Shown here: positions 1 through 64,000 of the stretch, in pieces
Layout: each line of letters starts with the position of its first letter
Position numbering within the stretch: the stretch's first letter is position 1
From: Selaginella moellendorffii
Taxonomy: Eukaryota > Plantae > Lycopodiophyta
Length of the DNA: 64,000 bases
NCBI RefSeq assembly: GCF_000143415.4
Contig: NW_003314310.1
Span: 32,800 to 96,799 of the forward strand
Direction of reading: 5' to 3'
Notes under the pieces: model-generated
The model's database searches: none
Seen by the model: the letters and a program-made list of their open reading frames with translations, nothing else
What the model was told of the DNA's origin: nothing
Made by a program: the position numbers and the translations under genes

Positions 1-585
1 ATGATATCCCAATCATGATCTTTCTTTTGGATTTCGCGTGCATGCAGTCCGAGGAATGATGACGTTGCGGATTTCTTTTGGATTTTGCGTGCTTGCATGC
101 GCGCGGCAATCCAGAAATTAATGGTGGCGCCCAAGTCCGAGGAATGATGACGTGGCGGGATTACCAACCGTTGTGAAATTTCGCGCGTGTGAGGTTAGGT
201 TTTGCATTTTGCTTTGTACTCGCGCTCGCGCTCGCATCACACTCGCGCTCCCGCTCGCATCGCGCTCCCACTCGCGATCACGCTCACTTCTCTACAGGTT
301 TCTCGTGTGCATCGGCGTCCACTCGCGCTTGCATCACACTCGCGCTCGCATCGCGCTCGTGTGCATCGGCGTCCACTTCAAGACACACCCAGTTTGTAAC
401 TTCGCCGCCAACTCCGCCGCCCACTCCACCACCCACACGCAGCCCACTTGGCGTCCCGGGAGATTTCAGCACCACTCTCCAACTGTAAGTGGCAGAGTAG
501 CCTTGCTGCTACGATCCGCTGCACACACAGTGCACATTCGCCAGCGAGTCCGGCCTCGATTGTCACGGCCTCCATTCGGCTTCAA

Positions 586-3500
586 ATGGTAAGTCTTTTA
601 GACCAAGTAGAAAATGGCATGAGGCCACATGCCATTCAGTAGCAACATTGGCATGCACCGATTGGGCTCTCGAGTGCAGTCCGGTTACAGATGGCGTGTA
701 GCCTCACGCCATCTTAGGATGCAGCCTCAAGACATCTGATGCAGTGGTGAATGGCGTGTGGCCTCACGTTATTTCCAGCTGCTAGCTTTTCATCTGTCAG
801 CTCTAATTGTTGTGCATTTTTGAACAGGCGAGGAATTGCGTTCTTCTTCCAGCCACTGTCAATGTGGATGCAGAGAAGGGGGAGGAGCTCACCAGTTGGA
901 CTTTCGGGATGGAAGGCGAGGATCTGATGCTGTACAACACAGATGGTGGGAGAAAAGAATGCATGGGGATCCTCATCCAAGTGACAGACACTCCATGCAG
1001 TTCCATGCAAGAATATGGACTGGCACTTGTGGTATAGACAGCGTCCGCCTTCAAGATCCACCTTGCACATCCTAGCGGCTTCCCGGAGGGGGGCAGCGGC
1101 TATGAGGAATTCCTAGAGGGAGCTAGGGAGAGGTTGTCCAGGAGGCCCACAATTTCAAAGATGCTGCGGGTCTATGAAGATCACATGGAATCCACGGACC
1201 TCACCTACGGCGATGTTCAAAAACTATATTCCAACATTGAGCCATTGAGAGTGCCTCCAGTTTGCGAAGCGAAGGGGAAGGGGGTCGATCTGGAAACTAC
1301 CCCGAAGCAGAAAAGGGTGGTCAAGCTCAAGCCGACGTCCGACTCTGCTGCTCCAAAAAAGAAGCTACTCGGTGATGCCATTGCCTCGGGTTCGAACACT
1401 ACACCCACCAAAAAGAAGAGCCGCAAAGAGCAGAAAGAGCAAGAAGAGGCAGCAAAAATTGTCGCAGATAATAGTACTTGTTACTATTCCAACAAAGTAT
1501 ATACAATCGACGTGAGCCGTATCGAGATCCAAAGCAAATACAACCACAGGCTAGTATCTGATGAGTGGGTGGAGAAACTGAAGCAGAAGATGCTGGCAAG
1601 TCCAGTAACACCCGACATCGCAGACGTGATCCCCTACTACCGAACAATGAAGGGCGAGACGAGGTTTCCAGACTTGATCAATAGGAAGGTGTTGGACGAT
1701 CAGAACATCCGGTTCTATGCCGTCTCCGGGCAGCATTCTAGCTTGGCGATGCAACAGATAGTTGTGGATATTATGGTGGGCGAGGAGGTGAAGAAAGTCT
1801 TCAAGACAAGAGTTGTCCGCCTGATAAAAGGCAACTCGCCCCTCCGATCTATCATATACATCTCCCACGCGCAGAATGTCAAGCAAGAAACGTGCTACAA
1901 ATCGGGTCTGCACGAGACATTGGCACGAACACGGAAGCTCTGGGTTCAACTGAAGAAGCCACAAAAACCAGGACAAGGACGTGCACTAGCAACTAGCGCC
2001 TGGTAGGTAAGCCTCGTTGCATGTGGCATAGCATGTGGCCTCACGCCATTTCCATTGCAGGAATTCTCGAGTCTTCTCTCGAAAACACTGGGGGTCAATG
2101 ACACACTCAGCATCCATAACATTCTACTCGCGATAAAAGTTGTTTTTGACAAATGGGTAGATGTGCTGAGGAGGTACCATGACGGGGAGTTGCTAAACTC
2201 AATGGGTGTGGAGGACGGCCGGAAGCCCAATGATTTGAAGCTCAACGGCTTGCGTTTCTCGCGGTCTCTAGACGACGACGACCTTCTGACAGTGGCTAAT
2301 GCTCTTCTACGTGGTGAGGTAGTCTTCAACAAGACCAAAATGACTCCCGACCATATTGTGACATACGAGGACTTGTGCACGACTCTGAGAGCTCGTGCGC
2401 TATTGAAGGATTGGATCTTCGAGCAAGTGGCCGTGGCGAGGGTGAGCATCGACACCACGCAAGAGATGATGGAAGAGCTGGACTTGTCAAATGAAGACAT
2501 CGACGAGTACGTGAAGGGGGCCCCCAAGTTCATCGATCTGCTGCGGGATGCCACGAAAAGTAAAGCTGAGAAGTTGGATCAGTATCCAAATTTCATTAAG
2601 AGGGATGTCGACCGCCGGCTTCAGAAACAGCTCGACCCCGCAGCAGAGGCCTATCGAGAACCTTACCGGGTATACGTGAATTCGGATGAGGATCAAAGGT
2701 GGAGGAGCATCGTTTCCCGCGGAGATGAGCAGGTCAAGAACATCTTTTGTGTGATGGACTTCACAAACGAGGAGATCACTCATGCAGACGAAGTCAGCTC
2801 CATCATTGACTTAATGGTGGGACTTGCGGAGGTGGAATCTTCAGTCCACTATATGATCTACGACTCCGAATCCTATCACAAGTTCTGGAAGGCCTTGAAC
2901 GAGGTGAAGGCTCGGTTGAAAGGCAAGGAGATGCGGGAGATCCATGGGATAATGGCTAAGAAGAAGATACCGACGAATGTCCGCATCTTCACAGTTGCCC
3001 TTGTTATTGGTCCTGCAGCAGAGTGGGACTGGAGTGACTTCCCAGCTTCGTTCAACAAAGCCGATCGAATTGATCTGAGGGAGGTCAATTTACCCGTGCC
3101 TGAGGAACTGAAGACGGCTATGGAGCTTTCGAATCCAAAGAAAGCTCCAGGTGCAGCATGGGAAATGCTCAGCTGGGTCTTCAACGCAATAGCGGGTGAC
3201 TCCAAGGGCAAATGCGTTGTCGAGTACAACTGCGGCGGACTATTCTTTCGAGCCGCACTACTCAAGGGTGTCCCGTGTGTTGCGGTGACAAACTCCATTG
3301 AAGAGGTGACTTCAATGGAGCATATAATTACAGTTGCCAAAGAAAAACAGTATCTTCTCTACGAACCTGGTGAGTACGCACTTTAAGTTTAAATGTTATC
3401 TCACAAGCTCTGTATGCAGGAGCGTGGCCACCCCCAGATGCTGAAACGGCGTTAACAGCTACTGATGTTAGGCCGAGGTCACAACCTGCACAAGGTAAGG

Positions 3501-6007
3501 TCACGTGAGGCCTCACGCCATTTTGATTATAGATCGTTGTGAATATTCAGACACGAGGACTGAAAAGCGCACTGGTGGCGCGTCGAAGAAGGACAAACAG
3601 ACAAGCAATAGGAAAAAAGGAGGTACAAATTATATTTGCAATGGCGTGTGGTCTCATGCCATTCCTTGCAGGAGACACTTCTTCAAAGGCAAAACAGGCA
3701 AGCACCAGCCAAGCTCAAACTGACAGTGGTCATAAAAAGCGAAAGCACGTTGGACAGTCGTCGGGATCAGAGGCGTTTGATTCAAAAAGGAAGAAGGGCA
3801 ACGAAAAGATGATAGGTAATGCCTCGCGGTTATGGCGTGTGTGCTCATGCCATTCATTGCAGATCAAGGGCTGAGTGAAAGGAGCCAGTCACCACCTTCT
3901 GACTCAGATTCCTATGGCGGACTCCCCTTCCCCAATCTCAATGGAGAGGTACAATGGATGAGGGATGCTTTTCAAGTCAGGGCCACGTTTTTCTCATCTC
4001 GTCGTCTTCGAAGGGTGCAAGAACGTGCAGAAACCATGTTAAGACAGTCGGGTGAGGATACGGTCCTAGGTCACGCACTAAAACAGGCTATGGATGTCTT
4101 GTATTTTGAGATGGAGACTCGGCCAGATGATTTTTCCAAGATGGTCCTGGAAAAACAAGCAATCCAGCCTGAGCAGCCTATGGAAGAAATGCAAGAGGGG
4201 GATGAGGAGCCAGAGAAAGATAATGAGCAGGAAGAGCAGAAGGACGAAGAGGAGGACAAAGAAGAGGAGGACGAAGAAGAGGAGGACGAAGAGGACTTGG
4301 ATGGTCCTCACAATGGTGACGATCACAATAACGACGATGACGATGATGACGATGATGGCCAGCCTGAGGTGGCCAAAGAGCAGCGGAGGAAGGTCATACA
4401 AGACAAACCATCAGGTAAATAATAGTACATCCATTCCTAACCTTTTACCATTTCTAACATTGTCCATGTAGGTCGCAGAAGAAATGGTAAGTAGAGATTA
4501 TTCAGTTGAATTAAGATACAAACTCTAGCCTTTAGTGTCGAGGAAGGATAGTGCCAAGCAAGGGTCGAAACGTATGTCCAATCCTTCAGAATCAGCAGTG
4601 CGCCCAAGTGATATCGGTCCTAGTTCCTCAATAGCAGTTGATGGTAAATACAGTATAGTCGATTCAATGTGCTAATGAGTTTGTTTTTAGTAGCACGGGA
4701 GGATACCATCTTAATCGAAGGGAGATATTTGGACATGCATATGGATCCGCCAGTGGACTCTACTTGCCTGCAAGAGTCATCAGAGCTGGTGGAGGCTACT
4801 ATCCATATCAACGCCAAGCAAGCTGACCACGCTCCACTTGATGCTGCTCATACCACTAAGTCAATCTTGTCCACGTATCCAACTGACGGTGACCAGGCGC
4901 CATTGGACCCGCATGAGGCCGCCCCAGCCGCCGAGCCGGTCGTATCCTCATTTCCAACGTGTGCCCAATCGTCTGACTATGCGCCGTTGGAACCTCCCTA
5001 CACCGCCCCTGCTGCCTGTTCGGTCATGTCCACTTTGCCAACGGAGGCACCAGCTGAAATGGCGTGTGATCACACGCCATCGGAACCACCCCATGCCACT
5101 GTTGAGCCAGTTGTACCAGAGTCTACAGCTGAAATGGCATGTGCCCACACGCCATCGGATGCGATTGACCCCACATTGCAGAGGAGAGTATTTCCGCCCT
5201 TCACGTTTCCTCGACCAAAACCCTCTGAACGACCATCGGGAGCACCATTCGCTAATATTGTAGATGGTAAAATTGACTTGTACCATTTTTTATGCTGACA
5301 CATTTCATTTCAGAGTCACGGCGAAAGTACTGTATCGTTTTTGATCTGAACGGTGTCCTTTTCTCCCATGAGCGTGGCTCGTCCTCGAATGTCACTGCAC
5401 CCTCCAAAGCCTGCGGTCGCAAGTTGGTCAAAAGAGACAGATTCACATTAATCACACGGGAGAAACTGCGGGATCTAATAATGACCATGCGACACTTAAA
5501 ACAGAGGGCCGGGTTCAATTTGCAATTGGGAGTTTGGACATCCATGATGCGCCACAATGCATTAACGTTGCTACAGATGATGCACGATCAGACGCGAGTA
5601 ATATTACCATTTGACTTTCTCCTAACGCAGGAGGATTGCTTGACTATGGTCCATGTGAGGGGTAGCAAGCCCATCTTCGTCAAGGCAGAGGCTGTAGTGA
5701 TGAACCGGACTGCTAGGTCAAGTGAAATCCTCATCATCGATGACTCGCCGATTAAAACTGCAGCGAACACGCACACATATGCAGTGCACCCCATCTCNNN
5801 NNNNNNNNNNNNNNNNNNNNNNNNNNNNNNNNNNNNNNNNNNNNNNNNNNNNNNNNNNNNNNNNNNNNNNNNNNNNNNNNNNNNNNNNNNNNNNNNNCGT
5901 ATTAGAGAAGAGATGGCATTACTATTGGGTTAAATCCTGATAGTGTGGAGAGTGATGAAATTCCAAGATTATTGTATAGGCGTTGGAGGCAAAAAATAAC
6001 AGTCTGA
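586..6007 (+). pseudogene. Multi-exon transposon cargo gene, copy 1: ParB/Srx-like domain + degenerate N6/N4 DNA-MTase-like fold + K/E/P-rich linkers + FCP1/NIF-like HAD phosphatase
   Basis: GT-AG introns at 589-827, 2007-2060, 3370-3419, 3495-3550, 3623-3671, 3816-3862, 4415-4471, 4487-4535, 4644-4690 and 5267-5313 join the ORF pieces in one frame. Premature TAGs at 1035-1037 and 2004-2006 are sense codons in copy 2. Motifs: FYAVSGQHS, IVFDLNGVL, VWTS, IIDDSPIK. The exon chain and the phosphatase call are firmer than the ParB and MTase calls. Confidence 0.75.
5798..5897. other. Assembly gap (100 N)
   Basis: N run; the equivalent segment in copy 2 (55624-55891) is 268 bp. Confidence 0.98.
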
Positions 6008-6414
6008 GATGGCATGTATTTATTTAAAAATGTAACTTATTATGGCATGGGGTTCCATGCCATTGTATTAATATTAAAAGACAATTCTTTGAGAGGATTT
6101 GCATTATACTAGAAGTGTTACAGCATGTTATTGGAAGTCTACGAAGTTGTTTTATTAATAAGGGGAAAGTAAAGATTGAATGGGGACTTGGGCTCCACCT
6201 AGACTCGGAGCAACTGAGCCAATATTAAAAGGATGGAAAGAAATTGGACGACGATGACAAGGAGAAGAGAGAGGTGAAGCAGTGAGAAGTGATTGAGTAG
6301 ACATTTCCTTGTTTAAAATAAAATGGCATGTGCCTCAATGCAGTTGAATTTTGTTATATTTATATACTATATAAAGGTTTGGAAACCTTATTTTACAAGT
6401 GGGATAATGACAAT

Positions 6415-6436
6415 TCCCACTTTAACGAAATAGAGC
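6415..6436 (-). repeat. Right terminal inverted repeat of transposon copy 1
   Basis: TCCCACTTTAACGAAATAGAGC, the reverse complement of 41047-41068. Confidence 0.9.
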
Positions 6437-9395
6437 TTTTTTCTAGAAAGGTGACCCTTGTGCCTTTCTTTTATAGTGTTCTACTTGGTGGCAGGTTGCA
6501 CCTTGCATTTCACTAAGACTCTATGAGAGTAGTGAGCTCTCACTGATCTTGACTTGGTCTTGGTGGCTCTGCGCCTTGGCTAAGGATGGTGATGTCCAAC
6601 TTAGTTGTTTGAAGTTGAGATGTTAGTACCCGTACTATAGCTTTGTCTATGAGGAAGTTGTGTACTGATATGAGTTCATCTCATGGTCTTCACTTTAGTT
6701 TCGACTGAGTGTTGATCATGTATAACTAGCCTCTTCTAAGGCATGCTCAGAGCTGTTGGCTAAATGCATTGGTGAGCTTATTGCGGTTGAGTTGGAGTCG
6801 AGTAGTCATTTAGTTTGTGTTTGTCCATGAACCTTTATCTCGACCTGGGGTATCACATTCATGTTGGACAAGTATATAACTCGATAGCATGAGTTTAGTG
6901 TTTGGGTCTTGTGGAGACAAGTTGAAGAGTGGTTGTTAGTTGCTTTGCGACTAGTGATTGCTTGTAGATTTCGTCGAGGACTATTGACACTTACTTCGTT
7001 ATGCTTAGCTTTTGGATTGATGCAGACATGCTCTTCATTAGCTTTGGCATTATGAAGTTTAACTTATGGATGTGTTGAAGCGGATGTTGTGGGTTACACC
7101 ATGATTTCTTCTTTAGCATTGAAATTAGTTCATGCGAGACTTGTGATCATTATTAGGCAAGACTTAGCTATAGACTTCTTTGAGCTTTTGGTTCTTTGAG
7201 TTTTATACTCATTGTTCCATTTGGTAGAAGTTGTTGGGGAAGGCATTTTTGCTCATTAGCTTCAATGTTGAAGTTAGTATTTGCATCTGGCAATCATTGG
7301 TAATGATTGACTGTCATCTAGGATAGTTGATTATCCTTGTCAAAGATGTTGCTTGGTTATTGTTGATATAGAATGGTTTGTCATTCTGCGGGATGGTGGA
7401 TTCCTTCTTTGACAATGATTATGCATCTCTTTATTGATGGGATGGTTGATGATCTTTCATGATAGTTAGTTGTTCTCCTTGATGGCTTATGGCTTTTCGC
7501 AATACCGCATGTTCTTTGTGGTTTGCTCTGGATTGGTCTGTTGGGTTTGAGACATCAAAAGGATGTTGCTGACACTTGCTTAAGCAACTCTGGTTCCTTG
7601 GTATTGTTGACCGGGATCTATTCGGATTGGCTCGTGTGATAGTTGGCATGAATGAGTATTTGTTGGCCATGCAACATTCATTCTATTGTGTTGATTATTG
7701 CTTGAGTTCGCTTTGATAGATTCGGATGTATTTCCTTCGGGTGATACATTCGTGAGCATTTTGCTTGTCAGTCAATGATACTTTGTGTTTTTTTTTTGAG
7801 TTATCTTTCGTAAGTTGTTTGGCATTCTGTCTGCAATCTTTAATAGTTAAACTTTATCATTGAGTTTACTTGATGATATACTTGCTATTGAATTTTGTCT
7901 ATTCTATCTAAACCTTACCGACGGGTTTGGTTTCTTTGCTCAGGAGGGTTGGGGCCTCCGGCTTCTCTCTCTATGTCTCTGCGGGCAGGGCATATCACAC
8001 TTTTGTAAGCTGGGTGACACCTAGAGCAGCAAGGGTGGCTAACTCCGTTGGTCATTTCCTTGTCGGCGACGGCCGGAAGGTGTCTGAGCTGGTAGCGCAT
8101 CCGCGTTAGACAAAGAGGTTGCCTCCTAACTCATTTAAGTTGGTGCATTTCTCATATAGTGTGAATACCGTGAACTTTTTCTGGAGTTGTTTCCTTGGCG
8201 GTATTCTAGACTCGAGTATGCATCGACGAGGACGTCGATCTTCCCTAGGGGGGGAGAGTGTCGTGAATGTGACTTCGGGTATCGAAAGTTACCTGTCGGC
8301 TAGTCCTTACGGACACTCTTACCTTACTGCCACGATGGCAGGAGGTCGGTATTGCTGGACCCGTTATCAGTTTCCCACTTGAGCTAGTTGAGAAACTGGT
8401 CAATGACCATGAACTTAGATTGGATAAACATAAGGTAGGAACCCTATGTGTTTCTTGCTGAGCATACTTGGCCTGGTTTGAGAAACTTGAGTCATTGGCT
8501 TGCACTTGCTAATATCAAGAACCCCCGCGATATTGAGCTTGGTCCCTCAATATCGCTAGATGATAGCTTACCGTGTCTGCCAAACACCCTCGCTATCATG
8601 CCCTTTGTGTTAGTCTCATTTTGGTCCCAAATGCTATTTATGGAAAGTGTCCAGATTTGCTCATTTGGCATATCTATGGAATGTAGAGATCGTCTTGAAC
8701 ACAATGGTGTTCGTCTCATGTCCAAATTCGCAATTTAGGGACATTCCATATTTAGTAAGTTTCGAGCTTGTCCCAGAGACTAACTCCTGATATTAAGGGT
8801 GAAAGCCCAAAGCGTGTGTTCCTCAAGGGGGGGGGGGGCTATGGGGGGTTCCAAATGTATAGTAGGGATAGTGGGTAGGTTGGGCATGGCCGACCAACCT
8901 GAGGCATAGTCTAGCTCCCGCTTGCGTGCCTGTCCTTGTTCTGTGTCCGGCTTGGGTCTAAGCCCAAGTTCCATTCCATGCTAGTTGGTGGAGTACCCAT
9001 GTCCTCGCGTTAGGCCACCGGTATGCCGAAATAGCGCCAGACTCCATTTGGCTCCGTTTTGCATGCTGGTCCTGGCATTGGGATGCTAGTTGCTCCAGGA
9101 CTGTTCCAAGTCGCTCCGGGCTCCTGTCCTTTCGTTCCTTGGGCTGTATGCTTGGGAGTTGCTCCGTGGCTCGATTCCGTCACTCCTTGGCTTCGTGCTT
9201 GGGAGTTTGCAACCGTTCCTTTGTTCAGTGGCCCAAGGCCCTGAACCTCGGGTTCCTATGGACACATGGCATGGACACGTGGCATGTGACACGTGGCATC
9301 TGTCACGTGGCACAAAGAGGGTTTAGGTTCCGCTTCGTGGTGTTATCCTATGGTAAATCACTATAGGATAAAGGGTCAAAACCACGTGCGCTACA
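6437..9395 (+). mobile_element. Non-coding LTR element (LARD-like, 'family A'): internal region plus LTR 8259-9395
   Basis: PPT (AGGGGGGGAGAG) precedes TG at 8259. LTR ends GCGCTACA and is followed by the PBS TGGTATCAGAG. The internal region lacks long ORFs and recurs inverted at 34608-37250. Confidence 0.8.
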
Positions 9396-9411
9396 TTTGG
9401 TATCAGAGGAG

Positions 9412-10050
9412 TGTAGCGCATGTGATCATGGGATGAGATTTGGATATACTGTCACCGTGGATCCTTGGAACCTTGGGGGATAAATGGGGATAAAATAGCC
9501 ATTAAGGGCTCTCTCATCAAGCAATTGCCCCTTTTCCAGTTGGCTTAAGGGGAAAGAGATAAGGTGCACTACAGTTGGTATCGGAGCAAATGGCACGGGT
9601 TCGATTCCCATTGATTAGTGGCTACTTAAAAAGTATAATATACCCTTGAGCAAGGTATATTCCTACCCCTAAATTTGAAATCGTATGTATTGGACATCCA
9701 TGCGTACGTCCTTCCTCTTGTGTGGAGTATCCACGGACGAAGGTATCCACCGTGGTACGGGTGGATGACTAGTTGCCTCACATGGAATAGCTGGTCTACA
9801 CAATGGAAGGATTGGTAGATTGAGTGCGGAAATGGAGATGCTGGTTCCCCTTGGCTCAGTAGGGGTTGTTAGTCTACACAATGGAAGGATTGGTAGATTG
9901 AGGCTGGTTCCCCTTGGCTCAGTAGGGGTTGTTAGTTAATAGTCAATGAGGACATTGACATCTCTGAAGGGGGGGTGAGTGTAGTGGGGGATAAATGGGG
10001 ATAAAATAGCCACTAAGGGCTCTCTCATCAAGCAATTGCCCCTTTTCCAG
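9412..10050 (+). mobile_element. TRIM-like element ('family B'): 162-bp LTR 9412-9573, Met-tRNA PBS, short internal region, PPT, partial 3' LTR 9980-10050
   Basis: TGTAGC...CTACA, then TGGTATCGGAGC. GAAGGGGGGGTGAG precedes a second LTR fragment repeating ~9474-9539. Confidence 0.75.
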
Positions 10051-10057
10051 GACCACT

Positions 10058-11900
10058 TTGGCTCAGACAGGTTCAACAAGTCGTATCTTGCAGGAAACAG
10101 CAGCTCTCAAAGGAATCATTGACATTGGACGGGCATTGACCCCTGAAGAACTCAGGGCATGGCAAAAGGAGTATGCATTGGGAGTTTATATCGAGGCCAG
10201 AATGTTCAACCTAGCAGTTGGTAGACATGCCCAATGCAGTTCCATGTTTCCTTTGCCTTCACTGAAGGCTTTGCATGAAGACTTCTTGGATGAGATATAC
10301 CATGAAATGGTTGAGCGCATTGATCAACAACTTGAGAAAGCTACAGGTGCGTACAGCCCACGACTGCTTTGCTTGGTAACGGATGGTTGGAAGACAGTTA
10401 GTGGGTTGCATATTCAGAATATTATGATCGTTGATGCAGCACACTATGAAGAGTATTTTTATGGCTCATTTGAGTTCTGTGAATCTTCAGATATGTGTTG
10501 CTTTTTCATGTAATGTCCAATTAACTTGTTTGATTTGCAATGCAGCTGATATCTTGTATAGCAAATTGAAGAGTGTGGTTTCGGCTATAAACACTCGGGT
10601 ACTTGCTGATGATGCAAATGTAGCCATAAGCAACATCCTTGGCAATGGAAACATATTACATGATCAAATGCAACATATAGAAAGGAAGCGTGGATTATTA
10701 GCTATATTAGCGGACAATGCGGCCAACATGCTGAGTTTGAAGATATGTGGAGTGTTCCATGCTCGTGTCATGCTCTGAACCTTGTACTAACATCTTGGGC
10801 AAGTTTGGACAACATCAAACAATATCTGGACATAGGGAAGTGTATAGTTCAATTTGTGAAGAACTCCACTCGTATGCATGCTTTTTATCAAGCTCAGCAT
10901 CCTAAGCAGCAACTCATCAGACCTGTCACTACTCGGTGAGTATTAGAGTTGTGTAACTGTCTGTTACTGACTTTAACACTTTTTTTGTTGCTTTCACAGG
11001 TTTGAAACCTATTATTACATGCTCAGGCGATTATGGGAAGAGCATGGAGCATTGCAGAGGTTGTTTAGGAGTACTGGATTTAAAGATTGGCTATGAAGCC
11101 AACCCGCAACAACAACAGAGACTGCTAACCAAGCCATGACGGCAGTGGAGGATTTTAATTTCTGGGTGGGTGTTGAGAAGGTGATGTAGTTGATGGAGCT
11201 AGTGGTGATGGCAATCAAGTTCTTTGATCACTCAGCTTCAACCATTGGCTTTGTGTGGCAAGCATGGCATTTTTTGAAGTTCAAGACAGTAGCAGTTACA
11301 GGTTTCAGTGCGGAGGACAAACAGCAGCTTGAAGACTTTTTGCAAAAACAGGAGGATCAGTACATGAGATCTTGTGACTTGTTTGGGGCAGCCTGATGTG
11401 TAAATCCGCATTACAAGGAGGATAGAAACAGACAGGAAGTGACAGCAGCATTCAGTCATGTTCAACATCGTTTCTATCCAAATGCTGAAGATGCCCACAA
11501 GCTAAATTAGGAGTACTTTGCATATGTCAATGGAACTAGCCCCTTTTCCATTGCAGACAGCCGTGATGCACAAGAATTGCTTAAGGAAGGCAAGGATGGA
11601 GATTCACCTTGGCATGTTTGGGCCTTTACGGTCAGTTTCAGCTGTGACTAGGGGGTAGTGCTTTGGAGGTTTGCGTGCTATATTCTTGGTTTGACAACTT
11701 CGAATTCTGCAGCTAAGCAGAATTTTAGTACATACAGCAATGTCTTGACACTAAAGTGGAATAATTAAGCCCTTTGTTCATTTATAAACATGAAGAACTT
11801 GTCTGACATTGGTCTCACTTGTGTGTAGACTGCATCTAGAGCGGGCTGAGAAGGTCATTCATATTTACCAAAACCATCAAATTTGGGATAGGAAGGAATC
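10058..11900 (+). pseudogene. Decayed hAT-superfamily transposase
   Basis: Motifs across frames: LVTDGW, ADNAANM, VPCSCHALNL, PVTTR(F) split by a GT-AG intron near 10936-10999, and C-terminal ERAEKVIHIYQN. Many stops. Confidence 0.8.
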
Positions 11901-12599
11901 TGAAACTTCTTGCAGCTCTGCAACATGGACTAGAGGAGAATTTGATATTCCAAAAGAGAACGACTCTCCAGTTGTAGGAGGCAATGGCACAGGCCACACA
12001 ACCATAGGTTTCAGGTCCTATGCGAAAGTTGACGCTGATGATTCCATGTTTGAAGACGAAGATGATGACTTCGACCGGGATTCTAATCTTAGGTTAGCTA
12101 ATGGGAGGTAAGCTTCTTCATTTACTTCTATCCAAGCTGATAGTATGCAATACTATGCATGACAGTGAGATTAGTGGCCTTGGGGACGACATGGGCTAGG
12201 TAACTGGTGTGGAGAGCTTACTTGCATCTCTCATGCCTCCTCCTTTCAAGTGCAAACGTCTAAATGAGGGAGATTCGAGTGCCGCTGCAGTCAGAAAAAG
12301 GAAAATCCATTTGTTAGCTGATTTGGACTAAACCGGTATCAGCAATTCAGAGCAACAACTGGCGTCACTTGAAATTTCTCATGAATTGCCTGACATTGAC
12401 ATTGTTGATTCATAATCAAGCTAGCACGCATGTGCCGTTCTTTAATTTTTAGGCTGCTTAAGGAAATTATCAGCCCAGCTATTGCCAGCGACAAACTTTT
12501 CAGATGACACTAATTTGTATTAAAGCTTAACATTTTCTCTACTAAAAAGTCATTTCAAATGGCTTTTTGGCGTGCTCAAAGCATCAAAAGTAGAGAGAG

Positions 12600-13990
12600 C
12601 AAGGGACAAAGGCCCTAAGTTTAACAGTAGTGTTCTTCCCTTCACCACTTTTGAAGTTCTCTCTTTGCTGGACTAGCCTCTACTTTGTCTATTGACACAT
12701 TGGAGGTGGAGTATATGTGCTAGTACATGCTAATAGACATGAGCTTCCACATGCTCACAACCACTCTCACCTCAAATGCTTCATCCGGTGAGGCATTCCT
12801 CTTCTCTTCTTTTCCATTTGTTTCTTTTCTTTCACTTTACTTTCACGGTTTCTTTTCTTATTTTCAGAGGGTACTTCTCCACTAGACTATGGTTCTTGCC
12901 TTGGATTTCATGCTCAAGCTCTATTACCATTTGTATAGAGGTTCCTCATTGGGCTCAAGTGTTCTTTGGCCCTTCCCCTACCATTACTCACACATTCCCC
13001 ACACCCATTCCATATCATTTACATTCACAAATCCATCATCAATTAGTCCCAGCAGCATTGCCCACACTTACCTCTAGATGTCTGTCTTGCATCTTTCATT
13101 CTTTCACCATCATTTATATCTTTATTTGAGGTTATATTTACACCATACCATAGATATATGTACATGCACCAGCAGCAAAAGACATCAACTCATTTGGACA
13201 TACTGTTTTTGAGATATCATTATGACTATTTGCCAATGATATGCTAGCTTTTCTGGAGTGATTTATTTCCAACCATGTGAACCTGTTCACTCAAGGCACC
13301 TAGATGGATCTTTAAGCAAGGCCACAAAAGCCATTTTGCTCCCACACTCAGTGGACATGTGCCACCTCTCTTTACTGGCAATCTAGCAACTATGTTGTCT
13401 TTTTCAGCTGTGGTTTTCTTCAATCTAACACATCAAACCATAGGCCTAACACATTTAGAGATGGCCACTTTCTCAGAGTGCTACCACTAATCTGGCACTT
13501 CACCAGATCACTCCATCTTTCATTATTTCTACACTTACCACCCTCAGGCAATGCATCCCCTCTTCTACCTCTCTTTCTTTCTCAATTTTGGCCCATCCTT
13601 GGAGCATAGATGAAGTCATCACGAGGTTGCATTTGCATATTACACTTTCCTGAACCAAAATCTAGATAATGGTTAAGTTCTTTGGATATTCACTCTTTTT
13701 CTTCTATTTTTCTTCTTTATTCACACTTTTTTGCACTTTTTCTTACATTAGGGTCTAGTTTGCCTATAAGGTATCCCACCAGATTTTCCTCCCTATCTTT
13801 AAACTTCACCCCTACCCCTTTTCTATCTTTTATCCGCTTCATTTTCTAGAGTTTCTACTATTTCACGTGGTTACCAGCACTTGGCATTAGTAGTAGAGGT
13901 ACACTCTCCACGTTTGGACTCAGGGGGATCCACTATGGTCACGTGTTAGGGCATGGCCACTTGGGGGGGGGGGCGGGATGGGAAGGCATT
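12600..13990 (+). mobile_element. 3' remnant of a Tat-like Ty3/gypsy element (integrase tail, pyrimidine-rich 3' UTR, G-rich PPT)
   Basis: Similar to 18440-18990, 20130-20610 and 28491-28760. Boundaries approximate. Confidence 0.55.
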
Positions 13991-15225
13991 TATGAAGAGC
14001 ATTGGAGCATTTCTCATGTTTGAGTGAGTGTTGGGGGAGTGCCCCTCATCCCCCCAACAGTAGAGATGCAGCCTTATCCACCAAATAAGGCCACTTCACT
14101 CAACATTGACTTAGCATCACCCAAATTCATGTTATCAAGGGGCTTTGCAGCCATGGAGCATGATTCCTCTTCCTCCCTTGGAGTTGATATCCACTAGGCA
14201 GTCTGTGATGTTGTACTAACTGTGCCTTTATAGGAAAATCTCCAGGTCACATGTACTTTACTGTATGATCTTGTGAGCAATGATGAGAACACATTTGCAG
14301 CGACTCAAAGACTGTTTCTAGCCACAACTTTTTCTTTAGACCATTTCCAGCCCTCCACCATGGCTTACAACAGTCTAACACAGCAGATGGATGTGGTGTA
14401 TACATGCCAAAAGCTTATGTATTATCTAATTGCTAAAGGTGGCAAATGTAGCACCTTTTCTCCACTATCAGTCTGGCTCTTTTCAGAAGCTTGTCTAGCC
14501 TTGGGATGTCACATTGGACCTCTCCAGCCATAGAATACTAGTCGTGGCATCACCCACATTGATCGTGACATCTTTCGTGGTCACCGATACTTCACTCGAC
14601 CACTGGATTCTTGTGAACACTTTTGACTGAGTTCACTACTTTGGAGACTGTTCCTTCCATGCTCTAGGGGCTCTAGATGTCACCACACATAGCTGAGCTC
14701 CAAATTTCCTCATATTGGCAATACTACTCACTTTAGGCCTATATGACATCAAATGTTAGAGTGCAACATAGCTAGCTTTTGCAGCATCTCCAGCCTCCTT
14801 CAAAATTCTATAAGACCTCCTGGCACAGGCTCAGTCACCAGGAGAGAATTCTCCAAACTTCCTATGTTGTGAGATCTTTCCTTATCCTCCTTTTTTCTTT
14901 ATTTTTACTTTACTTTTCCATTTTTCTTTTACTTTTTCTGCTTTATTTTAGATGGTGTTCTTAAGATAGAGCAAGCACTATCCTAGTTTTTCACCTTGAG
15001 GGTACATCAACTCCTCTCATTTGGGAGCTTATTCAATTCACAGTTTGCTATTCATGATTCCTAGGTTTTCTTTACATGGTTTCACCCCATTTATCATCAC
15101 CATTACTCTTTATCACTCATAGTCACAATCTATTCCCTCTACTACTTACTACAACACTGTTTACCACTCACTATAGTTGTTTATTTCACATTTCTTCACT
15201 TTCCTTATCATTCACATATGTTCTC

Positions 15226-15618
15226 TGTTAGGATCCTATCCCTTACACCCTAAGCCAATTAGCTAAAGGGGTGATCACTTGATTGCAAGGCCCTTTCTTT
15301 ATCCTATTATTTTGACCTGGTGCCTAACAATCCTCCCCCTCGTCAGGGAATGATCGTCCACGATCATACTTAGGCCACCATCCGGTCACCATGGTCCTTC
15401 TCTTAGGGTCTACCAAACCTTGGTTCTCCCTCTAGATCCATCATGTTGAATATTCCTTTAGAATATTCTGCCCCACTCGTCAGCCACGAGAATCGAACTG
15501 GGCTCCGATACCAATGTTAGGATCCTATCCCTTACACCCTAAGCCAACTGGCTAAAGGGGTGATCACTTGATTGCAGGGCCCTTTCTTTATCCTATTATC
15601 TTGACCTGGTGCCTAACA
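15226..15618 (-). mobile_element. Complete 393-bp TRIM ('family C')
   Basis: 104-bp LTRs at 15226-15329 and 15515-15618 (TGTTA...TAACA). PBS and PPT lie on the minus strand. Perfect 5-bp TSD TTCTC. Confidence 0.95.
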
Positions 15619-16699
15619 TTCTCAGAGATTCTATTATATTACTCTATTCATCATTACATATGCAGTAGACATACCAAAAAGTAGCAAAATCTGATATGCC
15701 AAACTCAAGATATGATGCAGACTATCTCAATGCAGCAAGTATGGGCAAATCTAGGAAACTTAGCAACTGATTTTTGAGAGCCAATTGGATATGATGCACA
15801 TAAGAGACTAGGCATTACTATGGGTGGACATTTTACCCAATCCCACATTCCTACAGCAGCAGAATGAAATGATCCCACTAGATGCTTGCAAAGACTGCAA
15901 GCCTTTTCTTCTTCCGCAATGAGCACATATACTGCTGACAACTTTGACTATATTCACAGGTTGCCAAATCCCCTCCACTATCATTACATTATAATTGGCC
16001 ATCACTATCTTTCACTATTCATCTGTTAGGCCACCATCTTCCATTCTTGCAATTACCATTTCTGGGAAACACATTCACTTGCATCACTTCATTCCTTTTG
16101 AACTTTGAGAGCAACTGGGCTATGTTTGAGGCACTTTCCAGAGGTGAGGAGGCCTTAAGTTGGAATCCAAGTAAGTGGTTCTCCTACTTGATTTCATGTT
16201 TCCATTTTTTCATTTCTATTTTTCCTTTGTTTTTATTTTTTTCTTTTCTTTTCTTTGTTTCCTTTCCACTTTTTTTTCTCCTCTTGTTATCCTCTTGTTC
16301 TAGTGTCTAGTTCTTTTGTCAAATTTTCCCATGTGGTTTCCCCTTGACTCCAAAACTCCACTCTTTTTCTTCTTTTTATCTTTTCTTGGTTTTTCTCTGA
16401 TCTCTTCTCTTCCAATAGTTGCCGACACAAGGCATCACCTTAGAGTCTTCACCAGCACTTTGGCCATGGGTTCTCGCATAGGACAGAGCTAGCACATTCC
16501 CTTGTGGTCACCTGTTAGGAGATGACTTAGAGTTGAGTGAGATTCCCTAGAATGTTCTACTATCAGAATATTCTAAGGGCGTGAGGAGATGCTGAGGTGT
16601 AGGGGTATATTCCCTTTCTTCCCCATTTTTTAGGGCAGGGAGTTCAAACAAGAGAGATATTTGAGCAGGATTTTAGAGTATGAGAGAGTGTTCTCCCCA

Positions 16700-18600
16700 C
16701 TGTCAAGAGGCTTCCCTCTTAGCACATTCATGGCCTCTAATAGCTCTGCTATAACACAACATTCTATTTGTATTGGGTGAGAGCTAGCAACAAGCCATTG
16801 ATTTGCTGAACTAGTCACTATGCATGGCCCTGGTTATCCAGCCACCAAAGCAAACACTTCCTTTCAAGATTTACATCACAACTAAAGTAGAGGCTTTTGG
16901 AGTATGCCTTTGCCATTGTTTGGAGATTGGCAAGCCACCACATGCAACATATTATGCCTCACATTCATTCAAGGAGACTGTGAAGAAGTACGTGAATACA
17001 AAAGAAGAAGCAATAGCTATTGTTTACACCTTCGAGGGATTTCATCACTTTTTTGTTGAAGTCTATATCCATTATTATGTGTGTTTTAATGTGCTAATTG
17101 TTCATAGTCTTTATACTTTATCTTGGACTATGACCATCCAAGAGTTCCAACCAACTTTCCACATGTGGTGGAAGCGTGTGATAAATCCAAGCAAGTTCCT
17201 AGTTGTTGAGGCTACCTCCTTTATGGTTCAACAGCTTTACAAGACATTACAGTGTACCTAAATTTAGGTGAGTTCCCAACAGATTCCTCATCTGCCCAAC
17301 AGAAGGTGTTGGAGATCTGAGTGTGGGAAATTTGCCTTTTGGATGGACACCTTTATAGAAGGATATCACAGGTCGTCTTGTTGCAATGTGTGGGTGAACA
17401 CAAGATCCCTAAGCTATTTCGTGCTTTCCACTCTTATGCAGGGCATTTCTTGGGATGGGTCACAACACAAGTCCTTTTGTGCCATAGCTACTTCTGGCCT
17501 TGAATTCACCAAGACAGCTTAGAGTATGCAAAGGCACATGAGCAGTGCCAATGGTTCAACCCTTGAAGTCATGTTCCATGCCTTTTTTTCCAGCTAGTCA
17601 CTTCTCCTGGTCCCTTTTTCTAGTAGGGACTTGACTTTATCAGCCCGATCAGTCCAGCAAGCTCAAAAGGATAGTGATATATCATCATGGCAACAAACCA
17701 ATTTGAAGTTTGTTATGATCTGGCACACAAGATAAGAGATCTAGTCACCTAGACTATGCTACACCACTTCTTGAGGTTCCTCACCACCTAACCACCCCCG
17801 AGCTACCTCAAAAGCTCCACTATGTTGCACCTCCATTGTGAGCCCTAGGGTAGGTTAAGTCCCTTACCCTAACATGCCTTAAAATACCCTTGAGCCTCCC
17901 TTTGACCAATGTTAACTACATGGTCAAAGCTGGCACCTAACAAAGTTCCTGCAATTTTGATTTCTGATCATGGCAGCAGCTTCCTTGGACAAGTGATGTA
18001 GTAGTTACTATCCTGAGTGCAATGGCTAGGCAAAGTCCAACAACAATATATTGAAGACCATAATCTCAAAGCTTGTGAAGGATCACCCAAAGAATTGGCA
18101 TGAGCACTTGGTTATAACATTATGGGCATTTTGGACATCCTTCATGACATCCTTCATGACATCCATCTCTGCAACTCCATTCCCTCTAGTTTATAGGATA
18201 GAGGTTGTGCTTCCAATGGAGATTCAGGTGCCATCCCTTTCACTTTCACTTCAATATGCAGCAGAGATGCAATTTAGTGATGAGGATAAACTTCATGCAC
18301 ATGACTTGGAGGTTATTGCCTTGGAAGAATAGCAAAGAGACACAGCTAAACATCTCCTTCAAGGTAAGCAGATGATCAAGTCCATCATTGATCACTAGTG
18401 ATCACCTGAACCATTCGAGAATGGTGATCTTGTTCTACTTAAGGAATTTACACCAACTTTGAAGTTCTCTCCTTGTTGGACCAACCCTTACTTTGTCCAA
18501 CGGCACATTGGAGGTGGAGCATATATGCTAGCAGATGCTGACAGACATGAGCTCCCACACACTCACAACCACTCTCACCTTAAACATTTCATCTATTGAA
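16700..18600 (+). mobile_element. Degenerate Tat-like Ty3/gypsy RNase H/integrase remnant
   Basis: Fragments such as YYASHSFKE, KTIISKLVKDHPKNWHEHL and TPFPLVY..EVVLPME; many stops. Confidence 0.7.
17711..17942 (-). mobile_element. Solo LTR ('family D')
   Basis: TGTTA...TAACA with perfect TSD AAGTT. The same LTR occurs at 61339-61568 next to a minus-strand PPT. Confidence 0.9.
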
Positions 18601-18988
18601 GCATTCTTCTTTTCTTCTTTATCATTTGCTTCTTTTCTTTCACTTTACTTTCATAGTTTCTATAAAGGGTGTTTCTCTACTAGACCATAGCTCTTGCCTT
18701 GGATTTCAAAGCTTAGGCTACATTGCTGTTTGTATGGCAATTCCTCACTTGGCTTAGGCTATGTTCCAAATTCTTTGGCCCTTCCCTTACCATTACATTA
18801 CTCCACACATTCCCTATATACATTCCAAATCATATATACTCATAAATCCATTACCAATCACTTCCAGCAGCATTGCCCACACTCACTTCCAAATGCCCGT
18901 CTTTCATCTTTCATTTTTTCACCATCATCCACATTTCCATTTGAGTTCATCTTTACACCATATCATAGACACATATACACACACTAGC

Positions 18989-20125
18989 TGTCGCGAATGT
19001 GACTTTGGGTATCAAAAGTTACCTGTCGGCCACTCCTTACGGACACTCTTTCCTTACTGCCACGATGGTAGGAGGTTGGTATTATTAGACCCTTTATTAG
19101 TCCCTTTTGTTCAAGTGTTAGTAAATTGGACTTTGCATCTGTACTTGGCCGGATAAGCATAAGGACAGAATTCCTAAGTGTCTATTTAGTCAAGCATACT
19201 TAGCCTGGCTTTTTAGTTCTCTTTTGTTATGTCTTGCACTGGCTTAACAAAAACCCTCGTGTATTGAGATTGGTCCCTCAATATTGCTGGATGATAACTT
19301 ACCGTGTCTGCCAAACACCCTCGCTATCATGCCCTTTGTGTCAGTCTCATTTCGGTCCCAAATGCTATTTATGGAAAGCATCTAGATTGGCTCATTTGGC
19401 ATATCTACGAAATGTAGAGATTGGCTTGAACACAATGGCGTTCGTCCTATGTCCAAATTCACAATCTAGCACTATTCCATATTTAGTAAGTCTCGAGCTT
19501 GTCCTAGAGACTAACTCTTGATACTAAGGGAGGCTTGGGGTGAAAGCCCAAAGCATGTGTTCCTCAAAGGGGGGGGGGGGGGGGGGCTATGCGGGGTTCC
19601 AAATGTATAGTAGGGATAGTGGGTAGGTTGGGCATGACCGACCAACCTGAGGTATAATTTCGCTCCCGCTTGCGTGTCTGTCTTTGTTCTGCGTCCGGCT
19701 TGGGTCTAAGCCCAAGTTCCATTCCATGTTAGCTGGTGGAGTACCCATGTCCTCGCATTAGGCCACCGGTATGCCGAAATAGCGCCAGACTCTGTTTGGC
19801 TCCATTTTGGTCCTAGCATTGGGATGCTGGTTGCTCTAGGACTATTCCAAGTCACTCCAGGCTCCTGTCCCTTCGCTCCTTGGGCTATATGCTTGGGAGT
19901 TGCTCTGTGGTCCGGTTTCGTCACTCCTTGGCTCCATGCTTGGGAGTTTGGCACCGTTCCTTCGTTTAGTGGCCCAAGGCTCTGAACCTCGGGTTCCGCA
20001 CCACTGTCCTTTGGACACATGGCATATGACATGTGGCATGTGTCATGTGGCATAAAGAGGGTTTAGGTTCTGCTTCGTGGTGTTATCCTATGGTGATTTA
20101 CCATAGGATAAAGGGTCAAAACCAC
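18989..20125 (+). mobile_element. Solo LTR of family A (3' end slightly truncated)
   Basis: Homologous to 8259-9385. Confidence 0.85.
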
Positions 20126-20612
20126 AACAGCAAAATTCAACACCTTATTGGGATGTGGTATTTTTGAGATATCAATGTGACTATTTGCTAACAATGTGTT
20201 AGCTTTTCTGGAGTGACTTTCTTCCAACCAGATGACTCAGGGCACCTTGATGGATCTTTAGGTGATGCCATAAAAGCTGAAGCCACTTCCTTCAGCTCTA
20301 GCACTCAGTGGACACATGTCACCTTTCTTTACCATCAATCCAATGACTATGCCATCCTTTCTAGTTTTCTTCAATTTGACACATTAGACCACTCTATTAT
20401 ATCATTCCATCTTTCATCATTTCTGCACTTATCACTCTTTGGCAAAGCATCCCTTTTTCTCCTCTCGTTCTTTCTTGAATTTAGCCAATCTTTGGAGTAT
20501 AACTAAAAGTCATTATGAGGCTTCATTTGCATATTACACTTTCTTGAGTTAAAATCGAGGTAAACATTATGTTCTTTGGGTACTCATTCTTTTTTTCCTA
20601 TTAATCTTCTCT

Positions 20613-23600
20613 TGTTGTGGCATTAGCTCATTGTTGCATTCTCCTCATGTCACAATTTAAATTCTGGCACGAGAGAGTTGTATATTCTTAGAATATTCCC
20701 TCATCCTTGTATAAAGGCCCAAGAGAGGCTCAAGTATATGGTTCCACCCCATTTTCTCTTGCGCTTAAGTTTGGAATTACAATTTTATGAGCATGTGTGT
20801 GAGGGATGGATCCACAATTGGGGCTGAAAAATGCCCCAATAGTTAGTGAACTCAGTGTGACAAGCTAGCTTTTTTTTCTTGAGAGAATGGAGAGTTTTCT
20901 TGAGAAATTAAGAGAGATTTCAAGTTTTAGCAGCTAGATTCATGTTTTTAGAGACCCTAGGACTGCTAAGGGTCTTTGCTTCCATGAATCCAGAACGTAG
21001 ACTCAAAGATTTTCTCATTCTTGCTATAGTTTTCTACATTACCCCTTTTCGTTTGGTTTTCTAGCAATTTCTCATGATTGGGGTATGGATTTTAGTTTTT
21101 ATTTCTTTGAATCAGTGCACCTTGGCATCCTCTTTCCAACAAGCTAAAGAGTGCCTTGTTTTGTGAAGAATTTGGCCACATACATGAAGTTTTGTTCATC
21201 ACACTCCTTTATTTTTATAAAAACTTTCCAGCACTCTAAGCTTGTGATTCAGAGATTGATTCAGGAATTTCTTTTTTTAGGCTTGTAAATATAGAGATAA
21301 GCTTTCTAGAGAGTTCTTTCTTGGCAGCCAATTCACTCTAGGCTGCAATATGCAACAATTTCTCTCTCGTGGCATTGCACAACTCAAGCTTGCAAGTTTT
21401 TAGTTTGATTTTGGGAAAATTTGAGGAGCCATTCTTATGGAGATTATCATGGCTATGCTATTACTTTCTATAATGCCAAAGGTGAGTGTTTCTTGTGCTA
21501 TGGAGTTCATTTTCTTTTCTTATCCTTCTTTTTGTCTAGAATTTGATGTTTGAGTCAATTGTTCTTGATCTTTTGGGCATTTTAATTCGTGATTTTGGTC
21601 TCATTCTCTTGGTCTAAGTCTAAAATTTTCATCAAGTCCATTTACACCCAATTTCATGTGCAAATTTGAGAAATTTCTATAAAAATGTTTTCCCCTTAAA
21701 GCATTTTGAGTGTTAGAGTTTGACTTTGTTTCTTTTCTCCATTATTTTTTGGTGAAAACATATATCCACATCCTACCAAGTAATTTCCATAACATCCTTT
21801 GTGTCTTTTCCCCTTTTCTTTGCTAGATTTTTCTTTTCCTTCTGAGAAATTAGCATTTACGAGAGTGGCAGTGATTTTGGTTGGGAAACCTACATAAGGA
21901 TACTCTTTTATTTGGGGCTATCCCATTTGAATACTCTGTTCTCCCACAAGTCAAAGTTCTTAGTGCATTACATTTTCCACAACCTCGCATTTGCTGCACA
22001 GTGGATACTTTATGTTAGTTTGCACTTTTTCTAGTCAGAGATGACAACTAGCAAACTTCTATATAGTGCTTAGGGTATAGGGATGTTTTTCACACCTTCT
22101 ATGCAAGCTAGATTATTAAACTACTCTTTCCAGCAAGGAGGATTCATCATTCACAGATACCAAGTTAGGGAGTCCACCACCCATGGCTCTTCCTGAACAA
22201 ATCCATATTCTATAATGAGGCACCAACTTCCCATACTTCTCTAGCAATCTCTGCTAAGACACATGTCAAGGATGATCACAAACTCCACGACTTCTTGCGA
22301 TTGCTAACTAGTTGAGCAACAGTGTGGGTAGAGACACTCTTGGAGGCAGACATGGCTGACTACTCCATATTCAAAGTATCTTTTCAGGGTCATTTTGATT
22401 AGCAGCAAGCAGAAAATCACTTACTCATGGATTTGTTCACTTTTTGGCAAGGAGCACGTAAATCTGTGCTAGAGTATGTGATGCAGTTCAGGTCTTACTG
22501 GAAGGAGTGTATCCAATGCAAGGTTATCACAAATGAACCTCATGGCATCAATACATTCATCTCTGGTCTCAAGGGAAATCTCCAACACAAGATAAGCGAG
22601 AGTTTCAAACATGTTGTGAGCCATTCGCTGCAGCAGAGATTCTAGTGTGGGATCTTCTCCAAAAGCTCAGGATTTCATGGGTAGAGGAGGCTTTCCTCCC
22701 ACCCTCAAATGAGAGCTCATGTGCTGCTACAGTCCATTCTTCTCCAGCCCCGCACAGCAATGATAGAGTTCCCTTGGTGATCGAGAAGGCATATTCGGGG
22801 CTTGTAAGATACATGGAGATCATCTAGCAGCAACAAAAAATGCAAGAGAAGTTACTTGAGGAGCTTAGAGCATGCCGCTTACAGTAGGCAGAGAGACTGA
22901 GACCCCTCCTCATTCTTGGTACTGCTCGCATTGCAACGTTATGACGCACAGTATGGACAGATGTTGGAAGCTTCACCCAAAACTTTGGCCACCTTCTGTC
23001 TAATGTGTTTAACAGCAGCCTCTAGTGGAAAACATATCTCATCCATGGTCATTAGATAGATACCAGCAACAACTCGAGTAGAAAGCAATCGAAGACACCC
23101 CTTCATCGAGCTGTAGGAAGTCATCAATGAACATTAGCACGGTTTATGTTGTAGAGGACGATTATAAGGTGGCTGCTATGACTAGAGGGTGCAAGAAGGT
23201 TTCTCTTCCAGCCCAGATATTGATGGTGAGCAAGATCCAACACCAGTTTCCAGAACTTCGCCATCTCTCACGGTGTGGAAGTTACACCATGCTTCGGTAT
23301 TTATAGCACCACCCACATCCTTGCCCACAACTTTGGATCCAACAAGAAAACATCCAACTTTCAGGGTGGGGTCTCTCAACTGCCCTCCACTCTTTCTTGC
23401 ATCCCATAGGAGTTTCTTGCTCAAATTTCTGACACTCCAGTCTAAATCACACTTGGTGAGCTTTTGTGATGCATACCCGATTTTACTTCTCAGCTGGAGG
23501 CTTTTGCCATATCCTCAGGCATCCCTGTGGAACCTCAGCATGATGTGTATATCATCAACACTCATACCACTCATGATCCCAAAGCATTCTTTGCAGAGGT

Positions 23601-26600
23601 CTAGATTGGCAATAAATCCTTGATAGCACAAGCATTACTTGATTCTGGATCCCAGAGCAATATCATCTCCCTTGACTTGGCACACTCCAATGGCTTGGAG
23701 GTGGCTAGAAACAGAGTCATCATCCTCAAAACATTTGTCAATCACTCAGTGGTTCCTACAAGCATTTGCCGGAATGTCAAGATCTTGGTACAATGAGTGG
23801 TTTCCATGCTAGATTTTCTTGTGGTGGACTACCAGCAGCTTGGATATGGAAAGCTAAAGGACTCTATCATGCTAGGACGGCCATGGCATCTCGCGGCCAC
23901 TTGCATGACAATATGGTCTAAAGGCAAGTCAACGATCACTGACGGTATTCACAACGTGACTTTGCTCAATGCTCATGGCAGGTCACTACTTACTTCTTTG
24001 TCCCAAGTGGCTGTCACCTACAACTTTGATCTTGATCACACCTTGAAGGTTCTCTTCCCCGATCTTATTGAAGATGAGTTGCTACTAGAAATCAGAGTGG
24101 TTAAGTGCAATATGGTGGATTTATTTCATGCAGACTGGACCACGACTACACTGGACTTCTCTACCATCTTGTCACAAGTTCAGAGCCTCCTAGGTTTCAG
24201 GAAACCAGGTGCATCTGACTCATCACCTTCACTGGAATAGTGTAATGATGAAGCTAACACAGTAGCAACTTCTTCTACCATTTTGTCGACTACTTCATTG
24301 TTTGAGGATACTCAAGGGACCCCCACTTTACTTACCAAGACCATAATCCAGTCTGTGTCTGCACTGAATGCGGGTCAGGACGTGGATAATCACAAGAGTC
24401 ACCCTGCATACCGAGACAACAGAACAGACTCCAATCTTTATCAATCCCATAGTTACTGAGGATGGGGTGTACACTGAGGATCTACCATCAGTTGGCCACC
24501 AATTGGACATCCTGCATGCAATGAGGGAGGAAGCAAAGAGAGACATCACCTCATCTACACCCGACTCTTCCCCTGCTGTTACTAAATGCGAACTTGAGGA
24601 GATTATTTCCCTAACCATTATATTTGAGATCCAGGATACGCTTGACTTCACAGCTTACTTTGATGGTTCTTTCTGCCCCAAGAACCACGTTGTGGGGTTG
24701 GTGTTTGGATACTTGATGCAAAAGAGAAGAATGTTTCTCACATTTCCACCACATTACCAATGTCTGCTAATGAGGCAGAATACTTGGCCGTGATCACAGA
24801 AATGGAACTCACCATCTCTCACCAGATCCAGTGAGTTTCCTTTGTGGAATTAGTGGTCTGAGAACTTAACAGCATCTACCAAGTGTGCAGGGATAACCTC
24901 TATGACTTATGGCAGCGTGTGATGGATCTTCGAGACCATTTTCATCAGGTCTACTTCTCAAACATCCCTCAAGAGGAGAAATTTTGTGCTGATCGTCTCT
25001 CTCACCAAGCTATCTCCACTATGCAGGCTCAAGCAGGTTCACCCTCATGGCAATGCTCCATTACAGAGCCCAACTTTGCTGTGGTCTTTGCAACTTTCAA
25101 TGAACCTCCGAGCTGCAGGGTGTACCTATGGACACTATCATGCACCAAATCACACTGCTGGACCCTGCCAGACTTGTGAAGTAAAACATGTGACGATTCA
25201 ACAACTCTCTTTTGCCAGACATCAAGATCGAAATCAATAAGTTGCTTGCTACAAGTTTTATTTACCCAGTAGAACACTCTCAATGGATCTCCAATGTCAT
25301 CCTAGCATGCAAAGCAAATGGCAAGCTCAACCTTTGCATAGACTTCAGAGCACTCATCCAAGTCATGGCCCACAACCATTTTCCTACACTGTTCTTGGAC
25401 CAAATGGCCGGCCAACAGTTTTATTTTTTTATGGATGAATTCTTGGGCTATAATCAGCTCCATATTCATCCTTCTGATCGTGCACTAACTGCTTTTCACA
25501 CACCCTAGGGAGTTTTCTTCTACAATATGCTCCCTTTCAGTATATGCAATGCAGAGGCAATGTTTCAATGATTCATGACACATGCTTTCCATGATCTCTT
25601 GGGAGGAGCTCTATGTGTGTACATGGATGACTTATGCACAGCTTCCCAGATGTTCCAAGATCACCTCCAACATCTGGAATAGGACTTTATTCGGTGCCGA
25701 CAACACCGTTTCTCACTCAATCCGGCAAAGTGCAAGTTCCGGGTCACAAAAGGCTATCTGCTGGGATTTGATGTCTCTGCTCAAGGCATTTCTCCACAAG
25801 CAGCCAAGTGCAGGGACATTTTACAACAACCTCCTCCTTCCACAGTGAAGCAGTTGCAAAGCTTTCTCAGCAGGACTGGATTCTTCAGGAGGTTCATCCA
25901 AGACTATGCCGCTCTAACATGTCCTCTGGTGGCCCTACTCAAGCATGACACCTCTTTCTCTTGGGGACACACTCAGAAACATGCTTTTGATCTCTTGCAA
26001 GAAGCACTGACGTCACCACCCATTCTCTCACCACCGGTATTGGGCCAACCATTTGAGATATTTGTCACGGTTGGAGATGAGCTGTTTGGGATTTGTCTGT
26101 GCTAATCTTCTGGGCCGGAAGAGCCCCCACATACAACATACTTTGCCTCTCACTCAGTCAAGGAGTCCAAGAGCAAGTTTCTTGAGGTGGAAAAAGACGT
26201 AGTGGCAGTGGTTTATACTCTCCAATGTTTCCGACACATTCCCCTAGGGAGTGATATCCTTGTCCATGTTTCTAACAATGTTCTAATGTTTCTTTTACAG
26301 TGAACCACTCATGCTCCACATACTTTATCATGGAAATTTGTGATTCAAGAGTTCAAGCCTCGTTTTGTGCTGAAGAAGAAGCACATTCTCGACCCCAACC
26401 AGTTGACGGTGGCTGTGGCTCAGGAGTTTGCAGTCCCAGCATCCCTGATTGAGGTGGCAAAGTACTTGGACACTGGTTCTATTCCAGACCACGTGTCCAA
26501 GACACAGAAGCAAGCTCTTGGGATCCAAGTACAGCAATATTGCCTTTTGGGAGGCTCCCTCTATCGCTGCACTGCACATGGGGTCCTGCTTTGCTGTGTC

Positions 26601-28490
26601 ACTGAGGCTGAGATCCCCGAGCTCATGCAAGCTTTTCACTCATGCTCTAGACACTATGCAAGCAAAACAACAGCTCAGCTTCTTCTGCGACATGGTTTCT
26701 ACTGGCCTTCCATTCATCATGACACAGCCAAGTATGCCAGCAAGTGTTTCTAGTGCCAGCAATTCAACCCCCACAACAGCATTCCCCATCTTTCATTTCT
26801 ATGGGGCCTTTCTTCAAATGGGGTTTAGACTTCATCAGCCTTATTTCTCCCCCAAGCTCACATGGACATCGATATATTTTGATGGCAACGGACTATTTCA
26901 CGAAGTGGATTGAGGCAGTTCCTCTCAAGTGAGCAGACTAGACATCTACAGCAAAGTTCCTATATGAGTTTATTGTGTGCCAGTTTGGAGTTCCAGCTGT
27001 TCTAGTATCTGACTGCAGTGGTGCTTTACTTGGACGAGTTGTGGAGTATCTCTTGCAGCAGCTTCATGTCCAACATGTCAAGAGCAGTAGCTACTATCCA
27101 TAATCCAATGGGCAAGCTGAGTCCAGCAACAAGATCCTCAAGGCCATCCTCTCCAAGCTGGTGGACGAGCTCCACAGTGGCTGGGTCCTTTCTTTATCAA
27201 GTCTACCACTCTTGGAGGAGCATACACACTCACAGATGAGACTGGACAGGAGCTCCCTCACTCTCACAATAACTCCCATCTCAAGTTGTTTCAGTGGTGA
27301 GATCTTTCTATTTTCTCTTTTCTTTTTATTTCTTCTCTCTTTCTTGCTTTTATTTCTGCTCTCACTCTTCTTACATCTTTCTTCAGGCCAGGGAATCATG
27401 TGGATCAAGTCTCTTTCCATGGTGAACACACTTTGGCTGCATTATCAATTATATGAAGACTCCTCAACTCTTGCTAATTTGTGCTTTATTTCTTTGGCTT
27501 CTTTCCTTACATCAATTCCATCCTCACATTCTCATCACCACTCTATATCATCCATGCTCTAAAATTCCCTTCCACACACTCACACTATTGTTGCCCAGCT
27601 CTCACTACACATACCTAATGTACTCTTTCACATTTTCCGCCATTCATCATCTATTCATACTAGACACTTGGGGACAACACTTTATCATAAAGGCTCTTCC
27701 AGACAAGTAGCAACAAAAATTAAGACATTCTCATGCACAACATACAAGATATCTGATGGATCAGTCACATGCTGCAACTTTCTTTTCTTTGGAGTTGATT
27801 TCTTCTTCACTAAGAGATCCTGACCACAGCAAGCATCCATTCTCTATGCTTTCTTTTTCATTCTCGGTCAAAGTTTTGAGCACAGACTACATGAGCTTGA
27901 GGCGTCATTAGCATATTCATTTTGTAGAGTGTGGGAGCCAAGTTTAAACTTGTTTCCATTTGGTTTTCTTGCTCTTTTTTCCTTATTTTTCCCTCTTCTC
28001 CTACTTTTTTGAGTCTCTAATTCAACTACATAGTTTCCTATTGGGTTTTCTCTATATCTTTGAATTTTAAACTCCTCTCCCATCTTTTACTTTCATCTCC
28101 ATTTTTTTTTACTTTTACTTTCAATTTTTCTTTTGTTGTTTTCTTTTCCATTTTCTTTGTTTCAGTAGTCACCCTCTCTGGACACTTCATTCTAGCATAT
28201 GGGACCATCTCAGCTGTGGGTTCTTACATGCTGAAGTCTTATACATCCCACCAGTGGTTGCTTGTTGTAGTGCTAGCTCATCATTGCCTTCTCCTTGCAT
28301 TATGGTTTATATTCTGGCTTGAGAGAACATAGGGAATATTCTATGCCCTTGTAATATTCCCTCATCCTTGTATAAGAGAGGCTTAAGTATAAGGTTCCAC
28401 CCCATTTTCTCTTGCACTTGAGTTTGGAGCTACAACTTTGTGAGCATGTGAAGGATGGATCCACAGTTGGGGATGAAAAATGCCCCAACA
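20613..28490 (+). mobile_element. Degenerate full-length TatI-like Ty3/gypsy retrotransposon (gag-PR-aRH-RT-RH-INT)
   Basis: ~229-bp LTRs at 20613-20841 and 28263-28490; the host repeat resumes at 28491. Domains: gag ~22430, protease ALLDSGSQSNII ~23630, extra RNase H YFDGSF/ANEAEYLAV ~24650-25030, RT (LCIDFRAL, YMDD) 25200-25800, RH, integrase (WGLDFI, ATDYFTKWIEA). Confidence 0.8.
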
Positions 28491-28999
28491 CTCTTTCCAT
28501 ATTTTTCTTGACTTTTTCTTTCACATTAGGTTTTAGTTTGACTACAAGGTTTCCCATCGAGTTTTCTTCCTTATCTTCAAACTTCACACTACCCTTTTCT
28601 TTTTCTTTTTCCATTTTGTTTTCCAGAGTTTCTATTAGTTTACCTAATTACCAGTAGTTGGGATCAGTAGTAGAGGTACACTCTACACTCTTCGGAGGGT
28701 TCTCATGTGTCTGAAGCCAATGCAATCCACCATGGCCACATGTTAAGGCATGGCCACTTAGAGAGTGTGAGAGTGACAAAGAAAATATTTTGATTCCTAA
28801 AATATTCCTAAAACATTCCTAATCTTCCTTGTATAAAACCCTTGCCTCACAAGGACAGGGGGGGGATTTGTAGAAAGATTGGAGCATTTTCTCATGTTTG
28901 AGCAAGCATTGCAGAAGCATCCCTCATTTCCCCAACAAAGCTTCTCTCCCTCACTTCTAAAGAATTGAAAGATTCTCTTATAAGGCTTTAAATACCCAT

Positions 29000-29950
29000 T
29001 TAAGAGTCCAATCCAAATAGCATGAAGTAGCAATCTTGGTGGTTGATAACCATATTGACCAAAATCTCTTCCGTCCAATTTGAATTGACAAAATCCCAAA
29101 TGAACCCCAAAGTATACATAGGTTCACCACTCACCCCAATAATTGTTGCTGATTTGAGCTCCACCAGATGCTCCAGCTTGAGGTGCTTCACAACCTCAAG
29201 GACTAACTGATTAGCACTAGAATCTAGCAACACCTCAAGCTTTTGGCCACAAATCATTGTTTTCATAATTGCATGAGGTTGTTCTGGATAATCCTTCTCA
29301 AACATGGCAAAAGCACCACTAAGGCCCTCCAGCCATCAATAGTAATGAGGATCTGCTGGAGCTGAAATTGTACAAGAGATTCCTTTATATACTTTGTCAT
29401 CTCTTGAGTTCAGTATTTGGCTCCCTTGGAGGTGGTTTTATCCTTTCTTCCATAGCCTTGGCCTTCTCAGCTGCAGTCCTCTTGTTACATTCTTCAATTC
29501 TTCTGTTTTCATTCTCAAGTATGAATCATATACAATCACAGATCCTCTTCTTCATTATTGTGTTTAGAATCTAGCTCATCTGTCTCTTCCAACTCCACAT
29601 TGCCAGCCTCATTGAGCTCCTTGGTCATACCATAATAGCAGCTTAAGTCCTCTAGTTAAGGGGGCAATCCCTAGCCCAATAATCCCCTTCATACTTGAAA
29701 TATTTACCCTGTCTATTGCTTTAGACTTGATCTACCACCTTTTTACCAAAGGCCACCATCTGGGGTCCATTTTGAGTTGGGCTTTTGTTTCTTATGTGAG
29801 GTTTGTGGTCAAGCTCTTGACCTCCTTATGCAACTTTTCTGCAGTAGCATCTTCCACATTCTTCACTTGGTCTGTAAATTTCACCATCTTGTTCACCTTA
29901 GGAATCTCTGTCTTATAGATATCTTCTCCAAGTTTGAACTCAAGTGCTTG
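29000..29950 (-). mobile_element. Degenerate gag/aspartic-protease fragment of an LTR element
   Basis: ORF 29000-29305 contains LEVLLDSSAN; boundaries approximate. Confidence 0.5.
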
Positions 29951-30035
29951 TGTTACTGCCTATGCATATGACTCCTATAAAGTGTTCTTCATACAATCTT
30001 TCAATAGAGTCCTCAATCCTTCAAGAGAAATAACC

Positions 30036-30229
30036 AAGCAACCAAAGACAACAACTCAAAATATGAATTATAAGGGGTTTAAATAAAGAGGGAAAAGGCA
30101 AAGTGTACCCTCTTTTCCAATTAGTTAAGGGCATTGGGCTACTTAGGGTTAAGTGTCCTTGGGTTTGAATAGTATTGAGCTAAATAACCTCTTGGGAAGT
30201 TTAAATTTAGGAGCTTACATTTGGTATCA
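30036..30229 (+). mobile_element. Degenerate Cassandra-like LTR with 5S-derived segment, followed by a PBS
   Basis: Similar to the reverse complement of 60768-60962; ends GAGCTTACA-TT-TGGTATCA. Confidence 0.65.
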
Positions 30230-33074
30230 TATAAAGTCTCAAGTCTAACTCTGTTAGTTCGCTAGGGAAATCATATTATATGTTGAAATTAATATTTAGT
30301 AGGTTTAATTTGCCTATGGCTCGAAGGGGTAGGGTGTCAAGAGAGTGAGGCTCTCAGGAGACCTATGCTCTCTTGACACCTATGGCAAAGAGAAGGCCAA
30401 ATTCAGGAGCATATAGGCCTCAATTGCATTGTAAGGCAACTCAAGGCATTTGTAAAAGTCTGGACAGTTTCACTGCTGAATGACCTTCTGAGGAGAAGTC
30501 TAAATTCAGGAGCTTACAAAGCCCAATTACATTGCAAGCCAACTTAGGGCATTTGCAAAATTCCAGACAGTCTTACTGTTTTTCTGAGTGCTTGTGGCAA
30601 GTTCATATAGGAGTCTTCAATTATCAAAGTTGAGAAACCAATCTCTAAACTTCCACTCAAGCCAATGGTGCCTAATCTCACATCCCTCTGGATCCCCTAG
30701 GAAATCTTCCTTTCAAGAATTCCACTAAACCTTGGCCAGTCCAATGGACATTGCACTTTCAGCCCATAGCAAAGTGTTGTAGTCTAACTAACCATTCAAT
30801 TTTGCTATGAAAAAGGTTGCCAACCAGTTTTGATTCTCAATTGGTTTACCATCTCCCTTGAAACTAGGCAATTTAAACTTGCTAAAGATAGTGGCATCTC
30901 ATTCACATGGTGTAGTAAGACCTCATAATCCTCTAAACATCCTAGGAGGATTTATCAATTGTCCTTAGCATACACTTCAAACATAGAGCTGTAAGCAACT
31001 AAGAGATGAGGATCTTACTTCTAGTGAACACTTAAGTATCTGCATAGCTTAGTTCTTTTATTCCCCAACTAGAATAATGATTTCCCCCAAATCCTTGTTA
31101 TCCTCTAGCACAAATTCTCCTTGCACAACTCCTAGGGAATATCCACACATCTTCACATCACACCCTTCAATCAAACATGACTTTGACTATTTCAAGGGTT
31201 TGGACAGCACATGGACATATGGTGTGGAAATGGGATGGAACATGCATAATGAATGATGAATAATGGTGTCATGAGTGACCAAATGAGTGAATGGTGAATA
31301 TGAAAATGGAGAGGATGATATGTAGAGGATAGAATGAAATGATGTTGATAAGAACTTGGTATCTAACTTGGTATGACAATCTGATTAATAATCTTGGTAG
31401 TTAGGAATAAGGTACCACCATTTCTTGTCTGTGAAAAGTCTCTAGTGAGTAAGGTTTCTTTAATCCTGGTGTGGGGAGACTAGCAGCTGGAAAGGGTGCA
31501 TTTGACTAAAGTGCTTATTGGGTCGTAAGCCCACATTACCAATGGATATTCTGCCACGTGGCCAGATGTGTGGCGATTTCTTCTAAAAACATGGAAGCAC
31601 AAAGTCAATGGGAGTAATAGTGCAAATTAAGATCTAAAGGGCAAGTTTGATTGTTCCCCCTTCCTTGGTATCAAAGGGTAGTAAAATATTACATATCCTA
31701 TCATTTGGTCGTGTAGGGAGTGAGACTAAATAGAGAGATCTGTCATCTTTTCTAGAAATAGCAAGAGAATCTCCAGTATTAGCATTTGTATATAAGGCAT
31801 ATTTATAGAATGTAAACTATAAAACTATAATCTAATGCCATTTCATATTTAATAAATTTTCATGATTGTTTCAAAGACTAACTCTTGAGACTGGGGTGTG
31901 GGGGGGTTTGTAGGGGGTTCTAAATGTATAGTAAGGGTAGTGGGTAGGTTGGGCATGGTTGACTAACTTTAGGTATAGTGGGTCTTGGGCCATTGAATAA
32001 AGGGATGGAAAAACTCTCGAATATATAATTAAGGAGTGAAGGAATTGGAGCATGGAATAACTCCTCAAAATATAATTCAAAGTGCAAAAGGATAAAAGTG
32101 ACACTAAAATAGTCTTAGAGCATACAGCATTTTAATGCTAAAACTAGCACACAAAATGAAACTAAATGTAGTTTGGCACTATTTTAGTATACTAGTGGTT
32201 TAATGTGAAGATATAAATCTTTTATCAACTAGCATGGTATGGAGCTTGGGCTTTGATCCAAGCCAAGCATAGAATAAGGATAAGCACACAAAGCAATATT
32301 TTCCCTTAGTCCATGTATTCAAGAGTTTATTCCACTCAGTGGTTAGCCTATCTATAGATTAAAGAGTGAAAACTATATGCATTATAAATTTTCAAAATCC
32401 AGTCTCACCACCCCCATCCCCATGTTTTTTCCCATGTATCTCTATAGCCAAAAGAAGCTAGAATTTGCAAATTCTTGCATGGATTCAAGCACAGCTAGAA
32501 ATGTCTATATTAACGCTAGTAAATACCCAAATAAATTCCCTTGATCATACCTATTTTTCACATTAAAATAAGTATCTAATTTGAATATTTCAAAACGGGT
32601 TTTATGTCTCAAAACCCATTGTATAAATTTCGTACCCAAGTTGGGATCGCTTTTGTGTGTTTATGAATACATGCCAATCTAGCATATATCTCATCCATGG
32701 TCGTCACCTTTATCAAGTGCATGACAATCTTCTTTTGTGGAGATTAAAAATTAAAGAAAAGTTAGTTCCAAGAGAGTGGAATAGAAACCTCCATACCTCA
32801 TTGTCTCAATAGCTACTAAATCTGTGATATTGCTTAGCTTTCTTAGCCTTTTTTTAATGGTGGAGCCACATGTTACATAAGTTGAGATCCTTTATAAGGA
32901 GATTATGAATTCATACCTCTAGAACACTTAGGTGACTCATTTGCAAAGCTCTGGACTAAAATGAATTGATTTATCTCTACCAAAAGATCAGAAACAAAGA
33001 CAAAAAATAAAAACGTTTTATAAAGTACAAGCACTTACTGGAGGAATGATTGGATGCACAGAGGATAATTGGGG

Positions 33075-33432
33075 TCAGGGTGACAACCTCTAGGAGCCTC
33101 TAGTATGTTGGAGTGACAGCCACTGGGAGCCTTTGGGATGTCAAGGTGATAGCCACGAGTATGTTGTGGTGACAACCCTTGGGAGCCACTAATATGTCAG
33201 AGTGACAGCCATTGGGAGCTACTGGATGTTGAGGTGACAATCCTTCGGAGCCATTGGCATGTCATGGTGACAGTCACTGGGAGACATTGGAACATCAGGG
33301 TGAAAGCCACTAGGAACCACTAGTATATTGGGGTGAAAACCCTTAGGAGCCACTAGTATGTTGTAGTGACAGCTGCTGGGATGTTGGGATGACAGCCATT
33401 GGAAACCACTAATATGTCAGGGTGACAGCTGC
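33075..33432. repeat. Minisatellite, ~33-bp unit (GGGTGACAGCCACTGGGAGCCACTAGTATGTYR-like), ~11 degenerate copies
   Basis: GTGACA cores recur at 33-bp spacing (33078, 33111, 33144 ...). Confidence 0.85.
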
Positions 33433-33459
33433 CTTGGACATGAGTGTGGCCTGACCTGC

Positions 33460-36400
33460 TGTAGTGCACGTGGTTTTGACTCTTTATCCTATGGTGATTT
33501 ACCATAGGATAACACCACGAAGCGGAACCTAAACCCTCTTTATGCCATGTGACATATGCCACGTGTCATATGCCACGTGTCCAAAGGACAGTGGTGTGGA
33601 ACCCAAGGTTTAGAGCCTTGGGCCACTGAACGAAGAAACAGTGCCAAACTCCCAAGCATGGAGCCAAGAAGTCACGGAACCGAACCACGGAACGACTCCT
33701 GAGCATATATCCCAAGAAGCAAAGGGACAGGAGCCCGGAGTGACTTGGAATAGTCCTAGAGCAACCAGCATCCCAATGCCAGGACCAGCACGCAAAACGG
33801 AGCCAAATGGAGTCTGGCGCTATTTCGGCATATCGGTGGCCTAACGCGAGGACATAGGTACTCCACCAGCTAGCATGGTGTGGAACTTGGGCTTAGACCC
33901 AAGCCGGACACAGAACAAAGATAAGCACGCAAGCGGGAGTTAGAGTATGCCTCAGGTTGGTCGGCCATACCTAACCTACCCACTATCCCTACTATACATT
34001 TGAAACCCCCCACATCCCCCCCCTCTTTTGAGGAACACACGCTTTGGGCTTTCACCCCAAGCTTCCTTTAGTATCAGGAGTTAGTTTCTGGGATAAGCTC
34101 GAAACTAACTAAATATGGAATGGAGCTAAATTGCGAATTTGGACATAGGACGAACACCATTGTGTTCACGCTAATCTCTACATTCTGTAGATATGCCAAA
34201 TGAGCAAATCTAGACACTTTCCATAAATAGCATTTGGGACCGAAATGAGACTGACACAAAAGGCATGATAGCGAGGGTGTTTGGCAGACACGGTAAGCTA
34301 TCATCCAGCAATATTGAGGGACTAATCTCAATACACGAGGGTTCTTGTCAAGCCAGTGCAAGACAAAGCAAAAGAGAACTAACAAGCCGGGCCAAGTATA
34401 CTCAGCTAAATAAACACTTAGGAATTCTGTCCTTATGCTCATCTGGCCAAGTACAGATGCAAAGTCCAATTTACTAACACTTGAACAAGAGGGGCTAATA
34501 AAGGGAACCAGCAATACCGATTTCCTGCCATCGTGGCAGTAAGGTAAGAGTGTTCGTAAGGACTGGCCAACAGGTAACTTTCGATACCCGAAGTCACATT
34601 CATGACACTCTCCCCCCCTAGGGAAGATCGACATCCTCGTCGATGCACCCTCGAGTCTAGAATACCACCAAGGAAACAACTCCAGAAAAAGTTCACAGTA
34701 CTCACACTATGTGAGAAATGCACTAACTTAAATAAGTTAGGAGGCAACCTCTTTGTCTAATGTAGATGCGCTACCAGCTTAGACACCTTCCGGCCGTCGC
34801 TGACAAGGAAATGACCAACGGAGTCAGCCACCTTTGCTGCTCTGGGAGTCACCCAGCTTACAAAAGTGTGATACGCCCCTGCCCACAGGAACATAGAGAG
34901 AGAAGCCAGAGGCCCCAACCCTCATGAGCAAAGAAACCAAACCCATTGGTAAGGTTTAGATAGACTACTGTAAATAGGCAGTTAGAGTTGTCTACACGGT
35001 CACTCCCTTTTAACGGAATAAGGAACATCGACAGAGAGGCGGGTTATGTGACCAGTCGACAGTAGCTACCCCATGACTAGAGATTTCAACATGCACACGA
35101 AGTGCCGAAGCCAATCTGCCTATACTGGCCCAAACTCAAAGATCAATAGATGGATAATATCAAAGTCATAAACAATGATATCTTAAAGACTTAATTATCA
35201 ATGATGAAATCTTAGAACACAAAAGTATTCCAAGTAAGTTATCATCTGATAAACCAGTATTATAGTATAGGAACCACCAAGATTATCATAATTGGTAAAC
35301 ACAGGAATCACCATCCAACAAAATTCAATAGCAAGTATATCATCAAGTAAACGCAATGATGAAACTTAACTACCGAAGATGGCAGATAGTATGCCAAACA
35401 ACTTACTAAAGAGAACTCAAGAACACAAAGTACCATTGATGGACAAGCACAATGCTCACGAATGTATCACCCGAAGGAAATAACATTTTAATCGATTAAA
35501 ACTAACTCAAGCAATAATCAACAGAATAGAATGAATGTGGTAAGACTAACAAACATAGTTTTCATGCCAACTATCACACTAGCTAAAATAGATTCCGATC
35601 AACAATACCAAGGAACCAGAGTTGCTCAAGCAAGTGTTAGCAACATCCTACTGATGTCTCAAACCCAAGAGACCAATCCAGAGCAAACCACAAAGAACAT
35701 GTGGTATTGCGAAAATCCATAAGATATAAAAAAAAACAACTAACCATCATGAAAGATCATCAATCATCCCATCAATGAAGAGATGCATAATCATTGTCAA
35801 AGAGGAATTCACCATCCCAAAGAACGGCCACTCATTCCATATTAACAACAATCAAACAAAACCTTTTGACAAGGATAATCAACTGTCCTAGATGATAGTC
35901 AATAATCACCAATGATTGCCAGATGCAAAGCCAACTTCAACATTGAAGCTAACGAGCAAAAATGCCTTCCCCAACAACTTCTAACAAATGAAACAATGAG
36001 CATGAAAACTCAAAGAATCAAAAGGTCGAAGAAGCCTATAGCCAAGTCTTACCTAACAATGATCACGAGTTTTGCATGAACTAATTTCGATGCTAAAGAA
36101 GAAAATCATGGTACAATCCACAATATCCTCCTCAACACATCCATAAGCTAAACTTCATAATGCAAAGCTAATGAAGAGCAGATTTGCATTAATCCAAAAG
36201 CTAAGCATAACAAAGCTATGCTCGACAAGTGATCACTAAACGATCCTCCATGAATCCATCTATAGCAAGACGTAACTCACTTCATAACAAACACAAAAAG
36301 AATTATTAGTGATCGATATATTCCAACTCAAACCCAATAAGGATTCAAACTTTCCAATATCGATCACTAACTCTTCTGTTTGTAGAGTTAGCATAGTCCA

Positions 36401-37400
36401 CGACTGAATCACTTTTCAAGGAAAAACCAGAGCTCAACCCCTACTAAATAATCTCGTCTAGAACACAACTAACTCAAACTTGCCACTCAATTCATTTGAA
36501 CGACAATATAGTTGCTAACTAGCAAATGCACAAATGTCAATAACACAAAGCTATAGCCAACTCATCAACACTATTTTCATCAAGACTAATGAAACTCAAT
36601 GTCAATCCTAAGGAGAAATATCTCATTTCACTCAAATCTCAACATCAACAATGTCAATAACAGGATATCACTTCAATACCATCAACACCATAACAAAGCT
36701 AAAAGAAAGCAAGAGTGAATCACCACTCAAAATTCTTTCGCGACCAAGCTAACCAAAGTCGAAAATACTTTTACTTAGTATTCGAGACTAATCCTCCAAC
36801 AACATTCAGCTATAGATAACACTTCATCAAGGAGTGAATCACCACATCCAAGACTCAATGAAATCCAACACTACGAACTAAACGCAACCAAATGATATCA
36901 ACAGAGGTAGAGTCAATATGCCAACATGGAAAACCCACGTAAATCTAACGACACGATCCTCCGCAACACCATCTGGTAAAGCAAGCCTATCACTGAAGAA
37001 TCTTCACTGAGCGAAGCAAGTGTCAACAGTCTTTGACAAAGTCTACAAGTAATCACTTAGTTGCAAAGCAACCAACAATCACCCTTCAACTTGCCTTCAC
37101 AAGACCCAACACTAACTCACGTCATCGAGTCATATACTTGTCTAACATGAACGTAATACCCCAGGTACGAGATAAAGGTTCATAGACAAGCACAAACTAA
37201 ATGATTACTCGAATCCAACTCACCGCGATAAACTCACCAACACGTTTAGCCAATTTGTTGACGTTTAACCAACTGGAAAAGGAGCAATTTCTTGATGAGA
37301 GAGCCCTTAGTGGCTATTTTATCTTCATTTATCCCCCAAGGTTCCAAGGATTCACAGTGACAGTATATCCAAATCTCATCCCACGATCACATGTGCTACA
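33460..37400 (-). mobile_element. LARD-like insertion with a family-A LTR (33460-34607) at one end and a family-B LTR piece (~37265-37400) at the other
   Basis: Inverted homology to 6760-9395 and 9412-9548. The whole unit is flanked by TSD CCTGC (33455-59 / 37401-05). Confidence 0.85.
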
Positions 37401-37849
37401 CCTGCTCAAGCTGGAATATATTAAAAGAGCACAAAATTTATGATTAAGTTCGTGTTGGGACAATTAGTAATAGTTTTCCTCTTGCACAATGGGTGATCAA
37501 GAGTTGTAGAGCCTATTTCTTGTCTCCTAGAAAAAGCAGAAAAACAATCTTTAATTAGCTAGTATTAGAATTTGAAAGCACTTACCTTCTAGGGGTTGAT
37601 TATTCCAAAAAATTGCTTGATGCCATTCCAATTTGCCCTAGTCTTATATGCTATAAAACCATGAAAGCTGCAACCTTACTAGTTCAGTTTATCATAATAT
37701 TCGAGAGGGACTTTGAAAATATTTCTTACGTCTGGTTTTATATTTTAAACTCTATTGTCAAGTTAGAATGAAAGGACAATGCTTAAAACCATTTTTAAGA
37801 CAGTTAGAAATATAACTACCTTTTCTGATGAAAATAGTCTCAAAGATCC

Positions 37850-38340
37850 ATCACACACTACCATAAGTCACGAAGGTTATCCCTGCACACTTAGTAGATG
37901 TTGTTAAGTTGTTGGACCACTAATTGAGAATCTCCCACAAAAGAAACTTGTTGAATCTAGTGAGAGATGGCAAGTTCCATTGCTATGATCATAGCCAAGT
38001 ATTTTGCTTTATTAGCAAATATTGCTAGTAATTGTAAGTTCCTTGAGTTTGGACTTCTCGGAAGGTCACCCAGCCCAGTACTATTCAAACCCAAGAATGC
38101 TTAACCCCAAATATCCCAAGACCCTTAACCAATTGAAAAAAGAGGTGCACTCTTGTTCATGGGCCCTTTCCCTTTATATTTGAACCCCATAAATCATCTC
38201 TCAAGTCGTTTTCTTTGGTTACTTACAATAATGTGGTGCCAATATGAGCAACATTCTTCTCTTGTGCATCAAATATCCAAACACCAACCCCTACAACCTG
38301 GTTTTTGGGGTAGAAAGCACTGTTAAAGTAAGTTGTGAAC
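37850..38340 (-). mobile_element. Fragment of the Tat-like extra RNase H region
   Basis: Inverted homology to ~24640-24930; interrupted by a Cassandra LTR. Confidence 0.65.
38033..38227 (-). mobile_element. Cassandra-type TRIM solo LTR carrying the 5S rRNA internal promoter segment
   Basis: TGTAAG...CTTACA, near-TSD GTAAT/ATAAT. The minus strand matches the 3' half of 5S rRNA (boxes A-IE-C). Confidence 0.85.
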
Positions 38341-38647
38341 TCAAGAGTATCCTAGCCCTCAAATAAAGGGCTAAAGCCCTCACTAAAACTTTTTGCATGA
38401 CTCAATGGTGAAGTGCCCCACAATCATTGCATCCATCTCCACAGCCAAATTTCAAAGTACCCTCATGATTCAATCCACTTCCATTTTGAGGAACCTCTTG
38501 CTGTAGCATTATGAAGCTACTTCATCCTCAACCTCCTCTGCTAAATGCTGGTTGGAATCCACATCCTCATCCTTTTTGAAGCTCTCTACCCTTATGAAAG
38601 GAGGTGAAATTATCACATGATAGCTCCTTTTGGTTAGTTGCAAATCC

Positions 38648-39902
38648 TGTTGTGAATATGACTTTGGGTATCAAAAGTTACCTATTGGCTAGTCCCTTCA
38701 GATATTCTTTCCTTACTGCCATGATGGCAAGAGGTCAGTATTGCTAGACTTGTTATCAATTCCCACTTGAGCTAGTTGAAAAACTAGTTAATAAACATGC
38801 ACTTAAATTGGATAGACATAAAGTAGGAACCCTATGTGTTTTTTGTTGAGCATACTCGGCTTGGTTTGAGAAACTTGTGTCATTGGCTTGCACTTGCTAG
38901 TATCAAGAACCCCCATGATATTGAGTTTATTCCCTCAATATCGCTAGATGATAGCTTACTGTGTTTGCCAAACACCCTTGCTATCATGCCTTTTGTGTTA
39001 ATCTCATTTTAGTCCCAAATGCTATTTATAGAAAGTGTCTAGATTCACTCATTTAGCACATCTATGGAATGTAGACATTGTCTTGAACACAATGATGTTT
39101 GTCCCGTGTCCAAATTCGCAATCTAGGGACATTCCATATTTAGTAAGTTTCGAGCTTACCCCAGAGACTAACTCCTGATATTAAGGGAGGCTTGGGGTGA
39201 AAGCCCAAAATGTGTGTTCCGCCGGGGTCCGTCGTCCGCCGACTCCCCCCACCCCGGCGATCGACACACCGAACCGGCGTATGCCCGCACGAGCGAGACG
39301 GACACCAGCCGCAGCCACAGCCACAGCAGTCGATCTGTTCCTCAAGGAAGGGGTGGGGGGAGGGGGGGAGGGGGGGGGGGGGGGGTTGCCCGAAGGGGTT
39401 CCCAATGTGTTGTACGGATAATGGGTAAGTCGAGCATGGTCGACCAACTTGAGGCATAATTTAGCTCCTGTTTGCGTGCCTGTCCTTGTTCTACATCCGA
39501 TTTGGGTCTAAGCCCAAGTTCCATTCCATACTAGCTAGTGGAGTACCTATATCCTTATGTTAGGCTATCGGTATGCTAAAATAGCACTAGACTCTATTTG
39601 GCTTTGTTTTGTGTGCTGGTCCTAGCATTGGGATGCTAGTTGCTCTATGCTTCTGTCCCTTCGCTCCTTGAGCTTTATACTTGGGAGTCATTCCATGCTC
39701 CAGTGCTATTGCTCGTTGGCTCCATGCTTGGGAGTTTGGCACCGTTCCTTTGTTTAGTGGCCCAAGGCTCTAAAACTCGGGTTCTACCCATCTATCCTTT
39801 GGACACGTGGCATGTGGCACATGGAGGGTTTAGGTTCCGCTTTGTGGTGTTATCCTATAGTAAATCACCATAGGATAAAGGGTAAAAACCACGTGCGCTA
39901 CA
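38648..39902 (+). mobile_element. Solo LTR of family A
   Basis: TG...CA with perfect TSD AATCC; homologous to 8259-9395. Confidence 0.92.
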
Positions 39903-41046
39903 AATCCCCAATTTTAGAATTCTTCCTTATCAAAAACTCTAATGCCTCAACCACCCTCTATGGTCATTTGAGGCCTTTTTAGTGGCTTTTCCCTAACTTT
40001 TCCCTAAAACCTCCTAGGAGCCCAACTCCTGGCATGGCTATTGTTGATGACACTACTATAGCTCCTCTTATAGGTCCATTGGAAGCTAGATAGAATCCTC
40101 TTGCTACCTCCTCTTTAGCCTATTCTTCCTCATCAATGTTTGCCCAAGTGCATTGCTCAAGTTTCCTTCAAGAACTGTCTTCTAGCCCTCTAGGAGTTGA
40201 GCTCCCTCTTACAATACAGTAGTATATTCCTTTTTAAAAATCTCAAAGATTCTTTTGCTATTCCTGGAAAAGATAATAGATCTCTATATCCTTTCACTCT
40301 CTATAGGACCAAATATTAGGATATGTAATATTCTACTACCTTAAGGAAGGAGGAACAATTGAACTCACCCTAGTTGGCCCACATCACCGGTAGATGATGT
40401 GGTAGATGATCCATATGGCTAGTTGTGCAGCAAGCTCCTCCAAGTATGCAAAATCACAAAGCTGGTGAGAGTACTAGAGTTCCAGACAAAGATCTAAGGT
40501 CTCAATAAGCTCCTTAGTTCGACACATACACAATTCCTAACTGTCAACCTCCCCACAACAAGATTTAGGAAACCCTGCTTACTAGAAACTTTTTCCAGCT
40601 AAGAAAAGGTGGCACCCTATTCCTACCTCCCAAGATCCAATTGGGTTTGCAACTATCTTTCATATGCTTTGATCCAGTAAGGTTTTTGCCAGAATCAAGG
40701 CCAAGAAGCACTATACTGCATAGATTCCACTACACTATGCCCAGTGAGCTGGGGTGATGACCAACCTAACCCTTCTCTATCATCGCCCTCCTTTTTATAA
40801 CCAATTCTCCCACTAATTTCTACCATATCTCTATTGTGCTCTAGCTAAGTTCTCCTATATTTCCTCCAAAAACTATCTGTTGGCCCTCTAGAAGTTAAGC
40901 TCCCTCTTGCAATACACTAGTATACTCCTTTCTGAGAATCTTAAAGATTCTTTTGCTATTCCTGAAAAAGATAATAGATCTCTCTATCCTTTCACCCTCT
41001 ACACAACCAAATATTAGGATACATAATATTCTACTACCTTCTGAAT

Positions 41047-41068
41047 GCTCTATTTCGTTAAAGTGGGA
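41047..41068 (+). repeat. Left terminal inverted repeat
   Basis: GCTCTATTTCGTTAAAGTGGGA. Confidence 0.92.
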
Positions 41069-41703
41069 TTTATTCAGTAAAATGGGACTAGGTACAAATT
41101 TTCAAGTATTTGAAAATGACGTGAAATTATATGTTTTTTGTCCAGGGGCTAGACATATCTGGGGTATGGTGACTAGCGCGGTGACTTTATGTCCAGACTG
41201 AGTCCATCTGGTTGTATAATAAATCTCATTGTCAAGGTGAACAAGCCGAATCTGAAGCTAAAGAAGAGCGATGGCATGCGCGCACACACTATTTGTTTGT
41301 TCATTGAGCGTGTGGTGAGCTTTCCAAGATGAACGTCATTCCTATTAGCCAGACATATCACTTAATGGTGAGAACATTTAGATATTATTCAATGTTATCT
41401 TTTTCTAACGAATCTAATTGTGAAGGTGTAGCAAGAGGCATTGCTAGTCTGGAGAAGTCATTTAACTCATTTGACCCTTAGTGTATTTTCATGAAACTAA
41501 ATAACATTCATATTATTAAAGATTTCTCTAGTACCTTTTTTTTACGACATAGAGGCTTGCATTTCTTTCAAAGGTGATTTAGTAAAAGGCCTGAGGGCAT
41601 ATGCCATTCTATTTCTCAGACCGGTATTAAGATATACTAGTGCAAAGGGAAAAAGGTATTTGGTGATCAAGTAAATGGCATGAGGGCACACGCCATTATA
41701 AGC

Positions 41704-41961
41704 CTAAGCGCTAGTGGACACCTCCTTTTTGGTACTCTCAGCGGTACTATCATCCTTCTCCGGGTCAGTTGTTTTGCTTTGGATTGTTGTCTCTGACGTT
41801 ACTGGGGCGTTTTCGATAGTTGTTAATGTTGCCGTTTGTTCAGAAAAATGATCACCTGGAGTATAGTACGGGGAGTTTGGAAGACTTATATATTCTACAT
41901 CTTCACCTATCTCCTTCTCCATCTCCTTTTCTGCCTCACTTACAGATTTTGTGCTTGCCAT
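41704..41961 (-). CDS. Possible small acidic S/T/E-rich protein (85 aa) downstream of the transposase
   Basis: ATG-started ORF MASTKSVSEAEKEMEKE...STSA with biased composition in otherwise AT-rich DNA; no recognisable domain. Confidence 0.35.
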   Translation of the reverse strand: MASTKSVSEAEKEMEKEIGEDVEYISLPNSPYYTPGDHFSEQTATLTTIENAPVTSETTIQSKTTDPEKDDSTAESTKKEVSTSA

Positions 41962-42168
41962 GAGAACGCTCTTCACCCTAAAATATGGAGTTCGTTGTGT
42001 TATAAAAGGAAACCAACACACACGCTGCAAGGGAATGATGGTACATAAAGCACGTAAGCCCACAATATGGGTTTATGTGCCATTAATATGGGCCACACGC
42101 CATATTATTAGATTTATGCACGTGTGATTGGTAAATGCATATGTCACATCATCTCAGGCCACATGCCA

Positions 42169-45100
42169 TCACGCCTCCTCTGATTCAGATTCGGATTGTT
42201 CACCTTGAAATAAAATACATTAGAAACTTAGTAAAGGAATATTAATGAATCTCACCTTGAACCCGGGTTATGAATGCTCTTGCTGCATCTCTTGCATGGT
42301 CTGGCAAGGTGATGGTGGCACTCTGCTTCCGCATCCAACCATGCACAACATTATCCACCGATATGCTCATGCTGGGATCCCTTGGATTCAGCACCCATCT
42401 CTTTTCTAAGCAATCCTTCGTATATCCGGAACTTGGCTTGAACCACTCCACAGTTACATTGAAGGAATTAGTTTCCGCGTCCTCCTCTGCATCAATGATG
42501 CAGCGCCCCACCCATATCATTTGTTTTTTATTACTGGGTCTGACAAGCACGACCATTCCTTTGCAGACCTATACTGGATTGAATGCTGAATCCGGCTTCT
42601 TGTTCCTCGGCCCACAATAGTGATCCTCCACATCGTTATCTATCACTGCATTTCCAGAGGACATTATTCCGCTACTATCTGGTGCTCTAGGTTCTGGCCA
42701 AAAGGACTCTTCCAATTCTTCATATACAACCGGCCCATTTTGGATAGCAGATATAATCTTCTCCCAGTATTCGAGCAAAGGCTTGCACCTCTGAAAATAG
42801 GATTCTCCACCAAACACCAACCCCCTCTTCCAGAAGGCAATATGCTGTCTAATCCCGGCCACTATACTTTCCTGGTCTTTGAGTCCATCCGGGTGCATCG
42901 GCCGTGGGGAACCCTGAGGAATCATAGGTTCCCCAGTTATGGGATCTCTCTTGAAGAGTTCAATGCCGTCCACTGGCAGCCACACTGTGTCCCATTCTCT
43001 CATCTTGTACCTCATCACTGGAGCACCGTCACACATGCTGAAATGAAACTGAAGAGGCTTGGAGTGGCCAATCAGCGTTTCAGATCCGTCCCTGATGTAG
43101 CCTCTTACAAACCCCTTAAAGTCTGGAACCTCTGTCAGAAGTGCAGCTTCAACAGTGCCTTTGATGCAATTTTGGAATTCATCGTAGAGTTGTGGGAGGG
43201 TGAGGACAGTGGATCGCCGGAGGGACTCTGCCAGGTGACTGAACATGGCATCGACGTCTTCATGAGTGTGCCCAACCATGAGAAAGCCAAGTGTAACCGT
43301 TTCAAATATGCCTTTGGCAACAAGCATCGCCAAATACGCGAAGACGTACATGTTTTTGTTCTCACTGCCAGCATTGTCTGTTTGGAGCAGAAGATGGGGT
43401 GGAAGGCCACATGGGCCGCAAGAACTTCCTTGAGATTCTGCTTCGTTTGGATGAGGCTGTGCATTCACCGGGCGACCAGCCTCGTCGGAATGGCATGAGG
43501 CCTCACGTGATAACCCTACAATCTGACGGCCAACATATTCACTGGGATGGCATGGGGCCCCACGCGATACTGCAAGCCTTTGCTCCTCCTCCAGCTGAAC
43601 CCTGTATGGGGTTCGATCGACAAGGGCCTTATGCAAGGGTTGGCTGTTCAGCTCAGTCTGCGCACTTTGCAGAGACCTTAAGTGTTTTGCTAGGGACGCA
43701 ATCATCATGTTTGCACCCCCGCCACCCCATAGAGGTACAAAGAAGTTCCCATAGTTCTGGGCACCATGCCCATGAGCGATTATGCCAAACAGAGACACAG
43801 GCAGCTGCATGGATGAAGAGATTGCCTTGGGGGCAGGATTGAGTCGAGGTAAGCACGTCTTTTTCTGGTCCATTTTGTCGTGGATGATGCAGAGGTAAGA
43901 GTCAGGTCTCTCCATGGAGAGAATCCTGTTATGATAATATGCAGTCCTGCAGCTTCTCTGCTCGATGTTGTGGTTGAGCCGCCTTCTAACCAACGTCTCT
44001 CGCTCTTGAGCGCTGCAAGAATTCTTCGACAAAGCCATTTTGATAGCAGTGCACTCGTCACACTTTGAAAAGCTGGAGTACTTTCCTATACTCACATCCC
44101 TGAACCTGTTGCTCCACAATCTACTAAATCTAGATTGGCTCAGCTTCCTGTAGCCATTACTCTGGAGTTCCCGATTCACATCTTCCAATATGGCCCCCTT
44201 GGTATACATGGAAGGGAGAACTCGTTGGGTGTCTCGTGTTCCATCTTCCAAGAGGCGGGTTTTATGTGGTTGCTGCTCGCTACATGTCTCGACAAACCTC
44301 TTCAAGATTGCCTCTCCATATACAACATGACCCCTGGTTTTGTGCGTACCGTCGTTCCCATGGACTGCCTGTTGAACCCTTTGTTCCTCGAACTCAGTTT
44401 TGATTCTGTAAAATGTGGTTCGAGGGACTCCATAAATGATTCTCCATGCCTTCATGCAGACCAAACCCCTCTGGAAGACCATGCCCCCCACCTGATGTTC
44501 TGAAGCATCAACAGATGACCGTAATGCCTCATACACAAAATTGCGAGCTGCCTTCCAGGACAATGTCTTGTATCTTGCTCTCTCCTCTTCAATAGCATCC
44601 CAATCAGCATGTTGACAGCACCTCCTCTTGCAACAAGCAACTGTCGAGACCATTCGAACCTCCATCGCCATTTTCTGCCTTTTCGGTTCGTTGCTTAGAT
44701 CCCTTTGGCTGCGCTTTAGGAAGGTGTACTTTCTTTTCCCATGAAGAGATGTTCTGTCATCAGTTGTAGTGGTGTTTGATTGTGAATCCTTCACATTCTC
44801 AAACACTAAGTGCCTCAATTTCCACCGCACAATGCTTCCAATAGTCAGACTGTTTTCTTCTGTGTCAACAACCTCTAAAATCGCAACTCCAATATCATCC
44901 CAGCCCAATTCTTGATTAGCAACCGCATCTCTTGGATCGACAACTGTGGCTAAGCCCTCAGCTACCACCTCCCCCTCGGGGTTGTTTAGAAACACCTTCG
45001 CCTGAATCCATGTAGCACGGTTCTTAAGATCCACGGAGGGAACATGCGTCGCACTTGCGCTGTCCCCAACATCTGCTTTCTTCTGAAGATTTTTCAAGGC

Positions 45101-45310
45101 AACAACAACATTTACCCCGACGACCATCTCTCCTCGTTCAATAGCGACCACATTCCCATCGAAGACAGTCTCTACTGATACAGCAGCATTGCCTTCCCCA
45201 AGCCTTTCACAGTGTATAACAAAGTTCCGATCCATAGACACAAGGGTCCCTTTTGCAACTCTCTTCCCACCATTCAAAATGTAAACCTTTTCCCCAACCC
45301 TGAAGGCCAT
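42169..45310 (-). pseudogene. DUF7869/Sola1-like DDD transposase (~1030 aa) with one premature stop
   Basis: 913-aa ORF with FSKCDEC, IIHDKMDQ, QTDNAGSENKN and VGHTHEDVDAMFS. TAG at 42569-71 reads through in frame to the 42242-42556 ORF. A terminal GT-AG intron at 42255-42204 gives the last exon GEQSESESEEA*. Confidence 0.8.
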
Positions 45311-45462
45311 TCTGAAAGTGCAGAAAAGAAGTTAAGACCATACAAAAAATGATTGGAGAATGGCCTAAATCATAACATACCAAACAACCTCAATAGCATG
45401 AGGCCACATGCCATTATTCAAACATGCTATTGACACCCACGTGAAATTTCGCATTCACAAAA

Positions 45463-45690
45463 TTGGCATGAGCCCTCATGCCATTAGTGGTACCACTAAT
45501 GGCATGAGGCCTCACGCTATCTTTGGCCCCTGCTAGCCTGTTGCTATATTCCTTTTGCCTTGCTGCAACTGTATATATTTTTGTGTGCGTGACTAGTCAC
45601 CCATACAAAAATATATACAATTGCAGCAAGGCAAAAGGAATATGGCAATAGGCTAGCAGGGGCCAAAGATGGCATGAGGCCTCATGCCAT
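45463..45690. repeat. Nested long inverted repeats: 192-bp palindrome 45499-45690 and ~56-bp palindrome 45464-45519
   Basis: Arms read directly; centres GTGACTAGTCAC (45589-45600) and GGTACC (45489-45494). Confidence 0.95.
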
Positions 45691-48600
45691 CTTGATATAC
45701 ACACAGCTGCAGGCAAGTAAAAACATACATGACAATACGCTAGCCATGAAATTGCAAGGGCCCAAGATGGCATGTGGCCTCATGCCATTTCTAAATGTGG
45801 TCCTAAGCCATTCCATGGTGAACATACCAGGAAGCACAAGTGCCGAATATCAAGAGGAAGCGGTAGCCACACCAAAGACAGTGCCGCTCGCAACACCGCA
45901 ACTACTCGTAGCGCCCGCATGTGATCCCGCATCTGATTGTGATGTCCCTTTGCAGTGTCGATGAAAAGGTCAATGCACACCAAACTGTAAAATCTTGGAG
46001 CAAAATAACGGTCGGATCTATGGCAAATGCCTTTAAAACATTGTAAGGCTCGTGTGGTCTCATGTGGTGTCCGATCGAGATGTTTCTTTGCAGGGTCATC
46101 AAGAAAGACATTGTATACCATTCTGTAAAATCTAGTTGCGATCTAACGGTTCGATCTCCAAAAAACTCAAAACAATCTCGCGCGTGTCAGAATATCCTAG
46201 GAATATACTCCTATGTGCCCCTAAAAATGGCATGCAGCCCCACGCCATTCAAGAGATAATGCCAGATGACGCCGAGAATTTTTTGGTGCATTTTTTGGGT
46301 TCAAAATTGCATGAGCCCACACGCTATAAAGTTTATCTTTGCCAAATAGAGAAAAGTTTATCTGTGTCATGTGAGGTAGTTACAATCCTTTGTGCTCGGC
46401 ATCTGCCTCTTGCAGCATTTGCACTGAAAGGGAATTTTTCTCCATTCAGCATTTGGCCCTGAAAATGGCATGCGCCCACACGTCATTCAAGGAATAACGC
46501 CACAGGACGCCTGGATTTTTGGGTTTAAAATGTTTAGGGTTTTTTGGGTTTTTTCAAAATATTTTGGGTCCAACGTTTTTTGGGTTTCTTTGGTTCAAAA
46601 TTGCATGAGCCCACACGCTATAATATTGATTTGAGAGAAAAATAGAAACAAATAGAATTTCTTTATTTAGCTGAACATCTGCCATTTTTGAAAATACAAG
46701 ATGCTTTGGAATATCCAATCATGCATGGTATAAATATAGCGAGGGTATTAAATGATATCCCAATCATGATCTTTCTTTTGGATTTCGCGTGCATGCAGTC
46801 CGAGGAATGATGACGTTGTGGATTTCTTTTGGATTTTGCATGCTTGCATACGCGCGGCAATCCAGAAATTAATGGTGGCGCCCAAGTCCGAGGAATGATG
46901 ACGTGGCGGGATTACCAACCGTTGTGATATTTTGCGCGTGTGAGGTTAGGTTTTGCATTTTGCTTCGTACTCGCGCTCGCACACTCGCGCTCGCGCTCGC
47001 ATCACACTTGCGCTCCCGCTTGCATCGCACTCCCACTCGCGATCACGCTCACTTCTCTACAGGTTTCTCGTGTGCATCGGCATCCACTCGCGCTCGCATC
47101 GCGCTCGTGTGCATCGGCGTCCACTTCAAGACACACCCAGTTTGTAACTTCGCCGCCAACTCCGCCGCCCACTCCGCCACCCACACGCAGCCCACTTGGC
47201 GTCCTGGGAGATTTCAGCGCCACTCTCCAACTGTAAGTGGCAGAGTAGCCTTGCTGCTACGATCCGCTGCACACACAGTGCACATTCACCAGCAAGTCCG
47301 GCCTCGATTGTCACGGCCTCCATTCGGATTCAAATGGTAAGTCTTTTAGGCCAAGTAGAAAATGGCATGAGGCCACATGCCATTCAGTAGCAACATTGGC
47401 ATGCACCGATTGGGCTCTCGAGTGCAGTCTGGTTACAGATGGCGTGTAGCCTCACGCCATCTTAGGATGCAGCCTCAAGACATCTGATGCAGTGGTGAAT
47501 GGCGTGTGGCTTCACATTATTTCCAGCTGCTAGCTTTTCATCTGTCAGCTCTAATTGTTGTGCATTTCTGAACAGGCGAGGAATTGCGTTCTTCTTCCAG
47601 CCACTGTCAATGTGGATGCAGAGAAGGGGGAGGAGCTCACCAGTTGGACTTTCGGGATGGAAGGCGAGGATTTGATGCTGTACAACACAGATGGTGGGAG
47701 AAAAGAATGCATGGGGATCCTCATCTAAGTGACAGACACTCCATGCAGTTCCATGCAAGAATATGGACTGGCACTTGTGGTAGAGACAGTGTCCGCCTTC
47801 AAGATCCACCTTGCACATCCTAGCGGCTTCCCGGAGGGGGGCAGCGGCTATGAGGAATTCCTAGAGGGAGCTAGGGAGAGGTTGTCCAGGAGGCCCACAA
47901 TTTCAAAGATGCTGCGGGTCTATGAAGATCACATGGAATCCACAGACCTCACCTACGGCGATGTTCAAAAACTATAGCCGTTGAGCCATTGAGAGTGCCT
48001 CCAGTTCGCGAAGCGAAGGGGAAGGGGGTCGATCTGGAAACTACCCCGAAGTAGAAAAGGGTGGTCAAGCTCAAGCCGACGTCCGACTCTGCTGCTCCAA
48101 AAAAGAAGCTACTCGGTGATGCCATTGCCTCGGGTTCGAACACTACACCCACCAAAAAGAAGAGCCGCAAAGAGCAGAAAGAGCAAGAAGAGGCAGCAAA
48201 AATCGTCGCAGATAATAGTACTTGTTACTATTCCAACAAAGTATATACAATCAACGTGAGCCATATCGACATCCAAAGTAAATACAACCACAGGCTAGTA
48301 TCTGATGAGTGGGTGGAGAAACTGAAGCAGAAGATGCTGGCAAGTCCAGTAACACCCGACATCGCAGACGTGATCCCCTACTACCAAACAATGAAGGGCA
48401 AGACGAGGTTTCCAAACTGTATCAATAGGAAGGTGTTGGACGATCAGAACATCCGGTTCTATGCCGTCTCCGGGCAGCATTCTAGCTTGGCGATGCAAGA
48501 GATAGTTCTGGATATTATGGTGGGCGAGGAGGTGAAGAAAGTCTTCAAGACAAGAGTTGTCCGCCTGATAAAAGGCAACTCGCCCCTCCGATCTATCATA

Positions 48601-50983
48601 TCCATCTCCCACGCGCAGAATGTCAAGCAAGAAACGTGCTACAAATCGGGTCTGCACGAGACATTGGCACGAACATGGAAGCTCTGGGTTCAACTGAAGA
48701 AGCCACAAAAACCAGGACAAGGACGTGCACTAGCAACTAGCGCCTGGCAGGTAAGCCTCGTTGCATGTGGCATAGCATGTGGCCTCACGCCATTTCCATT
48801 GCAGGAATTCTCGAGTCTTCTCTCGAAAACACTGGGGGTCAATGACACACTCAGCATTCATAACATTCTACTCGCGACAAAAGTTGTTTTTGACAAATGG
48901 GTAGATGTGCTGAGGAGGTACCATGACGGGGAGTTGCTAAACTCAATGGGTGTGGAGGACGGCTGGAAGCCCAATGATTTGAAGCTCAACGCCTTGTGTT
49001 TCTCGCGGTCTCTAGACGACGACGACCTTCTGACAGTGGCTAATGCTCTTCTACGTGGTGAGGTAGTCTTCAACAAGACCAAAATGACTCCCGGCCATAT
49101 TGTGACATACAAGGACTTGTGCACGACTCTGAGAGCTCGTGCGCTATTGAAGGATTGGATCTTCGAGCAAGTGGCCGTGGAGAGGGTGAGCATCGACACC
49201 ACGCAAGAGATGATGGAAGAGCTGGACTTGTCAAATGAAGACATCGACGAGTACGTGAAGGGGGACCCCAAGTTCATCGATCTGCTGCGGGATGCCACGA
49301 AAAGTAAAGCTGAGAAGTTGGATCAGTATCCAAATTTCATTAAGAGGGATGTCGACCGCCGGCTTCAAAAACAGCTCAACCCCGCAGCAGAGGCCTATCG
49401 AGAACCTTACCAGGTATACGTGAATTCGGATGAGGATCAAAGGTGGAGGAGCATCATTTCCCGCGGAGATGAGCAGGTCAAGAACATCTTTTGTGTGATG
49501 GACTTCACAAACGAAGAGATCACTCATGCAGATGAAGTCAGCTCCATCATTGACTTAATGGTGGGACTTGCGGAGGTGGAATCTTCAGTCCACTATATGA
49601 TCTACGACTCCGAATCCTATCACAAGTTCTGGAAGGCCTTGAACGAGGTGAAGGCTCGGTTGAAAGGCAAGGAGATGCGGGAGATCCATGGGATAATGGC
49701 TAAGAAGAAGATACCGACGAATGTCCGCATCTTCACACTCGCCCTTGTTATTGGTCCTGCAGCAGAGTGGGACTGGAGTGACTTCCCAGCTTTGTTCGAC
49801 AAGGCCGATCGAATTGATCTGAGGGAGGTCAATTTACCCGTCCCTGAGGAACTGAAGACGGCTATGGAGCTTTCGAATCCAAAGAAAGCTCCAAGTGCAG
49901 CATGGGAAATGCTCAGCTGGGTCTTCAATGCAATAGCGGGTGACACCAAGGGCAAATGCGTTGTCGAGTACAACTCTGGCGGACTATTCTTTCGAGCCGC
50001 ACTACTCAAGGGTGTCCCGTGTGTTGCGGTGACAAACTCCATTGAAGAGGTGACTTCAATGGAGCATATAATTACAGTTGCCAAAGAAAAACAGTATCTT
50101 CTCTGCGAACCTGGTGAGTACGCACTTTAAGTTTAAATGTTATCTCACAAGCTCTGTATGCAGGAGCGTGGCCACCCCCAGATGCTGAAACGGCGTTAAC
50201 AGCTACTGATGTTAGGCCGAGCTCACAACCTACACAAGGTAAGGTCACGTGAGGCCTCACGCCATTTTGATTATAGATCGTTGTGAATATTCAGACACGA
50301 GGACTGAAAAGCGCACTGGTGGCGCGTCGAAGAAGGAAAAACAGACAAGCAATAGGAAAAAAGGAGGTACAAATTATATTTGCAATGGCGTGTGGTCTCA
50401 TGCCATTCCTTGCAGGAGACACTTCTTCAAAGGCAAAACAGGCAAGCACCAGTCAAGCTCAAACTGACAGTGGTCATAAAAAGCGAAAGCACGTTGGACA
50501 GTCGTCGGGATCAGAGGCATTTGATTCGAAAAGGAAGAAGGGCAACGAAAAGATGATAGGTAATGCCTCGCGGTTATGGCGTGTGTGCTCATGCCATTCA
50601 TTGCAAATCAAGGGCTGAGTGAAAGGAGCCAGTCACCACCTCCTGACTCAGATTCCTATGGCAGACTCCCCTTCCCCAATCTCAATGGAGAGGTACAATG
50701 GATGAGGGATGCTTTTCAAGTCAGGGCCACGTTTTTCTCATCTCGTCGTCTTCGAAGGGTGCAAGAACGTGCAGAAACCATGTTAAGACAGTCGGGTGAG
50801 GATACGGTCCTAGGTCAAGCACTAAAACAGGCTATGGATGTCTTGGCCAAAGAGTCATGCTTAAACCTGGTGTCCACGAGAGGACAACTCACTAAAGGAA
50901 CTAAGGCAGCCTTTTTGTGCTTACTCTCGGTGAAGAGTGACAAAAAGACAAGAACGGAAGAAGTACCTTTAGTGATCCAGTAG

Positions 50984-53908
50984 GTGCTGGACCAATTCCA
51001 GGATACCATGCCAGAGGAGCTACCGGCGGGGTTGCCCCCCGCACGACCGATAGAACATAAGATTGAGCTAGTCGAGGGTGCTGAGGCGGTGGTTCGTCCA
51101 CCCTATCGATTGAACGAAAAAGAACTCAAGGAGCTCAAGAGCCAACTAGAGGAGTTGGTGGACAAAGGGTATGTTAGGTTGAGCAAGTCGCCGTATGGGG
51201 CGCCGGTGCTATTTGTGAAAAAGAAAGATGGATCTATGCGCATGTGCATAGACTACCGGTTGCTCAACAAGTATACCAAGAAGAACAAGTACCCTTTGCC
51301 AAGGCTCGAGGACCTGTTCGATAGGTTGGGAAAGGCAAAATACTTCTCGAGGATTGACCTAAGGTCAGGATACTACCAGATCAGGGTAGCTGAGGAAGAT
51401 GTCGAGAAGACAACCTGTCGAACGAGGTATGGGAGCTTTGAGTTTTTGGTGATGCCCTTTGGGCTGTGCAATGCGCCGGCAACGTTTTCGGCGTTGATGA
51501 ACCACATCTTTGTACCCTATCTGGATCGCTTCGTGGTCGTCTATATTGACGACATCCTGATCTATAGCGAGACGCTAGAGGAGCATGCCGAACACTTGGC
51601 GAAGGTGTTTGAGAAACTAAGGGAACACAAACTGTATGCTAAAGAGAGCAAATGTGACTTTGCTCAACAAGAGGTAAAGTTTCTCGGGCATGTGGTGGGC
51701 CAGGACGGGCTCAAGGTGGACCTGGAGAAGGTCCAAGCGATCCAGGAATGGGAACGACCATCGAATGTACATGAGTTGAGGGCGTTCCTGGGGCTATGCA
51801 ACTACTATCGAAAGTTTATCAGACACTATTCGAGAGTAGCCCTGCCCTTAACGGACCAAACAGGAAAAGGGAAGATGGTATGGACAGCGAAATGCGAGGC
51901 GGCATTCGTCCACCTCAAAGGGAAGTTGAGGAAGGCTCCGGTGTTGGCATTACCAGACTTTGGTAAGGACTTTGAGGTAGACACGGATGCTTCGGACTTT
52001 GCGTTGGGCGCAGTTTTGAAGCAAGACAACCATCCAGTAGCGTTCTTCTCGAAGAAGCTGGACAAGGCTCAACGGAAGTGGCCTGCCCATGAGAAGGAAT
52101 TGTTTGCGGTGGTCAAGGCGCTCAAGGAGTGGCGACACTACCTTGGGAGACACTTCAAGGTTTACATGGACAATGTGGCAACGAAACACTTCTTGTCACA
52201 GCCCGACCTAAGGGGAAAACAAGGTCGGTGGGCCAATGCTTTGGCCGAGTTTGATTGCGAGATCCTGTACAAGCCTGGGAAGAGCAACATCGTGGCAGAT
52301 GCGCTCAGTCGAAAAGCGAGCTTGAAGTTGGCGATATCTAGCGCGACAGCAACCTTTTGGGACGATGTGCGGACCGCATACGAGAGTGATGGTCTAGCAC
52401 AAGAAGTGTTGCTGAGGAATCTGGAGGCGCGGGAAGCTCACCAGAGAGGTGAGCTGCCAACGGAAGAGAAAACGGGCTATGCAGAACGCAACGGACTCAT
52501 ATATTACAAGCAAACGAGGGTGTATGTTCCAGAAGGGGAACTAAGGAAGGTAGCCTTGGAAGAGTGTCATGACGGACCTCTTGCGGGACACGGCGGAGTG
52601 CCCAAGATGATGGGCTTACTCAAAAGGAAGTATTACTGGCCAGATATGGCTAAGGACGTCCAAGACTATGTAAAGACATGTCCAACATGTCAGCAGGTCA
52701 AAGCCGTGACGAAGGCTAGTGGGGGCTTGTTGCAAAGCATCCCCATTCCAGATCGTCCGTGGAAATGTCTCACGATGGACTTCATCACGGGACTACCCCC
52801 AAGCGAGGGGTTCGATGCGATATTCGTGGTGGTGGACCGATTTTCAAAGATGGCGCATTTCATACCCACCACAACGGATGTGGATGCGGAAGGTGTGGCG
52901 AAGCTGTTCTTCGAACAAGTGGTTCGAGTGCGGGGAAGGCCGGAAGAGATTATCTCAGATCGAGATAAGATCTTCACCAGTAGGTTCTAGAGGACACTCC
53001 TAGAACAGTATCGCACCAAGTTGAAATTCAGCACGGCCTATCACCCACAGACAGGTAATGGGTATTGAGTCAAGATTGATGGCACTAACACTTCTTGACA
53101 GACGGACAAACGAAAAGGGTGAATAGGCAGCTGGAGGATTATTTGCGATGCTATGTCTCGGGAGACCAGACTGACTGGGTAAGTCATTTGGGACTTGCAG
53201 AAATGTGTTATAACAACTCACCACATTCGAGCATCGGGGTGAGTCCATGGGAAGTCATCAATGGGCGAGCTATTGAAGGTCCTGTGGAACTCGGCGTGGC
53301 CGAGTATCATGGAGAGTTACCCGCAGTGGAGGCATTCACAGCGGAAAGACTCAACATTTGGAATCTAGTGAGGGATTCCTTGGAACGGGCTCAACAAAGG
53401 CAAACTAAGTACGCGAACCAAAAGTGTCGAGATGTGGAGTTCCAAGCTGGGGAGAAGGTGTGGCTGAACACCAAGAACCTCAGGCTACCAAGTGGGATCA
53501 GCCGGAAGTTGACCCAAAGGTAAAAATGCATGTATTCCTGTAAACGAATTGATCTTGAGTTCCTTAAGCAGGTTCGCGGGGCCTTACGAGATTGAGGCTC
53601 GAATCGGTAAAGTGGCTTACCGTCTCCGACTTCCTCGAGAGATGGGGAAGATGCATCCCGTGTTCCACGTGAACTTACTCAAGCCGTATTTTGAGGATCC
53701 GCTTTGCAAGGACCAAGTAAGACCTTTACCTGAGGTTATCCAAGGGGAGGAGGAATACGAAGTCGAGGCCATCCTCAATGCGCGCAAGAGCAAGCGACAA
53801 GGACGCGAGGTGAGAGAATTCCATGTGAAGTGGAAAGGATTTCCACACTGCGAAGCAACATGGGAACCGGAGGAGAACCTAGCGAACGCGCGAGATCTAG
53901 TGGAGTAA
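50984..53908 (+). pseudogene. pol: Gypsy pol: RT (YIDD), RNase H (TDASD), integrase (HHCC, core), GPY/F, chromodomain; two short introns and at least two premature stops
   Basis: ORFs 50984-52990, 53095-53523 and 53549-53908. Chromodomain YEVEAILN...FHVKWKGF...TWEPEENL. Confidence 0.92.
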
Positions 53909-54450
53909 TTTCTGCATGGCAGAACTCTATGTACTTATGCAAAGTTCAATTAAAAGTATCAATTTGAGAAGTTGAGCAATGGCATATGTTGGGACCCGAA
54001 GGCGCGCCGAAGGTAAGCTAATTAGCATGGGTTAGCTAGGTCGACCAGGCGTAGGGAGCTACGCCCGACTCCCTGTGGGGATGTCGAAACCGTAGACGTA
54101 TTCTACGGAGGTTGGGTTCGAGTCCCGACCCCCTAGTAAAGCAAGGCTGGGTTCAAGTCCCGACCCCATACTAGGGCGTGGTGAGGGGAGGAGTATAGGG
54201 ACACCTATATTCCGTTGTCATGAGCTCTTGGCCGGGGAGGCTAACTTAGGCACACCGCTAAGTGGGGGGATGCCCCCGGAGACATGGTCAACAAGTCGTA
54301 GGATAAAAAAGAGACGTTCGATGTGGGCATCGAACTTCTTCTATGGGTGGTGGAGTTGTAAGGAACCAACTCGCCGAGGTGTCGTAGGCTAAGGGAACCC
54401 CGAAAGCATGACCAAAATGACAAAGAGTTCATCGGATGGGACCAAGTCAA

Positions 54451-54714
54451 AGATCGAGTCCAAGACCGACTCTAGGACCGAGTTCGAGATAGAGTCCGGA
54501 ATCGAGTCCAAGACCGACTCGGGGACCAAGTTCGAGTCCGAGTTCGAGACCGAGTTCGAGACGGAGTCCGAGATCCGAAATCGGGTCCGAGACCGAGTCC
54601 GAAGTCGAGTCCGAGGTCGGGCCCGAGATCGGGTCCGAGATCGAGTCCGCGATCGAGTCCGAGACCGAATCCGAAGTCGGATCCGAAATCGGATCCGAGA
54701 TCGAGCCAGAGACT
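54451..54714. repeat. Tandem array of 6/12-bp units (GATCGAGTCCGA-like) inside the chromovirus LTR
   Basis: Read directly. Confidence 0.9.
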
Positions 54715-56420
54715 AAGTCCAAATACTAATACGGGTCAAGGGGTGAAAGCCCAAAGCGTGCGTCCCCCAGGGGGGGGGGGCTGCAGGGGGTTCCAAAAGT
54801 ATAGTAGGGATAGTGAGGTCCAGGAACCAGTTTTGAAGGGACTCTCCAGTTGGGCTTCCAAACCGACTTGAGGTTGGGACTGGGACTAAGGGGCCTTGGG
54901 TGGGAGTGAACATGGACTTGGCTGGTGCCGGAGGGGCCATCCAAGGAAGTGCTCAAGAGCAGCTCCCACTCCCGAAAGGGAAACCGATTGCGGTGCTCCC
55001 GGCTCATGTGGAGTGGTGCCCCACTTGAGTACCATGCGGCTCATTGGTCCTCGCCCTGCCTAGGGGCTTGGGCCTTCCTTCGGGATGGAAGTGGGGGGCG
55101 AGAGGTACCCATACCGGGCCGTTAGGCCACGGTGTTTCGCCCCGGCGTCCCGAAGCAAGTGTTGCACTCAAGACTTGGGATTTAGAGGGTCCCATGATCA
55201 AGTCTTGTGGTACCAAGGGATGTTAGGAACCTGGAAGCTTGGTGTGCTTGGCTGCTTGTGCTTGCGGGGAGTGTAGCCGAACCTTAAGTCTAGTCTAACC
55301 CGGGGAGGGGGATTGAGAGTGATTTGGGAATCCGTGGAAGGATGGCTAACACTCCGTTGCTCGTGCAGTGAGTAGCTGAAACCAAGTAGGAGCTGGTACC
55401 ATAGGCGAGAACCTTGGCAAGGGAACTTAGCAAAAGCCAAGGCAGTGTTGGACGGATAGACGAGGTAAGCTGGCAAATTGGAAAGGAAAAATTTGTGGCT
55501 TACAGTCAAGCCAGAGGCTGTAGTGATGAACCGGACTGCTAGGTCAAGTGAAATCCTCATCATCGATAACTCGCCGATTAAAACTGCAGCGAACACGCAC
55601 ACATATGCAGTGCACCCCATCTCTTGCAGTATGGAAACTAGGGAGAAGAAACCGTATGTTCTGGGGGACCTTGCAAAACGGCTTGAAGCGATGGTGATAG
55701 AGAACCGGCCAGTCCAGGAGGTGGCTGCAGAAATCAACCAAATGGCAGATGGAACGGTATATCAGAAGCCATTTGATCGGACAGACACCAATTATCATTT
55801 ATGGCATGTATATTGTCTAGCCAAACACTATCCGCATCTCCATAATCTGCTCAACCGGATGGGTTCTTCGACCACTGAACATGAGCGTGGACGTATTAGA
55901 GAAGAGATGGCATTACTATTGGGTTTAAATCCTGATAGTGTGGAGAGTGATGAAATTCCAAGATTATTGTATAGGCATTGGAGGCAAAAAATAACAGTCT
56001 AAGATGGCATGTATTTATTTAAAAATGTAACTTATTATGGCATGGGGTTCCATGCCATTGTATTAATATTAAAAGACAATTCTTTGAGAGGATTTGCATT
56101 ATACTAGAAGTGTTACAGCATGTTATTGGAAGTCTACGAAGTTGTTTTATTAATAAGGGGAAAGTAAAGATTGAATGGGGACTTGGGCTCCACCTAGACT
56201 CGGAGCAACTGAGCCAATATTAAAAGGATGGAAAGAAATTGGACGACGATGACAAGGAGAAGAGAGAGGTGAAGCAATGGCAGGGGGAGGAGAAGTGATT
56301 GAGTAGACATTTCCTTGTTTAAAATAAAATGGCATGTGCCTCAATGCAGTTGAATTTTGTTATATTTATATACTATATAAAGGTTTGGAAACCTTATTTT
56401 ACAAGTGGGATAATGACAAT

Positions 56421-56442
56421 TCCCACTTTAACGAAATAGAGC
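56421..56442 (-). repeat. Right terminal inverted repeat of copy 2
   Basis: TCCCACTTTAACGAAATAGAGC. Confidence 0.92.
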
Positions 56443-57891
56443 TTATGATAGGAATAGTAAAACTCACCCTAATTGGCCCACATCACCGGCAGATATTCTG
56501 CCATGTGGCCAATTGCAAGGCAAACTCTTCCAAGAATGCAAAAGCACAAAGCCCATAAAAGTGCTCAGAAACCTAAGGACCCAATAAGCCCTTTAGTTTG
56601 ACGCACATATATTTCCTAACCGTTAACCTCCCCACAACAAGGTTCAAGAAACTTTGCTTACTAGAAGCTTTTCCCAACTAAGAAAAGGTGGCACCTTGTT
56701 CCTAGCTCCCAAGATCCAATTAAGTTTGCAACTATCTTTCAGCAACTTTGATCAAGTATGGTCTTTGCTAAAATTGAGGCCAAAAGGTACTATATTGATA
56801 AATTCCATTGCACTATGCCCAATAGAAAATTTAGCATGCTGCAAGAGAAACAAAAAAGGATTCTTCCATTAAGATCACTCTAAAGACACTTTTAAATGCC
56901 TTTAAACACTATTAATCACTTCAAAAAAAGAGTGATGCCTAACCTAGCTGCCCTCCTTTTTATAACTAGACCTCCCACCAATTTCTTCCATTATGCTTTA
57001 GTATAAATTTTCCTCCCATGACTCCAAGGAAATATTTGTGCATCTTCACATCAAACCTTAGAAGCCATATATGGGTTTAGATGGCACAAACTGATTTCAA
57101 AACTCTAATATTCTGAACCATGACTTGCATCATCCCATGCCGATAGATGGGTATTTTCAGCCTCTAAAGGCAAATAGAGGGAGTCAAGAAGCAAACATCT
57201 GAGGCTGAGGAGCAGCTGAAGGCAACAAATGATGCTGTGGACAAGTGGTATTGGCGGAAAAAGGAGAGGAAAACAGGAGGACCTATCTTGCTTAAGGGTA
57301 AGCATTGGATTTGGTCTTGACTCGTTCTTCGCTAACAAATTTTGTTTCTGTAGGTCTCCAGACTGATTCTGAAGTGTTGTTCATTGGTCTCCTTGCCTTT
57401 TTATGTGTTCTTGATCAAGCAGATGTGCAAGGTATCTTGGACCAAATACATAGAACAGATCGAGAACTTCTTGAGCCAATTAATTTTAAGGCCAGCTATC
57501 TAGATGTTTGCAAAGGGACGGTTCCCCAAGCTCCTGACAGTCGTAAACCTTGCCTTCTCTAGCATTGCCTCGAGGAGCCTTTTCAGGCCTCCAAATACAT
57601 TCTGGATCAAGTGGATATAGCCCGTCCTGGCCTGGTGGTCCTTTTCGATGTTTCCAGCTCTGGAAAGACTCGAACTCTAATGAGATTGCATGGACCATTT
57701 GACTCTGTATTTTGTTGGTGTTCCTATGGGATGGATTGGATCGGAGGGCACTGAGATTTGGATGCACTGGTTAGTCGGCTAATGGTTCTGTATCCAGGAG
57801 ACCAGTCAATTCCGATGTGCGTGATGCGGTGCTGCCTCAAAGCAGTTCTCCTCAGCAGATTCTTCATCCTAGACACGTTGAAGGAGGTAGC

Positions 57892-58483
57892 TGTTATGAT
57901 CCGGCACAAAAAGACAAAGATCTAGTTGCCCTAGACTATGCTACGCCACCTCTTGAGGTTCCTCACCACCCAACCACCCCCGAGCTACCTCAAAAGCTCC
58001 ACTGCGCCGCCGCTCCACTGTGAGCCCTAGGGTAGGTTAAGTCCCTTACCCTAACATGCCTTAATATACCCTTGAGCCTCCGATACCAATGTTAGGATCC
58101 TATCCCTTACACCCTAAGCCAACTGGCTAAAGGGGTGATCACTTGATTGTAGGGCCCTTTTCTTATCCTAATATCCTGACCTGGTGCCTAACAATCCTCC
58201 CCCTCGTGAGGGAATGATCGTCCGCGATCATACTTAGGCCATCCTCCAGTCACCATGGTCCTTCTCTTAGGGTCTACCAAACTTTGGTTCTCCCTCTAGA
58301 TTCACCATGTTGAATATTCCTTTAGAATATTCCTGCCCCACTCGTCAGCCACGAGAATCGAACTGGGCTCCGATACCAATGTTAGAATCCTATCCCTTAC
58401 ACCCTAAGCCAACTGGCTAAAGGGGTGATCACTTGATTGTAGGGCCCTTTTCTTATCCTATTATCCTGACCTGGTGCCTAACA
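57892..58483 (-). mobile_element. Composite insertion: family-D LTR piece (57892-58080) fused to a complete family-C TRIM (58090-58483)
   Basis: One TSD, GTAGC (57887-91 / 58484-88), flanks the whole unit. Confidence 0.88.
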
Positions 58484-59399
58484 GTAGCAGAAGTACTGGT
58501 TGTTTAAGCAGGTTGGATTTGCGTTACTAGACCCTTTCTACGTTCTTGAGTTAGTATCCAGTGACTGTGGGAGCGAAGAGGTAGTTAATCATTTGATCAA
58601 GACACAAAAGTGAGACTGGAGGGGGCCGATTATACTCGACGAATGCCAGGTGGTGCAGGACACCTTGGTGAACAAGTTTGATTCACCTACAGCTGGGTCA
58701 AGAACAAGATCTCTTTTGGAGCGTTCTTTCGATGCTGGGGTTTGCACAAGCACGTTCTACTATTCTGGTACATGAAGTATGGTTTCTGTTGCACGCAACA
58801 TTTCTGCTACACTCAAACAGAGACTTTCAGTTGCAGTGTTCTGTCACTTTTGGGGATTTTATGAGGAGCCCGACCTGAAGGATTATGCTAGTCGGATCTC
58901 AAAGATACATCACGGCATAGGTTTTTCATTTCAGCATTAGAATCGTTTATTTCTGAAAAGTTACCAAAGCAACTGCTTACGCCAACAAGGTTTCTATGGC
59001 AGTTAACACTTTGGGACAGAATTCGCCCTTAATTGACAAAAAAAGTGTGGACTTTTTTTAGGAAGAATCCCGAAAACTAAACTCTTTCATCAATTCTATG
59101 GATTGAATGCCGCCGTCAAGAACCCCAGGAGTTTAATTCAATACGGACTAGCAAGGTTGGATGGCCGTGGGACACTTTAAATGCAAGATTTGGATTCTTC
59201 GAAGGAAGGATTAGACAGTTCTTCTACATATTGAGAAGCCTCTTGTTCTCCATTCTTTGTGGCACTATTTAACAGTTGGCGGACCAGCAGGCTAATAGAG
59301 TATAACTGATACTACTTATGGTTATAAACCAAGTCAAGTAGCAGCAGAATTGGGCATGGATATGAAATGATTGCAGTGGAGATGATTGCAAAACCAATG

Positions 59400-60284
59400 G
59401 ACGGTTTGGTATGGGTACCCTTACTCCCCCACTTCCATCCTGAAAGAAAGGCATAAGAAGTGAAGACCAATGAGCCATAAGGTACTCAAGTGGGCACCAC
59501 TCCACATGAGCCGGGAGCACTGTAGTTGATTTCCTTTTCGATAGTGAGAACTGTTTTTGAGGAATTCCTTGGGTGGCTCTTTTAGCACCACCCAAGTTTA
59601 TGCTCACTCCCACCTAACGCTACTAAGCACCAATCTCAACCTCAAGTCGGTTTAGAAGCACTATTGAAGAGTTTCTTCAAAACTAGTTCCTAAACCTCAC
59701 TATCCTTAGTATACTTTTGGAACCCCTCCGCTCGCCCCCTCAGGACACATGCTTTGGGCTTTCACCCCACAATTTATATTAGTATTTATACTCAATCTTG
59801 GAGTCAATCGCAGACTTGGCCTTGGACTTGACATCCCCCTTAGGGAGTCGGGTGCAGCTCCCTATGCCCAGTTGACCCAGTTAAACCCATGCTAATTAGT
59901 TTACTTTTGGCGCGCCTTCGGGTCCCAACATATGACATTGCTCAGTTTCATAAATGGATACTTTAATTGAACTTTGTATAAATACATAAAGTTTTACCTT
60001 GCAAAAATTCTTCCACTAGACCTCGTGTGTTTGCTAAATTCTCCTTCGGTTCCCATGTTACTTCGTAGTGTGGAAATCCTTTCCACTTCACATGGCACTC
60101 CCTCACCTCATGTCCTTATCGCTTGCTCTTGCGCGCATTGAAGATGGCCTCAACTTTGTATTCCTTTTCCCCTTGGATAACCTCAGGTAAAGGTCTTACT
60201 TGGTCCTTGCGATGTAGATTCTCAAAGTATAGCTTGAGTAAGTTCATGTGGAACATAGGGTGCATCTTCCCCATCTCCCGAGGA
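59400..60284 (-). mobile_element. Diverged fragment of the same chromovirus family (chromodomain, 3' UTR, LTR pieces)
   Basis: Inverted homology to 53630-54090 and 54710-55120. Confidence 0.8.
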
Positions 60285-60767
60285 CTTCACAAAAAGCCTC
60301 AGTGCTCATCTTTTATCATTTATGGTGAGGATGTTTTCCAACTGACACTACACTGGGGCTTCCCTCAGCCACAAGCTTCTCTAGTAGAGACTTTTTTCTA
60401 CTCCTCTTGCTTCCACTAATCCTCCTCTTCTGACATGGTATCTTGCTCACTACATCCCTTGTTATCACCATGCTGCATCTTCAACCCTCACAAGGTGATT
60501 TGCCTTAGTTGTTTCCTGTGTATGCCCCTCAACATCAAAACACTCACAAAACTCCACTACTTGATAATTTGGCAATTGGTTTGACTTTCTCTGCTGTAGT
60601 AGCTTCTTCAACCCTAGAATTACTTCTTGAGTTGTCAGTCCATCACCATAGATGGACCAAGCTACACCACCAAGAGTTCGTTCTAGGTTCTTGTTTGCAG
60701 TTCCAGCAGCAGTCTCTAGCTGTTTAAGCACCACTCACCAAACTTCCTCTTAAACCAGTTGAGTTTT

Positions 60768-60962
60768 TGTAAGCTCCTGAGTTTGGACTTCCCGGGAGGT
60801 CACCCAGCCCAGTACCATTCAAACCCAAGGACGCTTAACTCCAACTATCCCAAGACCCTTAACCGATTGGAAAAGGGGGTGCACTCTTATTCATGGGCCC
60901 TTTCCCTCTATATTTGAAACCCTATGGATCATCTCTCGAGTCGTTCCCTTTGGTTGCTTACA
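60768..60962 (-). mobile_element. Cassandra-type TRIM solo LTR with 5S rRNA-derived segment
   Basis: Minus strand reads AGTTAAGCGTCCTTGGG...GTACTGGGCTGGGTGACCTCCCGGGAAGTCC. TGTAAG...CTTACA ends; near-TSD GTTTT/GTTTC. Confidence 0.9.
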
Positions 60963-61338
60963 GTTTCATTTTCAACCCATCAGAACTCTTCCTGATTTAA
61001 GTTCCACAAAACTCTAGCCAAATTGGGTGATATTGCACTCCCTGCCCAAAGTAGAGTGCAATAAGCAAACCAGCCATTAGAATTTCTTAGCAATAAACAA
61101 TGTTGCAAGCTCTCCTTCGGCTGTCCATCACCTTTAAAGGTCAATTGAGACAGTCAAGTCTCAACCCTAGGGCATTTTAAGGTAGAATCCTACAATAATG
61201 CTACTTCAGGAGAGTAGGCAAATGTGGAAGCCCATTGGCAGGTATAGTGAGTATTCTAGAATGGTGATGGAAATCAACATCAATCACGAAAGATAGTTAA
61301 AGAAAAGAAAGATGTACTTTGGCAATCTCCCCACTAGG

Positions 61339-61827
61339 TGTTATGATCTGGCGCAAAAAGACAGAGATCTAGTCACCCTAGACTATGATATGCCATCTCT
61401 TGAGGTTCCTCACCACCCAACCACCCCCGAGCTACCTCAAAAAGCTTTATTACACCACTGCTCCCCTGTGAGCCTTAAGGTTCAGTCCCTTACCCTAATA
61501 TGCCTTAATATACCCTTGATCCTCCTTTTGACCATTGTTGACCACGTGGTCAAAGCTAGTGCCTAACAATTCTTCCCCCCCACCAAAGTTCTTGTCCCAA
61601 GGATGAGTTATATTGGAGATCACCCTTTCTAAGGAACCCTGCTCAAGCTTCTGGGCCATCTTCCACAGCCGTATACATCAAGGAGGCATTGGGCCCATCA
61701 CTCCAAGATAGTACACCTTTCAATTGGCTGACATAAAATATCAGATGAATTTTCACCCCAGCTGGCAGCCGCACTCGATAAGCCACTTTACCAATGCGCT
61801 CTAGCACTTCATATGGACTAGCATATC
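61339..61827 (-). mobile_element. 3' end of family-D gypsy (LTR 61339-61568, PPT, integrase GPY/F tail)
   Basis: Minus strand encodes [21 protein letters not shown]; a purine tract abuts the LTR. Confidence 0.8.
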
Positions 61828-62160
61828 TGTTAGGATCCTATCCCTTACACCCTAAGCCAACTGGCTAAAGGGGTGATCACTTGATTGTAGGGCCCTTTTC
61901 TTATCCTATTATCCTGACCTGGTGCCTAACAATCCTCCCCCTCGTGAGGGAATGATCGTCCGCGATCATACTTAGGCCATCCTCCAATCACCATGGTCCT
62001 TCTCTTAGGGTCTACCGAACTTTGGTTCTCCCTCTAGATTCACCATGTTGAATATTCTGTAGAATATTCCCGCCCCACTCGTCAGCCACGAGAATCGAAC
62101 TGGGCTCCGATACCAATGTTAGGATTCTCGTGGCTGACGAGTGGGGCAGGAATATTCTAC
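61828..62160 (-). mobile_element. Family-C TRIM with its second LTR replaced by a fold-back
   Basis: Matches 58090-58390; 62123-62160 is the reverse complement of 62059-62096. Confidence 0.85.
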
Positions 62161-64000
62161 CGCGCTTTGAACAAGAAGACAGTGAAGGATAAGATGCCGA
62201 TGCCACGTGTAGATGATATCCTAGACAAGCTTGGTGAAGCACGAGTGTTTACCAAGATTGATCTGAGGAGTGGATATCATCAGATTGCAATGGATGATGC
62301 ATCTATCTCTAAGACAGCATTCTATACAAGCTTCGAACATTTTGAGTTTACAGTTATGCCGTTTGGTTTGACGAATGTACCGGCCACATTTACTNNNNNN
62401 NNNNNNNNNNNNNNNNNNNNNNNNNNNNNNNNNNNNNNNNNNNNNNNNNNNNNNNNNNNNNNNNNNNNNNNNNNNNNNNNNNNNNNNNNNNNNNNNNNNN
62501 NNNNNNNNNNNNNNNNNNNNNNNNNNNNNNNNNNNNNNNNNNNNNNNNNNNNNNNNNNNNNNNNNNNNNNNNNNNNNNNNNNNNNNNNNNNNNNNNNNNN
62601 NNNNNNNNNNNNNNNNNNNNNNNNNNNNNNNNNNNNNNNNNNNNNNNNNNNNNNNNNNNNNNNNNNNNNNNNNNNNNNNNNNNNNNNNNNNNNNNNNNNN
62701 NNNNNNNNNNNNNNNNGTTTCCAGCATAAGTTTGCAGAGGTGGCTATTCCTTTGATCCGGTTGTTACGTAAGAATGTGCCATTCGAGTGGAAGACGCCAC
62801 AAGAGGAGAATTTTGTGGCGCTGAAACGATTGTTGAGCGAGGCTCCAGTGCTTCGCATTGCTGATCCATCGAAACCTTACAAGGTGACATGCGATGCGAG
62901 TGGTTATGCACTGGGAGGAGTTCTCATGCAAGAGGGACAGCCTATTGCATATGAGAGTCGAACTTTGAATTCCGCGGAGCTAGCATATTCCACATATGAG
63001 CAAGAGTTCTATTGTTCATGCTTTGCGGACGTGGCGGCACTATCTTTATGGTGCAGTGTTCGTGGTGTTGACAGATCACAAACCACTTGTGTATCTTTTC
63101 ACACAGAAGGAGTTGAACACTAGGCAAGCTCGTTGGATGGTCAAACTCATGGAGTTTGGGGAGTTTTCTATTGAGCATCGTCCGGGAAAATCAAATGTGG
63201 TGGCGGATGCTTTATCTCGTGTTCGTCATGTGACGACGTTACAAACACGATTTTGTCATCATTTGAGTAAGGTGGTCAGCGAGTTTGGGCAATTGGCTGA
63301 GCATGCTCAGGCTCAGGATGCTGAGGTGGCCTCTTTGCGAGACCAGATGGAAGCTCCTTTCTCATTGGTGGATGGGATTCTCTACTACAATGGCCGTGTC
63401 TATTTGCCACGGGTGGATGCGTTAATTACTCAAGTTTTATTCCACTATCATGATCGTCCAGAGGCCGGTCATTTTGGGGGGAAGAAGACGTATGAGTTGA
63501 TTAAGCGCAACTTTTATTGGAGGAATATGAAGGCTGATATCCTCAAGTATTGTAAATCATGCGAGCTTTGTCAGCGGGTTAAGGTGCCACGGGAGAAGCC
63601 GGGGGGACTTTTGCAACCTTTACCTATTCCTCAGAGCTGTTGGTGTAGTATCTCTATGGACTTCATCACTTGTTTGCCACGAACACAGAGGCAAAAGGAG
63701 CAAGTATGGGTCATAGTGGATCGGTTGACGAAGTATGTGCGGTTGTTGGCTCTTCGGAAGACTGTTACTACCTCAGACTTGGCTGCGGTTTACTTGGAGA
63801 AGGTTTTTCTTGATTTTGGTTTGCCGGAGGACATCATTAGTGATTGGGATTCAAAGTTCACCAGTGGATTTTGGAAAAGCTTTGCAAAGGCTATGCAAGT
63901 GACTTTGAAACTCTCGAGTGGAGATCATCCTCAGACGGATGGGCAAACTGAGCGTGTGAATCAGGTGGTGGAGGATATGCTATGTTGTAGCATTGGTCAA
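62158..64000 (+). pseudogene. pol: Ty3/gypsy pol fragment (RT, RNase H, integrase) with assembly gap 62395-62717
   Basis: [47 protein letters not shown]; stops and frameshifts present. Confidence 0.9.

What the first reader, a model, noticed from the sequence alone, without database searches (positions are those of the whole stretch)
614..6344. 22-bp palindrome ATGGCRTG-N6-CAYGCCAT dispersed through the element, many copies inside tiny introns
Copy-1 sites start at 614, 691, 751, 2028, 3500, 3641, 3832, 5059, 5134, 6042 and 6323 (degenerate). Four 47-56-nt introns (2007-2060, 3495-3550, 3623-3671, 3816-3862) are each about 40% palindrome, in three cases ending ~10 nt before the acceptor AG. 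Intron 1 holds three copies. The 8-bp arms and 6-bp spacer length are constant while spacer and flanks vary. That fits a dimeric-protein operator under selection better than tandem amplification. An alternative is RNA stem-loops regulating splicing.
Basis: seen in the sequence. Interest (0 to 1): 0.88.

Follow-up and report, generated by a model that had tools for sequence, protein, structure and literature searches.

The report
Transposon studded with its own palindromes
A plant jumping gene carries about 26 copies of one 22-letter palindrome, mostly in predicted introns and other non-coding stretches and nowhere else in this window; they are likely docking sites for a predicted ParB-like protein made by the element itself, and in its smallest introns they likely double as the splicing branch point.

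Summary
The palindrome is real: 28 matches against 0.09 expected. All 35 profile hits lie in two copies of a ~12-kb Sola1-like DNA transposon, none in 46.8 kb outside. The transposase lies head-to-head with a predicted 11-exon gene (ParB-like region, degenerate methyltransferase-like region, FCP1-like phosphatase).

Correction: the spacer is not free. The motif is ATGGCRTGWGSSCWCAYGCCAT. Its halves vary independently, which fits a double-stranded DNA dyad better than an RNA stem.

Sites avoid coding DNA (4 of 25, against 64% coding). In three tiny introns the site's CTCAY is the only branch-like motif, at the usual branch distance. Distant relatives carry different, family-specific palindromes, one inside a transposase intron.

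Best reading (0.6): binding sites for the element's own ParB-like protein, as VANC binds VANDAL motifs. Binding, splicing and the ParB fold are untested or inconclusive.

ParB accessory genes are published for algal transposons, with adjacent inverted repeats in a red alga. This scan has already noted the design in likely fern genomes. New here: element-wide dispersal, branch-point overlap and a methylase lacking its catalytic motif.

The parts
1..6436 (.). Copy 1 of the Sola1-like element: right half, cut by the window start
   Evidence: 97% identical to 46752-50845 and 55892-56444; right terminal repeat ends at 6436
41047..56442 (.). Copy 2 of the element, with both ends. A gypsy-type LTR retrotransposon at about 50846-55500 replaces part of gene B
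   Evidence: contigs of runs X3 and X20 continue at 50845 with copy-1 sequence
41047..41068 (+). Left terminal inverted repeat, 22 bp
   Evidence: 22 of 22 identical to both right ends; other flanks join here in run X3
6415..6436 (-). Right terminal inverted repeat, copy 1
56421..56442 (-). Right terminal inverted repeat, copy 2
42256..45311 (-). DUF7869 / Sola1-like transposase, main exon (one in-frame stop at 42569-42571 in this copy)
   Evidence: PF25273 E=9.7e-42; 11 homologs; motifs match the Sola1 profile consensus by eye; frame continues past the stop
45312..45827 (-). Predicted first intron of the transposase gene, holding 5 sites (45393, 45463, 45499, 45669, 45767) and a 192-bp inverted duplication (45499-45690)
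   Evidence: GT..AG ends; inverted repeat I18; sites
586..5999 (+). Gene B, predicted 11 exons: ParB-like region (about 1500-1960), helical region, degenerate amino-methyltransferase-like region (about 2650-3369), acidic low-complexity linker, FCP1/NIF-like phosphatase domain (from 5314)
   Evidence: (PF03031 E=2.2e-6); the end is inferred from copy 2 across the N gap
589..827 (+). Gene B intron 1 with three sites (614, 691, 751)
2007..2060 (+). 54-nt intron with site 2028; the site's CTCAC has its A 17 nt from the intron end
   Evidence: homolog P0026 lacks the intron-encoded residues, and P0028 and P0032 stop at this position
3495..3550 (+). 56-nt intron with site 3500. An in-frame alternative acceptor at 3532 would give 38 nt and put the site 11 nt from the end
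3623..3671 (+). 49-nt intron with site 3641; CTCAT with A 15 nt from the end
3816..3862 (+). 47-nt intron with site 3832; CTCAT with A 15 nt from the end
5059..5155 (.). Two exonic sites (5059, 5134) in a 75-bp repeat within the low-complexity linker
6042..6344 (.). Two sites downstream of gene B (6042; degenerate 6323)
41271..42169 (.). Four sites downstream of the transposase (41271, 41586, 41675; weak 42148)
43490..43568 (.). Two sites inside the transposase coding sequence, in its least conserved insert (residues 588-614)
   Evidence: identity to homologs about 0.1 there, against 0.33-0.55 in the flanking core
46227..46621 (.). Four sites between the two genes (46227, 46306, 46465, 46600), two tandem-duplicated pairs
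47362..56350 (.). Nine copy-2 counterparts of copy-1 sites (47362, 47439, 47499, 48772, 50244, 50385, 50576, 56037, 56329)

Best explanation
The 22-bp palindromes lie only inside a Sola1-like DNA transposon in this window and are likely double-stranded DNA binding sites for a predicted dimeric ParB-like protein encoded by the element's own second gene, which would coat its own family's copies and likely keep them active. Steps: (1) Shown: the sites are confined to the element and avoid constrained coding DNA. (2) Shown in sequence: new sites arise by local direct and inverted duplication. (3) Inferred: selection keeps the protein-contacted positions and lets 3, 6, 9 and 11 (and their mirror positions) drift. 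(4) Inferred: a 47-54-nt intron can hold a 22-bp site only by overlapping a splice signal, so the CTCAY of the right arm serves as the branch point; this explains the fixed 9-11-nt distance to the acceptor. (5) Inferred, by analogy with VANC/VANDAL: the bound protein counters host silencing or drives the two head-to-head genes. As this family lacks the methylase catalytic motif, it would act by binding, or through its FCP1-like domain, not by writing 4mC or 6mA.
For: Confinement: 35 profile hits at 10 bits or more, all inside the two copies; the best score among 46,814 outside positions is 3.6 bits (the profile was trained on 25 inside sites). Dyad behaviour: Watson-Crick pairing at all 11 mirror positions is at or near the independence expectation (e.g. 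6/17: 11 observed, 10.8 expected, Fisher p=1). The central S-S and G10/C13 are symmetric, although a hairpin loop could not pair its centre. C5 is C in 49 of 50 half-sites while R6 is A in 28 and G in 21. Placement: 4 of 25 sites are coding against 64% coding DNA (p=1e-6); 7 of 9 gene-B sites are in introns that make up 13% of the gene (p=1.6e-5). Both transposase-coding sites are in its least conserved insert. Branch overlap: in introns 2007, 3623 and 3816 the site's CTCAY is the only yTnAy 8-45 nt from the end, with A at -17, -15, -15. Four of the five site-free tiny introns have a yTnAy A at -14 to -16. Relatives: 16 of 80 transposase loci have 4 or more copies of a recurrent spaced palindrome, against 0 of 80 shuffles and at most 3 in four window controls. 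The motif differs between families. In L011 one site lies in a 125-nt intron that restores the transposase frame. Three loci (L049, L050, L052) carry weak remnants of a gene-B-like ParB region on the opposite strand upstream of the transposase. Gene B's N-terminal part scores 0.97 against DUF3723 clusters in the ESM Atlas. Precedents.
Against: No binding data exist. The ParB label is by eye: no ParB-family Pfam, NCBIfam, PHROG or PADLOC hit, and the profile comparison with five bacterial ParB-family proteins gave E=0.076. The CTP-binding GxxR motif reads SGQH here. Sites are not independent (duplication, possible conversion), so the p-values overstate. The 80 loci are redundant and include tandem arrays. 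A contig of run X3 joins 46120 to 46659 at a depth like its neighbours, so some copies lack the four intergenic sites. Only 3 of 80 related loci showed a gene-B remnant (E 1.7e-4 to 0.03), though many are short. The excess of T14 in small introns is not significant (4 of 4 against 9 of 17, p=0.12). Five of nine tiny introns have no site.
Confidence: 0.6

Rival explanations
1. The sites are bound by the transposase (like subterminal repeats of CACTA or hAT elements) to assemble the transpososome or to autoregulate.
For: Sites occur near both ends (41271-41696; 6042-6344). Family-specific palindromes accompany the transposase in many related loci where no gene-B remnant was found.
Against: Twelve of 26 sites cluster between 45393 and 47520, around the two gene starts, 4-6 kb from either end. 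The terminal repeat does not contain the motif.
Confidence: 0.15
2. The copies work as RNA hairpins that hide the branch point and acceptor and so gate splicing of the element's genes.
For: Predicted folds of introns 3623 and 3816 pair the arms and extend over the acceptor (-14.5 and -16.2 kcal/mol). The putative branch A lies in the stem.
Against: No covariation between the halves. In the predicted sense direction there are 13 G-U, 8 A-C and 8 other mismatches over 21 sites (p=0.19). Site 2028 has two A-C mismatches. Many sites are intergenic, downstream or exonic. The loop positions are symmetric and conserved.
Confidence: 0.1
3. The motif is a neutral, self-copying micro-repeat spread inside the element by hairpin-driven template switching and conversion, tolerated only where it does no harm.
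For: Direct and inverted local duplications, including a 192-bp palindrome bounded by two sites. A joint from 45466 to 45683 between two sites in run X1. Three introns share 3' ends. Avoidance of conserved coding DNA is expected under this model too.
Against: Divergence is position-specific and symmetric rather than uniform: one C5 change in 50 half-sites against a free R6. In 4 of the 12 pairs compared, chosen as clear local duplicates, the core is 54/56 identical, variable positions 25/32 and flanks 81/120 (the core was defined from these same sites). The motif never occurs outside the element in the window.
Confidence: 0.1
4. The sites recruit a host transcription factor that switches the element on in a particular tissue.
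For: The sites cluster around the two gene starts. One degenerate site (3500) contains a G-box hexamer (sequence).
Against: Related families use unrelated palindromes, which fits co-evolution with an element protein better than a conserved host factor. A 22-bp dyad with about 14 constrained positions is long for a plant factor (general knowledge).
Confidence: 0.05

Closest known systems
Sola1-1_Ec32 of Ectocarpus (PMC12477816; abstract, passages and supplement rows read)
   Same: Sola1 element with a second gene on the strand opposite the transposase, encoding a ParB-like plus amino-methyltransferase protein that the authors propose binds and modifies its own element.
   Different: Brown alga, 21.5 kb, 282-bp imperfect terminal repeats. 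No 'palindrom' hit in its main text. Here: land plant, 22-bp terminal repeats, no methylase catalytic motif, a C-terminal FCP1-like domain, and about 26 dispersed sites.
PAG3 of Bostrychia Plavaka elements (bioRxiv 10.1101/2025.02.11.637652; one passage read)
   Same: Transposon accessory protein with a ParB-like N-terminus, and inverted-repeat arrays proposed as its binding sites.
   Different: Plavaka transposase, 2OG-oxygenase effector domain, and tandem arrays adjacent to the gene, rather than sites scattered through introns, exons and both ends.
VANC / VANDAL anti-silencing system of Arabidopsis (PMC5735166; passages read)
   Same: An element-encoded protein binds a family-specific motif that accumulates by local repeat formation in introns, intergenic and terminal regions, and differs between related families.
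   Different: The VANC motif is 8-9 bp and not palindromic, with binding and demethylation shown by experiment. VANDALs are Mutator-like (recalled). No homology to gene B was found, and function here is untested.
Bacterial ParB-parS (recalled; five ParB-family proteins compared)
   Same: Palindromic sites in several copies, and a protein region with the ParB/Srx pattern by eye.
   Different: The GxxR CTP motif is replaced by SGQH, no ParA partner is seen, and the profile match is not significant.

Membership tests
Sola1 DNA transposons | DDD transposase matching the Sola1 RNase H profile | tested here: met
   By eye against the published HMM consensus (PMC5751038 supplement parts 55, 56, 58, 59): fDlqk..lPrln, gRgsneias.l and DncagqNkn correspond to MDQKKTCLPRLN, GGGANMMIASL and DNAGSENKN. 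The HMM itself was not run; its middle and last parts were not read.
Sola1 DNA transposons | Terminal inverted repeats | tested here: met
   22-bp perfect repeat at 41047, 6436 and 56442
Sola1 DNA transposons | 4-bp target-site duplication (4 bp for Sola1-1_Ec32) | tested here: inconclusive
   Copy 2 flanks read GAAT and TTAT, with no clean duplication; copy 1 has only one end in the window
Ectocarpus-type ParB-methyltransferase accessory gene | Second gene on the strand opposite the transposase | tested here: met
   Head-to-head layout
Ectocarpus-type ParB-methyltransferase accessory gene | ParB-like domain | tested here: inconclusive
   Pattern by eye and conserved GQH in P0028, P0029, P0032; Atlas DUF3723 0.97; hhalign E=0.076; model pLDDT under 50 in this region
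Ectocarpus-type ParB-methyltransferase accessory gene | Amino-methyltransferase with an intact (D/N/S)PP(Y/F/W) catalytic motif | tested here: not met
   No such motif in the gene-B translation up to the N gap. The SAM-motif-like position reads EYNCGG. The methylase-like label itself is only a lead (Atlas 0.80-0.86; not significant).
VANC / VANDAL | Family-specific motif enriched in introns, intergenic and terminal regions | tested here: met
VANC / VANDAL | Mutator-type transposase | tested here: not met
   The transposase is DUF7869, with no MULE hit
VANC / VANDAL | Protein binds the motif and causes loss of DNA methylation | not testable with these tools
   Needs EMSA, ChIP or DAP-seq and methylomes
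Introner-like mobile introns | The whole intron is a repeated mobile unit inserted at new sites | tested here: not met
   The introns differ in their 5' parts, one has the site near its donor, most sites are outside small introns, and the 2007 intron position appears shared with distant homologs
Known structured RNA family | Rfam match at the gathering score | tested here: not met
   0 matches in 1-6500

The most novel reading that the evidence does not exclude
A land-plant Sola transposon has turned its ParB-methylase accessory protein into a catalytically dead reader fused to an FCP1-like phosphatase, and has built that protein's binding site into the branch points of its own gene's tiny introns. 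One 22-mer would then be both a DNA docking site and a splicing signal, letting the protein control production of its own mRNA while it works through the host.
Probability: 0.15. Interest if true: 0.8.

Novelty: new variant of a known kind. Interest (0 to 1): 0.52.

Why it matters
It gives a precise, testable target sequence (a 22-bp dyad with a clear information profile) for a class of transposon accessory proteins whose binding has so far only been proposed. If the protein binds these sites, seed-free plants have a second, independently built, sequence-specific self-recognition system beside VANC. A short site paired with its own protein could be a tool for protecting transgenes from silencing. 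The overlap with branch points would show how a binding site can colonise introns too small to hold it otherwise.

Tried and rejected
Genome and runs: No whole genome is held, so genome-wide enrichment, copy number and target-site duplications could not be measured. No RNA holder was listed. No laid contig showed a GT..AG joint at a predicted intron among the joints shown. Run X20, only guessed to be RNA, keeps introns 589, 3816 and 5267 and may be DNA, so this says nothing on splicing.

Protein searches: Word-index searches for gene B found nothing. The representative search gave 8 hits, of which I dropped 2 (P0027, P0031) as repeat-driven. Six gene-B homologs, the gene-B stretch and the FCP1 exon found nothing in the 80 loci by tblastn.

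Structure: Both models were poor (pLDDT 33.7 and 53.3). The fold searches gave only generic alpha/beta matches to residues 400-537 (best Z 8.2, rmsd 3.1, 120 aligned). No ParB or methyltransferase stood out, which excludes neither. The PDB sequence search was empty. The homodimer prediction gave no answer.

Motif elsewhere: It was absent from viral contigs and had 2 single hits in bacterial genomes, about what chance gives (my estimate). This family's exact motif is not repeated in any of the 80 related loci (one hit each in L020 and L021).

Ideas rejected: Introner-like elements; an independent MITE (no copies outside the element, no target duplication seen by eye); a known RNA family.

Literature: The original Sola paper is not held. 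Searches listed no paper describing such sites in a land-plant Sola element; I saw listings only for most. Preprint supplements are closed and could bear on the Bostrychia arrays.
Full report
1. Observation. With up to 2 mismatches there are 28 matches in the window, against 0.09 expected. Only the 6-bp spacing is populated. A symmetrised profile trained on 25 sites finds 35 hits at 10 bits or more: 11 in 1-6436 and 24 in 41047-56442 outside its retrotransposon insert. The best of 46,814 outside positions scores 3.6 bits. Without the nine copy-2 counterparts there are 26 distinct sites.

2. The element. Positions 1-4101 and 5898-6438 are 97% identical to 46752-50845 and 55892-56444. A 22-bp perfect terminal inverted repeat lies at 41047 and ends at 6436 and 56442, giving an element of about 12 kb. 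Copy 2 has a gypsy-type retrotransposon in place of part of gene B. The minus strand encodes a DUF7869 protein (E=9.7e-42) with 11 homologs at 28-97% identity. Its motifs match the published Sola1 profile consensus by eye (PMC5751038 supplement parts 55, 56, 58, 59). No clean target duplication is visible. Public runs of one organism cover the whole stretch, with tens of thousands of variant contigs in two runs and full cover even in a 3-Mb assembly. I infer a high-copy family; the tool gives no copy number. Telomere-like letters of the plant type appear at one joint. Earlier unreviewed notes on this genome call it a spikemoss; I did not test that.

3. Gene B. Ten GT..AG introns give one frame of 1,505 codons up to the N gap, with two stops. 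All four laid runs read another letter at both, so the family gene is likely intact and this copy damaged. The C-terminal exon matches the NIF/FCP1 phosphatase family (E=2.2e-6). The N-terminal part has six usable distant homologs among 8 hits. It shows a ParB/Srx-like pattern by eye, with SGQH where ParB has GxxR (motif recalled; visible), and scores 0.97 against DUF3723 clusters, a family that appears in the Starship literature (listing only). The profile comparison with five bacterial ParB-family proteins is not significant (E=0.076), and the family libraries give nothing relevant. The middle region resembles an amino-methyltransferase only weakly and has no (D/N/S)PP(Y/F/W) motif. Homologs support the intron at 2007: one lacks the intron-encoded residues and two end at that point.

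4. What the motif looks like. The consensus is ATGGCRTG-W-G-S-S-C-W-CAYGCCAT. Positions 10 and 13 are G and C in 23 of 25 sites, so the spacer is not free. Positions 3, 6, 9 and 11 and their mirrors vary. The two halves vary independently at every mirror pair (6/17: AC 11, AT 7, GC 4, GT 2; Fisher p=1). C5 is kept in 49 of 50 half-sites although its neighbour is G in 21 and A in 28; plain CpG decay would hit both. In the predicted sense direction of 21 sites the mismatches are 13 G-U, 8 A-C and 8 other (p=0.19). This is the profile of a double-stranded dyad read half by half, not of a selected RNA stem. The sites are related by duplication, so these p-values overstate.

5. Where the sites sit. 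Four of 25 are coding, against 64% coding DNA; 7 of 9 gene-B sites are in introns that form 13% of the gene. The four coding sites are in the transposase's least conserved insert and in gene B's low-complexity linker. Twelve of 26 cluster in the two first introns and between the genes. Many arose locally: tandem pairs at 46227/46465, 46306/46600 and 5059/5134, and an inverted pair at 45499/45669. In these 4 of 12 pairs compared, the core is 54/56, variable positions 25/32 and flanks 81/120 identical (partly circular). So amplification and selection both apply. Loose ends at 3710-3713 in runs X3 and X4 suggest that other copies have a further segment ending in a site-bearing acceptor, lost from both window copies. 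Against strict need, a contig of X3 lacks the 538 bp that hold the four intergenic sites.

6. Why about 10 nt before the AG. The right arm contains CTCAY when position 14 is T, which fits the yUnAy branch consensus (recalled). In introns 2007, 3623 and 3816 it is the only such motif 8-45 nt from the end, with A at -17, -15 and -15. Four of the five site-free tiny introns have theirs at -14 to -16 and one has none. Intron 3495 fits too if the in-frame acceptor at 3532 is used. All four small-intron sites have T14, against 9 of 17 other sites (p=0.12). I infer that the site doubles as the branch point. No splice junction was observed.

7. Relatives. Eighty loci encoding related transposases were fetched. 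None repeats this family's motif. However, 16 of 80 carry 4 or more copies of some spaced palindrome, against 0 of 80 shuffles and at most 3 in four control stretches of the window. The motifs differ between loci and occur upstream, downstream and inside the transposase gene. In L011 one lies in a 125-nt intron that restores the frame. The loci are redundant and several are tandem arrays. Weak gene-B-like remnants lie on the opposite strand in 3 of 80 loci.

8. Mechanism. Most likely (0.6), the gene-B protein binds these dyads across its own family and keeps the element expressed or unsilenced. Sites spread by local duplication and persist where they cost nothing, or where they can replace a branch point. 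Confinement, symmetry, placement and family specificity are shown. The binder, the dimer, splicing and the outcome are inferred. Rivals: transposase sites (0.15), splicing hairpins (0.1), neutral micro-repeat (0.1), host-factor sites (0.05).

9. What is known. A Sola1 element with an opposite-strand ParB-methyltransferase gene is described in Ectocarpus (PMC12477816; abstract, passages, supplement rows). Inverted-repeat arrays beside a ParB-like accessory gene are described in Bostrychia (one passage). ParB-fused methylases of algae are reviewed in PMC4738411 (passages). VANC proteins bind family-specific motifs in introns and other non-coding parts of VANDAL elements (PMC5735166; passages). 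This scan has already noted Sola-ParB-methylase elements with palindrome arrays, mostly in likely fern genomes, as unreviewed notes. My searches listed no paper on such sites in land-plant Sola elements. The finding works like VANC/VANDAL, is probably a relative of the Ectocarpus type, and fails the intact-methylase test.

10. Verdict. A real feature and a new variant of a known kind. Interest 0.52: the design has precedent, but the well-defined site, its spread through the whole element and its overlap with branch points make the proposed self-binding directly testable.

Noticed in passing
window 484-521 (copy 2: 47232-47269): Contigs unrelated to the element share this 38-bp stretch upstream of gene B in runs X3, X4 and X20. 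From recall it resembles the 3' end of the plant large-subunit rRNA; an Rfam scan of 400-620 did not confirm that.
   Followed up: partly
window 45499-45690: A 192-bp inverted duplication (96-bp arms, 93% complementary, no spacer) bounded by two sites. Run X1 has a joint that skips 45467-45682, from one site to another.
   Followed up: partly
window 46121-46658: A deletion variant lacking these 538 bp and four sites is assembled in run X3 and also seen in X1 and X2.
   Followed up: partly
window 3710-3715: Both window copies seem to lack a segment present in other copies, whose end looks like another site-bearing intron (loose ends).
   Followed up: partly
window 3370-5313: All eight predicted introns downstream of the methylase-like exon are phase 1, so the linker exons could be duplicated or skipped in frame.
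   Followed up: no
window 50846-55500: A gypsy-type retrotransposon with reverse transcriptase, integrase and chromodomain-like frames, two short interruptions in the integrase region near 53050-53100 and 53520-53570, and a 12-bp tandem array at 54451-54713. Earlier notes describe intron-bearing chromoviruses in this genome.
   Followed up: no
window 218-352: Low-complexity CG-rich repeats (17-23-bp units) upstream of gene B that vary in length between copies.
   Followed up: no
L013:4465-5160, L040:5490-6380, L021:2574-3180, L019:20716-21440: Tandem arrays of palindrome-containing units (about 46-60-bp period) near related transposases; L040 also has scattered copies downstream.
   Followed up: partly
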